Assembly (NCBI RefSeq): GCF_000143415.4
Contig: NW_003314268.1
Coordinates: 139,117 to 203,116, forward strand
Reading direction: 5' to 3'
Origin: Selaginella moellendorffii
Taxonomy: Eukaryota > Plantae > Lycopodiophyta
DNA length: 64,000 nucleotides
Part shown: one piece after another, positions 1 to 64,000 of the stretch
How the letters are laid out: each line of letters starts with the position of its first letter
How positions within the stretch are numbered: the first letter of the stretch is position 1
Notes under the pieces: generated by a model
The model's database searches: none
What the model was told of the DNA's origin: nothing
The model's input: the letters and a program-made list of their open reading frames with translations, nothing else
Program-made: the position numbers and the translations under genes

Positions 1-1457
1 ACGCTATGTTACGCCCTTTCTCAAACTCCTTTTCCTTCTTCCTCTCTTCTCATATTTTTCATAAGCCTATTGTTCTAGCATTTGTGGATTTTTTGGACAA
101 AGATTCTATACCATCAACAGTTGCTCTAATTGATGTTTAGTGTCCACAAGATAAGGAGCAGGGTTTACCTTCTCTTAATGAGGTTTATGAGGCTCACAAG
201 GTTGAGTTGTGGATCCAAAAACTTCACAACAAGTTTGAGAATCTTACATCACTTGCTGATGACTTATCATTTCGGCATTTACATTTTTAATATCACCTTG
301 AGGACAAACTTCTTTATTTTGTGGGGATAAATCTTGATGATCATTTACACTTGGTGGTGTTTTGATCTTTATCCACACTTTTCCATGTCTACCATAATTC
401 TTTTATTCTAGGTGGGCATATAAGATATTGTTGTATGACTAAGAGTTGTAGAAGTTTTTTTACTGGTTGGAGATGTGACATGATATTATTTAGTATGTAT
501 ATAGCTGTGTTTGGTGCTAAGTTCATAATACTCCCCTTCGTGCTGTGGAAGGATGGTTGGATTTCATTGCAATTTCCTACTCTCCTCACATTTTGCCCTT
601 CGGGTTGACCCAACTAGAGCATAAAAAAATAACCTTATATTTAGAAGCATTATTGTGAGTCTTGAGATTTAGAAACAGGAAGAAATGGCAATTGTCATCA
701 CATAGGGAGTTAGCACTCAAATCCTATCCTTATCTGTTTTGTACTTTAGCCTTCTATTATCAATGCATGTCCACATACTTAACATCCAGAGTACTCAAAC
801 AATGCCAAGCCTATCCTTGCTTATAACTTTAACAAAGGCCTTCTTAGGGATCAAAGGACTTGAGTCACTTTGGTTTTTAACTCTTTGTGTGTTTGTTTAT
901 GTCTAGCTATAGCAAAGTGTAAAATCAAAAGAAGCAAACATCCACTCCACTCTTCTTTTTCTTTTTTCATTCTTATTCTTTGTTTCTTTCTTTTTTTTGC
1001 CCTACAAACTTTTAACCAAGTGTTTCCATTTGCAACCATGGTAGGATAGGAGGTATTATAAGATTCCCATTGATTAGTAGCTATTTAAAATATAATATAC
1101 CTTTGAAAAAGGTATATTCCTACCTCTAAATTTGAAATTGTACATATTAAGCATCCATGCATATGTCCTTCATCTTGGTGGAACATCCACAAACGAAAGT
1201 ATCCACCATGGGACTGCAATACGAGTGGATGATTAGTTGCCTCACATGGAACAGCTAATTTATACAATAAAAGGATTGGTAGATTTAGTGTGAAAATGAA
1301 GGTGCTAATTCCCTTGGTTCAATAGGGGTTGTTAATCAATAGTCAATGAAGGATTGGTAGATTTAGTGTGGAAATGAAGGTGCTAATTCCCTTGGCTCAA
1401 TAGGGGTTGTTAATCAATAGCCAATAAGGACATTGACATCTTCGAAGGAGGGGTGAG
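1..1457 (+). mobile_element. 3' non-coding region of a Gypsy-family LTR retrotransposon ending in a polypurine tract
   Basis: About 690-1040 is homologous to about 30720-31060, the 3' region of the large + strand Gypsy. Purine tract GAAGGAGGGGGTGAG lies immediately before TGTAGCAC at 1458 (PPT followed by an LTR start). Confidence 0.6.
1271..1426. repeat. Tandem duplication, 78-bp unit x2
   Basis: AAGGATTGGTAGATTTAGTGTG...GTTAATCAATAG starts at 1271 and again at 1349. Confidence 0.9.
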
Positions 1458-1542
1458 TGTAGCACATATGATTATGGGATGAGATTTATATATATTGTCA
1501 CCGTGAATCCTTAGAACCTTGGGGGATAAATGGGGATAAAAT

Positions 1543-1737
1543 TATAAACAACCAAAGAGAACAATTTGAGAGACAATTCATAGGGGTTAAAATATAAAGG
1601 GAAAGGGCCCATGAACAAAAGTGCACCCCCTTTTTCAATCGGTTAAGGGTCTTGGGATACTTGGGGTTAAACATTCTTGGGCTTGAATAATACTGGGTTG
1701 GGTGACCTTCCAGGGAGTCTAAACTCAGAAACTTACA
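1543..1737 (+). mobile_element. Solo LTR of Cassandra-type TRIM (5S-containing), degenerate
   Basis: 195 bp, reverse-complement homolog of the LTRs at 5553/6049. Ends in CTTACA and is flanked by AAAAT on both sides (5-bp TSD). Confidence 0.85.
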
Positions 1738-4700
1738 AAAATAGCCACTAAGGGCTCTCTTATCAAGCAATTGTTACTTTTTCAATTGGCTTAAGGAGAG
1801 AGAGATAAGATGTGGTATATTAAAAATGAAAAAGAGGTCAATAAAGAAGTCAATAAAAAGGAAAAATAAGAAGAATGGGAATATGCACAAAGAAAACAAT
1901 ATTTGGTTTGACCATTTTGTAAGAGCCCAAAGCCTAAACTGGATTTATTGAGGTTATATTTTCTTCCACACTTTCATTAATTTCTTAGAAACATATAAAC
2001 AAGAAAATAAGATTTTATACCAATCATATTAGTTTTCATTAACAAACTTTCCCAAGTGTTAGCTACAATTGAAATCAGGATTATCAAACTATGAATTTAT
2101 CAAGTTATTGCTGGAAAAAATAATTTTAACACTCAAGAAAATATAATGATACTACTTCAACTACAACAAGGACCAATCAACGATATACTTCCAATAACAA
2201 CATTTACTTAAGTTCACAATTATGCATATCGAAGCATAACAATGTGCATCCATAAAACTAAAGACTGTTAATTAAGCCATTAACATACACTAACAAAAAA
2301 TCTTAAAACTACAAGATTTGTGACAAATAAACAACCCCAACTTTATCTTCCACTACATTTAAGAATTTTACCACACTTGGAAGCTCAATCATAGCAAACA
2401 AAAATATAAATTTCAGAACAACCATTATGTTTATAAGTACAAGACCAATCTCAAATTCAAGTTTATACACAAATTTAAAGAGCTCAACTGCAAAATTTGA
2501 TTGGAGCACCAAAATTCTAATTGCAATCACTTAGATCAACATAGAATATATCAGCTCTCAAGTTTTTGATAAATCTAATGCATTAACATTAATGCAATAA
2601 CTCCAATTTGACTTATCACTAAAATTCTAGTGATTAAACTACAAAACTAATACACATCATCATCAAAATAATCCTAAAAGAAGTTTGAGAAATCATTGAA
2701 GCTTCACAACAATAAACTCAAAAAATACAAAACCATCAAGGACAATAATACAACAAAATTAAAAAAAGAAGACACAAAAATGAATTAATCACAAATATGA
2801 TATTTTTCATCTTTGAAGGCAGGATACAAAAAGATTCTTGAGGGCATTTTGATTTTGTTTATTATGGACTAAGTTGAAGATTCTTTTTTGAATCTCAAAA
2901 GGCAAATTCTTAGAAAACCACACAAGTCCACTATAAGTCCAAAAATCATTATCCACTATAAAAAATTGGTAGGAAAACAAGACAAAATAAAGGTTTACAT
3001 ATGGAGATTTATTCTCACCTTTTTTGGTTTTTCCATATCTATTTAGATCAAGAATACATTTGCTAAAGAGAAAAAATATAACAACATACAAAAAATGAAG
3101 TCAACTAAATCTAGGAAAGATTACTAACCTTTTTACTTCAAGAAATCAAGAAAATCATTAAACAAGAATTCTTTCAAGGAAACATCATACTTGTAGATGC
3201 ACCCATACACGAATTAGCTAGTGAAGAAATACAAAATGGAACTTGAGTGAAAGAACAATGAATACACCCACAAATATTCAAGGTTTTAGCTAAAATAATT
3301 TGTTAGAACCCATATGTCGATATATGGACAACTCGAAGATAGAAGAATACAAGAATCAAAGATTTTAAAAATTGTTTTAATATTAATATTGAAGATAACA
3401 AACTTCAAATATAACTACCACTTAGCTCAGATTTTTCAAATATCACCATTAACTAAAAAGCGTGGACCCTCATAATGAGGACACAAAAGATAAGATACAA
3501 CATAATTAGAGGTAGGCCACAAACACTTTTCAAAAATTTAACACAACAAAGTCTTATAAAAGAGTAGTTATAGTGTTCGATCATAAAGTTGGTGAGTAGC
3601 AACCTTGAGTAGCTACATATGAAAATTCAAATACTCTACAAGGCACTATAAAAATTTAGTAGCCAAGTAACGTAAATATGTTTAGTATGTATAAAGTACA
3701 AAGAAGATTTATTAACAAATGGTTGTAATGGGAAGTGCCGATGAAGATTCTAAAGTTGACATGACAATCAAAAAAATTTCTGAGAAGATCAAAAAGCTCG
3801 AGAAATAACTTTAAAATTTTTCAAAAACCAAATTCTCAAGAAACAAAAACTCATCTGACAATGAAGAAAAAGTACAATCTTGAATACAACAAAAAGAACA
3901 AAAAGCAAGACCTTACCAAAATATTCAAGAAAGTCACAATCAAGAATAAACTCATGATGTACAAAATGCAAGAATGAAGAACATGTCATAAAAAAATGTA
4001 AGTTATAAATTCTTAAATGTTAATTTTGTGAAAGAGAAGGACATACTATAAAACTATCAATATTAAAAAGTTGTAAAAGTCACACAAGTCAAGAATACAT
4101 CTTAAACTTTTCTACTAAATCAAAAATAGTACAATAATCCTCAACAAATTCAACAACAATGGCAATTAACTATTTGAATCAAGATAATTATAATTATAAC
4201 TCACGATACCAGAGAAGCTACAACTACGATTACTAAAATAACCAAAAACCACCAACTTACTAATAGATTTATAAACAACTTTATCAAGAAAATCAATAAT
4301 GAAAACTATTTCCACGATAGAACAACTATTAGCAACAATACCAAAATAATTGAAAATGGAGACCTTTTCAACAATCAAATTATTAACAATAGCCACATTA
4401 TTATGAACAACAACCTCAAGTATATCCTTGAAAATACTATCAACAATAACCTCAGATTTAGGATTTTTGACCTCAATATCAACAACAACAACATCAAGGA
4501 AATTAACCAATTCAGAACACTTAACAAAATCAAAGACCTCCACCAACAATAAGGAAAGTCGCTATAAAACCAGTTGAAAAAGAGTAATATGAAGATGAAT
4601 TAAAAACCCAAGTTTTCATATGAACTCAAAAGTAGCATGTGAATCATCAAGAAAAAGTCTTTGACAATGAAATTGAAAAACAGAAAAGTCAAGACTAAAT

Positions 4701-5552
4701 ACAAGAAATTTCAAGATAATGGAAAGAGGTTAAAAAGCTTGTTAACACAGTGTAGCAAGACCTTCAACAACAAGAACCTAAAATAGATGATGATCAAGAA
4801 ATCACAATTCAAAACATGAGAAAACATTAGAAATAACTATAGTTCATAAACAAAATTCTCCAATAAGGGATCACACTTACCCTTCAAGAATTTTTGCATA
4901 TTGCCCCATACTTGAAGAAACATCTACTTAAAATTTATTAAGTATCAAACAAACACAATCAGCTCAAGTAAAGAAAAAGACTAACAACACTTCAATTCAC
5001 AAATTGGTCATTCAACCTAGTGATTTTGATGAAAATGTGCCATACATACCAATTCAAATAGGAAAGAATAAAATTCTTCAAGAAATCATTGATGGCAGTG
5101 TAAGTGTCAACATTATTGAATACTTAATATGCAAAATGATGGGTCTTGGACTAATTCAACTAACACCCTTTAACGTCAAAATGGCTGACAATAAAAGCGT
5201 ACAACCATTTAGAATCATTTGCAATATCCCAATTAAGATTAATAATCAAAATTTCAAAGTGATTTTCACCATACTCAAGATGGCTAAAGAACATTGTTCC
5301 TACAAAGTATTTCTTAGACAAATTTAGGCTCAAGATAGCTGATGTTGTCACATACTGGTGGAAGAACACAATTGCCTTTGAAGAGCATCAAAAAGCCTCT
5401 CAAATCTTCACAAGTACAACAAAGAAAATTCCAAAACAATTCCTACCAACTATTACTTAACACTATAATTGTAATGAAAGCCTCAACAACTATGAAGAAG
5501 CACAAAGCCCGAAGACATACCTAAAATTGAAGTCTTTTGTTGAAGTGGATCT

Positions 5553-6243
5553 TGTAAGCTCTTGAATTTGGACTTCCCGGGAGGTCACCCAGCCCAGTAC
5601 TATTCAAACCCAAGGACGCTTAACCCCAAGTATCCCAAGACCCTTAACCGATTGGAAAAGGGGGTGCACTCTTGTTCATGGGCCCTTTCCCTCTATATTT
5701 GAACCCCAACAGATCGTCTCTCGAGTCGTTCTCTTTGGTTGCTTACAATCCACCACGCTTCCCTGCAAGTTCACGCCCTTGTGAACAGAAGCTGAGAGCC
5801 GCAGCTCTCCCGAGAGCCCTGCTCTCTTGACACCCTACCCCTCGGGTCGAGCCCAGCGGGAGCAAATTGGACCAGCCAGATGTCAATCAACATGTGGTGT
5901 GATTCTCCTGGTTGGCTCTCTTGACACCCTACCCCTCGGGTCGAGCCCAGCGGGAGCAAATTGGACCAGCCAGATGTCAATCAACATGTGGTGTGATTCT
6001 CCTAGCCAACCAATAGAGTCGGACCCGAAACCTGTCTCTAATACCAAATGTAAGCTCCTGAATTTAGACTTCCCGGGAGGTCATCCAGCCCAGTACTATT
6101 CAAACCCAAGGACGCTTAACCCCAAGTATCCCAAGACCCTTAACCGATTGGAAAAGGAGGTGCACTCTTGTTCATAGGCCCTTTCCCTCTATATTTGAAC
6201 CCCAACGGATCGTCTCTCGAGTCGTTCCCTTTGGTTGCTTACA
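5553..6243 (-). mobile_element. Complete Cassandra-type TRIM retrotransposon with 5S rRNA-derived LTRs
   Basis: Two 195-bp LTRs (5553-5747, 6049-6243) with TGTAAGC...GCTTACA ends and a 5-bp TSD GATCT. Met-tRNA-like PBS TGGTATTAGAG and PPT GGGAAGCGTGGTGGAT on the - strand. LTR segment 5570-5624 matches the 5S rRNA A-box/IE/C-box region. Confidence 0.93.
5821..6003. repeat. Tandem duplication, 94-bp unit, inside the TRIM internal domain
   Basis: GCTCTCTTGACACCCTACCCCTCGGG... starts at 5821 and at 5915. Confidence 0.92.
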
Positions 6244-8091
6244 GATCTTAACTAAGTTATTTCAAAGCTTAACTCAATTTGCTCAATGAAACTTGAAACT
6301 TAAGAAACTCAACTCAAAGGAAAAACTCTTGACTCGAGAAGATTCGACACTCAAGACTACACCAACAAAGATCAAGGATAGCACGATCAACTAGGAATCA
6401 TACTTGAGCAACTCTAAATTAAAAAACAAAACAACCTCAAGGAAGAACCAACTCTTCAACAAGAAGGATCTCAATTCAAGCTAATTCTCAATCTTGAAGA
6501 ATCAACTGAAGAAATCAATTTAGAAACTGAAGATGAACTATAGAAGCTTTATATTGCTAAAGATCTAAATCACACTTTTAGAGATAGATCAATTGACATT
6601 CTAGCAAGGTACAAAGATGTTTTCGTTTGGTCTTACACAAATTTGTAAGGAATCCCTTCTGCAATCTACATGCATCAGATCAAACTTCTTCTTCAGACTA
6701 TACCACATAAACAATCAATATACTGAATAAACCCCAATATGCAACTCAAAGTTAAAGAAGAACTCGACAAACTCAAGTAGGTCGGTTTCATCTACCCAAT
6801 CTAGAATCTAGAAAGGGTATCACCACTAGTCATTGTTTATAAGAAGAGTGACAATCTTAGGATCTTTGTCAACTACAAAAGCTCAATGGTGCCGCATAAA
6901 AAGACATGTTTTTTATTCCTTTCTTTGATGAGATTCTTGATGTAGTTATAAGACACAAAATGTACTCATTCCTCAATGACTTCTTAGGATATCTATGTAT
7001 ACCATTTGGTATTTTTAATGCACCATTTATTTTCCAGAGAATTATTACTGACACTTTTAGAGAATACTTCACCGAATTTATATGAGTTTTTATGGATAAC
7101 TTCAGTATTTTTAGCAATAAAGAACACCATCTTTACTGTCTCAAGAAATTCTTCAAGATGTTGAGAAAACAACATTGCTTTGAATCCTAATAAATGCATT
7201 TTTTTCGTCAAGTCTGAGTTTTACTTGGACACATTATTTATAAAGAAGACATCCTCATCAACAAAGACAAAACTGTTTCTATCACCAATATATAACATTT
7301 AATAAACATAACCAAACTTTGAACTTTCCTTGGCAAAATGGGATACCACTGATGATTCATCAGAGACTATGTAAAAATCATCAAACCACTCATTGAACTC
7401 CTAAAAAAGAAATAAGTTTCCAAATGAACTCATGAATGTCAAGAAGCTTTCAACACACTCAAGAATTCACTAATAAGAGCTCCAATATTTATTCAACTAA
7501 ACTGGAGTAAAGACTTCAATATTCAAGTTGATACTTCCAACTATGCAATTGGAGCAATTCTTTAACAACAATAAGAAGATCGTAAAAATCAACTAATCTA
7601 CTATATCTTATAATTCCTCTCGAACCATTTTAACAATGGGGACTCAACTTTGTAGAACCACTTGCAACAAGTTCTAAGCAAAACAAGTACATCCTCATAA
7701 TTACTGACTACATGATAATGTGAGTTGAAGCTCAACTAGTGAAGATTACAATAGCAAAAATACAACAACATTCTACAAAAACATCATCACAAGGTATAGT
7801 TACCTCAAGAACTTGTTAATTATCAAGAAACACACTTCATCTATGAGACCATTAATATTCTAACTCAAAGGTTCATAATCAAGCATAAAGCTTCAACACC
7901 ATACTATCCTCAAGGAAATAATCAAGTTGAATATATAAACAAGGCCCTCAAGAATATACTCAAGAAGATCATGAAGACAAATAAAAAAGATTAGAATGAT
8001 CACATTCATAATGCCCTATGGGCATATCGAATTTCTTACAAGGTTTTAACAAATTCAACATTATTCAAGCTCATTTATAACTTAGAAACCT

Positions 8092-8989
8092 TGTGTCGTA
8101 AATGTGACTTCAGGTATCGAAAGTTATCTGTCGGCTAATCCTTTCGGATATTCTTTCTTTACTGCCACGATGGCAAGAGGTCAGTATTGCTGAACCCTTT
8201 ATTAGTTCCTCTTGTGCTAGTGGAGTTAACTGGGCATTTCAAGTGTACTTAGACCGAATGAGTATAAAGACGGAATTCCTATGTGCTATTAGCTATGCAT
8301 ATTTAGCCAGTAAGGAATTCCTATCTCATTGTGTCTTGCACTAGCTAGTGATAAAAACTTTTGTGTATTGAGATTAGTCCTTCAATATTGTTAGATGATA
8401 ACTTACCGTGTTTGCCAAACACTTTTGCTATCATGCCCTTTGTGTTAGTCTCATTCCGGTCCCAAATGTATAGTAGAGATAATGGGTAGGTCAAGCATGG
8501 CCGACCAACTTAAAGTATAGTCTAGCTCTTGCTTGCGTGTCTGTCTTTGTTCTGCATTTGCCTTGGGTCTAAACCTAAGCTCTATACCATGCTAGTTGGT
8601 GGAGTACCCATATCCTCACGTTAAGCCACCAGTATGCTGAAATAACACTAAAATTAGTTTGACTTTGTTTTGCATATTGGTCCTAACATTAGGATGTTGG
8701 ATACTCTAGGACTGTTCCAAATTACTCCGTCCTCCTGTCTCTTTGCTCCTTGGGCTGTATGTTCAGAAGTTGCTCTGTGGTTCGGTTCCGTCGCTCTTTA
8801 GCTCTATACTTAGGAGTTTAGCTCCGTACCTTCGTTCAATGGACCAAGGACATGAAACTCAAGTTCCGCACCATTGTCCTTTAGACACATGACATGTGAT
8901 ATGTGGCACATAGAGGGTTTAGGTTTTGCTTCATGATTATCCTATGGTAAATCACCATAGGATAAAGGGTAAAAACCATGTGTGCTACA
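8092..8989 (-). mobile_element. Probable LTR-derived insertion interrupting the integrase of element A
   Basis: Composition shift; TG...CA ends; the right end is the reverse complement of TGTAGCACA (cf. 1458); integrase-like sequence resumes at about 9000. No TSD found. Confidence 0.45.
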
Positions 8990-11525
8990 AATGTATCAAG
9001 GTGTAGCAACTATGAGATTAACCAAGAAGAATCAGTCAAAAGAAGACTAGAAATACTAGAAAAGCTTGATGAAGAATGACTACAAGCAATTTAGACACTT
9101 GAAGCCATTCAAATTAAAAGAAAAGCCAACCACAATAAAAAAAGATGACTCAAGAAAAATGAAGAATTCAATATTGGAGATCAAACTCTATGGTTTTGAG
9201 GAAATATAAAGAAAATCAACTCAAAACAAAATCAAGATAAGAAGGTCCATTCCTTATCCAATAATTCAAAGTTTTAGGAATAGTAGTAATTATAACACTT
9301 GATGACAAATATCTCTAAACTGTCAACCTTAACAAGCTCAAGAAATACTGATCGATTGACATCAATTTTATCAATAATGATCTAGGAAAAAATATTACAA
9401 CTTCGAAATTCAAGAATCCAACACTAAAGAAAATCACAAGTATGACACTCAACAATTCAAGAACTTACAATACAAAATTAAGCCTTTAATAAAAAGATAA
9501 ATCAACTTAGGAAATCTCATAAAATCAAGTTCAAAAAATCAAGCTCAAGAACCAAACTCAAGAAATCAACTCAAAGAAAAACTTCAAAGATCAAACATAA
9601 GAAGACAACTCCATAAAGATTCTCAAAAATCAAGTTTGAAAACTCAACTTAAATTTTTTTTTCAAACTCTAAGTTTAACAAATCAAGAAAGATACCACTA
9701 CAATCGATAATCATCACAATCCACTAAGATTCAACAGCAAATGTGCATAAGATCAAGAGAAAACAAGCTCCAACAATAAAACAATATCAAAAAAGAGAAA
9801 CTTCAAGCTAGAGAATCAAACCCAAACCATTTAACACTTAAGTCAAATTTGGAGAAAGGGTGAAATCCATAACCTTAATGCTTTTGGCTACAGTATTGCA
9901 TACTAAGATCGAGAAAATGAAATGGGAAGCAGGCCATGCAAACTCGTGGCATCACCAAGGAGTTCATCTTCAAACCCAAAGTACTCAAAACAATCAAGGT
10001 GAGTCTCCTTTCGCCTTGCAATCCTACATAGCTACATGAAGTCAGGCTTTATAAATGCTCAAAGATCATGGAGAAGCCATACAATATAATGTCACCAAGA
10101 AACTTTTCCTAGCATAGAAGAAAGACTTTGTCCACACCTACGATTACGAGTTTGTCTTGAGTGCCAAGTACTTCGAGTGGGCATTCAAATTTCCCATTAG
10201 TGGAGAGCGAATGACATCAATTCCATGCACGAAAGGGATTCCATTGAAGTGTATCAAGGTACTTGAGAATTACAACAATGGAAATTCTTTGCAAATGAGT
10301 AACATGATTGACAAAGCCAAGCTATGACTCAAGTTTTTGATCTCCATACTAGAGATGCACAAGTATATGACTTCCGTCAGCAAAGCAATCATGATTCTCT
10401 ATGACAACTTGCAGTAGAAGACATAAGTCGACATTGTGAGCTACCTCCATGACAAGCTCATCAAGGAACTCTATATCATGATGATGATGATCCAAAATGG
10501 CCTCAAATATGAAATGCTTGCACTTCCCTACATTGCAGCACTCATCTTGAAGTTCAACATTGCCATTCCACTACAAATCAAAGAGATAGCAATAGATGAT
10601 AGCAACAAAAGACCGAGCAAAGCCACAAACACGAAGACATCACAAACATGAAGAAAAATGGAATGCACTTCAAAAAGATGAGAAGATTTCATCCTCCTCT
10701 ACAATGATGATGAAGATGATGAAGCAAGTGAAGAAAAAGATGAAGAAGAAGAGTTATCACCAACACAAACTCCACTAGCAAAGAGAAAAAGAGCATCAGC
10801 TGAGAAACATTATCCACGCACAAGGCCAAGGCAACATCTACATGTAAGAGCATAAAAGCTGTCAAGGGAACAACCAACAACAAAGATCACAAAGCTCAAG
10901 GCAAGGAAATTTAAGAGAAGACTAGAACAAGACATTGAGCATGTAACCACCTTGCTAGATGATGCCAAGAATGAGATACGTTCAAGAGGTTCCAAACTTA
11001 TAGTCGTCATAACTAGAGGAGTGTAACGTGAACATGAACAGGAGTAGCCTCCAGCATCACTATTGCATGCAGCAACACCAACACAACCAGCTCTTGACAC
11101 CAACATACATGCGCCATCATCGTGAACACCACAGTCAAGAGTGTCTCAAGCAAGGAGCCTGAGCTTCCATATGGTATTTTAAGCTTAGCATTTCTCCAAT
11201 TTATGGATGAAATGCAGTGTCTCTAGCCAACACCACAAATGCTGATACCAATAGATTTTGTGAGGCTTTTTCATGACTAGTAGTGTTTTCATGCTAGATG
11301 GAGTCTAGGCTATAATCAACACCATTGTCTACCAGCCCCTCTACAGGAAGCTCACAAAGATCCAAAGCAACATTTTCCAGCTCAAGAGGAGCATTCAAGG
11401 TATGACTTTCCAAGGATTTGTATGCATAGAGTTTCAATGCATGAATGAGGAACTCTCTAAGGAAAATGCAAAGTTTCACAACAAGATCCAATAGCTCAAG
11501 GTGAAGCAACTATCCATTCTCATGG

Positions 11526-11711
11526 TGTTGGGGCAAGGAGGGGCACCTCCCCAAACGCTTGCTCAAACACGAGAAATGCTTCAATGCTCTTCACAAAAAT
11601 GCCCCCCCTTGCCCTTATGGGGCAAGGGTTTTATACAAGGAAGATGGGGAATATTCCAAGGACCAAAATATTCCCTCTCTCTCTCACTTTCTTGGTGGCC
11701 ACGCCCTAACA
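11526..11711 (-). mobile_element. 3' LTR of nested element B
   Basis: TGTTGGGG...CCCTAACA ends; homologous to 30280-30457; left flank is ATGG. Confidence 0.8.
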
Positions 11712-12195
11712 TGCGACCATGGTGGATTGCATTGGCTCCAGATGTGCAAGAACCTGCCGAAGAGTTTAGAGTGTACCTCTGCTATTGATGCCAAGTGCTA
11801 GTAGCTGCGTGAAATAGTAGAAACTCTAGAAAACAAAGTGGAAAAGAAAGAAAAGAGGTAGGTGTGAAGTTTGGAGAGAGGGAGGAAAACCCGGTGGGAA
11901 ACCCTGTAGTCAAACTGAACTCTGAAGTTTAAGAAAAAGTGCAAAAAAAGTGTGAATAGAGGAGGAAAATAGAGGAAAAAGAGTGAGTACCCAAAGAATT
12001 TAACCTGTACTTAGATTTTGGCTCAGGAAAGTGTAATATGCAAATGCAGCCTCTTGATAACTTCCAGTATGCTCCAAGGATTGGCCAAAATCAATAAAGA
12101 AAGAGAGGTAAAAGAGGGGTGTAGAAATGATGCAAGATGGAGTGATATGGTGGAACGCTGAGATGGTGGTGGCACTCTAAAAAGGTGGCCATCTC

Positions 12196-12327
12196 CGTAG
12201 AATAAGTGCTGACATCTCGGAGTAGCCGGTAACTGGTAATTAGTAACTAGTAACGAGTAACTAGGAACTTGTAACCTGTAACTGGTAACCACCTGCTCTC
12301 GCTCCTACTCCTGCGCCTGTTCCAGCA
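12196..12327. repeat. Dispersed repeat with 7-bp (GGTAACT-like) tandem units, LTR-associated
   Basis: Near-identical to 29402-29531. Confidence 0.8.
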
Positions 12328-13077
12328 CCAATATGGTGGAGTGATATGGTGGAGTGCCGAGATGGTGGTGCCACTCTAAAAAGGTGGCCATTTCTGAAAT
12401 AAGAGTAACTGAAGAAGGTAGCAGCTGAAAAGGACGGTATGGTTGCTGGGTTGCTGATAAAGGGAGGTGGCATGTGTCCACTGAGTGCTGGAGCAAAAGA
12501 AAGTGGCTTCAACTTCTATAGCCTCGCTTAAAGATCCACCTAGGTGCCTTGAGTGAACAGGCTCACCTAGTTGGAAGAAAGTCGCTCCAAAAAAGCTAGT
12601 GCGTCGTCGGCAAATGGTTGTAAGGATATCTCGGAAACAGCACATCCAAATGAGGTGGTGTCTTTTGCTGCTAGTTTACATATGTGTGTTCGTGCTATAG
12701 TGTAAATGTGACCTCAAATGGAGATGTGAATGATGGTGAAAGAATGAAAGATGCAAGACGGGCATCCAAAGATAAATGCAAGCAACACTGCTGGAAGTGA
12801 TTGGTGATGGAACTATGAGTGTAGATGATATGGAATGAGTTAGGGGAATGTGTGGGGTGTAGTAATGGTAAGGGAAGGGCCAAAGAACCTGAAACATAGA
12901 CCGAGCCAAGCAAGGAACCTCCATACAAATGGCAATGCAGCTTGAGCACAAAATCCAAGGCATGGCTATGGTCCAATGGGAAACACTATTTGAAAGTAAG
13001 AAAAGGAGTTATGAAAGTAAAGTGAAAGAAAAGAAGAAAAAGAAAAAGAAAAAGAAAAAGAAAAGAAGAGGAACACC

Positions 13078-15361
13078 TCACCGGATGAAGCGTTTGAGGT
13101 GAAAGTGGTTGTGAGCATGTGGGAGCTCACATCCATCAGCATCAACTAGCACGTATGCTCCACCCCCGATGTGTCATTGGACAAAGTAGGGGCCGGTCTA
13201 GCGAGGGAAGAACTTTGAAGGTGGCATGAACTCTTTGAGTAGAACAAGATTGCCATCCTCGAATGGTTCGGCAGACCGCCAGTGATCAATGACGGACTTG
13301 ATCTTTTGCTTGCCTTGAAGGAGATGTTCAGTCATGGATTGTTGCTGTTCTTCCAAGGTGAGAACCTTCAAGTCACATGCATGAAGCTTGTCCTCATCAC
13401 TAAGCTGCATCGCTGTTGCGTATCGAAGTGAATGTGAGAGCGATGGCACCTAGATCTCCACTAGAAGCACAGGCTCTATCCCATAGACAAGGGAGAATGG
13501 GGTCACGGAGATGGCTGTCTTGAAGGACGTCCGAAAGGCCCACAATGCCATAACCAAGTGCTCGTGCCAATGCTTTGGGTGATCCTTAATAAGCTTTGAG
13601 ATGACTCTTCAATATCCTATTATTGGACTCGGCCTGGCCATTGCACTCAGGATAATAGTTGCTACTCTTCACATGCTTGACCTATAGCCATTGGAGAAGA
13701 TGCTACATGTGAAAAGTTGGCTGGAACTCTTGGATGGTCACAATCCAAGATAAAGTACAAGGACTGTGAATCGGTCTTTGTAAAAGAAAGGTTAGCAAAT
13801 TAAAATAGACATGGAAATAGATATAGGCTCCAGCGAGAAAGTGACGAAATTGCTCCAAGGTGTAAATAACAGCCACTGCTTCTTTTTCCGCATCCACATA
13901 CTTCTTCTCAGTCTCCTTGAACGAATGTGAGGCATAGTATGTTGCATGTGGGGGCTTGCCCAGCTATGAACATTGGCAAAGGCATACTCCAAAAGCCTCT
14001 ATACCTGTTGTGATGTAAATGTCACAAGGAAGTTGTCATTTTGGTGGTTGGAGTACCGGGGCCATGCGAAGTGACTACTTTAGTGATTCAAAGGCTTGTT
14101 GTTGGGATTTACCCCAGAAAAATGGAATTTTGTGTTGTAGCAGAGCTATCAGGGGCCGTGAACGTGTAGCATAGTTATGGAGGAAACGGCGAAAGAAACC
14201 TGTTTGCCTGAGGAAGCTGCGAAATTGCTTCACGTTGGTTGGTGGGTTCTGATCTAGAATCTCTTGAGCCTTGACTAACTAGGGCTTGATCCCATCCTGT
14301 GAGACATCAAAGCCCAGTAGCTGGCCTTCAGTCACCCTGAATTTACACTTTGCCGGGTTCAATGAAAACTTGTGTTGTCGGTAGCGAGTGAAGATCTACT
14401 CCAAGTGCACAAGGTGGTTCTCAAAGGAGTTAGAGGTCATGCACAGATCATCCATATACACCCTTAAGGCACCTCCAATCAAGTCATGAAAGGCGTGGGT
14501 CATAAAGCGCTGAAAAGTAGCTCCGACATTACAAAAGCCAAACGGGAGGACGTTGAAAGCGAAGACACCCCAAAGTATCCGAAAGGCCATAAGATCTCGA
14601 TGATTGGGATGAATGAAGATCTGGTTGTACCCTGAAAAGCCATTTATAAAAGAGTAGTAACGGTGTCCAGCCATCTCATCCACAATTGCATCGATAAATG
14701 GAGTCGAAAAGTGATCTTTCGCAATTGCCTTGTTCAAGTCTCAAAAGTCAATGCAGAGGCAAAGTTTTCCATTTGCCTTGCGTGCAGGGATGAGATTGGC
14801 CACCCACTCTGAGCTCCCCAAAGGGTAAATAAAGCCGTCTGCTAGAAGTCGCTCAATCTCCAACTTCATCTCTGAGTGAGCTGTCGGGCTAAAAAACTGC
14901 ATCTTTTGACAAACTAGTTTGGCTGACTTTGAAAGCATAATACTATGCATGATTGTGTCCATGGGAACTCCTAGAAGCTGGCTGTAGTCCCAAGCAAACA
15001 CGTCCTTGAAACAGTGGAGGAGATCCAAGAGCTTTGCTGCGTTTGTTGAAGCAAGTGATGTGGCAATAAAGACCAGGTCCTTGTCATCACCTAGGAAAAC
15101 AGCATGAACTCTGGAGTCTAGAGAAACTTTAGGCTCAGGGGGCTCATCTATCTTAGATTCCTCCCTGACCTTGGAAACCAAAGAGCAGGGAGTGCCTTTT
15201 GCCTCTCACATCATGGTGATTGCTTATTGTGATAACCTGTTTACCCAAAAGTTTTCTTCATGAGGGACACTTTGAAAAGTCACCTGAGAGAACTCATCCT
15301 TTAGGTTGACTGCCCGCTGCCATAGCTCTTTCAAGTTCTCTTTGCGGACTTGATATTCTGT
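13078..15361 (-). mobile_element. Tat-like Gypsy element C, 3' half: aRH C-terminus, RT, RNase H, integrase (pseudogenised)
   Basis: RT motif RVYMDDLC (ORF 14396-14737); LCLCIDF (14741-15181); RNase H AEKEAVAVI; integrase GQAES and GPYFV; aRH tail EYQVRKENLKELW...VTFQSVPHEENFWVNRLS at 15220-15361. Confidence 0.88.
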
Positions 15362-15538
15362 GGCTGCCGATTCCTTGTACTAAGAGGACCAAACAGAGTC
15401 AGTGTACTCACCGTACTAGCTGAGATCTCTGCCAATGGAAGAAGACAACGGAAGAAAGGCTCCACAACTCTGGGAACTATTGCTGCCACTCGTCTTTGCT
15501 CCATAGTCTCTGGAGCTCTCAGAAGCAAACCACCATAC

Positions 15539-15850
15539 CTACGACGAAATCCTCTCCACCAGCCACGAAAAAGCGTCCCATGCTACCTTTGCCGCCACTA
15601 TCTGTATGATAAGCACCCAGCCAACTCTTACTTTTTCACCAATCCATTCGACTACCAACTCTTCCTCAGCAGGGGTAAAGACTATCGGAATTCCTCTTGT
15701 TTTCGTCTTCGTGCACCCGTACACCCAGTCTGACAGCGAAGTGGCTGGAATTCCCCATTTCCTGCTTGCAGATCCCATTGGCATTCGACTGACTCCATCG
15801 GTGAGCAGCTGCAGGGCACTTATCCTCGTCCGGGCGGGCGACTGTTGCTT
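15539..15850 (-). pseudogene. HTH_psq plus CENP-B/Tc5-type HTH fragment (pogo-like transposase N-terminus)
   Basis: ASRKWGIPATSLSDWVYG...FTPAEEELVVEWI in ORF 15539-16060. No DDE domain follows. Confidence 0.7.
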
Positions 15851-18489
15851 CATATTTCGTTGCGAAAAACTTCTCCTCGAGGCAGTAGAAAGGAGAGATG
15901 CCATGTATCTGCCTTGAGATGGCTCGGTAAGTTTCCCAGACTTTTCCTCCAGACATTTGTACCAATCTTTTCTCACAACTCGTAGTGGCTGACGGATGCG
16001 AGGAGATGAAGCTTGTCGAGGCTGTGAGTTTTCAAAGAAGAAAGGAAACATTTGGAGCAATCCAGTAAAGGGTCTGAAGGTAATGCACGTCCAGTCTTCG
16101 CTTCTTGCCTGTGTGAACTAAGCCTTTCGGTATTGCAGTGCAAGTGAACTGATAATCACACGAGATCGCTGTGTATCTGCAAAAACAAGAACTTGGTAAG
16201 CTTTTCCGTTTGAGGACATTTTTTGAATTCTTAAGAGGTAAAAATTTGTAGGAGCATCCAATCGTGAATCAAGTCAAGGCTTCCATCTGAATTCATGGGC
16301 TTGGAGGTGGAAAAGGAGGCCGGTGGAGTTTCTTACGAAGGCTTGGTGAAAGATGAGGCCACCTGGGACACAGGAAGAGTTTGTTCTGTAGCTTCCTCAA
16401 CTCGACTTGGTAAGCCTTTCTCAACAAGCTCACTCGGCATAATGACTGCAGGAAACCAGCTTGCAGAATTTCCCTTTTACCGTCGTGTAAGACTCCAGTC
16501 GCTTTTTGCGTTGATTTTGACTCATCGATCCACTTGTATCTCACCCACACAACAGCGTACCTGTGGAACAGAATATTTCAGGTAAGATCTTCTGTTTTGA
16601 TTCACAAGTTCATACATTTCACTAATCTTCTGTAGCATCCAGTGATACAGCATTTCTAGCGCATCCATTGATCAGCCGAGACATAGATTGATCCAATTGC
16701 AAACACAGGAACAGGATGAAGCTACCGGAGGACTTCAGACAGGGCAAGCAAATTGAGGGACGGAGTTAGTGTTCTTATGATTTTCAGAAACCGGTTTCAA
16801 AATTTGAATTTCCTCGCCCAGTGTGTTTAAAATCCGACCATGATTATGCTAGAAAACTAGCAAAATCTCTGTTCGGTCTTTAAATGTTGGGAGCGCACTG
16901 ATTGTGATTAGTGACAGTGTAATTTGAATTCTCGCTGTTTAGATTCAACATTGGTATTGATTGAAATTCAGATTCAAGAATTATGGGAAAGGAAATTACA
17001 TAAGATCTGGGAATGTTTGGAACAGAATCAAACCGTGTTTAGCAATAAACCATTTAGGGATTGTTTTGGGTTGCAGGCAGGTTACAATATAAAAGCCCGC
17101 ACGGTAGACTGTGACCTGAAATCTGATCTTATTCACAATCATCAAAAAGAGCCATTCACAAACATCAAAAGATGGTCTTCCTTACGTGACTGCTATGAAT
17201 CCCAGAGCTTCATGAATGAATAAAAAACCTAATGTGGCCTCAATGAATTCAGAAATTTTTGTGACAGATAAAAAGTATTCCAAAAAGTATACCTGTCTCT
17301 AAGTTAGTTTTCATTTAATGATGTCTTTTGTTATAAGTAACCTGTTTATACTTTTTAGGTGAAACAGAAAAGCCCTTTGTTTTAGAGACATTAAACAGGT
17401 GTTTATAGACAAAACATAAGATAAAAATTACTAGAATACAAATACCACAAAACTAATATTAATTAATTCATGTTAATCAATCAATCAATTTAAATTATAA
17501 CCGTAAACCCATTTGAGATTGTTTATTCGTATATTTGAGACAACAATGGGACCGTACTCATTCTTTGCCATCTACAAACGATTACGCGCCCAGCTACTTG
17601 CACCCTGGAAACTCTGTTTTTGACATTTAACTCCTTTAAACCATGACAGTTAACCAGCTCCAGATTCATGGGGTTAAACACGTTGCCAAAGCACGGTAAG
17701 ATGCACGTTTGGCTCAGCAACAAGATTCTTTGTGGAAGCACCCAAGAGCTGAGGATTGTACCAGGTTGATTACACACTGGCATGGGTGTATATTAGTGGG
17801 ATTAAGCACCTGACGTGAACTTGTTTGTTTTGCTTGGATGGTTTACGTCAATCATCTGTCAATCCCGGCTCTTACACATTCAAACTTGATGGGCCTTGTG
17901 TGTTTAAGCCAATCATGGCCAAGTTCATGTTGGACGTCTTGCCCAGCGAATCAAGCCTCCCAACTTAAAAAGGAACTTGTGATTTCTTGTCAAGTGTTTA
18001 TTTCTCCGCTGGTTTGCTGGATTTGAAGATCAGTGCTGGTCATTTTGAAAGCTGCACTGGAGTAATGCAAGATATTCGTATCTAAATACCTAAAGATCCC
18101 AAGCTCTCACCACAGATCTAGATGATAAGCAGCGCTGGCCTGGATATACGTGCCACCTACCCGTCCATCCACACCAAACTCACAAACACGTCTCAAAAAA
18201 TAGTCAGTACTTTCGTTGTCAAGTTATGTTTAGCTGTAAAATATCTAGAGAATCGAATATAGACGTACCCGTACCATAGTCATCTCTTGGTTTGGGACCA
18301 GTGTACCATCGGGCATGTCGCGACTCGAGTCTGTGACATATGGTGACATATATCAGATATGCGAGCCTTTGGCTGTGAGCGTATATCAATATATGTGGCG
18401 CACAGCCTTCGCTTGGGCCCAGTGTCACTACAGCCAAACTAACGACTATAAAACCCACTTTGTATTCGTTTCTCTGCAGATCCAAGAAA

Positions 18490-21051
18490 ATGTTTCGCCT
18501 TGTTCTCATCACTCTTCTTCTGCTCTTCCTAGTCGCAAGAAGTGCCGAGCAGCAGGATGGTCTGGTTCGAACCATCAGCAGTGGCGGGGACAAAGTGACG
18601 GTGGACTTGAAGCCCTTCTCAATCCGCAGTCCCAACTTTGGCGTGCTAGTGCAGAATGACACTGGCAGCTTTCTCTCATACGACAACATCCCGCCTTCTC
18701 GTACGTACCTGGGTTCAGTAAGAGACCACCCCGGTGCCATGGCCACGGCCTTGCTCAACGTCAACGGAACTCTGCTTTGTCGAATCAGCTTCGAGAACGG
18801 GGTGGAGTGGAGCAGCACCGGAGGCGAGGCCTCGGTGAGGGGAACCACGGGTTGGAACTCGAATCCCCGGTGGCCAACCAGCCTCGTTCCTGCTTCCAAA
18901 TCCGACGCTGTACTCTTCGTAGCGGAAGTCGGAGTGGATGCTACTTACTTGTACTACCTTTCAACAGGTTCTAGCGTCGAGAACACAGTGAACATGGCAG
19001 AGTTCTCCATCCTGTCTGCGAATATGCCCTTCCTCCGAGATGCTTCCATTCTTCACACGATTGGGAAAGTGGTGATCCGTGCAAGTCAGTCCCAAGATCC
19101 ATATGGAAACCCCAAGACCGGAGTCCTGCTCGACAGGGTGGAGAAACAATGGAGAGGTGCCATTGCTTCCGTGGTAGGCAACACTCACAAGCTCTGCTTG
19201 GTTGCCCATCCTCGGGCTAACGGAGGCTTGGCATGGGTAGCAACGGCGGCTAAGCCGGTGGGATACTCGGCCATCAGTGCTACTGCAAACGGAGATTTCA
19301 CGGTCATCTGGCGGCACGAGGCTGGTCACAACTGGGGATCTAGCCACTACGAAGGTGGTGGACGGCCCGAGGGACCGACTATCATGTCCGACAACCAGCT
19401 CTCCCGTTTCTCGTCTTCCGAGCTTGCCAAGATCCTGCGCTACAAGTCTGGTGTTCCTCGCCTTGCAAGCAACATTACGGTTGCCCGTCCACCCCGTGCG
19501 AATATGGATGCGATCGACATCCCGCAGAATTGCACCTGTTGCACTTGCTTCAAGAGCCTGGACGTTCTGGCCAACGATCTGGATGCCGACGTCAAATCAC
19601 TCACGATCGCCTCGGTCCAGTCTCCTTCGGCTTTGGGCAGTGCCACTAGCATCTCAAACTCTAGCTGGAACCAGATTACTTACACGCCGTCTTTGGCAGC
19701 AGGATTGTTTCTCGACCATCTCAAGTACACTATCCAGAATTCCCTCTTGAGAAGCTCCACAGGATACGTAACCCTCCGTCCCGCTGCTCTCCTGGGCTGG
19801 TGGAAGATGGATGAGGCGAGCGGCTCGAAAGTGCAAGATTCGTCTGGGCATGCAGCGAATGGGGTACTCAAAGGAGGATCCTGGAACAACGGCAATGGGC
19901 TTTCCTTTGGAGGTGCAGGGACGGTGTCACTCGGCGCAAGTCCCTCCATCAGAGGCAAGACATCCTTCTCCATCGCCTTGTGGATATATGTTACCAGTAC
20001 TTCAGAACAAGTCATCATCCAGCAAAGGAGTCCACCGAGCAGCATCACAAGTGGCTCCGACGGAGGATATCAGCTCAGTCTGTTTGAAGGCAAGCCCCGG
20101 TTCTGGGTGTTTTCGGACTCCGGAGATCAATTCAGATTCTCTGCCTCAGCTGCCATCAACGACGGTGGATGGCACCACATCGTAGCCGTTCGTGATCAGG
20201 CCGAGGGCCAGATCTACATTGATGGCAAGCTATCGGCCTCTGCAAGCGGCGACATCAAGTATTTGGATGTAACTATCCCCGTGTTCATGGGTGCTGATGC
20301 GCGCGACAACACCTCATTCCTCACGGGTTCCTTGATGGGGGCAAAGATCTACAGCCGAGCTCTAGAACAGGAAGAGATCGGGTATCTCAGCACCTGGCCA
20401 GAAGCTCTCGTGGCATGGTGGAAGCTGGATGACAAGAGTGGAGTCTCTGCAAAGGATTCGTCCTGGAACGGAGCAACCGGGAGCATCGAGGGATCAACGA
20501 CGTGGAATCCCGACGGCGGACTTACCTTCGACGGCGCTGGCAAGGTGGTGCTAGGAACAAAACCCTCTCTGTCTGGCAAGACATCCTTCTCCATCCATGC
20601 GTGGGTGAAGGTGCCACCAAGTGCTGGTAAAATTTCACGAGCGATCATCATCCAGCAAAGGAGCCCGCAAAGCAGCACAACAAACGGTTTCAATGGCGAA
20701 TACTTGCTCTACTTGGTCCATGGCAAGCCTCACTTCTTTGTGTATGGGAATTCTGCGACTCAGTTCGACTTCTCTGCGTCTTCTGCCATCAACGACGGCG
20801 AGTGGCACCACATTGTGGCCGTGCGTGATAACGGTGTGGGGCGGATCTACATTGATGGCGAGCTGTCAGCTTCTAAAAGTGGCACTGTGGTGAGGAGCTT
20901 GGATGCATCTATCCCTGTGTTTCTGGGTTGGGATTCTCGCTCGGGCAATTCCTTCTTCACAGGTTCCTTGAAAGGTGTCAAGATTTATAACCAGGCTGTG
21001 GCACCCAACTTTGAGGCCGAGCGTAACACCATGCTCCTGGCATCAGCATAA
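18490..21051 (+). CDS. Secreted M12/reprolysin-like zinc metallopeptidase with Big_9/cadherin-like domain and two Laminin-G (ConA-like) domains; intronless, 853 aa from ATG 18490
   Basis: Signal peptide MFRLVLITLLLLFLVARSA; metzincin motif HEAGHNWGSSH (19315-19347) with Met-turn TIMS; LDVLANDLDAD..LTIASV Big_9 motif; two LamG repeats (WWKMDE/WWKLDD, DGGWHHIVAVRD/DGEWHHIVAVRD, IYIDG). Confidence 0.9.
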   Translation: MFRLVLITLLLLFLVARSAEQQDGLVRTISSGGDKVTVDLKPFSIRSPNFGVLVQNDTGSFLSYDNIPPSRTYLGSVRDHPGAMATALLNVNGTLLCRISFENGVEWSSTGGEASVRGTTGWNSNPRWPTSLVPASKSDAVLFVAEVGVDATYLYYLSTGSSVENTVNMAEFSILSANMPFLRDASILHTIGKVVIRASQSQDPYGNPKTGVLLDRVEKQWRGAIASVVGNTHKLCLVAHPRANGGLAWVATAAKPVGYSAISATANGDFTVIWRHEAGHNWGSSHYEGGGRPEGPTIMSDNQLSRFSSSELAKILRYKSGVPRLASNITVARPPRANMDAIDIPQNCTCCTCFKSLDVLANDLDADVKSLTIASVQSPSALGSATSISNSSWNQITYTPSLAAGLFLDHLKYTIQNSLLRSSTGYVTLRPAALLGWWKMDEASGSKVQDSSGHAANGVLKGGSWNNGNGLSFGGAGTVSLGASPSIRGKTSFSIALWIYVTSTSEQVIIQQRSPPSSITSGSDGGYQLSLFEGKPRFWVFSDSGDQFRFSASAAINDGGWHHIVAVRDQAEGQIYIDGKLSASASGDIKYLDVTIPVFMGADARDNTSFLTGSLMGAKIYSRALEQEEIGYLSTWPEALVAWWKLDDKSGVSAKDSSWNGATGSIEGSTTWNPDGGLTFDGAGKVVLGTKPSLSGKTSFSIHAWVKVPPSAGKISRAIIIQQRSPQSSTTNGFNGEYLLYLVHGKPHFFVYGNSATQFDFSASSAINDGEWHHIVAVRDNGVGRIYIDGELSASKSGTVVRSLDASIPVFLGWDSRSGNSFFTGSLKGVKIYNQAVAPNFEAERNTMLLASA

Positions 21052-22206
21052 ATACCATATATATGCTATGTATTGTGATATATTTTGAATATATATTAAA
21101 TGTATTGAATATTAAATATATCTAATAAATACTATATTATTTATATTTTATCATTCCTTCCAAAGGAACAGGAATTCACCCGCAATTTTTGATGCTTTTC
21201 ACCTCAGCGAAACACCATGTAATTTGCTTGTTCAAATGTATGAGAGCAAAGATTCGACAGAATCCGAGGTCCAAGCAATGCAGGTTTAGAGATTACTTCC
21301 CAAACGGCAAACGACTACTCTAGGTAAGTCAAATTTGAATTTTGACAAAAAAATTCACGAGCTGAATGACCCACTGGAGTCTCAGTAAGCGGATGTGATC
21401 GGTTCAAGCAGGAAGAATATCCCTCAAACAACGTGCAATTATTTTAAAAAATTATATAAAATGTCTTCTACTTTAGGGTTCTTCAGTGAAAATGCGCTCA
21501 AGATCTGGCTGGAAGGCTTCTGCAATGAATTGGTACGTATCCAATAATCGTTGGATTCGTCCGGTTCTTTTCTGATCATTTTTCTTCGTTTTTGGTACAG
21601 TTCAAGGTGGATTGAGTGAGAGCTCATAAATGCGAGTTCCTCTTCTGTTCAATCATACAAGGTTGTGATCAGGATGAACTGGACACCGACTAGATGCGCA
21701 AGTCTAAGGGTTCTAGTCGCCTACTGCTTCGTCCACATACCACGAATCAGGTGTGAACTAGATTTAGTTTGTAAATTGTGGATGAAGGTTTCGGAAATAC
21801 TTTGCTACAGTAGTAAATCAGGTTTCTCAAGTTGGTCACACTGGACTAATTGGAGGAAGTGTTCCTCTGTTTGATGAGGTAATTGGATATCTTTTAATTT
21901 TCCAAGAATGTTGCAATTTGATATATAATCAAGCAGATTATACTGAATCTCGATGCCATGAACTCAACCCTTTGCTTTTGATGAGGTAAACCTTCTTCGT
22001 TCTTTAGTTTTTTGTTATTAGTTGATCTTCAGTCACTCATAATAGATCAGTATTGTCATCCATTGCCTACTGTAAATGAACTGTTCTATCTCCTCATCGA
22101 GATCACAAAGGTGCAGACGAAAGCTCACGCAATTCATTACAGCAGAAGCCCTAAATCCGTAAATAATCAGCACTTGGTTTTTTTCTGATAAGCTTTCCCT
22201 TACTAG

Positions 22207-22282
22207 GTGCAATTGATGAAGAACATGAAGAAGCTCTTGGATCCTAAAGGCATTCTCAACCCTTACAACGTTCTTGCGTAAT
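22207..22282 (+). pseudogene. Isolated last exon of an FAD-linked oxidase (D-2-hydroxyglutarate dehydrogenase-like)
   Basis: After an AG acceptor: VQLMKNMKKLLDPKGILNPYNVLA*, the FAD-oxidase C-terminal DPxGILNP motif. The rest of the gene is not evident. Confidence 0.65.
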
Positions 22283-22917
22283 AGTCGGGAACTTTCAGAC
22301 AAATCTTCGACAAACTCTGAAAATACATTTTTCTAAAAATCGATTTAGAAACAAGCTCAAATTGTCCTGAATGTTACTTAAAAAACATTTAAGTTTTTGG
22401 TCGCACCAAAATGGCGGCAGGATTTTTCCGGCCGCACCAGCTGTGCAACAGGAAAAATCCTGCCACACCTTCTAGCATCGACTTGGTGAGCGCATTCAGT
22501 GCCTTTTTGGCCGCACTCTTCTCCACCAGAATGAGAGGAGACATTCTTGATTGTTGATCCATAGCTGAAGACTGCTCACTAATTCCTCAACTCACCTGGA
22601 TGATCGATCGACGCCTCCTCTAAGCGCGAATACAAATGCACAGGCTTCTAAAATTAGGGCCTACTTAATAATGATTTATGTCAGAAAATCGCTTGCCCTA
22701 ATACCCTGTATTTTCTATACTTGGAATAATCTCCAAATAATTATGTCACCAGGTAGGAATAAACCTATCCCCAGGTTCGAATCCTGGCAACCCCCTAATT
22801 TTTTGTTTTAGTTTAGTTTAGCTGACTTGCATACTAAAATACGCTTTAAAATCGTATAGTTTATCAATATTAATTTAGGGCAAGAGGCATGAAATTTTGA
22901 CTTTGGTTTTAAGTTAA

Positions 22918-23002
22918 GGTACTTGGCTGCTATGACGGCGTCCCTGTGAGTCTTAGAGCTGATAAAAGACTCACAAGGACGCCGTCATAGCAGCCAAGTA
23001 CC
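22918..23002. repeat. Near-perfect inverted repeat (37-bp arms, 11-nt loop)
   Basis: GGTACTTGGCTGCTATGACGGCGTCCCTGTGAGTCTT and its reverse complement at 22966-23002, one mismatch. Confidence 0.95.
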
Positions 23003-23760
23003 CATTCCAGTTCATCTGGCTGGTAAGGTATACTAAGCAGCAGAGCTTCAGCATCTCTCAAAGAACTCGCCCGCCCTAACAAATCGATCATGCAGCAATA
23101 ATGTAGGCTTCAGCCCGTGATCAAACATCAGACTCACAAAGCAAGACCTACCAGCCTCCAGCTTCCCGATCCGGCCAAAGACAACAGAAAACATGTCTCA
23201 TCCGGCAACTTGCTAAAGGTTTCCATGGCGTGCCTGGGATACCCGTTCTGGGCATACCCAGCCAGCATTGTGTTCCAAGAAGCAATGCCTTTCCGGGTCA
23301 TCTGCAGCTGAAATGCCGATGCTTGAGTCATATCTCCGACTTGGACATAAGTGGCCAGCATTGCCGTCCACGACACAGAGCTCCACTCGGGCATCATTTC
23401 AAAGACGCGCTCCGATCCTTTGAGATCTCTACAGAAGCAGAACACACGAAATACGTCCCGCTGAGGCATCACACCGAAAATCTGACTAGCCTCGTCTGCG
23501 TGACCGTTCCGGGCATACAACATTAGCATCGAGTTCCACGACACCAGATCCCGCTGCGGGGATTCCTCGAACACCGCCATCGCCTCCTCCACGCAATTCA
23601 TCATCCTGGTGTTCTACGCGGAAAGCATGACATTCCACGAAACCAGATCCCTCACCGGCAATTCGAAACGAAACATCTGTCTGTGGCTCTGTCCAGATGC
23701 CCATTCCGGGCATATCCAGAAAGCATCCAGGCGGCCAGGTTCCAGTTTGCCGCGAACTCT
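23003..23760 (-). pseudogene. PLS-class pentatricopeptide repeat protein pseudogene/fragment
   Basis: PQRDLVSWNSMLMLYARNGHADEA, SWTAMLATY, SWNTMLAGYAQNG and TYCCMIDLLGRA motifs; frameshifts and deletions. Confidence 0.85.
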
Positions 23761-23769
23761 CTACTCGGC

Positions 23770-24681
23770 CGTCGTTGTCAGGCGGAGCAGTTAAACTGGG
23801 AACGTAGGCAACGTTCCATACGGACTCTTCTCGGTTCACGTTCCAACGAGGGACGTGCAAATGCCAAGCACGAGTGTCCAGATTGAAGGCCACCGGTCGG
23901 TCCAACAAGTGGAGAAAGAGCATGTTGTTAGCCCGTTTGCAAGGAAGCAGGTGATGGGGCTCCACGTTCCTGCACAAGCCTCTCACATCGATGCTGGACA
24001 CAATCGTCCACTCCAGCTGCTGCTCATCAGCTTCTTCATCAGCCGCCTCCACGATGACCATCCACTTTGGAGCGAAGCAAGGCCTTGCGAAGGGCACACC
24101 ACCAGCGTGTTTCCCCACAACCACAATGCCTGCTGCCATCAGCTTGGACCGGTGGTCCAGCCTGCCATACACCGATCCCGCATCATCCGAACCTCCTTCC
24201 GGCGGCAGTGGGGGCAACGACTTGAAATGCCAAAACGCCCATGCGTCCCTTGCCCGGCTGTAGCCACTGATTGTGTAGCCCAAACTCACTGAGTCGCAAC
24301 AGGAGGCGTATTGCGCGTATTGCACGTCCACCTGAAAAAACACCCGGTAATTCGTGGTGGTTCTGGTTCGTGGGGCACCTGCCATCCTCATCGGACACCC
24401 AAAGAGACACCGACACATAGCCCAACACGACTAAGTCGCAGGAGCCGCAGGACAGCAAAAACTTCTCCTGCAACCGTCTTGGGCAACCGCTTCAAGGCGC
24501 CAGTCATGGGGTTCATGACTGAAAACCAACTTGCATCATTGGACGTGACAATTCCTGCTGACATATCGAATAAAGACAATAATGCGTCAGGACAAGGGAG
24601 AGGCATGATATCTTTGTTGTGTTCACTCTTTTTAAGCAAGAAGGGTTGGGGGTAAGCTGCCGAAGCAAGAGAAGGATTCAT
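23770..24681 (-). pseudogene. F-box-associated/kelch-like protein fragment
   Basis: FSVMNPMTGALKRLP, WHFKSLPPLP, VAFNLDTRAW and VAYVPSL resemble plant F-box C-terminal regions; the frame changes between ORFs 24388-24681 and 23486-24418. Confidence 0.55.
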
Positions 24682-26180
24682 AGCTGAGGTATGCCTGTCT
24701 TGATGCGTTTACACATATCATCATCTAACTGCTGGACTATGCCCAGACTGAAGTAGAAGAAGACCAACGAAAAAGAAGGAACGAAGAAGGGCCAACGTGA
24801 GGCTGAAAATATGACTGTGGAAGCATACACAGCATTAGTGCTGGCTTTCATTAAGCATCATGTCCTTCCAGGCCAAATAACAAAATTACCTCATCTCTTT
24901 GATCGCGAGCAGTCCTGCTTTGCAACAGGAGCTTGTGTCTTTCCAGCCACCATCTTTTGCAGCCCACTCCCTGCTCTTGCATGTCCCACACCATGGCCTG
25001 TAACTTCTTTGCCATGATCAGCCAAAGTGACTAGTCAATGTTGCAGATGAGTTTCTACCTGAACGTGCATGGAGATGACCATTGCATTGAAGATTCAGTC
25101 CTGAATCCTCTAAGTCATCCCTGGCAGCCAGTGTCCACTCGCATGCTCTTCCACGGCCATCAGTTGATCACGGGTGGTCATCTGAACTTGTTCCAATCCA
25201 TCTTTTTCTTCATTCACAATCACTACTGAGTCATCTGAAGCTCGTTTGCACTGATGTCTTTGCACTTCCCTGGCTCTCTACCTTTGGCAGTCTGGTATAA
25301 GGAGTTAAGAATACAACTCCATAAAGCAAATAACTTTACCGTCCATGTTCACGTTTGTCGTTGTAGTTCACACCCCATGACTTTTTTGAAGTCGACTGGA
25401 TCGCACATCGCTCCCGGTCGTCAACTTTCAAGGAAGCTGGACGTTGCCAATCGCTCGCGAGATTGGGATCGACAACGTGATCGCTGAAGCACAGCCCAGC
25501 GTCAAAGCCGATAGAGCTGGTCTGTCTCAACATCCTCCTCTTCAACAATGGGACAGTGAACAGGGTTGTCGTGCGGTGCTGCTCTCTGGACGCAGAAACT
25601 CCCAAGGCATCACCTGACCAGCAGAGATTTCATTTGGCCGCCTTTGATCTACCTTCGGATTTTTCCTGCATCTGAGGTGTCCACATTAGAAAGAAGAGAA
25701 AGATCAGACAAGCAAAACCATGAAGTTTAGGGTATACAGCCTGGCAGGCGCAGGTAATTTCATGACTTCATACACATCCATACTCCCCTCCGCCACCTTT
25801 GGAATTCCTGCCTGAACCGTTGCTTTCACGTAGAATTGGAAAGCAGTCAAAACGCTCCATAAGGATGTTGTTGTAACCCTCGTACTTCTTCCAGTTTGTT
25901 TGGCTTGGGTTTATGTAGGACTTCGTACTTGTCAACCGAAATCCAATGTCGGGTACCGTACATAGATATTTAAGTTCTGATTTGAGAAGAGGGAGGGGAG
26001 GGTTCAGAAACTGAAACCCAAGCGCATCAATTTCCGTTCCACATCTTACTCACAGTCCTCCAACAAATGCAGGACACGACCTCGATCTCGTACTCTATTC
26101 TCGTCGGACGACGCCCACACATTCCACAGTTGATCTCGATGCTTTGTCTGGACAATTCCTACAAATGCCATCAAAGAGTA

Positions 26181-29100
26181 AATAAGTTGGTGTATGATGA
26201 GTTGCACATCTCCAACGAAAGTGACTTGCCTAAACTTGAGATCTGTGGCCAACTTCATGGCACTAATAGCCACAAGTACTCTGTTTCATTAGCTGATGTT
26301 GCTGGCAAAGTAATAGAGAGGTCAGCTACTTTGTTCTCCGCAGAATCAATCATCTAAACTCCAATGCCGGCAACTTGGTTTTTGGGGTAGAAAGCACCGT
26401 CAAAATAAGCTGTAATCATAGGAGTGTCCTCTTCTTCAAATAAAGGACACCACATCTGGCAAGACCGTCTTTGGCAAGTCTAGCAAGAACATTGCTGTTG
26501 GATCTGGAGTCTTTGTCTGTTGTTCTCTTTGCTTCTAATGCTCTAAGCGCTCAATTTCCAATGCAAAGACTATGGCCAAGTATTCTGCAAGTGGAGGAAG
26601 TTCCTCCACTGAAGTCAAGTCCAAGTTTGGTGCTAAAGTTTCAGTGTAATACACTTGGATTTGTACCGGGAGCTCCATGGTAGGAAATTTTGAACTCAAA
26701 GAGCTATAACTCGCATGTAGCACGTTCAATTGACTTGATTCTTTCTACCAGTTGTGTGTCTGGATGTCATCTTCTGTCTCCAAGGAACAGCATGGCAAAA
26801 TACGCTTAGAGTCATTTTAGTAGGAAGATGCTGGCTGTGTGACACCTCAGACAATTGCTGAGGAGGATTGAGTTCGGCTGTGTCTTGTGAAAGATGGACT
26901 TGTTCTGGAGTGATTGTGTCCTCAAGCTCCATAAGAGAGAGTTGGTCCCATACAAGAAACAAATTGAGAAGCCCTTCCTTTGTCAAGAAACACTCCGAAA
27001 AGCTGGATATAGGAGTCTGTACCCTATAAGCCCCACCATCGAATAAAGAGGGCATGGCTAAAGGCTTGGCCTTACTCTCAAATAAAGAGAGTGAGGCTAT
27101 TTGACTCACCTCTAGCAACATCGATTGCATTGCATGAGAAAGCATTCGTCATATAGATGGTCGACTCCACCGCCAACTCAAGAAAAACCTCTGTGAGCTC
27201 AAGAGGAAAGTGTGGTGTGAAGGCCATCTTAGTCTGAGCCTGCTGGGCTTGCTGAGAAAAAACTCTGCTGTGGTTGTTGAGAAAGGTGGCGCTATGGGTT
27301 CCATCGCTAATTTCCATCTTGCCTTATGTGCTGTTAATGATGCAATGGGCTGTGACTTGCCATGAGCGGCCAAGGATGATAGAGTCCTTCAAAAAGGACA
27401 TTCCAAAATGTTGGTAGTCAACCATGAGGAAATTTACCTCAGAACTAACACCCTGCACTAAGACTTTGACACCACAGCAAATGCCTGTTGGAGGAATAGT
27501 GTGGTTGGCGAAGGTCTTGAGCACGATGGAGGAGCTCTCAGTGATCTGTAGCTGTGATGAGAGGGCAGCTTCAAGAGAGATAATGTTGCTTCTAGAACCA
27601 GAGTCAACCAAAGCATCCATCCTACAAGAGGAAGTACCAATCTGCACCAGGACGAAGAATGGACCAGGATCCCCACCATATTTTGTCATGTCGACAATGT
27701 GCACCTCTTGAGGAGTCCTCTTGAGAGTGCTCTTTGGTGTTCCTGACCTTGCAAACTCCTCTAAATGCTGGCCAAATCTTGGGATAAGACTCAACATGTT
27801 TTGGAGCGAAAAGGTGACAGGAGTGTCAACCAGCTATTGAAGAACCATCTCTAGAATAGGAATAGATGTTGATGAGATCTCAGGGGGAGAAGAGAGTAGT
27901 GACTTGAAGGGGAGCTTACAAGCCACCCTCTATGTCATTGGATTTGGTGCTGACAAAGATTCACTCTCAATCGACATTGGGGGATCGATGCCGGGCTGAG
28001 CGGCTGCCTTCTTCTTCACTTGGGCTTGAGTGGCTGCGGTTTGCTGCTGTTGCCTATAGAGATCCTCGGCTACCAAAATCGTGTTGACTGATGAGGCTGG
28101 TGCCTTGCCTTTGCGTGACGAAGGGGCTGCCTCAATTGCTTGTCGCTCCAACTGCTCCTGATATGTCTCTGGACTCTGAGATGATGTGGAATTATCAGTG
28201 AAGGGATGTTGTTGGACACGTTGAGAAGATGGAAGCTGAAGCTTTGGGTGAAGCTTGAAGTAGTGCTGCGTGTTGTGTGTGTTTGTCTCGCAGTGAGTGC
28301 ACCAACGGGACTTAAATCTATATTCCTGAGCTATAGCAGCCTCTTTCCTGGACTCCACTAGCTCTTGGAGCAATTTGTCATGGTGTGATTGCTGCTGAAG
28401 AATGATCTCCTTCGGCTGCCGCATCTCGTTGGCAAAGTTTTCAATAGCCAGAGGTGTATACTCAATAGCGACAGGCTTTGGTGTGGACAGGCGAATAGCT
28501 GCACAAGGTGACTCTGACGGGGTGATAGCTTGGTCAAAATCAACTTTAGCGATCCCCAGGTTGACAAGGAGCTCTCTTTCCAGCTTTGTGGCTAACGAAA
28601 ATGCCTCGCGACAAGACTTGAATGTCTTCTTAAGAAGTTTCTGCTACAAGTTCCCCCGCAGAACTGCTGTGAATGCCGTGATCCCCTGTTGCTCATCTTG
28701 GACCACTCTACGATCCTAACACTGCTTCCAGTATGCTCAAAATTGAGTGATATAGTTAGGAACAGACTTGTGAGCACCCTTTCGGAACGAAAAGAGGTCA
28801 ACAATTGTGGGTTTTTCTTCAACGAAACGTTCTTTGAAAGAAGCAAGTAGTGTCTGGAAGTCTGTCCGGTCCTCTAGGAGGAGAGAATCTGCCCAAGTTC
28901 CTACTTTGCCTTCGAGAGACTGCAAAAAGTCATGGCACATACAATCATCATCGACGATCATGTTTGTCGTGCAATAGTAATCAAAGCGACTGATATGCAA
29001 TGTTGGAGAGATTGTTCCAACACCTGAGAAGGTCGGCAAATCACTCCTCTTTTGCAAAAGATGGAGTTGAGGTCAAACTAAAGGTGGCTACACCATAGTT

Positions 29101-29230
29101 CGTAGATCTAAGTCACTAGAATCTGCTGAGGATGAAGAGGACTCGGCCCGAGAAGGTGTTGTGTCATACCTAAACTACCTTTGAATATTAGAAAGTTTAC
29201 TCCGTACCTTAGGGCCTTGAGGTATGGTAA
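26181..29230 (-). mobile_element. Tat-like Gypsy element C, 5' half: gag, zinc knuckle, protease, archaeal-type RNase H N-terminus
   Basis: Gag ORF 28737-29057 (LPTFSG...FLQSLEG..W); WCTHCETNTH knuckle; protease ALVDSGS (27324-27797); aRH ITAYFDGAF at about 26395-26420 and VGDVQLIIHQL ending at about 26184. Confidence 0.85.
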
Positions 29231-29531
29231 AAGGGTGCCAATTTGTTGCACGTCTAGTTTGTACCAGCATTAAATACCCTAAACACTACAAATGCCTGGT
29301 CAAGGCAACTGGGTTGACAGGAACAAGAAGACTATAAGCTAGCGCTCAAGTTGCTCAAAGTTGCCCAAAATGCCTGTGATGAGCACATATAACCGTTGGC
29401 CTGTAGAGTAAGTGCTGACCTCTCAGAGTAGCTGGTAATTGGTAACCAGTAACTAGTAACCAGTAACTAGGAACCTGTAACCTGTAACCGGTAACCCCTT
29501 CCTCTCGCTCCTACTCCCGCATATTCCAACA
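29231..29531 (-). mobile_element. PBS and probable 5' LTR of element C
   Basis: On the - strand, ...TGCAACA followed by AAT TGGCACCCTT (PBS-like); TGTTG...CAACA ends at 29244-29531; shares the 7-bp repeat block with 12196-12327. Confidence 0.55.
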
Positions 29532-30259
29532 CTGACTCCTAACTTTACGCCAACTCCTGTTCCTGTTCCTACGCCTGCTCCTGCTCCTTGAAGATTGCTT
29601 CGTTCTCAAGGAACCCCCAACAAAGTTTAGCCCAAAAGAGAAAAATGAGTCCTCTGGTCTCGATCCTTCCCCATTTTAACTGTTGGTGGGCTCGTTGGAA
29701 AGGGCTTAGCCCCATCTACAATATTCCCCAAAATCCAAGAATATTGTGGAAAAACATTTGCATGTCACTGATGTAAATTAATAATAAGACACCATTGGTA
29801 TTTTCGGAAAACCTAGGACCAGGAGCACCTCTAGAGACAAGCAGCATCCAAAACAAAGCCCGAAGAGGCACAAATTCCTACTACAAAAATGACCCAATCT
29901 AGCTGGAGAAGAAAATCCTTCTACATGCTACCAATTTGGCCAAATCTAGCACCAAGAATCAACTCGTAGATTTAGGCCAGATTTATAAGCCCAAATGCAT
30001 TACTTTAAGAAATTGGGCCAAGGATCTAGGCGAGAAAGTGAAAACCCTAAATTGTTCCTCAAACTAAGCTAAGAAACGTTGTATCTCTTTAAATACAACA
30101 CCGCTTGATGAGTGCCATACCTTGCTAGAAAGAGGAGCTTCAAACTTATCTAGCACACCCAAGATTAAACAAAACCACCGTAAGACGAACAAGAAATTCC
30201 TTCCCAAATTCTGCAGCCAAAAGAGAAAGAGAGAAATAATGTCTCCGAAAGTGCTGCGC

Positions 30260-30457
30260 GTCACGCCGGATTCACCATTTGTTGGGGGAAGGAGGGGCAC
30301 CTCCCCCAACGCTCGCTCAAACACGAGAAATGCTTCAATACTCTTCACAAAAATGCCCCCCCTTGCCCCTGTGGGGCAAGGGTTTTATACAAGGAAGATG
30401 GGGAATATTCTAAGGACTAGAATATTCCCTCTCTCTCTCGATGGCCACGCCCTAATA
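30260..30457 (-). mobile_element. 5' LTR (30280-30457) and PBS of nested element B
   Basis: Homolog of 11526-11711; PBS-like TGGTGAATCCGGCG 2 nt inside the LTR; right flank ATGG matches the left flank of 11526. Confidence 0.8.
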
Positions 30458-31060
30458 ATGGATGATAGCAATGAGAGTGATCACAACAACAATGATGATG
30501 AATTCTGATAGAAGCTTGACAAGTTCAAGAATGAGTTCTCTGGGTTCCCAACAGCAACAAAACAGCCCAATGCCATAGAGCAATAAGAGCTTTGAGACAA
30601 AGCTTAGTTTAGTCATGGGAGAAAAGAGGAGCACATGAAATCAACTTTGCATTTAGAAGCATCATCTTGAGTCTTAAGACTCAAACTTTGAGATTCAAGA
30701 ACAAGAAGAAATGGTGGTTGCCACCATATATGATTAGTTAAGGAGCACTCAAACCCTATCCTTATCTCTTTTCTACTTTGGCCTTCCATCATCAATACAT
30801 GTCCATATACTCAAGATTTAAAATACTCAAGTGATGTTAAACCTATCTTTGCTCATGACCTTGACAAAAGCTTTCTTAAGGATTGAAGGATTAGAGTCAC
30901 TCTTCTTTCTTACTCTCTATGTATTTATTGTGTCTCAAAATCAAATGAAGCAAGCATAATAGCGAATATCACTCCTCTCTTCTTTTTCTCTTTCACTCTT
31001 TTTTTTTTTTTTTCTTTCTTTTACGATATAGGCTTTTAATCAAATTTTTCCACTAGCCAA
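30458..31060 (+). mobile_element. Continuation of Gypsy element A (end of extra ORF and 3' UTR)
   Basis: Joining across the ATGG TSD restores KQLSILMDDSNESDHNNNDDEF*; homologous to about 690-1040. Confidence 0.7.
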
Positions 31061-31067
31061 AGGCACA

Positions 31068-31305
31068 TTAGACTTTTTAAATGTCAATTTGAATATATCA
31101 TATGGTTCCTCTATCCAACTAATAAAGTTAGACTCGAGACCATTTTGATACCAAATGTAAACTTTTAAATATGAATTTCCTGGGAGGCTAGTACTTGACA
31201 ATTAACCCTAAATATCCCAAGACCCTTAATTAAAACTTTTATTCATAGGCCATTTATCTCTATATTTGAACTTGTCTCTTAAATTGTTCCTTTTGGTTAC
31301 TTACA
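31068..31305 (-). mobile_element. Degenerate truncated Cassandra-type TRIM (part of internal domain, PBS and LTR 31156-31305)
   Basis: GATACCAAATGTAA...CCCAAGACCCTTAA...GGTTACTTACA is homologous to about 5960-6243. Confidence 0.75.
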
Positions 31306-33062
31306 ATGTGAACACTTAAATATAAAATTGTCTATTTGGAAAGGTTTTTAAACCATTGCCAAATATTGTTCTTTGAGGATTTAATAACAAGTTTAATTTG
31401 GTATTTGGTATTCATTAATTGAAGTTCATGATCATAGCAAATATATTTAACTCATAATTAATGAATTCACAAAAATAAACATGGATTTACAACATATGCT
31501 CTTGAAATTCTTTCCTTATAGAATTTATAAATAAAAAATAAAATTAGGCATATTCAATTTTTATCATAAATTTTTAAGTAAAAATTTATCTCACTATATG
31601 TTATTTCCCTTTGTTATCATAAAAAAAACATAGGAAAAATAGTGTAATTAAATGATATTACATATTGTTTATTGAAACACATTAAAGTTGTAGTGAAGTC
31701 TCCTTTCAATAGTTGTGGCATCTTTGGTTGAATTTAAGAAAGTCTCAAACTAATGTGTATTTAGAACAATTTTTATTTTACCACTTTATTTATTTTAGAG
31801 AAAAAGAAAAGTTATGAGTTTAAGTTCTAAATTGAAGCTACTTACATAGTTGTATATCTTTATTATAAACTTTCTAGATGGTCAAATAAAATAATATAAA
31901 CATTTAATATAAGTTTTAAAATAAATCTAAAAATTGTACAATATTTGGTTATATTCTAAATGACAAAAATTTCTATCATATTTAATTATTTACTATATAA
32001 ACTTTTGATTGGTTTGTGTCTCCACAAGATACAGATTGTGCATCACCAAAAAAGAAAAAGGGGATGATATGATTGTATATATGGCCTGAAAAAATTTATC
32101 ATTTAATAATTGGCATTCTCAAAGTCAAAAGTGATGCAAAAAGAAGGCTTAATTATATATCATGAGTATATAAATACTAATTTAAATTTTAGAAAAATTT
32201 AAAGTAGATAATTCTTTTGAGTGCTTCTTAGAGAAAAATGATTTATTCTTTCAGCAAGTGGCTAGTATTGCAATATAATCAATTGAATCATCATACTCAT
32301 TATTTGATTCAAATTCAAAATCTAAAAATTAAATGATGATTCAGAATAATCATATTGACAAATTTGCAATTTTATAGCATTTAAATAATATCTTTTTCAA
32401 CATCTTGGAAGCAACTATATTTATTATATTACTACTTATAAAGTAATTGTTGTTGATGAGCCACACACTCTAATTAAAAAAGCATTGTTAATGAAGAAGC
32501 AACCAAGACTATTAAGTCACTGGTAGAGACACTCAAGTGGATGCACTCTAAATTTTAGTAACAATATTTAGCTCTTAACTAAATATACAAGCTATATTTT
32601 AATATATTTAAAGTTAATTATTAAATTTAAAGCACAAATTATAACCAAAAGATATTCTTAAAGGGATGGGTTTTATGGCCAAGCTCACTTCTATTTGCCA
32701 TTACAACTTTTTGTGATCTAAACATTCATCAAATAAATGTGAAGAATCCATTTCTCAATAAAGACATTGATTACACAATTAAAAGATTTTGAAAAAAAAT
32801 GCAAAAAAAATCTAAAAAAAGCACCACATAATTTGTATAATATGATTAACAAGTTTATATTATTGGATTTATAAGAACAGAGATAGATTAGAATGTTTAC
32901 ATTCATTATAATTAATAAAAAAATTTAATCAGTTAAAACCTTGAGTCTTCATCCACCTTTTACCAAATTAATTGTAACTACTTTAAGTTTGGAAAAAAGT
33001 TGTGGAGTATATCCTTGTTATGTTTATCAAATTGAGTTAGCTCTCTTTTTTTTCGAATATAT

Positions 33063-33726
33063 AACTTAGTTTCAGCCACAATATATTAATATTGGGGCTG
33101 TTTGTTGTCTTTCTTCCATAAAATTACTATAAGTGAGGTATGCAAAATCAATTAAAAATTAATGAGTAGAAGTAGTTACATGTAAGGAAGCTTTCCAAGC
33201 TTATAATGCTAGGGGTTATTTGACATTAAAATTTCCTTCCCAAGCTCAAGATTTGGCTCAGAGTTTTATTGAAAAGACTAAAGGAAAATGTTGCTTATTT
33301 TGTATTTTTGCACAGCTACTTCTAATCCTTGCTTGTAAAAACTCTTTGAAGCTTTCCTTGCAACAAGTCTAATTTATTTTTTGATTTTCTTTTTCTCCCT
33401 CTCAACTTTTTGTGCTTCTTTTGCTATTACTACTTGTTCTACTTTAAGTTGCCTCATTATTGCCTTCTCCCATGAGCTCTTCTTATTAACTATCTTTTTA
33501 TTTCCTTTGCATTAGCTTTCTCAATTGTTATAACCTTTTATTCTGCTTTTCTTCTTGCACATTGTATGAAACTTGGGCTTAGACCAGATGCAGAACAAAT
33601 GTAGACACACAAGTGCAAGCTAAACTATGCTTCAAGTTGATTGGTTATACATAACCTACCTAACTTTATAGAAGAGAGACACAACAACTAGCTCCAATAT
33701 TGATATATTATAGCTGAAATTAAGCT
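33063..33726. mobile_element. Degenerate TIR element (MITE/MULE-like) with about 60-100-bp imperfect inverted termini
   Basis: TTCAGCCACAATATATTAATATTGGGGCTGTTTGTTGT (33071) matches the reverse complement of about 33680-33718. Confidence 0.55.
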
Positions 33727-34222
33727 TTTTGTTATTGGTTCCTAGTTGCCCTAAAACTCAGAGTGATTGACTAGGGTTTTAAAATGGTTAAGCTTATATT
33801 TTTGTACTGTTTTTCTCGCTTGATTATAATGAATATATATGAATTTCCACCTTAAAAAAAGTTTTAGAGATAGCCCATACTAAGCATATACCATGAGAAA
33901 AAAAATTGGATTCGTACTCATGTTGAAATTCTAATTAGTTGGAGAATAACCCCCCTTAATGAAATTTTTATTGAGCTATTTTTAAGTGTGATAAATGCTT
34001 GTTTAAGCAATAATAACTAAGTATAATAGGTTTATTCCTCACAATATATATTAAGCTAAACAATCCCAAAATGCTAAATTGCATCACTAACTCAAATGGC
34101 CCTTGACAAAGATGATACAATTGTTAGAAGACATTGTCGCAATTGTTAGCATGTTCAAATATATGTTTAAAGATGTCTAAGAAAATGCTCCAATTCATAT
34201 GAGTGGCTGCATTTAAACTATT

Positions 34223-35116
34223 ATACCACTACAACACCATCCTTTAGAAGCACGTGGGAAACTCATATAATTGCTGAGCATCATCCTAAGAATGATAGAT
34301 AACAATCACTATAAAGCAATCTAACCAATGGTACATATCATCCCCAAGATTCCTATTGAAGAACTTCAGCCAAACGTGAAGATTGATAGTAAGAGTATGA
34401 GGAGTTGTACCATACACTATGAATGTCATTATCAACTGAGTTTAATTATTCAATTGCAACCGTATAGCATTAAACAATTACACTAACTGTTGCTCTAGAG
34501 TCAAAGAAGGAAGAAACTACTACTCTACTATAAAGATGAATAAAATGGAAAAAAATTCAAAGAGAAAAAATTGAAAAAGTTATAAAGAAAATGAAATCCA
34601 AACAATGCAAAGCTAAATTTAATCTAAAATCCAAAATCCAAACACTCCTTAGGAACAATCAAAGTTATATTTCACCTCCACATGGAATATAAAAAGAAAA
34701 TACTGAAATGTACATATCTATTAACTCAAAAATTTAGCTTATACATAAGAGCAAATAATCCAAATAAAAACCAATCTAATAGCTATCAAAATCCTATTAA
34801 GTTAATTTTAGTGTACAGCCATTAATATTAATATACAACATCATATTTAGACCTCACATCATTTTCTCTCTCATATGTGTATATGTGTATATATATATGT
34901 ATATATATGTGTAGATATATATTATATAAGCTCATACCACTACAACACCATCCTTTAGAGGCATGTGGGAACTCATATAATTGCTAAGCATCATCCCAAG
35001 AATGATAGATAACAATTACTATAAAGCAATCTAACTAATGGTACATATTATCCTTAAGATTCCTATTGAAGAACTTCGGCCAAACGTGAAAATTGATAGT
35101 AAGAGTACGAGGAGTT
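34223..35116. repeat. ~184-bp direct repeat pair (34223-34406, 34934-35116); second copy flanked by TA/TG microsatellites
   Basis: ATACCACTACAACACCATCCTTTAGA...AAGAGTA(T/C)GAGGAGTT occurs twice; (TA)n-rich tracts at about 34872-34927 and 35128-35221. Confidence 0.88.
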
Positions 35117-35274
35117 CTCTTCCCCGGCTATACATACATGTGTATATGTGTATGTGTATATATATATGTATATACATATACATATATCTATATATGTGTA
35201 TGTGTATATGTGTATGTGTATAAATTTAATTCTTATTTGGTGTACCTTTAAAAACCATCGAATGAACAATTAAA

Positions 35275-36462
35275 TTAACTAGGAGAAGATAATTTGCACA
35301 CGTCTTCATAGGGAAGACCACCAACAATGCTACCTCGGTGAGGTCCATTGCTAATCTCCACCGTGACCGAGAACTTGTCCTCCTCACAAGACACGAGCTT
35401 GGCATCGCAGCCAGCGTGTGATCCATTCACCACTCTCACGCTGCGACCAATCTGTGGGATCACAGTCTCCAGCTCCGACTGATGCACCCTGATCACCTCG
35501 CCATGACCCTCAAGCATCTCAATCTCCCCGGTAACCTTCTCACTCGCCACGCTCTTCACAACCCCTTTCTTCTTGTAGTAAGCTCCGCTCTTGAGCTTCT
35601 TGGCCATCACCTTGACCACCAATCTCTCGCTCAGCCAGCAAAACGGAGGAGCTTTTTGCGACGAGGACGAGCCAATCGATCCTCCAAAAGTTGCTGCCGC
35701 TGGTGGCCGAGGAAGCGGTGGAAGATTGCTGCTTTTCTTCTTGGAGAAACTAAACGCCACCTTCACATCACCAGTCGGACCTGCTCTCTCTTCCTCGCCA
35801 CCATCTTTTCCATCTTTTTCTTGCTCGACACTGTCTTGCTTCTCTTCGTCTTCCTCGTCTTCCAAGCCTTGGGACTTCTCCTTCTTCTCCCCTTTGGCTC
35901 CCACTTCCATCAGGCAACGCTCCCTTTGCAGCTGAATCTCCCTCTCGTGCCGCTCGATATCCGCAGCCTCGCCGCTAGCTCGTTTCCTCTTGAGACCCTC
36001 CTTGAACTGCGTCTCTGGATGATCCGGATCCTCGAGAAATCGCAAGTGGAGACCCTTCTCGGTCTCCTCGAGCTTGCATTTCCCAGTCTGGCCTAGATGC
36101 TCTACGAATTCCGAGAGAGTAGCCCACCTTGTGCCGTTCATCCGGACGTGATTCCTCTCCCGCGTGATCTGGTTGTACACCACATTCGGCGGCACACTCG
36201 TCGATCGGTAGCAGCGCCGCATGTACTCCATGAATTTGTCCTCAAACCTCTGCGAGTACTCCTCGATCAGCTGGTCGCCCTTCTCTGCGAAGAGCTCCAT
36301 GTTGCGGATGTGACCCTCGCTCTCGCAGTGGCACTTGAATCCATTCTGGTCGCGGCATTGCTTGCGGCACATCTGGCAGTAGAGCCACTGCTTGCCTAAG
36401 CCCTTGGCCTTGAGGCGCTTGGCGATCGCCTTGGGCGTGAGATATGGCGCATCGTGCCCCAT
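35275..36462 (-). CDS. KIN17: DNA/RNA-binding protein KIN17 homolog, intronless
   Basis: TPKAIAKRLKAKGL, WLYCQMCRKQCRDQNGFKCHCESEGH zinc finger, MNGTRWATLSEF winged helix, C-terminal KOW/SH3-like region ending YEDVCKL. Confidence 0.95.
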   Translation of the reverse strand: MGHDAPYLTPKAIAKRLKAKGLGKQWLYCQMCRKQCRDQNGFKCHCESEGHIRNMELFAEKGDQLIEEYSQRFEDKFMEYMRRCYRSTSVPPNVVYNQITRERNHVRMNGTRWATLSEFVEHLGQTGKCKLEETEKGLHLRFLEDPDHPETQFKEGLKRKRASGEAADIERHEREIQLQRERCLMEVGAKGEKKEKSQGLEDEEDEEKQDSVEQEKDGKDGGEEERAGPTGDVKVAFSFSKKKSSNLPPLPRPPAAATFGGSIGSSSSQKAPPFCWLSERLVVKVMAKKLKSGAYYKKKGVVKSVASEKVTGEIEMLEGHGEVIRVHQSELETVIPQIGRSVRVVNGSHAGCDAKLVSCEEDKFSVTVEISNGPHRGSIVGGLPYEDVCKLSSPS

Positions 36463-36632
36463 GTCCCTCGCTCTCTCCGCGCAAGAACCCTAAAATCCGA
36501 GCCCTAAAAAGGGCAAAAAGAAGGATTTGGTATTTAGGGTTCTTGGGGAAAATGAAAATATTTCCTTTCGTCTGTTCTGGCCGCCCTCGCCTGTGAGTGG
36601 ACACTGGAGGGGATCTCTCGCAGCTCGCGGCA

Positions 36633-38413
36633 ATGATCCGCCGACTATGTCGCAGCGAGCACTTCAAGGCGCTTTTTTCCACCCTCTTTGCGATGATGCT
36701 GGGGATTTTTATCGGCATTACTTTCTCAGAGGTAGCGCATTGCTTTCTCATTGCCTTTAGCTACATCGGGATTGATTCTCTCCAGTCGAGCTTCTTTTTG
36801 TCGATGCGATCCATGATGGAAGACTGTAGAAAACCTGTGATCTGCAAGGTACATTCTTTCCCCCTTTGGCTAGAAGAATTCTTCAAAAAAAATATTTTCT
36901 CGTTTTTCACGCAGGCTGCTGGGACAGAAACATTGCCACCAACGATTGTAGAAGGACAAACTGATTTGTTTTTGCGTAGACTTTGGGGGAATCCAGAGGA
37001 GGTGAGTAGTTTTCTTCTCGATTGTTGATCACAATTCTAGACTTTGTTTTTGTTCTTACCAGGATCTTCCCTTCAAGCCAAGATATTTGCTAACGCTTAC
37101 TGTCGGATCAAATCAGATGGAAATGGTGGACAAAGCTGTTTCCAAGGTTGAAACATCCTAATTGCTTTCGAAAAAACATCTGGACACTAAGTTTGATGCT
37201 GCAGTTTGACAAAGACTGGATGATAGTTCTTTTTCACTACGACGCGCACACGGATGCGTGGGATCAGTTCGAGTGGTCTCAACGTGCCGTCCATGTTAGC
37301 GTGAGGAAGCAAACCAAATGGTATAGACTTTCTTTCACTTTGTCTTTGGTGTTTACATCTTCTTTCAGGTGGTATGCGAAGAGATTTCTGCATCCCGACG
37401 TGATAGAGCCTTTCGAATACCTGTTTCTTTGGGACGAGGATTTGGATTTAGAGCATTTTGACGCGCATAAGTACGTAGAGAGTGATGTTTTCGTGGAGCT
37501 CGTGCCTTTAAACTCTTCTTTTTTTCCTTTGCTTGTTTAATGCAGATATATCGAGCTTGTGAGGAAACATGGACTAGATATATCACAACCTGGGCTAGAG
37601 CCCGACAGAGGATTGACTTGGCAAATGACCAAACGAAGGGGCGATGTTGAGGTTCACAAGTTAAGCTTGCGTTTTCTTTATAACTTTTGGTAACGATTAA
37701 CGTTTCTCTGTTTCTTTTTCTTTATGTTTTTGTTTTCATATGTAGAACCACGGAAGAGAAGCCAGGTTGGTGTAGTGCAGGGCCTCACAAGCCTCCTTGT
37801 GCTGCGTAAGTTTTGTGTTTAGTTTCTATTTATCTTCATTGCTTCTAGCTATTTCTATCGACTGAGTTTGCTACAGATTTGTGGAGATCATGGCTCCAGT
37901 TTTTTCGCGCAAGGCCTGGCGCTGTGTGTGGCATATGATTCAAAATGACTTGGTGCATGGCTGGGGACTAGACTTTGGCCTGCAAAAGTGTGCAACGGTG
38001 AGCTTTGCCAGTACTTTGCTTTAATTATTTTTGCTTACATTCCTTTCCTATGATTGAGCAGCCTGCTCACGAGAGGATTGGAGTCGTGGATGCACAGTGG
38101 ATACGACACAAAGGCGTTCCGTCTCTTGGCTCACAGGCAAGTGCTCTTTTATGTTCAGAGAGAGTTTTGTACCCTTCTCTTTAGATTTTATGCTCTAATC
38201 GCTCTCTTTTGTGAACAGGGACAAGCCGTCGAGGGGAGACCACCCTGGGAAGGAGTAAGATGGTTTTGGTAGTAAGGCAACTTCCTTACTTTTCCTTTTG
38301 TTTTGTTTTTTCAGGTGCGGGAAAGGTGTAACAAAGAGTGGCGTATGTTTTCTGAGCGAATGAAGAGAGCTGAGGACATTCAGAAAAATGTAACCCTCAA
38401 AAGCCAACATTAG
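36633..38413 (+). CDS. DUF707 family protein (putative glycosyltransferase-like), multi-exon
   Basis: Exons TDLFLRRLWGNPEED, VLFHYD, KQTKW-WYAKRFLHPD, YLFLWDEDL, ISQPGLEP, FVEIMAPVFSR, QNDLVHGWGLD; N-terminal TM segment; GT-AG introns. Confidence 0.92.
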
Positions 38414-41400
38414 TACTACAAAACATATAAGTCGAATATTATTATACCATCTAACATCAGTAATTAAATCGTTAAGCTTGGAAATATTTATAGCTCTTGT
38501 TCTATCTAATGAATCTACAGTTTTTCATCCTCCTTTCTCTTGTCTTCTCACTTTTCCTGATGCTGACAATACTCTTCATAGCAGCGCTGTGTCTCCTCCG
38601 AACAACAGGGCAGGGGCTTGAAGGGAGGTGCGCGCTGCTAGAGACCACATTTCCAATCTGAAATAGGCAGAACAGTGATCATATCTGCCTCGGACAACCA
38701 ATGGTGTACAGTGAGACGCAAGTGCTCTCCTGGTACCACTACCACCCTACTAAAAGGTGTGGGCTTCACTTGGGGGAGCCACTTGAGCTCACTGACATAA
38801 ACTATGAAAGGCTCTTGCAACCAACCAATTGAGGGTGTAAGGGGATTGTTTGTATCAATTGAGTCTCGTGAATCTGTAGGAATATTATAGAATTTTCTCA
38901 TATTTGAAGGATGAAGGATTCCTCAGTGTTCATCACCCCTTCTTCTCCAGCAGAAGGGAAGGATGCCATGATCTAACCTGGACGGTGTTCCATGAGGGAG
39001 GGAAAAATAACATAAACTAAATTGAAAGCCCTTACAACCAAGCAATTGCCCTGTTAAGAAGATTGTTTGTATTGTTTGTATTGTTTGCATTGGCTTCCAT
39101 GCAGCCTTTGAGCTGGCGGTTGGGATCCAAGATGTCGACATCAGTTCTTCATCACTCATGTATGCAATATCATTCTCCATTTCCACATACATGCTCTATG
39201 ATAATGCAATCGCCACCTAAAATCATTTGTGGCAATATAACCATATCTTACTGCAGGGTCTCAATCAAGAGTATCATGGCAGTTATAAAGGATTCAATTC
39301 ACCCATGAGTTTGCTTTCATTCGCTTGCGAAGAAGAAGGTGTGGGGAGTGGTGTCTTGCATTGTGTTGCCTCCATTAGAGATGACACCAGAGGAAGAAGT
39401 GGCGCTTTCTTTAACTGATTGAGAAAGATCTCAGGGATTTCAGTGGACAGCATGATATTCACGTCAAGTTTAGTAGTAGATGCTTGGGAGATACTCCACA
39501 ATGACTACATCAAAACATCTTGGCTAGCATAATTCAATGAGGTTATTAAGCTTGTCAATTGTCATACTGAGGAATTTGCTCACAAGTTTTATAGTCGTGT
39601 TAATAGCTATGGAGGATGTCTTCTTCAAATGGGAGCTTGTGTACTTCTCATGTCTGTTCTCACAGACATCATGCTCATTATTAGGTTGTCTCGCAGCATA
39701 AAGCAACATCTCTCTTCACTCAAGCAAGGCTTAACCTAAGAATTGATTAAGAAAGAAATCCAGGCAGCTAAGGAACTCAATTTGATGGATAGCACGAGAT
39801 CAACATCAATTGTAGCTAAAAGACAAAGCACCTATCTGTGTCAATTCAGAACCTAATGTGGAGGTGATGCATGTGCATTCAAACTATAAACGGGCAGACC
39901 AAGATCCATCTGCTGGGAAACAACAAAGATTCCAATCTTGACATTTCAACAACATAAATGATGAGACTCTTTTCGAACAGTTCAAAAAGAAATTTAGACC
40001 TAAGGAGTCTTGGTCATGAGCTCAAGCTTCGTGAATCATGATCTCAAAGGTAAATCCCAGCGTGTTACAGAGCTTGAGGATGATCCAAATTAGTGGAGAT
40101 AGAGTTAGGTATGTATCAATCATTTGATCAGTGTTTTGCATACTCACTAGTTCAGTAGCTCTTTCAACATCCGAAGAAGAATATAATGCAATCAATGTTG
40201 CTACTAAAGGTTGACATGTTTATTTCATAATATTGGTCCAAAAACTCTTCTTCTTTATTTTTAAAAATGTTATCCAACTTGCACATATTAAAATATAAAA
40301 TATGATTGCGGACATTCTTATAAAAGCTTCCAGCTTTATCATTTGTGAAATATTGAGATAGTCTTGGATTAAAGAGGATAACAATATAAGGGACAATGCA
40401 TAGCTTCATTTAGATTTAATTTGAAATGCTCATTTGCCCTTCTATTCTTCTAAAACCCAGAGATGTAGTGCTTGAAGAAAGCCATCAAACAAATAAAATC
40501 CTAAAAAAGGCCAAAAGCTTTCACAGACTTATATACATTAATTTACCTATTTTCTTAAGAAAAGGCCTCTTTTCAAGTTCATATCCACTTTTACATCATG
40601 AAAAAAAGGTCCACTTTATGATTTGGGAATAATAACTTATCATAATTTTCAATTTGATAGCTTTGGCCTAGACAATAAATGACAAAAAATTACTTAAGGC
40701 AAAAAACCATGAAACAGAAAATAAATTGAGCTCCAAGATGGTTTTAAAGATCACCTACCTATGTTGTTGTTCCAAGAATCTATAATGAATAAACTTTATT
40801 AGTATATACATAATGAAGTTATGCACAATAAGTGATAATTAAAACAATCCTTTATGGATGCATCTATTCATATCAATACATAACTCCATAATAAGTGTAA
40901 TAAGAATTAATATAATCCAAACTCAAATCCAACATAATAACTTCAATATTGATTACTATCCCTTACTTTCATAAAGTTAATATAGTCCATAATTAAATCA
41001 CTTTTCAAGGAAAAGCCAAAATTCAACCCTTACTAAACAATCTCATTTACCACAAGATTAATTTAACTTGCCACTCATCTCATTTAAATGTTAATATAGT
41101 TGCTAATTAATAAATGCATAAATACTAATAATATAAAGTTACTATCAACACTAATTCTATTGAGACTAATGAAACTTATGAAGAAACATCTCATTTCACT
41201 CTAATCTAAATGTTAACAATGTCGACGATAGGACATTAATTCAATATCATCAAATACCATAACAAAATTAAAAGAAAGTAAGAGAAAATCACTATTCAAA
41301 GCTTTTAACAACCAAGCTAAATAAAGTCAAAGATAGTATATTTAGTATTTAAAATAAAACCTTCACACATCATTAAGGAATGAATTACCATATTCAAAAC

Positions 41401-43521
41401 TCAATAAAATCCAACACCAAAGGCTAAACACAACCAAATGATATTGACAATGATGGATCAAAATGCTAACATGGAGAAACCATGCAAATCTAACAATACG
41501 ATCCTTTGTAATACTATTTGGTAAAGCAAGATTAACTATTATTAAGCTAAGTAAAATGTCAATAGTCTTGAATGAAGTTTACAAGTAATCATTAGTCGCA
41601 AAGCAATTAATAATCATTCTTCAACTTGCCTTCATAAAACCCAAACATAAAATTCTCATCATTGAGTTATATATTTGTCCAATAGAAATATAACATTCTA
41701 GATACAATATAAAAGATCATAGACAAGTATAAATAAAATGATTACTCAAATCCAATCATATAACAATAGTTTATTAACATGTCTAGCCAACAGCTCCAAG
41801 CATCACTAAAGAGGCTAACTATATATGACTAACAATTAGTTGAAAATGAAATAAAGACCTTTTAATAAACAAGGCTATACTATGGGTGCTAAAAAGTCTG
41901 AACTTAAGTCAAAATAGAAATACTATTCTTATATATAAAAGATAATTAATATTTCCCATAATAACATTAATCAATTAACTTTATAAGCTTATTTATTTTA
42001 CTTTTAACTCTAAAATTAATGATTGAACCTCACTATAATAATATAATCATCTATAACTTTAGTGACTTTGTGTCAATATTTATACACTAATCTAATACAT
42101 TAGTATGATTATTAACATTCTTATTAATGCTAATAAAATTTTGACACAGAACATCAACATAGTAGAGAAAAGCTTTAAATAAGGCTATCCAGACAAAATG
42201 CTATGTGTACTATTAATTAAACTGCTAAGCTGTATACTTTTTGGTTTCTTTGGAAAACTAGTAGAAAAGGAAGAAAAAAAGTCACAGGGGAAGAAATAAA
42301 ATCTAACACTAATGTTGAATTTACAATTTAAAAAATTATTAATACAAAAGTAATATTTGATTAAGTATTTTGATATAAATTCACATATTGGTGAAGATGT
42401 TTGTTTGATTTCAAGAAGCTCAGTGTTTTTTATTTTTATAGATACAAATATTGACTTGTCTAAAAACTCAACAAATTCTATTGATAAATTTGAATGCTTT
42501 CTTCCTGTTTGTACATAAATATACTTTCATTCACCATTGATTAAGTATTCTTGAAGTAATAATGAAATATTCACTTTGTGGATATCTCATAAATCTCCCA
42601 TTGTCATAACAAATTTGTAATAGCAGGAGAAGAGCTTGTGATAGTGTAACTTGTTAATATAAATAAACTAAGAAAAAAATAATGCATTTTTAATATTTTA
42701 CTTATTCTAAAATGCACATCAATTATATAAGGTAATAAAGTAAAGTAGAGCTTACTTTTCTAACATAGAAAAGTGGCTCACATTCTGCTTTGTGCTCGTT
42801 TGTTCTTAAAAGGAACTCTTCGTTTCAATCAGTGATCATGTCCGGCCCCAACCTGACCGTGAGTTACAACGTCCCTTTCGCGTGGCTCGCTCGGCCTAAC
42901 GAACGTGATTCCGCCCACACCAACCATATGAATCGCTCACTTCCAAGAAGCTGTTCTTCCTCGTCTCCCCTTGTTGTTTTGCTTTTGATTTGTCTTGCCT
43001 TTGACGAGAGCCGAGCCCATCCAACCAGAGCTGACAGATGCCTCGCACTACCTCAGAAAAACACCGGTTGCCATCACGGTTGTTGCACCAGCGTCGTGAG
43101 TGGCAACAAAAAAATAACACATCCCTTCGGTGCCTGGAACTTTTAACTTCGGGCCCCTGCCCGCCCCGCATTTGCAACGGTCCAAATCGTGTCATCCATC
43201 TTGGCTTCAAGCTCATCGAGCACCAGCCTGTAGCTTCCTGTAGCCCTTGCCTATCTATAGCCCTTTCCTCCATCTAGCTCGTCTTGATTGCATGGAAGAA
43301 AAAGCCTTGGACTGCCATCGCCAGAGTTCTTCCAGTCTGATCTCCTGTGATACCTGAGCTGCCTCGAGATTCAATTGTCTCCTCTTCTTTCACCACCCCC
43401 AATTTGATTCACCATCCTAGCCAGCGAAAAGAGTGTGGGATCGCTTTGTTTCTTCGTTTGATCGAGTTGAGCAGCCTGTTGGAAGAGGGAGGCGTCAGGA
43501 AAAGTGATCCTACGAAAAGGA

Positions 43522-44781
43522 ATGAGTATGAAAATCTCTTGCCTTCCAGTGCTGCTGCTGCTGCTGCTGCTGCTCGGTATCGTTCATCTCTCAGTGGCAG
43601 AGACTCATCCGGGCGATGTCACGGTGCTCAAGAACATCAAGGCAGCGGTGGCAGCGTTTCTACCGCAGTCCAGCTGCGTTGCTTCGTGGGACTTCTCGCG
43701 TGATCCCTGTGACTCGTACGCGTCGGAGAAATTCGTCTGCGGCTTCAGCTGTGACGCGGCCAATCCTCGGAGCAAGAGAATCGCACGGCTTGAGCTGGAT
43801 GCGTCTGGCTACTCTGGTGCAATTCCTCGGTCACTTGGCAACCTCGAGTCTCTGGTGGTGCTGGACATCTCGCAGAATTCTTTCACGGGATCCATCCCTT
43901 CGGAAATTGCGAGGCTCAGGAATTTGCAGAAGTTGGACTTGTCAGGAAACAAGCTGTCCGGGGCTCTCCCACAATCCATGGCTCAGCTCAACAAGCTTGA
44001 GTACCTGTCGGTGGCAAACAACAAGCTTAGTGGAACTCTTCCAGTAAGTTTGTTTTCTTCTATGAAAGATTTGCAAAGGCTTTACCTCCAAAACAATCAA
44101 TTCGCTGGTGCGCTTCCGACGTCACTCTCCAATACCGTCAACCTGAGATACTTCGACGCCAGCCATAATGGCTTCGCGGATAGTCTGCTCTTCTCCAAGC
44201 TGCCGAAGTCTCTATACCAGCTTTCACTGCGAAGTAACGCAGCCTCTCTGACGCTTGACAGCCCCGACGTTACAAGGTTTCAGGATCTCGAGGTGCTGGA
44301 CTTGAGCAGCAACAAAGTAAGGGGACCTCTCCCTTCCACGATATTCTTGCTACCGAGCCTCCAGCAGCTAAACCTTTCCCACAACCAGCTCACTTCAATC
44401 AGCTCAACCGATCACCTGGATTTTAGCAACAGCCAGCTCGTTGCTTTTGACGCGAGTCATAACAACATCCGAGGCAGCTTGCCGGTTGCATTGTCGAGGC
44501 TTAACAGGCTTTCATCCCTCTCCTTAAGCAGCAACCACTTCACCAGTAGAATCCCAGACGAGTACGCGAAGAAAGTTGCAGCCGACGGTTCCACTGCTCT
44601 ACCGCTGGCCAGACTGTTCTTGGATGGAAACTATCTCCAAGGCGAGGTACCCAGCCTGTTTCTAAAGCCCCTCCCAAATCTCATCAGCGCCAGCTTCACA
44701 TACAACTGCCTCAAGAAATGTCCAGCCAGTCTTTCCTTCTGTAGTGGAAGCCAGAGGCCCGATTCCGAGTGCCGCTACTAG
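43522..44781 (+). CDS. Secreted extracellular leucine-rich-repeat protein (no TM/kinase), intronless
   Basis: Signal peptide with (CTG)n poly-Leu; SWDFSRDPC N-cap; plant LRR consensus LxxLDLSxNxLSGxLP; Cys-rich C-cap. Confidence 0.93.
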   Translation: MSMKISCLPVLLLLLLLLGIVHLSVAETHPGDVTVLKNIKAAVAAFLPQSSCVASWDFSRDPCDSYASEKFVCGFSCDAANPRSKRIARLELDASGYSGAIPRSLGNLESLVVLDISQNSFTGSIPSEIARLRNLQKLDLSGNKLSGALPQSMAQLNKLEYLSVANNKLSGTLPVSLFSSMKDLQRLYLQNNQFAGALPTSLSNTVNLRYFDASHNGFADSLLFSKLPKSLYQLSLRSNAASLTLDSPDVTRFQDLEVLDLSSNKVRGPLPSTIFLLPSLQQLNLSHNQLTSISSTDHLDFSNSQLVAFDASHNNIRGSLPVALSRLNRLSSLSLSSNHFTSRIPDEYAKKVAADGSTALPLARLFLDGNYLQGEVPSLFLKPLPNLISASFTYNCLKKCPASLSFCSGSQRPDSECRY

Positions 44782-44869
44782 ATATAAGTCGACTCGTCAC
44801 CACCACGTTATCGTTGACATAAATAAACAAACTGCTGCCTACTATGTTACATACAACCTGTTCCTTCCA

Positions 44870-46464
44870 CTACAGCTCGTAACCAGGAAATCTCGCTTCC
44901 TCAGGACGCTGCAAGTCGAGCCAAAGAAAGGCCGTTCCCGCAAGTCCTTCAAACAAGGAGTATGGGTGATCCCCACCGTGCATGTCCCCCGAGTCAATAA
45001 GCTCTCTGCCTTGGTTGCACAAGAAGGTGGCGAATGACCGAGCACGGAAAAGATGCTTCCTATCCCCAGTAAGCCGGTAAAGAGCCAGAAATGGATATGT
45101 GTTGCCACTGACCCCATGGCAGAGTCCAACTCGTCGTAAAAGGCCCTTCTTCCAGATGAGCTCTCCAGCAGCAACAGCGGCTTCCCGAAATACAGGCTCA
45201 GGAAACACCTGAAACTTTCGCGTTATTTCGCAGAAATGCCGTAGTGACAAACCTTGGCAGCTTTGCACAGCGTGAGGCAGATTCCAGGTGCACCATGACA
45301 CCAGTGGATCAGCTTGTCCCGTTGATTGCCGTCACTGGATGGATAGTTTCCAGACTGAAACCTGTTGGCTATCATGTAGAGCAGCGTTTCTTTCACATCT
45401 GCAGCATCCCTTGCTGACAAAGCGAAATGCATCAGGACGTACATTATCCCTGCCAGACCGTGAGCAGCGCCCCAATATCTTGTACCATGCCATTGATACA
45501 TGAGAGGACAAGAGCTTTGAGATGCCCCTGCTCGGCCAGCAGCTAAAATAGCATCAACAATAGGCCCCTGCACCGAAGAAAGGAAACGATCAAGCAACGT
45601 CACCACTTCAAACAGTTATACCGTAGTTGTCCAAGGAATGGTTTCATTCCCAATGTGCATGTTTACGAATAAAGACGCCCACAGAAATCCTGCCCTCCCA
45701 TATAGAAGTTCATATGGCATGCCAAGACCTCCATCTGAAGGACCCGCAGAGAGGGCCTTTTGTTTAGCAACCTGCTATGCCGAGTTAGATTACAAAACAA
45801 TCAAGAAAAGAATAAGAACACAGCAAAACAAACCTCTTCAAACAAGTTAAGATAAAAGTCGACTCTTTGTTGGTCACCTCTGCTCTTGGCAGCCACCATT
45901 CCAAGAGCATAAATCCCTGGCTGGCCACAAATGAATGTGACGTACCTGTATCATCCAAGATAAAACATAAAAAATGGATAACCATATACTACAAGAACGC
46001 TTACTGTTTCATAGACTGCGCTGCCGCAGCACAGTGATCGATGATCTCCGAGCACAGCGCGAGATCTTCTTTCTTCTGGGTCACCTCGAAGGATTTCAGG
46101 CACAAGTATGCAGTCCCCAAGACGCCAGTGTAGAAAATTGGATCTTTCACTCGTGTGCCACCACGTCCCCAAGTTACTTGGACGATCTAGAGCAACACAC
46201 ATAGCCAAAGTTCTTGAGCAAACAAAAAAGGAAAAAGAGTGAGAAGAGAACGAACGTACTAACCTCGTCCTTCAAGGCCAGGGCGGATTTGAGAAGCTTC
46301 TCCGGCGAAGCTAGATGTGGATGCCGGAACGGCGCGGCGAGATTGACGCTGTAGCCTTCGGCAGTCCTTGGAATCTCCTTGCCGCTCTCGAGGATTTCTT
46401 GGACATTTGCCTCCTCCTTCTCGGAGTAATCCGCGAGATTATTCAAGAAGAACCTGTCCGACAT
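44870..46464 (-). CDS. LanC-like (lanthionine synthetase C-like) protein, GCR2/GCL family, multi-exon
   Basis: MSDRFF start; PYELLYGRAGFLW, YWGAAHGLAG, WCHGAPG, GLCHGVSGN, PYSLFEG and FPGYEL* motifs. Confidence 0.93.
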
Positions 46465-46718
46465 TGTCACCACGAAGCTCCTGCTCGCTGCTGGTACTTG
46501 GCCGATGCGAGATCGAAATCCCCAGCCGCCAAGCCTCCTTAGAGAAATCCTAGAATGCCGATCCAAGAAGCGCATAATCCATTGCTATCTTGGTGACTCG
46601 CAGCAAGCTGCAGTGGCCGAGAGAGAGAGATCGAGAGAAAGAATGGAAACCCTAGGCAGAGCCAGTGCCACGGTTAAAGTGGAAGGACGAAGAAGATATT
46701 CTCTGCCTGGAAAAGGAA

Positions 46719-47036
46719 TTAATTGATCCCGTTGCCGCTGCTAGTGTCGTCTTGCCGATAATCCAAGCAAATGGTGAGATTTTCCTTGGCGATCCGGCAC
46801 GAGTTCCTCACCCGCGCTGTTCCAGCGCCCGTGCAGTAGATCTTGACGGCCTCAACCTGCTCGGGGCAAACGATCTCCACCAGGCACATCGCCGCGAGCT
46901 TGTTGAGATGGCCGCACACCAGGCTGCGCTCCGGCTCCGATCGATACCGCGCATTGCAGCGCTCCAGCGCCTGGATTTTGGCGCCGCATTTGCGGCTCAC
47001 CGCCGCGTCGATCGAGGATCCCGCGTCACTGCTCAT
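46719..47036 (-). CDS. Small Cys-rich CX9C/CHCH-like protein (likely mitochondrial intermembrane space)
   Basis: 105-aa single-exon ORF with repeated CX9C pairs: CGAKIQALERC, CGHLNKLAAMC, CRIAKENLTIC. Confidence 0.7.
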   Translation of the reverse strand: MSSDAGSSIDAAVSRKCGAKIQALERCNARYRSEPERSLVCGHLNKLAAMCLVEIVCPEQVEAVKIYCTGAGTARVRNSCRIAKENLTICLDYRQDDTSSGNGIN

Positions 47037-47143
47037 CCAAAATATTTCGACCTAAAACCTCCCTCCTAAAAACCATCTCGAGAAGCTCTCGTGTTAGCAA
47101 AGAGAGAAAATTTCACAAAGGAGTATCTAAAGAGAGCTTGTGG

Positions 47144-48001
47144 TTAGAATCTTCCACGACCTCTGGCACGTCCCCGGAATCCACCACCACCGCTGCTTCT
47201 TCCGCCACGGAATCCGCCGCCGCCGCCATTTCTTCCGCCACGGAATCCTCCTCCACGCCCGCGGCCTTGGTAAAAAATTGTCAATGTAGAAGAGATTTTA
47301 CAATCATAGTTAATATTTACCTCTTCCACCGCCGCCTCTACCTCCGCCGCGACCAAAGCCGCCACCACCAGCTTGTGGTCTAAAGAAAAAATCGGTAAGT
47401 CGAAAGAAGGAAATGGATGAAAATGGAAGGCGGGGGGAGATCAAAGGGGGAAAAAATGGATTTGATCGAAGAATGCGAAGAACTTACTGCGTGAATCGTG
47501 TGAGTTCTAGCGTCTGCCTCGGATCGATGTAGAACTTATCGCCAGGATGATAGGAAGTAGCGACGATGCCGTCTTGCATCTTAATCGAGAAAAACTGGAA
47601 AGATCAAAGGAAGAAAACCAATGCTTGGATCGACCAGAATGAAATGCGCGAAGAACTTACGGGCTCATTGATGGGGCCAAATATTTCTTCCACCCTTCCA
47701 ATCTGCGCCTTGTTCTCCAGGAAAATGGCGGCATTGAATTTCGGGATCTTCGCATCCGCGACGAGCTTCACCACCGCCTCGCCCTCGCAAGCGTGCGAGA
47801 ACGTCGAGATCGCTGCGGCATTGTCGCGATTCAATCAATCTCGGAGAAAAACACGAAAAACTCACCCACAACCTCTTCCGGAGGACCCTCGTCTCGAAAT
47901 CCTCGCGCGCCACCACGAAACCCTCCACGAAATCCACCGCCGCCTCGCCGGCCCCCGCCGCGGAAGCCCCCATCTCTTCCTCCCCCCCTTGGCGGCCTCA
48001 T
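47144..48001 (-). CDS. GAR1: H/ACA snoRNP subunit GAR1
   Basis: MRPPRGG RGG-rich N-terminus; [11 protein letters not shown]...[27 protein letters not shown] core; KFYIDP..LELTRF; RGG-rich C-terminus. Confidence 0.95.
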
Positions 48002-48129
48002 TCTCTATAAACCCTATACCTCCAGACGGACGTCCAGCCTGTCAAGCATATTCTGTTACCATAACGCAGATAGAATATTTTAACATAAGTTTTGCCGACG
48101 TGGCGGAGAACTTAGGGTTCGTGGGTAAA
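48002..48129. promoter_or_regulatory. 128-bp bidirectional promoter with telo-boxes (GAR1 / UBC)
   Basis: Divergent ATGs at 48001 and 48130; AAACCCTA at about 48009 and TTAGGGTT at about 48112. Confidence 0.6.
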
Positions 48130-49311
48130 ATGGCCGAGAGAGCTTGTGTGAAGCGCCTACAGCGCGAATTCAAGGCGCTGTGCAAGGTAAGAATCCAGCT
48201 CTCCGGGATGATCTCATTGTTAGCAATGGTGTGCCGCGATTGATCAGGAACCAGTGCCGCATGTCGTCGCCAAGCCGTCGCCGAGCGACATTCTGGAATG
48301 GCGTGAGTATTTCCTCCTCTATAATCGTTGCTGGATCGCTTTGTTCTTCGTTTGATTCAGCTGCCAAAGTTTTCTTTCCTGGCAGATTATGTGCTCGAGG
48401 GTAGTCAAGGGACTCCATTCGAAGGTAAGCAAATAGAATAAGCCTCTCACACTTTCGGGGCTTTTGATTCTCAAGCTTTGTGCGAACGAATGCAGGGGGT
48501 TTCTACCATGGCAAGCTTAAATTTCCTCCAGAGTATCCTTACAAGCCGCCTGGAATAAGGTAAAGTTTTCTCTTTGTTTTTTTTCTTCTACACTGTGACC
48601 TCTTTTCCTGCAGTATGATCACTCCAAATGGTCGCTTTGCAACCCAGAAGAGGCTGTGCATGTCCATGAGTGACTGTAAGCATCAATCGCTTATTTCTCC
48701 TCTCATTGTGTGTTCTTCTCGCAGTTCATCCAGAGACTTGGAATCCAATGTGGTCAGTTTCAAGGTACTGTCCTAGATTGTCACGAAAACTTGTCATTTA
48801 TTTGTGGCCTTTTGTCGCAGTATTCTTACGGGATTGCTGTCCTTCATGGTAATACGATGGCGTTTTCTCTCACAATCACTCGATTTTTTCTTCCTTTTAG
48901 ATGGATAATTCTCCCACGACTGGAAGTTTAACCACAAGCGACGAGGAGAAACGGCGCCTCGCTCGATCATCGCTTGCTTTCAATTGTCAAAAGTAAGAAA
49001 GTTCTTGTTTTGAAAAAGTCGAGATTCTGCATATCAACTTCTTTTTACTTTTCCGCAGTGTGACGTTCAGAAAAATGTTTCCAGAGTACATCCAAAAACA
49101 GGCCGAGATGCAGACGCTTTGCGAGCAAAAATCAGAGCAACAGCCCGTCAACAAGCCCGGCGAGCCGGAAAACACAGTGGCAGAGAATCGACGCAACAAG
49201 GATCACAACAGGCATTTCATGTTCCCAGGTTGGCTCGGGGCAATTCTGTTAGCTCTCTTGTGTAGTATAATGGCGTTGCCGCTGCTTTCATTGGATCTAA
49301 CCAAGCAGTGA
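48130..49311 (+). CDS. ER membrane-anchored ubiquitin-conjugating enzyme E2 (UBC33/34, Ubc6/UBE2J2-like), multi-exon
   Basis: MAERACVKRLQREF; FPPEYPYKPP; MITPNGRF..RLCMSMSD/FHPETWNPMWSV; C-terminal hydrophobic tail anchor. Confidence 0.93.
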
Positions 49312-49359
49312 TGGGAGTCTTCGTGTGGGATTTTTCTTCGCGAGCAAAGGGTCTGATTT

Positions 49360-50348
49360 TCATATAATCTGCCAGTGTTGTTCTAAAGCATTGCAAATCC
49401 GTCCTATGCAGCACGCTGCACTCAAAGGATACTCTGACACTGCAAAGTTTCATGCTTGTAATGAAAGGAAAAGAAAGATTTTTTAAGCTCTTTACCTGCG
49501 ACTAGATCGTCAATGTAATCGGCCTCGATTTTTCCATGAGCCATGGCTCCCACTACAAAAACTAGAGTTTCTTCGGGTCCAGAGGCTGCGACGTAGTCTC
49601 TTAGTTGCACGACTTTCGGTGCTCTGTAAGATAGTCCTGCAACGGAAGAGAATTTGTATCACGTCTCAAAAGTTTTTCACGTCCGCGTACCGATTCGACG
49701 AACTCCAGCCGGGAGGTGTCGAGTGACTGGCTGTTTTACAACTCGCAGGAGTTTATCAGGCCCATTCGTAGCACGAATACTTAGCTTTTGAAGCAACTGT
49801 GCTGGAAAACGCGAAAAACCAGTAAAACAAAGCTAAGCTTTGGATGAAAGATAGAACTTTACCCATGAGTCCACAAAAGCGTTTAAACGTTCGAGGGAGA
49901 CGAATGTGAGGATTTACTTGGATGAGAACATTGTTCTCAGTCTTGACATAGAGAGCTTTCAATCGCCCAGCTTTGTTGAGTGGACTGTCGAGGATCGCTA
50001 GAAGGGCCTGTTCCAGAACCAAAAAACAAGTGAAACTCTCACAAAAATCCCCAAGGTCGTGCTACCTGATGCAAGATATCCGGACGATACAACGCTGGAT
50101 CGCGCTTGTGCTTCCTCAGAAAATTCGCGTGATCGTCGCAATTGAGCAGCTGATAAGTCTGCGCCGAGAATGAGAGAGAAATCAAGCACTTCCACTCGAC
50201 AATGCGGCCGAAATTATCCCCTCCATACCTTGCCGACCTTGGCGGTCTCCAGCGACGCGCGCTCGAGAACGATGATCACTCCACTCTTGTCGTCGTCGCG
50301 ATCGCCCTGGCCAACGCTAGCGTCTTGGACGGCAGTATCGTCCGCCAT
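49360..50348 (-). CDS. EMG1: 18S rRNA pseudouridine methyltransferase NEP1/EMG1, multi-exon
   Basis: IVLERASLETAKV; YRPDILHQ/ALLAILDSPLNKAG; IRLPRTFKRFCGLM; VGAMAHG; YPLSAACCI. Confidence 0.95.
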
Positions 50349-50374
50349 AGCCAAAGCCCTAACCAAAACCTCAA

Positions 50375-50451
50375 GAACCCTAATTTATAGTATTCTCTCT
50401 TCTAATCCTTTGGAACCCTAATTTATAGTATTCTCTCTTCTATTCCTTTGG
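50375..50451. repeat. 38-bp tandem duplication containing a telo-box-like AACCCTAA
   Basis: GAACCCTAATTTATAGTATTCTCTCTTCTA occurs at 50375 and 50413. Confidence 0.9.
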
Positions 50452-51074
50452 TTTCTCGGGCTCTTTCTCGGGCTTCTCCTTCTTCTCTTCTTCTTCCTCC
50501 TCCTCTTTCTCTTCTTCCTCGTCCTCGTCTTCCTCCGGAGGATCGCAAGGTAGCGGCGGTGGCAATGGAGCTTTCATGGGACTGAATTGCGGGAAGATAT
50601 CGGGTCTCCGGCCAGGAGCTGGTCGATCCCATTCCTGTCGAGCAATCCAGTGAGAAATCTCCGCTAGAACGAGAACTCGCCAGAGAATCCTGACTTACAA
50701 TTGGGAAATCTAGAGGCGACCTCTTTGTCATTTTCTCTTCGTCGGGTGCCATAGACCGAATTTCACACCGTGATCTGGAAGCCCGAGGCGGCCTGGAGAA
50801 CAAGAAAGAGAGCTAAGCTCCAGAAATTCGAGAGATTGGGGGCACCAAGCTGGCTTACCCGGATTTCCATCTCGAGCAGGGACAAAACAAGCCTCTTCCT
50901 GTGAGAAATTCCGAAGAGCTGAGACCCGACGGATAGATTTCTCGAGAATCACTCACCTGGAGCGCACACCCACACCAGCGACGGCATCGAAGTGGACGGC
51001 GCCGCCACATTTCGAGACGCAAGTGGCAGCGCCGACGCCGCTGCCGACGCCGCCGACACCAGCGTCGTCGCCAT
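50440..51074 (-). CDS. Conserved small chloroplast-targeted Pro/Glu-rich protein of unknown function
   Basis: Ala/Ser-rich transit peptide MATTLVSAASAAAS; mature part MAPDEEKMTKRSPLDFPI-EWDRPAPGRRPDIFPQFSPMKAPLPPPLP followed by an acidic tail. Confidence 0.8.
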
Positions 51075-51302
51075 TTCTCCTCCGCTAGAACTGACTAACC
51101 CTAAATCGCCATAAACCCTAAAATCCCCTGTGCTGGCATTGCGCGCCAAATTCCCATTGGTAAGTTTGAAAGCATTGATGGAATAGGGCGCTTCCACGAG
51201 AAGCTAGGGTCTCTCAGTCCTCTCGCGCGCGCTTGGTTCTACCAAGCGCCATTGCGCTCTAGGGCTAGATCCTTCAGCTCCCGCTCGCGTCCGGCGCTAG
51301 CG

Positions 51303-52749
51303 ATGACGAAGCCGCGGCGGAAGAGCGCGGGATGCGATCCCAGACTCGGCACAGGAGGCGTCACGGAGGTACAAATCGCATTTCTCGTCGACTGCTACCT
51401 CAAAGATCGGAGCTACGCGAAGACGCTTCGCGAGTTCCGGACCGAGGCAGCGTCGGTGCTTGCGCCGTGCAAAACGGTGGGTTTCCTTGCTCTTGCGGAT
51501 CTGGGGATTTTCTTCTCGATTTTCACCGGCATTTTGTTCTATCAGGAGGCGCCCATGAAAATGATGAGCCTGAGTGACATTCTAAACGACTACATTGCGC
51601 TCAAAGAGCAAGCTCTGTCCGTCCAGTCGGAGAGATTGAAGCTCGAGAGTTTTGTAGCCAGCGTTAAGGAGATGGTGGCTTCGTATGAGAAATCCAGGGC
51701 TCTTACTTCCTTGGCTCCAGGTAAAGTTTTCATCCTCTTCTTCTTCTTCTTCTTTGCTGCTAACGATCTCTTCTTCATCCATCCAGGGCCACCACCATCT
51801 ACGCCTGCTGCACCAATCACCCATGTAAATTCCGTTCCAAAAAGGAAAACTTCTCCTCGAGGACAGGAAGCGCCCATGCTTGACATCACAAACACCGCGA
51901 TAGGGACCAAGAGAATTCGTCACTGTCCTGGTAACGAAACACTCCTTTTGTTTCTCGTGTTGAAACTTCGCATGCAGTGCTTCCGACCAGAGATGCCAAG
52001 CCTGCTCCATTCACTCCTTCCAGGCCAGCTCCGATCGATCCACAGACTCCACAGCAGTTTGGGCTGCCAATAGGCTCCGGGAGCTTTCAAGTAGCACCCT
52101 CGGAGTTTCTAACACCATCAACAGCTCGGCCTACAAGCTGTGAGCCATCGAAAGCACGCAGCAAGAGACAACAAGTGAAGCCAACGACAAGGAACTGCAA
52201 GTCTCTAGACTTCACCACCTCCAGCGAGCCTCTCCGCCACGCAGCTGGCGATACCAAAACTGGTGCCAACGAGAAGGAGAAAGCACTGGAGAGAGCATCC
52301 GGCCTACCTGTGGACATTCTTTGTGAAGATTTCTTCACGACGGAGCCGCTGTCCTCCATTGACGACATATTGGGAACTTCCCTGGATGGAACGTCCTTCT
52401 CGGAGCTTATGAACTCGATGATGGCCGAGGACATGATCCAAGAGATAAGCTCGCCATCTTCAACTCGTGACAGGTACTTGCGTCGAGCTTTTTTGATGGT
52501 TTTGTCTCTCCGGGCTTACACATTTCTTTCAGCAGTGATCACAACGGGCTCGAGATGGCCGAATCAGATAGTGGATTCGTGGCGGAGATCATATGCGTGG
52601 AGGACGATCAAGGTGCTTAAACTTGTCACACTAAGTTTCGGATTCATTGCTTTGTGTCTTGTATTGCAGAGAGCTGTAAGGTGTCTCCTACTCCCAAATC
52701 GACCAGAAAAGCTTGTGGAAATGCAAACGACGAGAACACACCACCCTGA
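51303..52749 (+). CDS. LisH-domain nuclear protein (NPAT/Mxc-like N-terminus), multi-exon
   Basis: GGVTEVQIAFLVDCYLKDRSYAKTLREFRTEA LisH motif; SLSDILNDYIALKEQ; disordered S/T/P-rich body; spliced frame ends ...DENTPP* at 52749. Confidence 0.8.
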
Positions 52750-52960
52750 CATTGTGAAACCGTGACTTCCACACACAATTATATGAAAGCTGACTTTGTA
52801 TTAGCAATGGATAAAACTATTCTTCCAATCAAACATCAACCTTTTTCTTAGAAGAGTCCCGACGCTACAAACATCCAATGGTGAGAATTGCGCTAAAAAC
52901 CAAAGCCTGAACGATAGAACCTTGGGAGTCTCGTGAAGTTGGAGAGTTGCGAGGTTCTGA

Positions 52961-54700
52961 TTATAAGATTTGCTCGTATGACATTCGTTCCTTGGTGATT
53001 TTAGCGACAAACTGGCCGTTGGTGTTGGAAACGAGCGGATCAAAGCGCAAGCACAAGCCGGTCATTGTGCATGGCCAGGACTTGGCAGACTTGATCTCTC
53101 TCACCTCTGCAACATATAACCCAGTGTCAAATCACAAGAGAAAGGAAGCAAAGAAGTGTGCTTACCCGCATCAGGATGTGCTGCAAGAAACTGCTTAAGC
53201 ACTCCCTCGTTTTGATCATAAGTGAAACTGACGATCAAAAGCTTTACGATCCGTGAAGGAAAGGAACTGAAAAAGCAAACCTGCAAGTGCTGTAAACGAG
53301 TGTCCCGCCCTGCTTCAACAGTCTGAATCCGTTGCTCAAGAGCCGGAGCTACAGTTCCAAGATGTCAAGGACCAGCAACACCAAAACTAGATGACTCCAT
53401 ACCTGAAGATTAGTGATTGTAGAAATGCGTTCCGAGTTGAAAAACCGCTTCTCGAAGGTTTCCCATCCCCACTGCTCAAACTTGCAGATGTGCTTCAGCG
53501 AGCCATCGTGAGTACACTCGGCATCCACGAGCACCTGTGGAAAAAAACAAATACCAAGCATTCGTAAACAGCGGAAAAGCGAGCCTTTTGCATACCTTGT
53601 CGTAGCCATCGACTAGAGCGGCATCAGCCGTGCCCTGTGCAAGGACACTCCGCATTTCTCTTCCTACAATCCCAGACTCACAGCCGTAGTAAAAGAGCTC
53701 GGGACCATTCGCCTGTCCTTTAGAGACAGCTCGCTGGTCATCTCGCTTCCCCCTTTTCGATTTAGGTGGTCTCCAATCAGCGAGCAACCCGTCCTTCAAA
53801 AGATAAGAACAGGACTGGTCTGAAGATGCAAGCAACAAGTTTCACCGAAAAGGAATAACAGGAGCTCATACTTACGTGATTGTCTCTCAAGGACGCTTGC
53901 GTTGGATTGCGGTGCTTCTTTTACTGGGAGGATGGAGAACGTCGTCCCGTCGGCAAGGAACAGTCTCGCTCGGCTACCGAGCTCATACTTTTGGAGCATG
54001 GTCCGACAAGCTGCTAGGCGATGGCGAGAAATATCAACTCCGGTTAGTGTTCCAGCCCCCACACCCAAAACCTCCGCCATCATGCATAGTTTCGCTCCTA
54101 CACGTTGAAAACAAACGTGAAACACTCGTGAATTGCAATGAAAGCTTCGCTTACCAGGAGCTGCGCAGACGTCGAGGACGTGATCACCGGATTGTATATC
54201 AAGTGCTGCAACAGCAGCCCCGGAGGCCGCATCCATACCGTAAATCTGTCCAGAAGGACATACAACACAAACAAAGAAGAAACAGATCAGCCAGGGAGTT
54301 CTCGAAAGTTTCGTTTTTATTTCTCACCTTTCCAGACTTGTAGGCACTGGATGATGCCAGTGACGCTTGTGAAGAACACTGGAAAAATCCGGGTAGCCAA
54401 GAAACAGGTTCGACTTTGATCCCAAGTTCTTTCGCTAACTCCCCAGCAGCATTGGTGGCACTCGGCTTTACTCTGGCAATCCAATCAAACAAAGAAAAGG
54501 AAACCCGAGTTCTAGTACCTGAAGTAACGCGGCAGTGTTTGAGCCGCGAGGTAGACGCGAGGATCCACATTCTGCCCGAGAAGAAAATCGACGAATTCCG
54601 GAGGCAGGGGAAGAAGATTTGTAGAAACAGCAGCGGCGCCATCGTGTTTGCAAGAGAATGGATCGCGCGCCGCGGCTGGCGCTACCTCAATGCACGCCAT
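52961..54700 (-). CDS. NOL1/NOP2/Sun family RNA cytosine-C5 methyltransferase, multi-exon
   Basis: VLDVCAAPG/AK SAM-binding motif; YDKVLVDAECTHDGS (motif IV); LVYSTCS (motif VI); N-terminal LPPEFVDFL..DPRVY..LPRY. Confidence 0.9.
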
Positions 54701-54980
54701 TGCTCACGAAAAACCCTAAAACCAAGATCAAACTATTGTGTCAATGGATGAAAATGAAAGTTAGTATCAAGCCACACGTAACTCTATAGTCCTCTAGAAG
54801 TATTTTCTTCTCACCTTCCAGTGACGCTTGAGAAGCACACTGACAACAAGCCCGACTTGGATCCCAAGTACTTCCATTGGAAGCGCACGGCTTTACTCGA
54901 TCCAACAAAAGAAGAGAGTTTTAGAGCAGCGTCTTCGCACGCCATTGGTCATTAAGGAAAAATAAAAAGCTTACCTTTGC

Positions 54981-57900
54981 TTATCGACGTCGCCACAAGA
55001 GGAGCTTCTTCAAATAAGCGATGGCGGAGTTCGCTGCCGAGTCTTTGGCTCGCTTCACGTCTCGCTGGGGCTCTACATAAAATCTCACGGGTCCATCGAT
55101 TGAAAGACTGATTGTCACAGCATCGATCAGTAGAGTCTTCACTCTCTTCTTTTCTTACTGTTTCATGTGAGGAGGACCACTCTCCTCGCAAATAATGTAC
55201 TCGGGATCCGACCACCGTCTTAAGCAATCCACCGTGCTTTCTGAGTTTGCCAACATATCAGTGTTACCACCAGCCGATCAACTTTGCAGTGCTACACCTT
55301 CGTCTACTGTTCCTCCTGCTAGACGCGGTAAAAACTTTGCTTTCTTGTGTTTTCTTCACATCCATAATTTGGTTGCATACCTTGCTTCACTGTGTGTTGG
55401 CTTCCCTTCCAATTATGCTTAAAACGTTGTAGCATTTCTTGAACAAATTATATCATACAACGAAACAGAACTATCACCCTTGTTCCTTCAATAGCTCCTC
55501 GAAAGCATTCTCCAAGCTGGGACACATCTACATATTGCCCACCTTGATATCTGGTCCCTGTTTCCAAAGACTCTAGCTTGATTTCTTATGGAGCATTCTT
55601 TACCTGGAATTCACAGCACCAAGCACATGAATTTGCAGTACTTGCTGGCTTTCCAGAAGGTGGCGATGATTCTTTTGTTGTTGGAGCTCCACGAGAAGAG
55701 CTTCAAATTCTCTGCCTACTGGTTGCATCGTCGAGACCAAACTCTTTCGCAAGTGATGCTGCTAGAACATCTGACTCGTCTTTAGTGTCGACAAGTTCTA
55801 AATCGGAAGGCAAGTCAGCAAGACTTTCCTGCCGAGATAGCTCTCATTCTGCAGAAGAACTCGAGCTCGACATTGGTGGTACGAAGGATGCAAGCTCCGA
55901 CTCCATGCACTGTGTAACGATGGGAACACTGAACCTCAAACCGTTGTTTATGATGACCTTTGAGGCCTCTATGTGTGTCTCGACCCGAATAGCATGAAGG
56001 AGTTCGTGCCGTGGGTGTTGAAATCCCAAAGCCTGAATATAAAAGAAAAACTGTAACGTTTTCGGAGCATAACTTGTTATTACCTTCAGTTTTTCCAAGG
56101 CATCGGCAGAAGACTGCTTCTTGAGAAGCTTTTTGTTTGCTCCTCCGGAGCCTTGTCCTGTGACTAAGCCTCCGTCGGCCAATGTCACCGAGCAAGTTCC
56201 AACGTTGTAGCTTGGAGCTGAAAGCTCTTGGACTGGGTGAAGTGCCAAGCTCTCGGGACTGGCAATCGGGCGAAGAAGGGGCTCCAATATGCTCCACACT
56301 TGTTCCAGATTACCACCCGTATCAAATAACAAAGCTCCCGCGAGAGATTCCACTAAATCACTGAGACACTGCAAAAGAAAAAGACGCAAGCGTCAAGAGG
56401 AGTACAAACTTTAAAAGCTCAAGACTGACCTTTGGCGGTTGCTCAAGCTGCCAGTCCTCGAAACATTGCACATTTTTGTTCAGAAGATACTTGTCAATCT
56501 CTTTAAGCTTGTGACGCAGATACTTGTGAAAGTTGTGGCGCACAGCAACGAAAGCGAACCAAACGTTGTTCACTGTAGCAACCTTGAGATCATTGAGAAG
56601 TCCCGGTTGCAAGCTGGGATAGCTCGCATAAAGATGAAGAACGATAAGGTAATCCAGGACAGCATCGCCTAAATACTCCAGCCGCTGACAACTAAGCAGT
56701 GTTAGTCCAGCTCCAAAAGTTACTCGTCTACCTGATACGATCGAACGCTGGAAGAAGCATGAGTGAACGCTTCAACGAGGAAGCATTTGTTCCGAAAGGT
56801 ATAGCCGATTATCTTTTCCAGATTGCAGATATCGTCAACTTCAGAAGCTTGGCATGAGAACACAGGTACTAAACACCTGTCAACCAGCTTAAATCCTGCC
56901 CAGTTCATGAAGTGATAGGCAGCATCAGCGGAGTTGTCAGTAATGTATGCACCGATGATGGCCTCCATTACATCTGCCACCGATTTTCTTCGCAGCCAAC
57001 GATGACCTTTGTCACATAACTTCCGTCCTAAAATCTTTTCGTGACTGGCCAAAGAAGAGCAAGGGACCGGTGCAATCCAATCCTTTGGCTCAAACTGCCC
57101 GTCTCTGATGTACGTCTGTAAGTTCTGTTCAAGAGACTAGAAACATATTATTGCATGCTTACCACCAATCCTGTTTGTACACCAAGCCTGTGCAAATTGC
57201 TGTTAGAGATCTGCTCTTCACGCCTTTGACTAAGAAAGCCTTCTTGTTGTTCCGGATATTCAGAGACCAAGTGCAAGCTCAGTGCAAATTTGAGGAATGA
57301 ATCGCCTAAAAACTCGAGTCTCTCGAGAGAAAAGCCTTCATTACAGCTTGCAGAAGTCAGTGCCATCAACATCTGCAGGAAAAAAAAGAAAAATGAAACA
57401 ATATAAAGATGAACATTTTAGATGAACAGCATTTGACCATGGTTGTAGAGATGTGGATGCCCACGAGTTTCGTCAGCTGTGCAGCAGAACTTAGACATTC
57501 TAGCCGGTAGATAACGGAAGGAAGCACCATTACGGACGCCACAACGGAGTAGTCAAGTTCTGGTTCTAAGAGAATGCAAAGCTCGGGCGGCAGCTCAATA
57601 GTCGATTTGCTATGCGACGTGCCAGACATGTCTGTTGAACGTGGCAGTAAATAGTTTTGCACATCGCCAAGCATCTTCACTTTCAGAAGGGGTTGGGCTG
57701 GATATTGCAGTTTCATATTATGCCTGTAAGTCGCGTGTTCCAATCAGAAACGAAGAAGGAACTCACAAATCTTACCTTTTCAGGAAGTAGTCTGAATAAG
57801 TACTATATTTGGGATTGGAAAACGGGCTTTGCGCGGTTGTTTCTTTAAGAACACCCAAAAGAGAATGAAAAACTGTTTCGCTGGTATGCTTTGTAAGAAT

Positions 57901-58840
57901 CAGTCCTCCTTTGACATCTGTAGCTCGCAATGAATAATTTGCAAAATGTAGAACACTTTGGTCATCGCTGTCTGAGACTATTGATGGAGGTGTGAGAGAC
58001 TGAACGCATTTCCAGTCCACATCCAAAACATTTATCTTGCCAGGAAGCAGCGGCAGAAGGAAGTATGGCTGGAGATGTGGCCGTCGTCGCCATAAAGTAG
58101 CGAAAACATTTTCGTAGAACTGATTTATGGCAGCAACCTTGAAAAGCAGAGCATAAGTCAAAACATTATCCACAAAAGCGACAAAATCCTTACCTTATCA
58201 CCGTCTAAGCTGATATTTTGCATCGAGCCAAGCCGAACCACAACATTTCTTCCACGTCCCAAATCCAGTTCGAAGCTTCCATTTTCGAGGGAGGCATCCA
58301 ACTTTGATGACAAGAACAGCGCAAAGTTACGATAGGAGAACCTGTCGTCACTGGAGCTAAAGGAAAGTACGTAGGTGTGGAAGGTCAGATTTTCAGAAAC
58401 CACACCCAACTGTCCTTGGAAAACATCAGGTATAATCGTCTCGTACATATTCATGTCATCTGAATCTGATGTAACGTGATTACTTCAAGAAAACGTTAGT
58501 GGATTCGACACACCTGAAGTCATTGAGGCAGTTTTGGAGATCCTAGTAGCAGGAACTGGATGCAATTTATCTGATAGAAGCCCAGTAGTGTGTAGCTTTC
58601 GACAAGCTTCCAGGCACGCAATTTTCTCTAATAGAAATGTTTGATAGCTAAGATTTTCCTGCTACATTAATGATAGAAAATCGATCTTCGTTACCTGCGC
58701 AGATTCGGCTACGTTTGGAGCTTGAGTCGATTGATCTGAGCCGATTGAAGCTGGACAAAACAGTGAAACCCTAGGACCCCAATGTCGTAGATTCTGACAG
58801 ATCGAAGCTGCGTATGAAACACCCATGGTACCATTTTCAT
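54981..58840 (-). CDS. Dicer-like protein copy 1 (DUF283 end, PAZ, RNase IIIa/b, two dsRBDs); 5'-truncated, possibly pseudogene
   Basis: ACLEACRKLH...LSDKLHP; PAZ TYSDYF; IELPPELC; SLERLEFLGDSFLK; KSVADVMEAIIGAY; SYQ/RLEYLGDAVLD; LSDLVESLAGA; dsRBD EESGPPHMK. No helicase before the duplication junction. Confidence 0.82.
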
Positions 58841-58877
58841 CTTTTCCTTATTAAATTCATGAGAGAGCATCTATCGA

Positions 58878-60520
58878 AGAGATAAGCTCGCCATCTTCAA
58901 CTCGTCACAGGTACTTGCTTTGATGGTTAGTCCCTCAGCAGTGATCACAATGGGCTCGAGATTGCCGAATCAGATAGTGGGTTCGTATGTGTCGAGGACG
59001 ATCAAGGTTCTTAAAAATTGTCCCGCCTATGTTTGGGAATGTAGAGCGCTGTAAGGTGTCTAGAAAGCTCGTGAAAATGCAGACGACGAGAACACACGAC
59101 ACCACCCTGACATTGTGAAACGACAATTATCAAAGCTGACCTTAGTATTAGCAGCGGATCTTACAACCATACGGGTAATTTTCTTCTTTCTTGAAGAGTG
59201 TTCCTTCCACGAAGTGCTCGGGCTTTAGTGTCCATTTTGGACATAGGAGTTTTACGAGGGGCACTGCACAGTACATCCAATGGTGACAATGCGAAAGCTA
59301 GAACGATAGAACCTTGGGAGTCTCGCGAAGGTAGAGAACTGCGAGATTCTGATTATAAAGATTTGCTCGTATGGCATTCGTTCCTTGTTGATTTTAGCGA
59401 CAAACTGGCGTTGGTGTTGGAAACGCGCAAGCAAGCCGGTCGTTGTGCATGGCCAGGACATGGCAGACTTGATCTCTCTCACCTCTGCAACTGCAACATA
59501 TAGCCCTCAAATCACAAGAGAAACGAAGCAAAAGAAGTGTGTAGCTTAACCCGCATCAGGAAGGATGCGTTGCAAGAAGAAACTGCTTAAGAACTCACCT
59601 GTACCCATCGACAAGAGCAGCATCGGCCGTGCCTGGTGCAAGGAAACTCCGCAATTCTCTTCCTACAATCCCAGAGACAGCTTTAGGCGGTCTCCAGTCA
59701 GTGATTAACCCGTCCTTCAAGAGATAAGAACAGGACTGATCTGAAGACGCAAGCACAAAGTTTCACTTGTAAGAAAGAACAGGAGCGAATACGTACGTGG
59801 TTGTCTCTCAAGGACACTGGATTGCTGTGCTTTTTTTGCTGGCAGGATGGAGAACGTCGTCCCGTCGGCAAGGAAAAGCCTCGCTCGGCTACCGAACTCA
59901 TACTTTTGGAGCATGGTCCGACAGGCTGCTAGGCGATGGCGAGAAGAAATATCAACTCCTGTTAGTGTTCCAGCCCCCACACCAAAACCTCCGCATACAA
60001 GTTGAAAGAACTCCCATAAACTGCAATGAAAGCTTCGCTTACCAGGAGCTGCGCACGTGATCACCGGATTGTATATCAGGTGCTGCAACAGCAGCCCCGG
60101 AGGCCGCATCCATACCGTAAATCTGTCGAAAATGAAACAAACAAGAGTTCTCGATTTTTTTATTTTATTTTTCATATTTTCTCACCTTTCCAGACTTGTA
60201 GGCACTGGACGATGCCAGTGAGAACACTGGAAACATAGCCAAGAAACAGGGTCGACTTTGATCCCAAGTTCTTTCGCTAACTCCCCGCGGCTTTACTCTG
60301 GAAATCCAATTAAACAAAGAAAAGGAATCCCGAGTTCTAGTACCTGAAGTAACGCAGCGTTTGAGCCGTGCCCGAGAAGAAAATCCAAGAACTCCGGAGG
60401 CAGGGGAAGAAGATTTGTAAGGCAGCGTTAGAGCCGGCCCCGAGAAGAAAATCAAAGAACTCCGGAGGCAGGGGAAGAAGATTTGTAGCAACAGCAGTGG
60501 CGCCTTCGTCTTTGCAAGAA
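58878..60520 (-). pseudogene. Duplicated, decayed copy of the LisH gene 3' end and the NOP2/Sun methyltransferase
   Basis: 58878-59150 copies about 52440-52810; 59200-60520 copies about 52850-54650 with deletions and frameshifts (motif IV exon lost, internal duplication near 60370-60480). Confidence 0.88.
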
Positions 60521-60700
60521 CGTAACTCATTAAACTCATTGCGATGAAAGATTAGCTTACCGGAGGACGTGATCACTAGATTGTATCAAACGAGGCCACA
60601 TCCAACTCGAAGGGAGAAAGAAGAAGAGAAAAATCAGCCATATAGTCATCTAGAAGTATTTTCGTCTCACCTTGTAGCCACTGGATGATGCCGCAAGAAA

Positions 60701-63700
60701 TCATGAAAGGAGCTTTTTCAAATAAGCGATGGCGGCGTTAGCTGCCGAGTCTTTGGCCCGCTTCATGTCTCGCTGGGGCTCTCCATAAAATGTCACGGGT
60801 CCATCGATTGGAAGACTGATTGTCACAGCCAAAGCAAAGCTACAAGATGGAAAAACAAAACAACAATCAGCAGGATTAGGAGTTTCATTCTTTTCTTTTC
60901 TTACTGTTTCATGTGAGGAGGACCACTCTCCTCGCAAATAATGTACTCGGGATCCGACCACCGTCTCTTTTGGCAGAGAATTTGAAGCTCTGCTCGTGGA
61001 GCTCCAACAACAAAAGAATCACTGCCACCACCTTCTGGAAAGAAAACACAAATCGTAAGGATAGAAACATGAAATAGCTTTTACCGTGTCTAGGAGGAAC
61101 AGTAGACGAAGCTGTAGCACTGCAAAGCTTCTCGAGGAGATCATCGTCGAGACCAAACTCTTCCGCAAGTGATGGTGCTAGAACATCTGACTCGTGTTCA
61201 GTGTCGACAAGTTCTAAATCGGAAGGCAAGTCATGGTCTGGAGCAAGACTTTCCTGCCGAGATAGATCTGATTCTGCAGAAGAACTCGAGCTCGACATTG
61301 GTGGTACGAAGGATGCAAGCTCCGATTCCATGCACTGTGTAACGACGGGGACACTGAAGTTCAAACCGTTGTTTATGATGACCTTTGAGGCCTCTATGTG
61401 TGTCTCGGCCCGAATAGCATGAAGGAGTTCGTGCCGTGGGTGTTGAAATCCCAAAGCCTGAATATAAACGAAAAACTGTAACGTTTTCGGAGCATAACTT
61501 GTTATTACCTTCAGTTTTCCCAAGGCATCGGCAGAAGACTGCTTCTTGAGAAGCTTTTTGTTTGCTCCTCCGGAGCCTTGTCCTGTGACTAAGCCTCCGT
61601 CTGCCAATGTCACCGAGCAAGTTCCAACGTTGTAGCTTGGAGCTGAAATTTCTTTCAGCTGGCATAGCTCCTGAAGCTCTCGGACTGGGTGAAGTGCCAA
61701 GCTCTCGGGACTGGCAATCGGGCGCAGAAGGGGCTCCAATACGCTCCACACTAGTTCCAGATTACCACCCGTATCAAATAACAAAGCTCCCGCGAGAGAT
61801 TCCACTAAATCACTGAGACACTGCAAAAGACAAAGAGACAAGCGTCAAGAGGAGGACAAACTTTTAAAGCTCAGAGAGTGACCTTTGGCGGTTGCTCAAG
61901 CTGCCAATCCTCGAAACAGTGCACATTTTTGTTCAGAAGATACTCGTCAATCTCTTTAAGCTTGTGACGCAGATACTTGTGAAAGTTGTGGCGCACAGCA
62001 ACGAAAGCGAACCAAACATTGTTCACTGTAGCAACCTTGAGATCACTGAGAAGTCCCGGTTGCAAGTTGGGATAGCTCGCATAAAGATGAAGAACAATGA
62101 GGTAATCGAGGACAGCATCGCCTAAATACTCCAGCCGCTGACAACTAACCAGTGTTAGTCCAGCTCCAAAAGTTACTTGTTTACCTGATACGATCGAACG
62201 CTGGAAGAAGCATGAGTGAACGCTTCAACAAGGAAGCATTTGTTTCGAAAGGTATAGCCGATTATCTTTTCCAGATTGCAGATATCGTCAACTTCAGAAG
62301 CTTGGCATGAGAACACAGGTACTAAACACCTGTCAACCAGCTTAAATCCTGCCCAGGTCATGAAGTGATAGGCAGCATCAGCGGAGTTGTCAGTAATGTA
62401 TGCACCGATGATGGCCTCCATTACATCTGCAACCGATTTTCTTCGCAGACAACGATGCCCTTTGTCACAGAACTTCCGTCCTAAAAGCTTTTCGTGACTG
62501 GCCAAAGAAGAGCAAGGGACCGGTGCAATCCAATCCTTTGGCTCAAACTGCCCGTCTCTGATGTACGTCTGTAAGTTCTGTTGAAGAGACTAGAAACATG
62601 TTATTGCATGCTTACCACCAATCCTCTTTGTACACCAAGCCTGTGCAAATTGCTGTTAGAGATCTGCTCTTCACGCCTTTGACTAAGAAAGCCTTCTTGT
62701 TCTTCCGGATATTCAGACACCAAGTGCAAGCTCAGTGCAAATTTGAGGAATGAATCGCCTAAAAACTCGAGTCTCTCGAGAGAAAAGCCTTCGTTACAGC
62801 TTGCAGAAGTCAGTGCCATCAACATCTGCAGGGAAAAAAGAAAAATGAAAACAATAAAAATATGAACGCGAACAGCATTTTACCATGGTTGTAGTCATGT
62901 GAATGCCCACGAGTTTCGTCAGCTGTGCAGCAGAACTTAGACATTCTAGCCGGTAGATAACGGAAGGAAGCACCATTACGGACGCCACAACGGAGTAGTC
63001 AAGTTCTGGTTCTAAGAGAATGCAAAGCTCGGGCGGCAGCTCAATAGTCGATTTCCTATGCGACGTGCCAGGCATGTCTGTTGAACGTGGCAGTAAATAG
63101 TTTTGCACATCGCCAAGCATCTTCACTTTCAGAAGGGGTTGGGCTGGATATTGCAGTTTCATATTATGCCTGTAAGTCGCTCCTCACAATCAGAAACGAA
63201 GAAGGAACTCACAAATCTTACCTTTTCAAGAAGTAGTCGGAATAAGTAATATATTTGGGATTGGAAAACGGGCTTTGCGCGGTTGTGTCCTTAAGAACAC
63301 CCAAAAGAGAATAAAAAACTGGTTCATTGGTATGCTTTGTAAGAATCAGTCCTCCTTTGATATCTGTAGCTCGAAGCGAATAGTTTGCAAAATGTAAAAC
63401 ACTTTTGTCATCGTTGTCTGAGACAATTGATGGAGGTGTGAGAGACTGAACGCATTTCCAGTCTACATCTATCTTGCCAGGAAGCAGTGGCAGAAGTAAG
63501 TATTGCTGGAGATGGATTGGAGGTAGTCGTCGTTGCCATAGGATAGGAAAAACTATTTCGTAGAACCGATTTACGGCAGCAATCTTGAAAATCGGAGCAT
63601 AAGTCAAAACATAATACACAAAAGCGACAAAACTTACCTTGTCACTGTCTAAGATGATATTTTGCACGGAGCCTAGCTGAACCACAACATTTCTTCCACG

Positions 63701-64000
63701 TCCCAGATTCAGTTCGAAGCGTTCAACTTCGACGCTGGCATCCAGCTTTGATGACAAGAACAGTGCGAAATTACGATAGGATAAGCTGTCGTCACTGGAG
63801 CTAAAGGAAAGCACGTAGGTGTGGAAGGTCAGATTTTCAGAAAACACACCCAACTTTCCTTGTAAAATATCAGGTATGATCGTCTCGTACATATCCATGT
63901 CATCTGAATGTGATATAACGTGATTACATTAAGAAAATGATAGGAGATTGAACACACCTGAGGTAATTGAGACACTTTTGGAGATATTAGCAGCCCGAAC
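60701..64000 (-). CDS. Dicer-like protein copy 2 (PAZ, RNase IIIa/b, two dsRBDs); 5' part beyond the window
   Basis: Same signature motifs as copy 1; intact dsRBD1 start HPVRELQELCQ; ends AAIAYLKKLLS*. Confidence 0.88.

What the first reader, a model, noticed from the sequence alone, without database searches (positions are those of the whole stretch)
15362..26180. ~10.8-kb cargo block inserted almost exactly within the archaeal-type RNase H of a Tat-like retroelement
Seen: on the - strand the aRH stops after VGDVQLIIHQLI (26181) and resumes as TEYQVRKENLKELW...VPHEEN (15361). Joining the halves restores a normal aRH and the order gag-PR-aRH-RT-RH-INT. The block between them mixes unrelated pieces: pogo-like HTH, the intact metallopeptidase, a lone FAD-oxidase exon, PPR and F-box fragments. 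I could find no TSD or TIR. Inference: a gene-capturing vehicle (Helitron-like or break-repair filler) moved the peptidase gene here, which would be a route for spreading a foreign gene.
Basis: partly seen in the sequence, partly recalled or inferred. Interest (0 to 1): 0.75.

Follow-up and report, generated by a model that had tools for sequence, protein, structure and literature searches.

The report
Gene block inserted into dead retrotransposon
A 10.8-kb piece of spikemoss DNA carrying a bacterial-type protease gene sits, cut in cleanly at one codon boundary, inside an old dead retrotransposon; most of it is one of five near-identical copies in the genome, so the once-foreign gene is being duplicated and moved by ordinary plant genome processes.

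Summary
A degraded Tat-type LTR retrotransposon lies on the minus strand at 11526-30457. It has 178/186-bp LTRs (94% identical) and a 4-bp ATGG target duplication. Its extra RNase H is split exactly between codons at 26181 and 15361: in four reference polyproteins the two halves abut with no residue missing or repeated.

The 10,819-bp block between them has no target duplication, microhomology, terminal inverted repeats, terminal hairpin or Helitron ends.

The window is Selaginella moellendorffii v1. Its peptidase is SELMODRAFT_407389. Four more copies (96.5-99.4% amino-acid identity) lie in pairs on two other scaffolds, each beside a copy of the same F-box-derived gene. Their gene models map onto the window from 17668 to 26158, which is 22 bp from the right junction. 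So at least 8.5 kb of the block is a multi-copy unit. The left ~1.3-2.3 kb has no annotated paralogue.

My best reading (about 0.5) is a duplicated genomic segment patched into a double-strand break. A non-canonical Helitron-like vehicle is the main rival (about 0.2). This is a new example of a known kind, of moderate interest. The scan had already noted the protease copies on other pieces.

The parts
11526..11711 (-). 3' LTR of the host Tat-like retrotransposon (186 bp, TG...CA)
   Evidence: It aligns to 30280-30457 with 10 mismatches and one 8-bp gap.
30280..30457 (-). 5' LTR of the host element (178 bp, TG...TA). A TGG-initiated PBS-like stretch follows 2 nt inside it on the minus strand.
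11522..11525 (.). Target-site duplication ATGG, left copy. The right copy is at 30458-30461.
   Evidence: Read directly from the sequence.
27933..29072 (-). gag region of the host element
   Evidence: Retrotrans_gag, E=4e-5, on 28740-29057.
27327..27833 (-). Aspartic protease region
   Evidence: Weak Asp_protease_2 / RVP_2 matches.
26181..26479 (-). First two thirds of the additional (archaeal-type) RNase H. It carries one stop and one frameshift and ends at codon ...QLI.
   Evidence: RVT_3 positions 49-77; piecewise matches to four reference RNase H domains.
15227..15361 (-). Last third of the same RNase H, starting TEYQV...
   Evidence: It abuts the upstream piece with zero gap in P0140, P0115, P0133 and P0193.
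14078..15205 (-). Reverse transcriptase
   Evidence: RVT_1, E=5e-12. It is 86% identical to S. moellendorffii XP_024537841 (P0064).
13706..13963 (-). Native RT-linked RNase H
   Evidence: RT_RNaseH, E=3.4e-10.
13201..13681 (-). Integrase remnant. Only the C-terminal part of the core is left; the N-terminal part is deleted.
   Evidence: Read from the frames. It has a tblastn match to the integrase region of the other gypsy element in the window. No Pfam hit.
15362..26180 (.). The inserted block, 10,819 bp, with blunt junctions on both sides.
15542..16668 (-). It is part of the left piece that has no paralogue.
   Evidence: The word search found only the model itself. It has no Pfam, PDB or Atlas match. 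Mapped.
17668..26158 (.). Minimum extent of the multi-copy unit shared with the copies on the 399,968-bp and 1,451,693-bp scaffolds.
   Evidence: tblastn of paralogue gene models P0215 (exon 1 at 17668) and P0221 (exon 2 at 26158-26051, 97%) onto the window.
18490..21051 (+). Intact secreted M12-type metallopeptidase with Big_9 and two LamG domains (SELMODRAFT_407389). The annotated 5' exon is at 17643-17696.
   Evidence: Pfam. It is 100% identical to P0217. All non-Selaginella relatives are bacterial, at 30-46% identity.
21828..22281 (+). Remnant of a D-2-hydroxyglutarate dehydrogenase / FAD-oxidase gene. One FAD-binding-domain exon and the last exon lie only ~330 bp apart.
   Evidence: FAD-oxidase_C positions 228-248, E=1.8e-6. 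The only PDB hit is 6LPN residues 83-101, E=0.017.
22933..23613 (-). Truncated PPR gene fragment, with a 37-nt inverted repeat (22918-23002) in its tail.
   Evidence: PPR, E=2e-24; inverted repeat I1. The tail was read by eye.
23489..25533 (-). F-box-derived gene or pseudogene (model SELMODRAFT_407391). The core ORF is 23489-24430 and the F-box motif itself is missing here.
   Evidence: Five paralogues, P0218-P0222; P0222 carries PF00646.

Best explanation
**Shown.**
- A Tat-type (aRH-before-RT) LTR retrotransposon inserted once at this site and decayed.
- Later, 10.8 kb of DNA was placed into its extra RNase H, exactly between two codons. No host base was lost or duplicated.
- The right-hand 8.5 kb or more of that DNA is one copy of a repeated genomic unit: the bacterial-derived metallopeptidase gene, a D2HGDH remnant, a PPR fragment and an F-box-derived gene. 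The unit also occurs as two pairs on two other scaffolds.

**Inferred.**
- A double-strand break in the dead element was repaired by end joining or synthesis-dependent patching.
- The repair used a copy of that unit, plus a second unrelated piece of ~1.3-2.3 kb at the left end, as filler.
- The event was therefore duplicative gene movement without a transposon. It carried a working-looking copy of a once-foreign gene to a new locus.
For: **One host element.** It has an LTR pair at 94% identity, TG..CA ends and an ATGG duplication on both outer flanks.

**Exact split.** The two RNase H pieces map to adjacent residues in four references.

**Blunt junctions.** There is no TSD, no shared base, no TIR above the shuffle level, no terminal hairpin (z -0.7 to +0.2), no poly-A, and no assembly gap.

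**Multi-copy unit.**
- There are five peptidase proteins at 96.5-99.4% identity on three scaffolds.
- There are five F-box-like paralogues on the same three scaffolds.
- Their exons map from 17668 to 26158 of the window.
- The five copies form one clade, and the window copy is sister to B_430418.

**Different context elsewhere.** The first 25 residues of P0221, encoded upstream of the unit's right end in its own copy, match nothing in the 64-kb window.

**Composite make-up.** The left model, 407388, has no paralogue.

**Precedent.** Gene movement by break-repair filler is an established process in plants (Wicker et al. 2010, as summarised in PMC3445842).
Against: - No donor-recipient DNA alignment could be made, so I do not know whether homology in the other copies stops at the block's ends or runs past them.
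- Repair by synthesis-dependent annealing usually leaves microhomology. End joining often leaves small deletions. Neither is present here.
- 10.8 kb is large for filler.
- The unit's mosaic of gene fragments, its lack of TSD and its copy number are also what a gene-capturing Helitron would give.
- The absence of a paralogue for the left piece rests on annotation only.
Confidence: 0.5

Rival explanations
1. The unit is a non-autonomous, non-canonical Helitron-like or otherwise undescribed TSD-less transposon. It captured the peptidase, F-box, PPR and D2HGDH pieces and transposed into the retroelement.
For: - There is no TSD.
- There are five copies, including two local pairs.
- The content is a mosaic of gene fragments from unrelated genes.
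- Homology to another copy runs to within 22 bp of the right junction.
- That copy's upstream exon is absent from the window.
- Helitrons with non-canonical ends are known (PMC5148889).
Against: - There is no 5'-TC or CTRR-3' on either strand.
- The insertion lies between T and A, not A and T.
- There is no 3' hairpin and no asymmetric TIR.
- There is no Rep/Hel ORF in the block.
- The left end lies in or just after a helix-rich ORF region (gene model 407388) that has no paralogue, not at a recognisable terminus.
Confidence: 0.2
2. The cargo entered a Tat element earlier or elsewhere, and the composite spread afterwards. It spread either by retrotransposition in trans, as a ~19-kb element, or by segmental duplication of retroelement plus cargo. 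In that case the retroelement is part of the repeated unit.
For: - Tat/Ogre-type elements can be very large (my own knowledge).
- The element here has both LTRs and a TSD.
- LTR divergence (~5.6%) and divergence between copies cannot be ordered firmly without DNA.
Against: - The upstream exon of P0221 has no counterpart anywhere in the window, including 26181-30457.
- Only one close relative of the RT piece turned up, at 86% identity, on a fourth scaffold.
- The copies differ by only ~0.6-3.5% at the protein level, against ~5.6% between the LTRs.
Confidence: 0.1
3. The block built up in several steps inside the retroelement: one TSD-less event, followed by further insertions and deletions. The present junctions would then not be the two ends of one inserted molecule.
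For: - The make-up is composite: a left piece without paralogues and a multi-copy right part.
- An AT-rich tract lies at about 17200-17600, between the two parts.
Against: - The outer junctions restore the host reading frame exactly.
- Later deletions reaching either junction are therefore excluded.
- No internal TSDs, LTRs or TIRs were found in the block.
Confidence: 0.12
4. The structure is an assembly artefact: a chimeric join in the v1 Sanger assembly.
For: The v1 assembly mixes two haplotypes (my own knowledge), and the unit is repeated.
Against: - The window has no N gaps.
- A misjoin would not give two junctions that complement each other to the codon.
- The annotated models 407388, 407389 and 407391 lie on one scaffold in this order.
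Confidence: 0.03

Closest known systems
Gene movement by double-strand-break repair with filler DNA in plants (Wicker, Buchmann & Keller 2010, Genome Res; summarised in PMC3445842)
   Same: A multi-kb non-TE segment holding a gene plus gene and TE fragments is copied to a non-collinear site. It has no TIRs and no transposon-type TSD, and a donor-like copy exists elsewhere in the genome.
   Different: The junctions here are perfectly blunt, with no microhomology and no loss. The target is the coding region of a dead retroelement. The donor's limits are unmapped. The cargo gene is of bacterial ancestry.
Helitron gene capture (canonical Helitron1; non-canonical Helitron2, PMC5148889)
   Same: No TSD, a mosaic of captured gene fragments, several copies, and local pairs that could come from rolling-circle read-through.
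   Different: Every terminal hallmark tested is absent: TC/CTRR ends, an A|T target, a 3' hairpin, asymmetric TIRs and Rep/Hel.
Tat LTR retrotransposons, structure #2 (aRH upstream of RT), known from clubmosses and gymnosperms (PMC10508981)
   Same: The host element has gag-PR-aRH-RT-RH-INT in one direction and comes from a Selaginella genome.
   Different: This copy is dead: it has stops, frameshifts and an integrase deletion. Its LTRs are unusually short (~180 bp). It was not placed in the published Tat clusters.

Membership tests
Tat LTR retrotransposon, structure #2 | Two LTRs with TG..CA ends and a target-site duplication | tested here: met
   The LTRs are 11526-11711 and 30280-30457 (94% identity), with ATGG on both flanks.
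Tat LTR retrotransposon, structure #2 | Additional RNase H placed between PR and RT, with a native RH after RT | tested here: met
   Order.
Tat LTR retrotransposon, structure #2 | The additional RH belongs to the archaeal-like RNase HI clade, and the RT groups with Tat | not tested
   No phylogeny was made. The only evidence is a weak RVT_3 match and alignment to the post-RT additional RH of other plant polyproteins.
Helitron (canonical) | 5'-TC and CTRR-3' termini | tested here: not met
   The block ends read GGCTG...GAGTA on the plus strand and TACTC...CAGCC on the minus strand.
Helitron (canonical) | Insertion between host A and T, with no TSD | tested here: not met
   There is no TSD, but the host site is ...ATT|ACA..., that is, T|A on both strands.
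Helitron (canonical) | Hairpin 10-12 nt from the 3' end | tested here: not met
   The terminal 70 nt on both ends and both strands fold no better than shuffles.
Helitron2 / non-canonical Helitron | Asymmetric terminal inverted repeat and terminal hairpins | tested here: not met
   The best inverted match between the first and last 150 nt is a 7-mer, which is the typical value for shuffles.
Break-repair filler / duplicative gene movement | The insert lacks TE termini and a TSD, and a related copy exists elsewhere | tested here: met
   four other copies
Break-repair filler / duplicative gene movement | Donor homology runs past the ends of the insert, i.e. the insert is an arbitrary sub-segment | not testable with these tools
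Break-repair filler / duplicative gene movement | Microhomology or small deletions at the junctions | tested here: not met
   Both junctions are blunt and no codon is lost.
pogo / Tc1-mariner transposon | TA duplication, TIRs, and HTH plus DDE transposase domains | tested here: not met
   There is no TA duplication or TIR. The ORF has no Pfam, PDB or Atlas match. The fold model was too poor to use, at pLDDT 52.

The most novel reading that the evidence does not exclude
The 8.5-10.8-kb unit is a previously undescribed kind of lycophyte mobile element. It leaves no target duplication, has no inverted repeats or Helitron termini, and has picked up and is amplifying a bacterial-derived secreted protease gene together with host gene fragments.
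Probability: 0.12. Interest if true: 0.7.

Novelty: new member of a known kind. Interest (0 to 1): 0.4.

Why it matters
This is a dated, nucleotide-exact example of how a gene of bacterial ancestry, once inside a plant genome, is copied to new loci. The split retroelement gives an unambiguous 'before' state. The copy here is therefore certainly derived, and the junctions can be read without a second genome.

If the other copies turn out to share exact ends, the locus would instead define a new TSD-less mobile element in lycophytes. Otherwise it extends break-repair gene movement, so far described mainly in grasses, to a spikemoss.

Tried and rejected
I could not fetch DNA of the other four copies or of the allelic haplotype, so I made no empty-site or end-of-homology test.
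- **Rfam and tRNA scans** of the window found nothing.
- **The left ORF (15542-16117)** gave no answer in any test: Pfam at E<=1 and E<=5, the Atlas, PDB, and a single-sequence AlphaFold model at pLDDT 52, too poor for a fold search.
- **The word search on that ORF** found only the window's own gene model.
- **The big HMMER search with the RT piece** gave one close relative, at 86%. The rest were at or below ~40% identity, so no intact family member close enough for a nucleotide-level junction comparison was available.
- **Literature search for the locus tags** found nothing. Wicker et al. 2010 is not held in the library.
I re-ran it by reference.
- **No joined or spliced protein was sent to any database search.** I searched the RNase H halves separately. 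The read-through, with X at the stop and at the frameshift, was aligned only locally from the window file.
- **Mechanisms rejected from the junction sequence:** pogo/mariner (TA), PIF/Harbinger (TTA), hAT, CACTA, MULE and LINE/retrocopy insertion.
Full report
**Source of the window.** The window is from Selaginella moellendorffii. The 853-codon ORF at 18490-21051 is 100% identical to SELMODRAFT_407389 (P0217), which lies on a 3,908,038-bp v1 scaffold. Earlier notes of the scan had already named the species.

**The host element.**
- On the minus strand I read gag (Retrotrans_gag), an aspartic protease (weak), an RNase H-like stretch at 26479-26181, RT (RVT_1 E=5e-12), the native RT-linked RNase H (E=3.4e-10) and the tail of an integrase.
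- Two short direct repeats, 11526-11711 and 30280-30457, differ by 10 mismatches and one 8-bp gap. They begin with TG and end with CA or TA, and ATGG flanks both on the outside.
- A TGG-initiated stretch lies 2 nt inside the right repeat on the minus strand, where a primer-binding site should be. I saw no clear polypurine tract.
- This is one LTR retrotransposon, inserted once. Its layout is Tat 'structure #2', which is published for clubmosses (PMC10508981).
- It is dead. The extra RNase H has a stop and a frameshift, RT and gag are in pieces, and most of the integrase core is missing.

**The split.**
- The Pfam RVT_3 match of piece 26049-26285(-) ends exactly at the Ile whose codon ends at 26181, profile position 77 of 123.
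- I then searched the two RNase H pieces separately against those 150 proteins. In P0140, P0115, P0133 and P0193 the piece ending ...QLI and the piece starting TEY... fall on directly adjacent residues.
- A local alignment shows no gap at the junction. So no codon of the host was lost or repeated.
- At the nucleotide level the host reads ...ATT|ACA.... The block starts TACTC and ends CAGCC on the minus strand. No base is shared across either junction, so there is no TSD and no microhomology.
- The window has no N gaps.

**What the block contains (15362-26180, 10,819 bp).**
- A helix-rich ORF, gene model 407388 at 15542-16668 (-). I could not tie it to any family.
- The peptidase gene (+), with GC 0.54 against 0.40-0.44 around it.
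- Two remnants of a D-2-hydroxyglutarate dehydrogenase gene, only ~330 bp apart.
- A truncated PPR gene (-).
- An F-box-derived gene (-). Its paralogue P0222 still has the F-box.
- No LTR pair, no TIR, no terminal hairpin, no Helitron ends and no Rep/Hel ORF.

**The new result: the block is largely a repeated unit.**
- The 90% cluster of the peptidase holds five S. moellendorffii proteins. One is the window's own. Two lie on a 399,968-bp scaffold (430418, 448687) and two on a 1,451,693-bp scaffold (421556, 445106). Identities are 96.5-99.4%.
- The 314-codon F-box-like ORF has five homologues on exactly the same three scaffolds, with locus tags next to those of the peptidases.
- Mapping all these models back on the window by tblastn shows shared sequence from 17668 (first exon of P0215) to 26158 (second exon of P0221, 35 of 36 residues identical). 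That is 22 bp from the right junction.
- Downstream exons of P0001 also match 21161-22125, so the D2HGDH remnant is shared.
- The five peptidases form one clade among bacterial (mostly Verrucomicrobiota) relatives. The window copy is sister to 430418.
- The first 25 residues of P0221, encoded upstream of the unit's right end in that copy, match nothing in the whole window. That suggests that copy does not sit in the same retroelement context.
- The left model 407388 has no paralogue at all in the word search. The left 1.3-2.3 kb may therefore be a separate piece, but this rests on annotation only.

**Mechanism.**
- A clean, TSD-less insertion that is composite and that duplicates a segment present elsewhere is what repair of a double-strand break with captured or copied DNA produces. 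The process is established for plant gene movement (Wicker et al. 2010, as described in PMC3445842). I put this first at about 0.5.
- The perfectly blunt junctions fit direct end joining of a free fragment better than synthesis-dependent annealing.
- The main rival is a non-canonical Helitron-like vehicle, at about 0.2. It would explain the copy number, the captured fragments and the missing TSD. However, every terminal feature listed for Helitron1 and Helitron2 (PMC5148889) was tested and not met.
- Spread of a cargo-bearing composite retroelement (0.1), stepwise build-up (0.12) and misassembly (0.03) are less likely, for the reasons given under the rivals.

**Timing, rough only.** The LTRs differ by about 5.6%. 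The unit copies differ by 0.6-3.5% at the protein level in the peptidase, and by about 1-1.5% in the core of the F-box-like ORF. This agrees with the unit arriving after the retroelement. Without DNA of the other copies I cannot turn it into dates or a dN/dS value.

**Limits.**
- The decisive comparison, where homology between the five copies ends, could not be made. Nor could the search for an empty site.
- It also stays open whether the 399,968-bp scaffold is the other haplotype of this locus or a different locus.

**Verdict.** This is a new, well-resolved example of a known process, made more interesting by its bacterial-derived cargo.

Noticed in passing
window 12197-12328 and 29403-29532: A second pair of direct repeats (86-88% identical) lies inside the host element, in its 3' and 5' untranslated regions. 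Each contains a (GTAACYA)n microsatellite. A 58-nt duplication also flanks the left copy (12138-12195 / 12337-12394). The order of these repeats relative to the LTRs is not that of an LTR.
   Followed up: partly
window 22918-23002: A near-perfect hairpin (37-nt arms, 97% complementary, 11-nt loop) sits inside the tail of the PPR fragment. A second hairpin at 22416-22464 is followed 7 nt later by CTAG.
   Followed up: no
window 6500-8100 (+): RT and integrase pieces of a different Ty3/gypsy element, 31-36% identical to the host element at the protein level.
   Followed up: no
window 1541-1738 vs 5552-5749 and 6049-6241: 198-nt inverted repeats (85-86% complementary), with the right arm duplicated 496 bp apart. 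These may be the ends of a ~4-kb DNA transposon.
   Followed up: no
window 53700-64000: A ~5.4-5.9-kb tandem duplication, 84-98% identical. It probably belongs with the tandem gene array that another finding of the scan describes starting 2.5 kb beyond the window's end; I did not check this.
   Followed up: no
window 18490-21051 and proteins P0001, P0214-P0217: All five peptidase copies keep the full 853-codon frame and the HExxHxxGxxH motif. The neighbouring F-box, PPR and D2HGDH pieces are fragmentary. This hints at purifying selection on the peptidase.
   Followed up: partly
window 18440-18460 and 21120-21135: A TATAAA-like motif lies about 35-40 bp upstream of the peptidase ATG, and an AATAAA about 75 bp after its stop. 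These are eukaryote-style signals around a bacterial-type gene.
   Followed up: no

Follow-up and report, generated by a model that had tools for sequence, protein, structure and literature searches.

Whether a lycophyte has captured a secreted metalloprotease from bacteria and turned it into a functional gene of its own is the question raised by one long open reading frame in Selaginella moellendorffii. Few transfers of secreted enzymes from bacteria to plants are well supported, and such cases inform on how early-diverging land plants built up their extracellular toolkits. To our knowledge, plants otherwise lack ADAM or adamalysin-type proteases, whereas the product of this gene would be a lycophyte M12B-like protease equipped with lectin-like domains to aim it. 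The window analysed here, a 64,000-nucleotide stretch of the 3.9-Mb S. moellendorffii scaffold GL377572.1, carries on its plus strand an uninterrupted ORF of 853 codons (18490 to 21051; ATG at 18490, stop codon at 21049 to 21051). An earlier note, made from the sequence alone, had singled it out as the only long intact ORF in the region, and we found it to be the sole same-strand ORF of at least 200 aa between position 1 and about 35 kb. The intronless coding sequence corresponds to SELMODRAFT_407389 minus the 21-aa N-terminal extension of the JGI model, with 100% identity across the 853 aa; our literature search found no paper on SELMODRAFT_407389. On the evidence below, we put the probability that this nuclear gene is of bacterial origin and has been domesticated as a functional gene at about 0.8.

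The domains that the earlier note had read from the translation, together with the zinc-binding motif and the Met-turn, were all recovered by Pfam searches and by inspection of the sequence. A putative signal peptide spans aa 1 to 21 (18490 to 18552), recognizable by its hydrophobic core and by an A-x-S motif resembling a cleavage site between VARS and AEQ. The hydrophobic N-terminus, MFRLVLITLLLLFLVARSA, is the same in all five copies of the gene, with zero variable residues, and a signal peptide occupies the equivalent position in the bacterial homologues. A β-rich N-terminal domain follows (aa 22 to about 141; 18553 to 18912), which the AlphaFold2 (AF2) model, Foldseek, and profile comparisons identify as an ADAM-like prodomain plus linker. 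Its strands between residues 25 and 117 were modeled at a pLDDT above 90, Foldseek aligned about 400 columns to the ADAM17 zymogen and profragilysin, and aa 44 to 99 gave a faint profile match to the ADAM17 prodomain. We saw no evident Cys-switch in this prodomain.

The catalytic domain (aa ~142 to 330; 18913 to 19479) was assigned to the adamalysin-type metzincins by Pfam, a PDB profile search, Foldseek, and AlphaFold database (AFDB) matches. The Pfam match to the protease is marginal, with Reprolysin_3 just above its cutoff (22.7 versus 22.4 bits) and Reprolysin_5 (24.1 versus 27), Reprolysin_2 (17.3 versus 27), and Reprolysin_4 (13.3 versus 22) below theirs, and the PDB profile search matched acutolysin A, ADAMs, and CpaA. 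The zinc-binding motif HEAGHNWGSSH (aa 276 to 286; 19315 to 19347) fits the HExxHxxGxxH consensus, and across 71 homologues H276, E277, and H280 are invariant, while H286 is found in at least 90%. The Met-turn TIMS (aa 297 to 300; 19378 to 19389) aligns with CIMS of acutolysin A, and its M299 is invariant among 13 homologues. Adamalysins and ADAMs typically have an Asp right after the third zinc His (HExxHxxGxxHD). The Selaginella protein instead has Tyr287 (H-Y-E), at a position occupied by Y or F throughout the Verrucomicrobial family; because of Tyr287, we call the domain M12B-like rather than a canonical adamalysin. Peptidase_M10 gave no Pfam match at an E value of ≤0.1, and the translation lacks a PRCGxPD motif.

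Structure prediction was consistent with this assignment. The AF2 model of aa 1 to 345 reached a pLDDT of 92, and its top PDB matches by Foldseek were the ADAM17 zymogen (probability 1.00), profragilysin-3, and snake-venom adamalysins, the snake-venom metalloproteinases giving TM scores of 0.72 to 0.76 by target at an rmsd of 3.0 to 3.6 Å. In the AFDB, residues 22 to 325 matched proteins annotated as "Peptidase M12B domain-containing". C-terminal to the protease lies a Big_9 or bacterial cadherin-like Ig domain (aa 346 to 432; 19525 to 19785), which scored above its Pfam cutoff (E = 5e-8) and also matched Cadherin_4 and Cadherin_5; the Cys-rich insert NCTCCTC in front of it, placing cysteines at 348, 350, 351, and 353, is specific to Selaginella in the alignment. 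Two LamG domains complete the protein, the first (aa 433 to 636; 19786 to 20397) matching Laminin_G_3 and the second (aa 637 to 853; 20398 to 21048) matching Laminin_G_3, Laminin_G_1, and Laminin_G_2. The Laminin_G_3 match comprises two stretches at 169 bits (cutoff, 27.6; E = 8.6e-50), and the jelly-roll fold was matched by Foldseek to laminin LG4-5 and neurexin LNS domains (E = 1e-15). The two LamG domains are 55% identical to each other, and at the DNA level 20012 to 20250 repeats as 20645 to 20883 with 72% identity.

The gene is physically integrated beside bona fide host genes. It is present in five copies on three scaffolds, 97 to 99.6% identical, and it lies in a segmentally duplicated block of about 9 kb (17117 to 26182), delimited by blastn against the paralogous loci L001 to L004. 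Shared with the four paralogous loci, the block extends from about 1.4 kb before the gene to about 5 kb beyond it; its right edge falls at 26182 in L001, L003, and L004, while the L002 match stops at 24389, and its left edge lies between 17117 and 17679. The surroundings had been described as a transposable-element block, which is borne out in part. On the minus strand, a reverse-transcriptase remnant lies to the left (14399 to 14737; RVT_1, E = 5e-12) and gag and aspartic-protease remnants to the right (26729 to 29057), with Retrotrans_gag at 28740 to 29057 and weak RVP_2 and Asp_protease_2 matches at 27327 to 27797. However, the duplicated block itself also contains a minus-strand fragment of a PPR gene (23137 to 23604; E = 2e-24), and intact plant genes, encoding KIN17 and an LRR protein, are found from 35 kb on. 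The flanks of the paralogues on the three large scaffolds carry PPR, DnaJ, F-box, and CVNH genes and retroelements, and one paralogue directly adjoins an 884-aa PPR gene.

Transcription was assessed from assembled contigs in four runs of four studies typed as "RNA?", a type guessed by the tool. The contigs covered only 18477 to 21105, with a word depth of up to 1,226 and zero depth on both flanks, and they spanned the whole coding sequence with at most 4 differences per 2.5 kb; the expression looked for in the earlier note is thus supported by transcript contigs confined to the gene. The same note had taken the CTGCAG upstream of the ATG for the acceptor of a 5′-UTR intron, an assignment that the contigs do not support. 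They start at 18477 (X1), 18488 (X11), and 18504 (X10, then adapter), no joint was reported in any of them, and the depth is zero from 16600 to 18345, including the JGI-predicted upstream exon at 17643. A TATAAAA box (18447 to 18453), a putative core promoter, precedes the first base covered by the contigs by 30 nt, and it is kept in four of the five paralogues, the fifth having TGTAAAA. The suggested intron is therefore probably a TATA-driven transcription start with a short 5′ UTR of 13 nt (18477 to 18489), which contains the CAG of CTGCAG. Since one 107-nt contig aligns for only 83 nt, from 18477, and its remaining 24 nt are unaccounted for, a little room is left for splicing. At the other end, the transcripts stop at about 21070 to 21105 in an AT-rich 3′ UTR (21052 to 21105) with ATTAAA and AATAAA-like motifs; no poly(A) tail was seen among the contigs. 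These results also correct the public gene models, as the N- and C-terminal extensions of SELMODRAFT_407389, 448687, 445106, and 421556 are backed neither by RNA cover nor by the comparison of the copies.

The base composition of the gene (GC, 0.548; GC3, 0.62) is like that of the neighboring KIN17 (0.553 and 0.673) and LRR (0.528 and 0.633) genes and unlike that of the Verrucomicrobial homologues, whose GC3 is 0.77 to 0.90. All five copies retain the 853-codon ORF with the same start and stop, and no indel was found in the 2,562-bp coding sequence, against 8 distinct positions with indels in the flanks within 200 bp. The variable sites comprise 30 synonymous and 27 nonsynonymous ones, the neutral expectation being 76% nonsynonymous, which gives an ω of about 0.29 over the five copies (binomial p = 3.4e-6). 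Pairwise dN/dS was 0.21 to 0.37 in nine of ten pairs, and the value of 0.79 for the pair of the window and L001 comes from just 7 differences. The dN/dS comparison among paralogues proposed earlier thus indicated purifying selection, not a ratio near 1, among copies that are very young (dS, 0.003 to 0.03).

We searched for homologues with a word-based method in 5.8 billion protein clusters and exhaustively with HMMER in 1.84 billion representatives, fragments shorter than 0.55 of the query length being outside the scope. In both searches the score fell from 1,878 bits for Selaginella to 750 bits or less. Among the matches in these clusters and representatives, most of them nameless, the only eukaryote-labeled ones were S. 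moellendorffii and one fern. The bacterial family is represented by 1,094 sequences at an E value of ≤1e-30, all named top matches were from Luteolibacter, Haloferula, or Akkermansiaceae, and 33 of 38 GTDB loci belonged to Verrucomicrobiota, which are common soil, water, and plant-associated bacteria. Because nearly every close relative is a Verrucomicrobial protein, capture of the gene from bacteria by the plant lineage is the most likely origin. In maximum-likelihood (ML) trees, rooted at the midpoint or with one very distant homologue, the five Selaginella copies formed one clade (100/100) on a stem of 0.7 to 1.6 substitutions per site, nested in a family dominated by Verrucomicrobiota; the enclosing clades had SH-aLRT values of 85 and 99 in the midpoint-rooted tree. 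The phylogeny suggested as a check thus shows nesting within a bacterial family, without fixing the exact bacterial sister. The long stem implies that the donor is unsampled, that the transfer is old, or both.

The Verrucomicrobial relatives, annotated as "LamG-like jellyroll fold domain-containing" or "M12 family metallopeptidase" proteins, include those of Luteolibacter ambystomatis (KBB96_17450; P0016), Haloferula sp. BvORR071 (P0008), Luteolibacter sp. LG18 (P0012), and the metagenomic P0002 to P0004; the sources searched gave no functional name for them. They share with the Selaginella protein the signal peptide, the prodomain, a catalytic core of HEAGHNWGS.HYEGGG.PEGPTIMS, and then Big_9 and LamG. 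The identity is 48 to 56% over the first 345 to 440 residues, with 35 to 55 invariant columns, and it is 50 to 56% over aa 22 to 345 for the fourteen best matches. However, the bacterial proteins are longer (1,300 to 2,000 aa), with a different LamG right after Big_9 and with He_PIG, DUF1349, and further LamG or anchor modules. Both LamG domains of Selaginella are of the "second" bacterial type, LamG1 grouping with that type in the LamG tree, and they are 51 to 53% identical to the second LamG of P0002 to P0004.

Several other explanations could account for a bacterial-looking gene in a plant assembly. A chimeric scaffold, in which contaminating bacterial DNA was misjoined to plant DNA, would explain the otherwise bacterial architecture, the lack of introns, and the close bacterial homologues, but it is close to refuted by the five copies on three large scaffolds, each with plant flanks, the plant-like GC3, the distance of even the closest bacterium, and transcripts with sharp, gene-sized boundaries in several independent studies. 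Moreover, when words were sampled from a 5.7-kb stretch, only 45% of it the gene, a fraction of 0.54 to 0.62 of them was present in a separate DNA data set for this species from 2024. Vertical descent of a gene that ancient eukaryotes already had and that was then lost on a massive scale, or a plant-to-bacteria transfer, could be argued from the ADAM-type M12B proteases that are widespread in animals and fungi, from the fold, which is closest to the ADAM17 zymogen, and from fragilysin, another top fold match and a proposed example of inter-kingdom movement of the ADAM-like fold. We regard it as very improbable, since eukaryotic ADAMs gave only marginal profile E values of about 1e-3 versus values down to 1e-100 for Verrucomicrobial proteins, the bacterial family is large and diverse with Selaginella nested rather than basal, and Big_9 and Laminin_G_3 are partner domains typically found in bacterial proteins. 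It is scarcely more probable that the gene is a transcribed, functionless passenger of the duplicating 9-kb segment that has not yet decayed. The youth of the copies, the position of the block amid transposable-element debris, where it was apparently inserted into a retroelement, and the mutated TATA box of one copy would fit such a passenger. However, the stem length and the complete amelioration imply a long residence without loss of the ORF, the signal peptide, or any catalytic residue, and the low ω among young copies, the avoidance of the coding sequence by indels, and the high word depth in the RNA runs also argue against it. The proposal of a horizontally acquired, domesticated metzincin is thus upheld by integration, host-like GC and GC3, transcription, purifying selection, and the nested tree, and it agrees with the finding of one catalytically dead fern protein as the only other plant relative in the databases searched. 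It offers a clean, testable case in which the gene is expressed, under purifying selection, and being amplified and the donor phylum, Verrucomicrobiota, is identifiable.

The number of transfers is a separate matter, as the fern homologue could mean an older or more intricate history than a single transfer confined to lycophytes. The only other plant homologue found, L7F22_037765 of Adiantum nelumboides (P0117; MCO5583849.1/MCO5583850.1), has the same order of prodomain, protease-like domain, Big_9-like region, and LamG, and it is 32 to 39% identical to the Selaginella protein. Its zinc motif is destroyed (WRLLAGLMWGATP versus WRHEAGHNWGS.H in the family), its gene model has no evident signal peptide, and it has a single LamG, by position of the "first" bacterial type, in contrast to the two "second"-type domains of Selaginella. 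A single ancient transfer to an early vascular-plant ancestor, with lycophyte and fern orthologues and loss in seed plants and most other lineages, would account for the shared domain order. It would also fit the joint ML tree, in which both plant branches join at one node (support, 92/30), and the nearest rows of both plants by path or identity, which belong to one Verrucomicrobial subgroup (P0002, P0004, L006, and L007). We nevertheless think it unlikely: the join is between two long branches (1.4 and, for Adiantum, 2.2 substitutions per site), the two plants attach at different places when analyzed apart, and constraining Adiantum with the P0009/P0007/L033 clade gave a tree 6.8 lnL better than the free one (p-AU, 0.71). 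The two plant proteins are also less identical to each other than either is to bacteria (46 to 56%), their LamG types differ, and no further plant homologue was found in the searched clusters and representatives.

Tentatively, the same Verrucomicrobial M12B-Big_9-LamG family may instead have been captured independently by two free-sporing vascular plants, a reading that we consider possible rather than probable. Under two captures, the Selaginella copy would have remained a highly expressed protease competent for catalysis and would now be undergoing amplification, and the Adiantum copy would have become a pseudo-protease keeping only the binding modules. If true, the recurrent capture would point to an immediately useful extracellular function, e.g., recognizing and cutting microbial or wall glycoproteins, and to a plant-side ADAM-like protease system absent from seed plants. 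Whatever the number of captures, comparison with the catalytically dead fern relative is a natural way to ask on which part of the protein selection has acted.

For the Selaginella gene itself, we propose that the ancestor was a secreted multidomain metalloprotease of a Verrucomicrobiota-like bacterium. After integration, the gene would have gained signals for expression in the plant (a TATA box some 30 nt ahead of the transcript start, a leader of 13 nt, and an AT-rich 3′ end), and its base composition would have drifted fully to that of the host. Of the bacterial architecture it would have kept just the N-terminal half, from the signal peptide through the ADAM-like prodomain and the adamalysin-type zinc catalytic domain to Big_9, with one LamG type in two copies, and recent segmental duplications of about 9 kb would have multiplied it into at least three loci. 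The protein is more likely than not an active secreted protease. The signal peptide would route it to the secretory pathway and the apoplast, and the prodomain would hold it latent until removed. Zinc would be held by H276, H280, and H286, with E277 as the general base of the endopeptidase, and Big_9 and LamG may direct the protease to its target by binding a ligand, either a glycan or a glycoprotein, of the plant wall or of microbes. We infer secretion, zymogen behavior, activity, ligand, and biological role in this scheme, and the signal peptide and domain types would be compatible with an apoplastic role in defense or at the cell wall.

Among known systems, the ADAM/adamalysin proteases (MEROPS M12B; ADAM17 zymogen, acutolysin A, BaP1, and adamalysin II) match the catalytic fold over about 200 residues and have HExxHxxGxxH and the (C/T)IMS Met-turn in common with the Selaginella protein, and the modeled β-rich prodomain is superposable on that of ADAM17. 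However, the identity is only 13 to 18%, disintegrin, Cys-rich, and EGF modules are lacking, and Big_9 and LamG stand where ADAMs have animal ancillary domains. Profragilysin-3, the zymogen of the Bacteroides fragilis toxin (BFT), is a bacterial ADAM-like protein with a prodomain and an M12B-type domain and represents the second-best class of structural matches, but it differs in its low similarity (TM, about 0.4; identity, 12 to 14%), in lacking Big_9 and LamG, and in direction and partners; we do not suggest that the plant protein acts as a toxin. Acinetobacter CpaA is likewise a secreted metzincin with flanking noncatalytic domains, although these differ, and it matched weakly at the zinc site (NCBIfam metallo_CpaA, E = 7e-5, 21 versus a cutoff of 750 bits; PDB 6o38, E = 0.013). 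Plant matrixins (M10A; At1- to At5-MMP type) are secreted or GPI-anchored metzincins that also have HExxHxxGxxH and a Met-turn, but they belong to Peptidase_M10, with another prodomain bearing the PRCGxPD switch and a separate evolutionary origin. A precedent for transfer from bacteria to Selaginella is the GH25 muramidase, an unrelated enzyme family from a different donor: the gene for this secreted bacterial hydrolase became integrated, persisted, and was passed on vertically within the genus, its presence in several Selaginella species having been shown by PCR (Metcalf et al. 2014, PMC4241558).

The metalloprotease gene at window positions 18490-21051 (+) is of bacterial ancestry, integrated in the plant genome, transcribed, and maintained by selection, and it encodes a complete metzincin active site. 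Its 853-codon frame is uninterrupted, and the product matches the S. moellendorffii protein SELMODRAFT_407389 at each of the 853 residues (100% identity); the longest ORF found mechanically begins at a TTG, 10 codons upstream of the ATG at 18490. Pfam assigned Laminin_G_3 twice (169 bits) and Big_9 above its cut-off (34 bits), together with marginal reprolysin matches (Reprolysin_3, 22.7 with a cut-off of 22.4; Reprolysin_5, 24.1 with a cut-off of 27). The zinc motif and the Met-turn, HEAGHNWGSSHYEGGGRPEGPTIMS, are encoded at 19315-19389, and the N-terminus, as read from the sequence, is arranged like that of a typical signal peptide, with basic, hydrophobic, and small residues. The account of the ORF and its domains in the earlier note was therefore correct. 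A Cys-rich insert, NCTCCTC (aa 347 to 353), precedes Big_9 and is missing in all 12 bacterial sequences of the alignment.

A model of the full-length protein (pLDDT 77) confirmed two jelly-roll LamG domains that match laminin LG and neurexin LNS. The fold search with this model returned mainly matches to the generic LamG jelly roll in laminin, neurexin, and the receptor-binding domains of clostridial toxins (the last taken as a shared jelly-roll fold and nothing more) and was uninformative on the protease, so aa 1 to 345 were modeled separately by AF2 on a 71-sequence alignment (pLDDT 92, pTM 0.91). The top PDB match of this part was the ADAM17 zymogen, with a TM score by query of ~0.6 over ~400 columns, a span indicating that the prodomain and the catalytic domain were matched together. 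Profragilysin-3 and snake-venom adamalysins followed (TM by target ~0.75, rmsd ~3.2 Å), and the AFDB cluster matches were 'Peptidase M12B domain-containing' proteins across residues 22 to 325. A sequence profile reached acutolysin A (E = 1e-3), aligning GLAYV, HExxHNxGxxH, and IMS, and the ADAM17 prodomain was reached faintly by the same kind of profile. The protein is an M12B-like metzincin with an ADAM-like prodomain; it differs from canonical adamalysins in having Tyr, not Asp, after the third His and in lacking a visible Cys-switch. To our knowledge, an ADAM-like protease is an enzyme class otherwise not known in plants.

The bacterial origin was examined with a word-based search over 5.8 billion protein clusters and an exhaustive HMMER search over 1.84 billion representatives. 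Both showed a score cliff, from 1878 bits for Selaginella to 750 bits or less, and the named top matches were all Verrucomicrobial (Luteolibacter, Haloferula, Akkermansiaceae, and Verrucomicrobiae). A GTDB scan with one genome per species gave 38 loci, 33 of them in Verrucomicrobiota; the others were from Abditibacteriota, a 'Bifidobacterium' MAG that is probably mis-binned, and distant Gemmatimonadota, Actinomycetota, and Proteobacteria. In maximum-likelihood trees of the first 440 residues (LG+C20+F+G4), the five Selaginella copies formed one clade (support 96/99 to 100/100) on a stem of 0.7 to 1.6 substitutions per site, branching from the backbone of the Verrucomicrobial radiation. The horizontal acquisition proposed from the sequence alone was thus upheld by both the homology searches and the trees. 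Lumbricidophila (locus L040) appeared as the sister of the Selaginella clade in the first tree, on a very long branch, and long-branch attraction probably explains this pairing; once the longest rows were taken out, the Selaginella clade paired weakly with a clade of 58 rows, within clades of SH-aLRT 85 and 99. The putative donor can accordingly be named to the phylum level only, and not to genus. The long stem, together with complete compositional amelioration, suggests that the transfer is old, that the donor lineage is unsampled, or both. The gene duplications are recent.

The gene is not a contaminant. Plant flanks (PPR, DnaJ, F-box, CVNH, and retroelements) surround all five copies, and the GC content (0.548) and GC3 (0.62) are like those of the neighboring KIN17 (0.553/0.673) and LRR (0.528/0.633) genes; GC3 of the Verrucomicrobial homologues is 0.77 to 0.90. 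The closest bacterial relative is merely ~50 to 56% identical, and that in the most conserved part. In addition, a separate DNA data set of the same species from 2024 contains 0.54 to 0.62 of the sampled words of a 5.7-kb stretch of which the gene makes up only 45%.

Between 35 and 78% of the gene's words were present in twenty runs labeled RNA or unknown. We aligned four runs from four studies, whose library type 'RNA?' is a software guess, as contigs to 16600-22400 and found the gene to be transcribed, with contig cover restricted to 18477-21105. The word depth reached 1226 in one run and was 0 over 16600-18345 and 21256-22225, which rules out DNA carry-over. One run was exact to the window over 1.7 kb and the others had at most 4 differences per 2.5 kb, indicating that the window locus or its allele is transcribed. 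The transcripts end 20 to 55 nt past the stop; the sequence there is AT-rich and includes ATTAAA and AATAAA-like motifs.

The contig 5′-ends lie at 18477, 18488, and 18504, the last continuing into adapter. The earlier note had taken CTGCAG, just upstream of the ATG, for the acceptor of a 5′-UTR intron. However, no splice joints were reported among the contigs of the four runs, and cover upstream was zero, including at the first exon predicted by JGI (ATG at 17643). A TATAAAA at 18447-18453, kept in four of the five copies, stands 30 nt ahead of 18477, and CTGCAG is therefore better read as lying at the transcription start than as an intron acceptor. On the other hand, one 107-nt contig aligns for just 83 nt from 18477, and the remaining 24 nt, which are unaccounted for, lend some weight to a spliced leader at the 5′-end; an exon up to 1.9 kb upstream would have given depth, though, and we consider a spliced leader unlikely. 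The public model extends the protein N-terminally by 21 residues, and this extension is unsupported for want of cover at its first exon, as is the upstream ORF in the 421556 and 445106 models. The public JGI models within the family (P0068, P0001, P0065, and P0066) carry such unsupported N-terminal exons or extensions (window 17643-18479), and P0001 additionally has a C-terminal read-on of ~100 aa; the same 853-aa ORF is encoded at all five loci, and RNA cover begins at 18477.

The 853-codon frame, ATG, signal peptide, and stop are the same in all five copies, and the indels among them all fall outside the coding sequence (0 in 2562 bp, versus eight distinct positions within 200 bp of flanks). 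Pairwise dN/dS was 0.21 to 0.37, apart from 0.79 on 7 differences only for the nearly identical pair of the window copy and the paralogous locus L001. Over the five copies, 30 variable sites were synonymous and 27 nonsynonymous, where 76% nonsynonymous is expected under neutrality (binomial p = 3.4e-6), and omega was ~0.29. Since the copies are young (dS 0.003 to 0.03), this omega reflects recent constraint; older constraint is shown by the fact that all catalytic and structural invariants have persisted along the long stem branch.

The closest bacterial proteins, the metagenomic Verrucomicrobial P0002 to P0004, are ~1490 aa long, with the order protease, Big_9, LamG(a), Big_9/He_PIG, LamG(b), LamG(c), and DUF1349. 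Both Selaginella LamGs group with LamG(b) (51 to 53% identity), whereas neither groups with LamG(a), which comes next after Big_9 in bacteria and is ~24% identical to them. The identity between the two is 55%, and 72% at the DNA level over a 239-nt core (20012-20250 versus 20645-20883); they are tandem duplicates of one bacterial LamG subtype. Given the b-type of both LamGs and the shorter order, the plant gene derives from the bacterial form by shortening: LamG(a) and the C-terminal half were lost and a b-type LamG was duplicated, before or after transfer.

A word search limited to the protease half yielded one more eukaryote-labeled protein, of 745 aa: L7F22_037765 from the fern Adiantum nelumboides, which has two accessions and is encoded on a 1.73-Mb contig; no further fern relatives were found in the protein database. 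Its module order is the same as in Selaginella, but it has a single LamG, of the bacterial 'first' type by position, and its zinc site is destroyed (WRLLAGLMWGATP versus WRHEAGHNWGS.H in the family). It is 46% identical to the Verrucomicrobial P0004 and P0219 and 32 to 39% identical to the Selaginella proteins. The two plant branches met weakly in a joint tree (support 92/30), and Selaginella and the fern attached at different places in trees with each lineage alone. A constrained tree holding the fern with the bacterial P0009/P0007/L033 subclade scored 6.8 lnL units above the free tree (p-AU 0.71), neither being rejected. We lean slightly toward two transfers rather than one, a choice that these trees do not decide.

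The predicted signal peptide would direct the protein, which has six N-x-S/T sequons, into the ER and on to secretion. It would be made as a zymogen kept latent by the prodomain and, once activated, may cleave proteins by a mechanism using zinc and Glu277, and the activity may be localized through binding of the Big_9 and LamG modules to a carbohydrate or a glycoprotein. Verrucomicrobial bacteria occupy glycan-rich habitats, and by analogy with these, O-glycosylated wall proteins or microbial surface proteins are candidate targets; roles in defence and in wall remodeling are equally open. Our literature search found nothing on these genes, although supplementary lists of genome-wide HGT surveys, outside that search, may already include them. 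Transfer from a bacterium to Selaginella has a precedent in a GH25 muramidase (PMC4241558), and the metalloprotease thus adds to an already known kind of event. What makes it of interest is the enzyme class, the quality of the evidence, and the possible parallel capture in a fern.

The window belongs to the 3.9-Mb scaffold GL377572.1. Four more gene models are 96.6 to 99.4% identical to the window protein: 430418 and 448687, 17 kb apart on GL377695.1, and 445106 and 421556, 32 kb apart on GL377617.1. The assembly, we presume, may contain both haplotypes, in which case the five models would represent at least three loci. A block of ~9 kb (17117-26182), containing a PPR fragment by Pfam, is common to all copies, and three of the four paralogous loci share the same right edge. 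Minus-strand retroelement remnants detected by Pfam flank it on both sides in the window, with RT at 14399-14737 on the left and gag and protease at 26729-29057 (29.0-27.3 kb) on the right. No long terminal direct or inverted repeats were found at 17117 or 26182, and we treat the block as a segmental duplicate rather than a classical TE. The description of the surroundings as decayed TE DNA was fair as to these remnants but incomplete, given the PPR fragment and, farther along the window, KIN17, an LRR protein, and a PAZ-containing ORF.

A 310-aa ORF within the duplicated block (23486-24418, -) had no Pfam match and proved unrelated to another 310-aa ORF at 60909-61841. Runs X31, X29, and X30, labeled as other organisms, contain 6 to 28% of the 31-mers of the gene region (window 16900-22600); they may come from close relatives, or be mixed samples, carrying the gene. 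The KIN17 ORF (35275-36462, -) runs uninterrupted for 395 aa and has all the KIN17 domains, namely a zinc finger, a winged helix, and two SH3/KOW-like domains; it resembles a KIN17 gene without introns or with a single exon. At three of the paralogous loci on GL377695.1 and GL377617.1 (L001:3878-4306, L002:19370-19798, and L003:22115-22543), small lectin genes of the CVNH (cyanovirin-N homology) type are found 6 to 9 kb from the protease copies. The CVNH family, too, has a patchy distribution, so that one neighborhood contains two unusual genes of secreted-lectin type.
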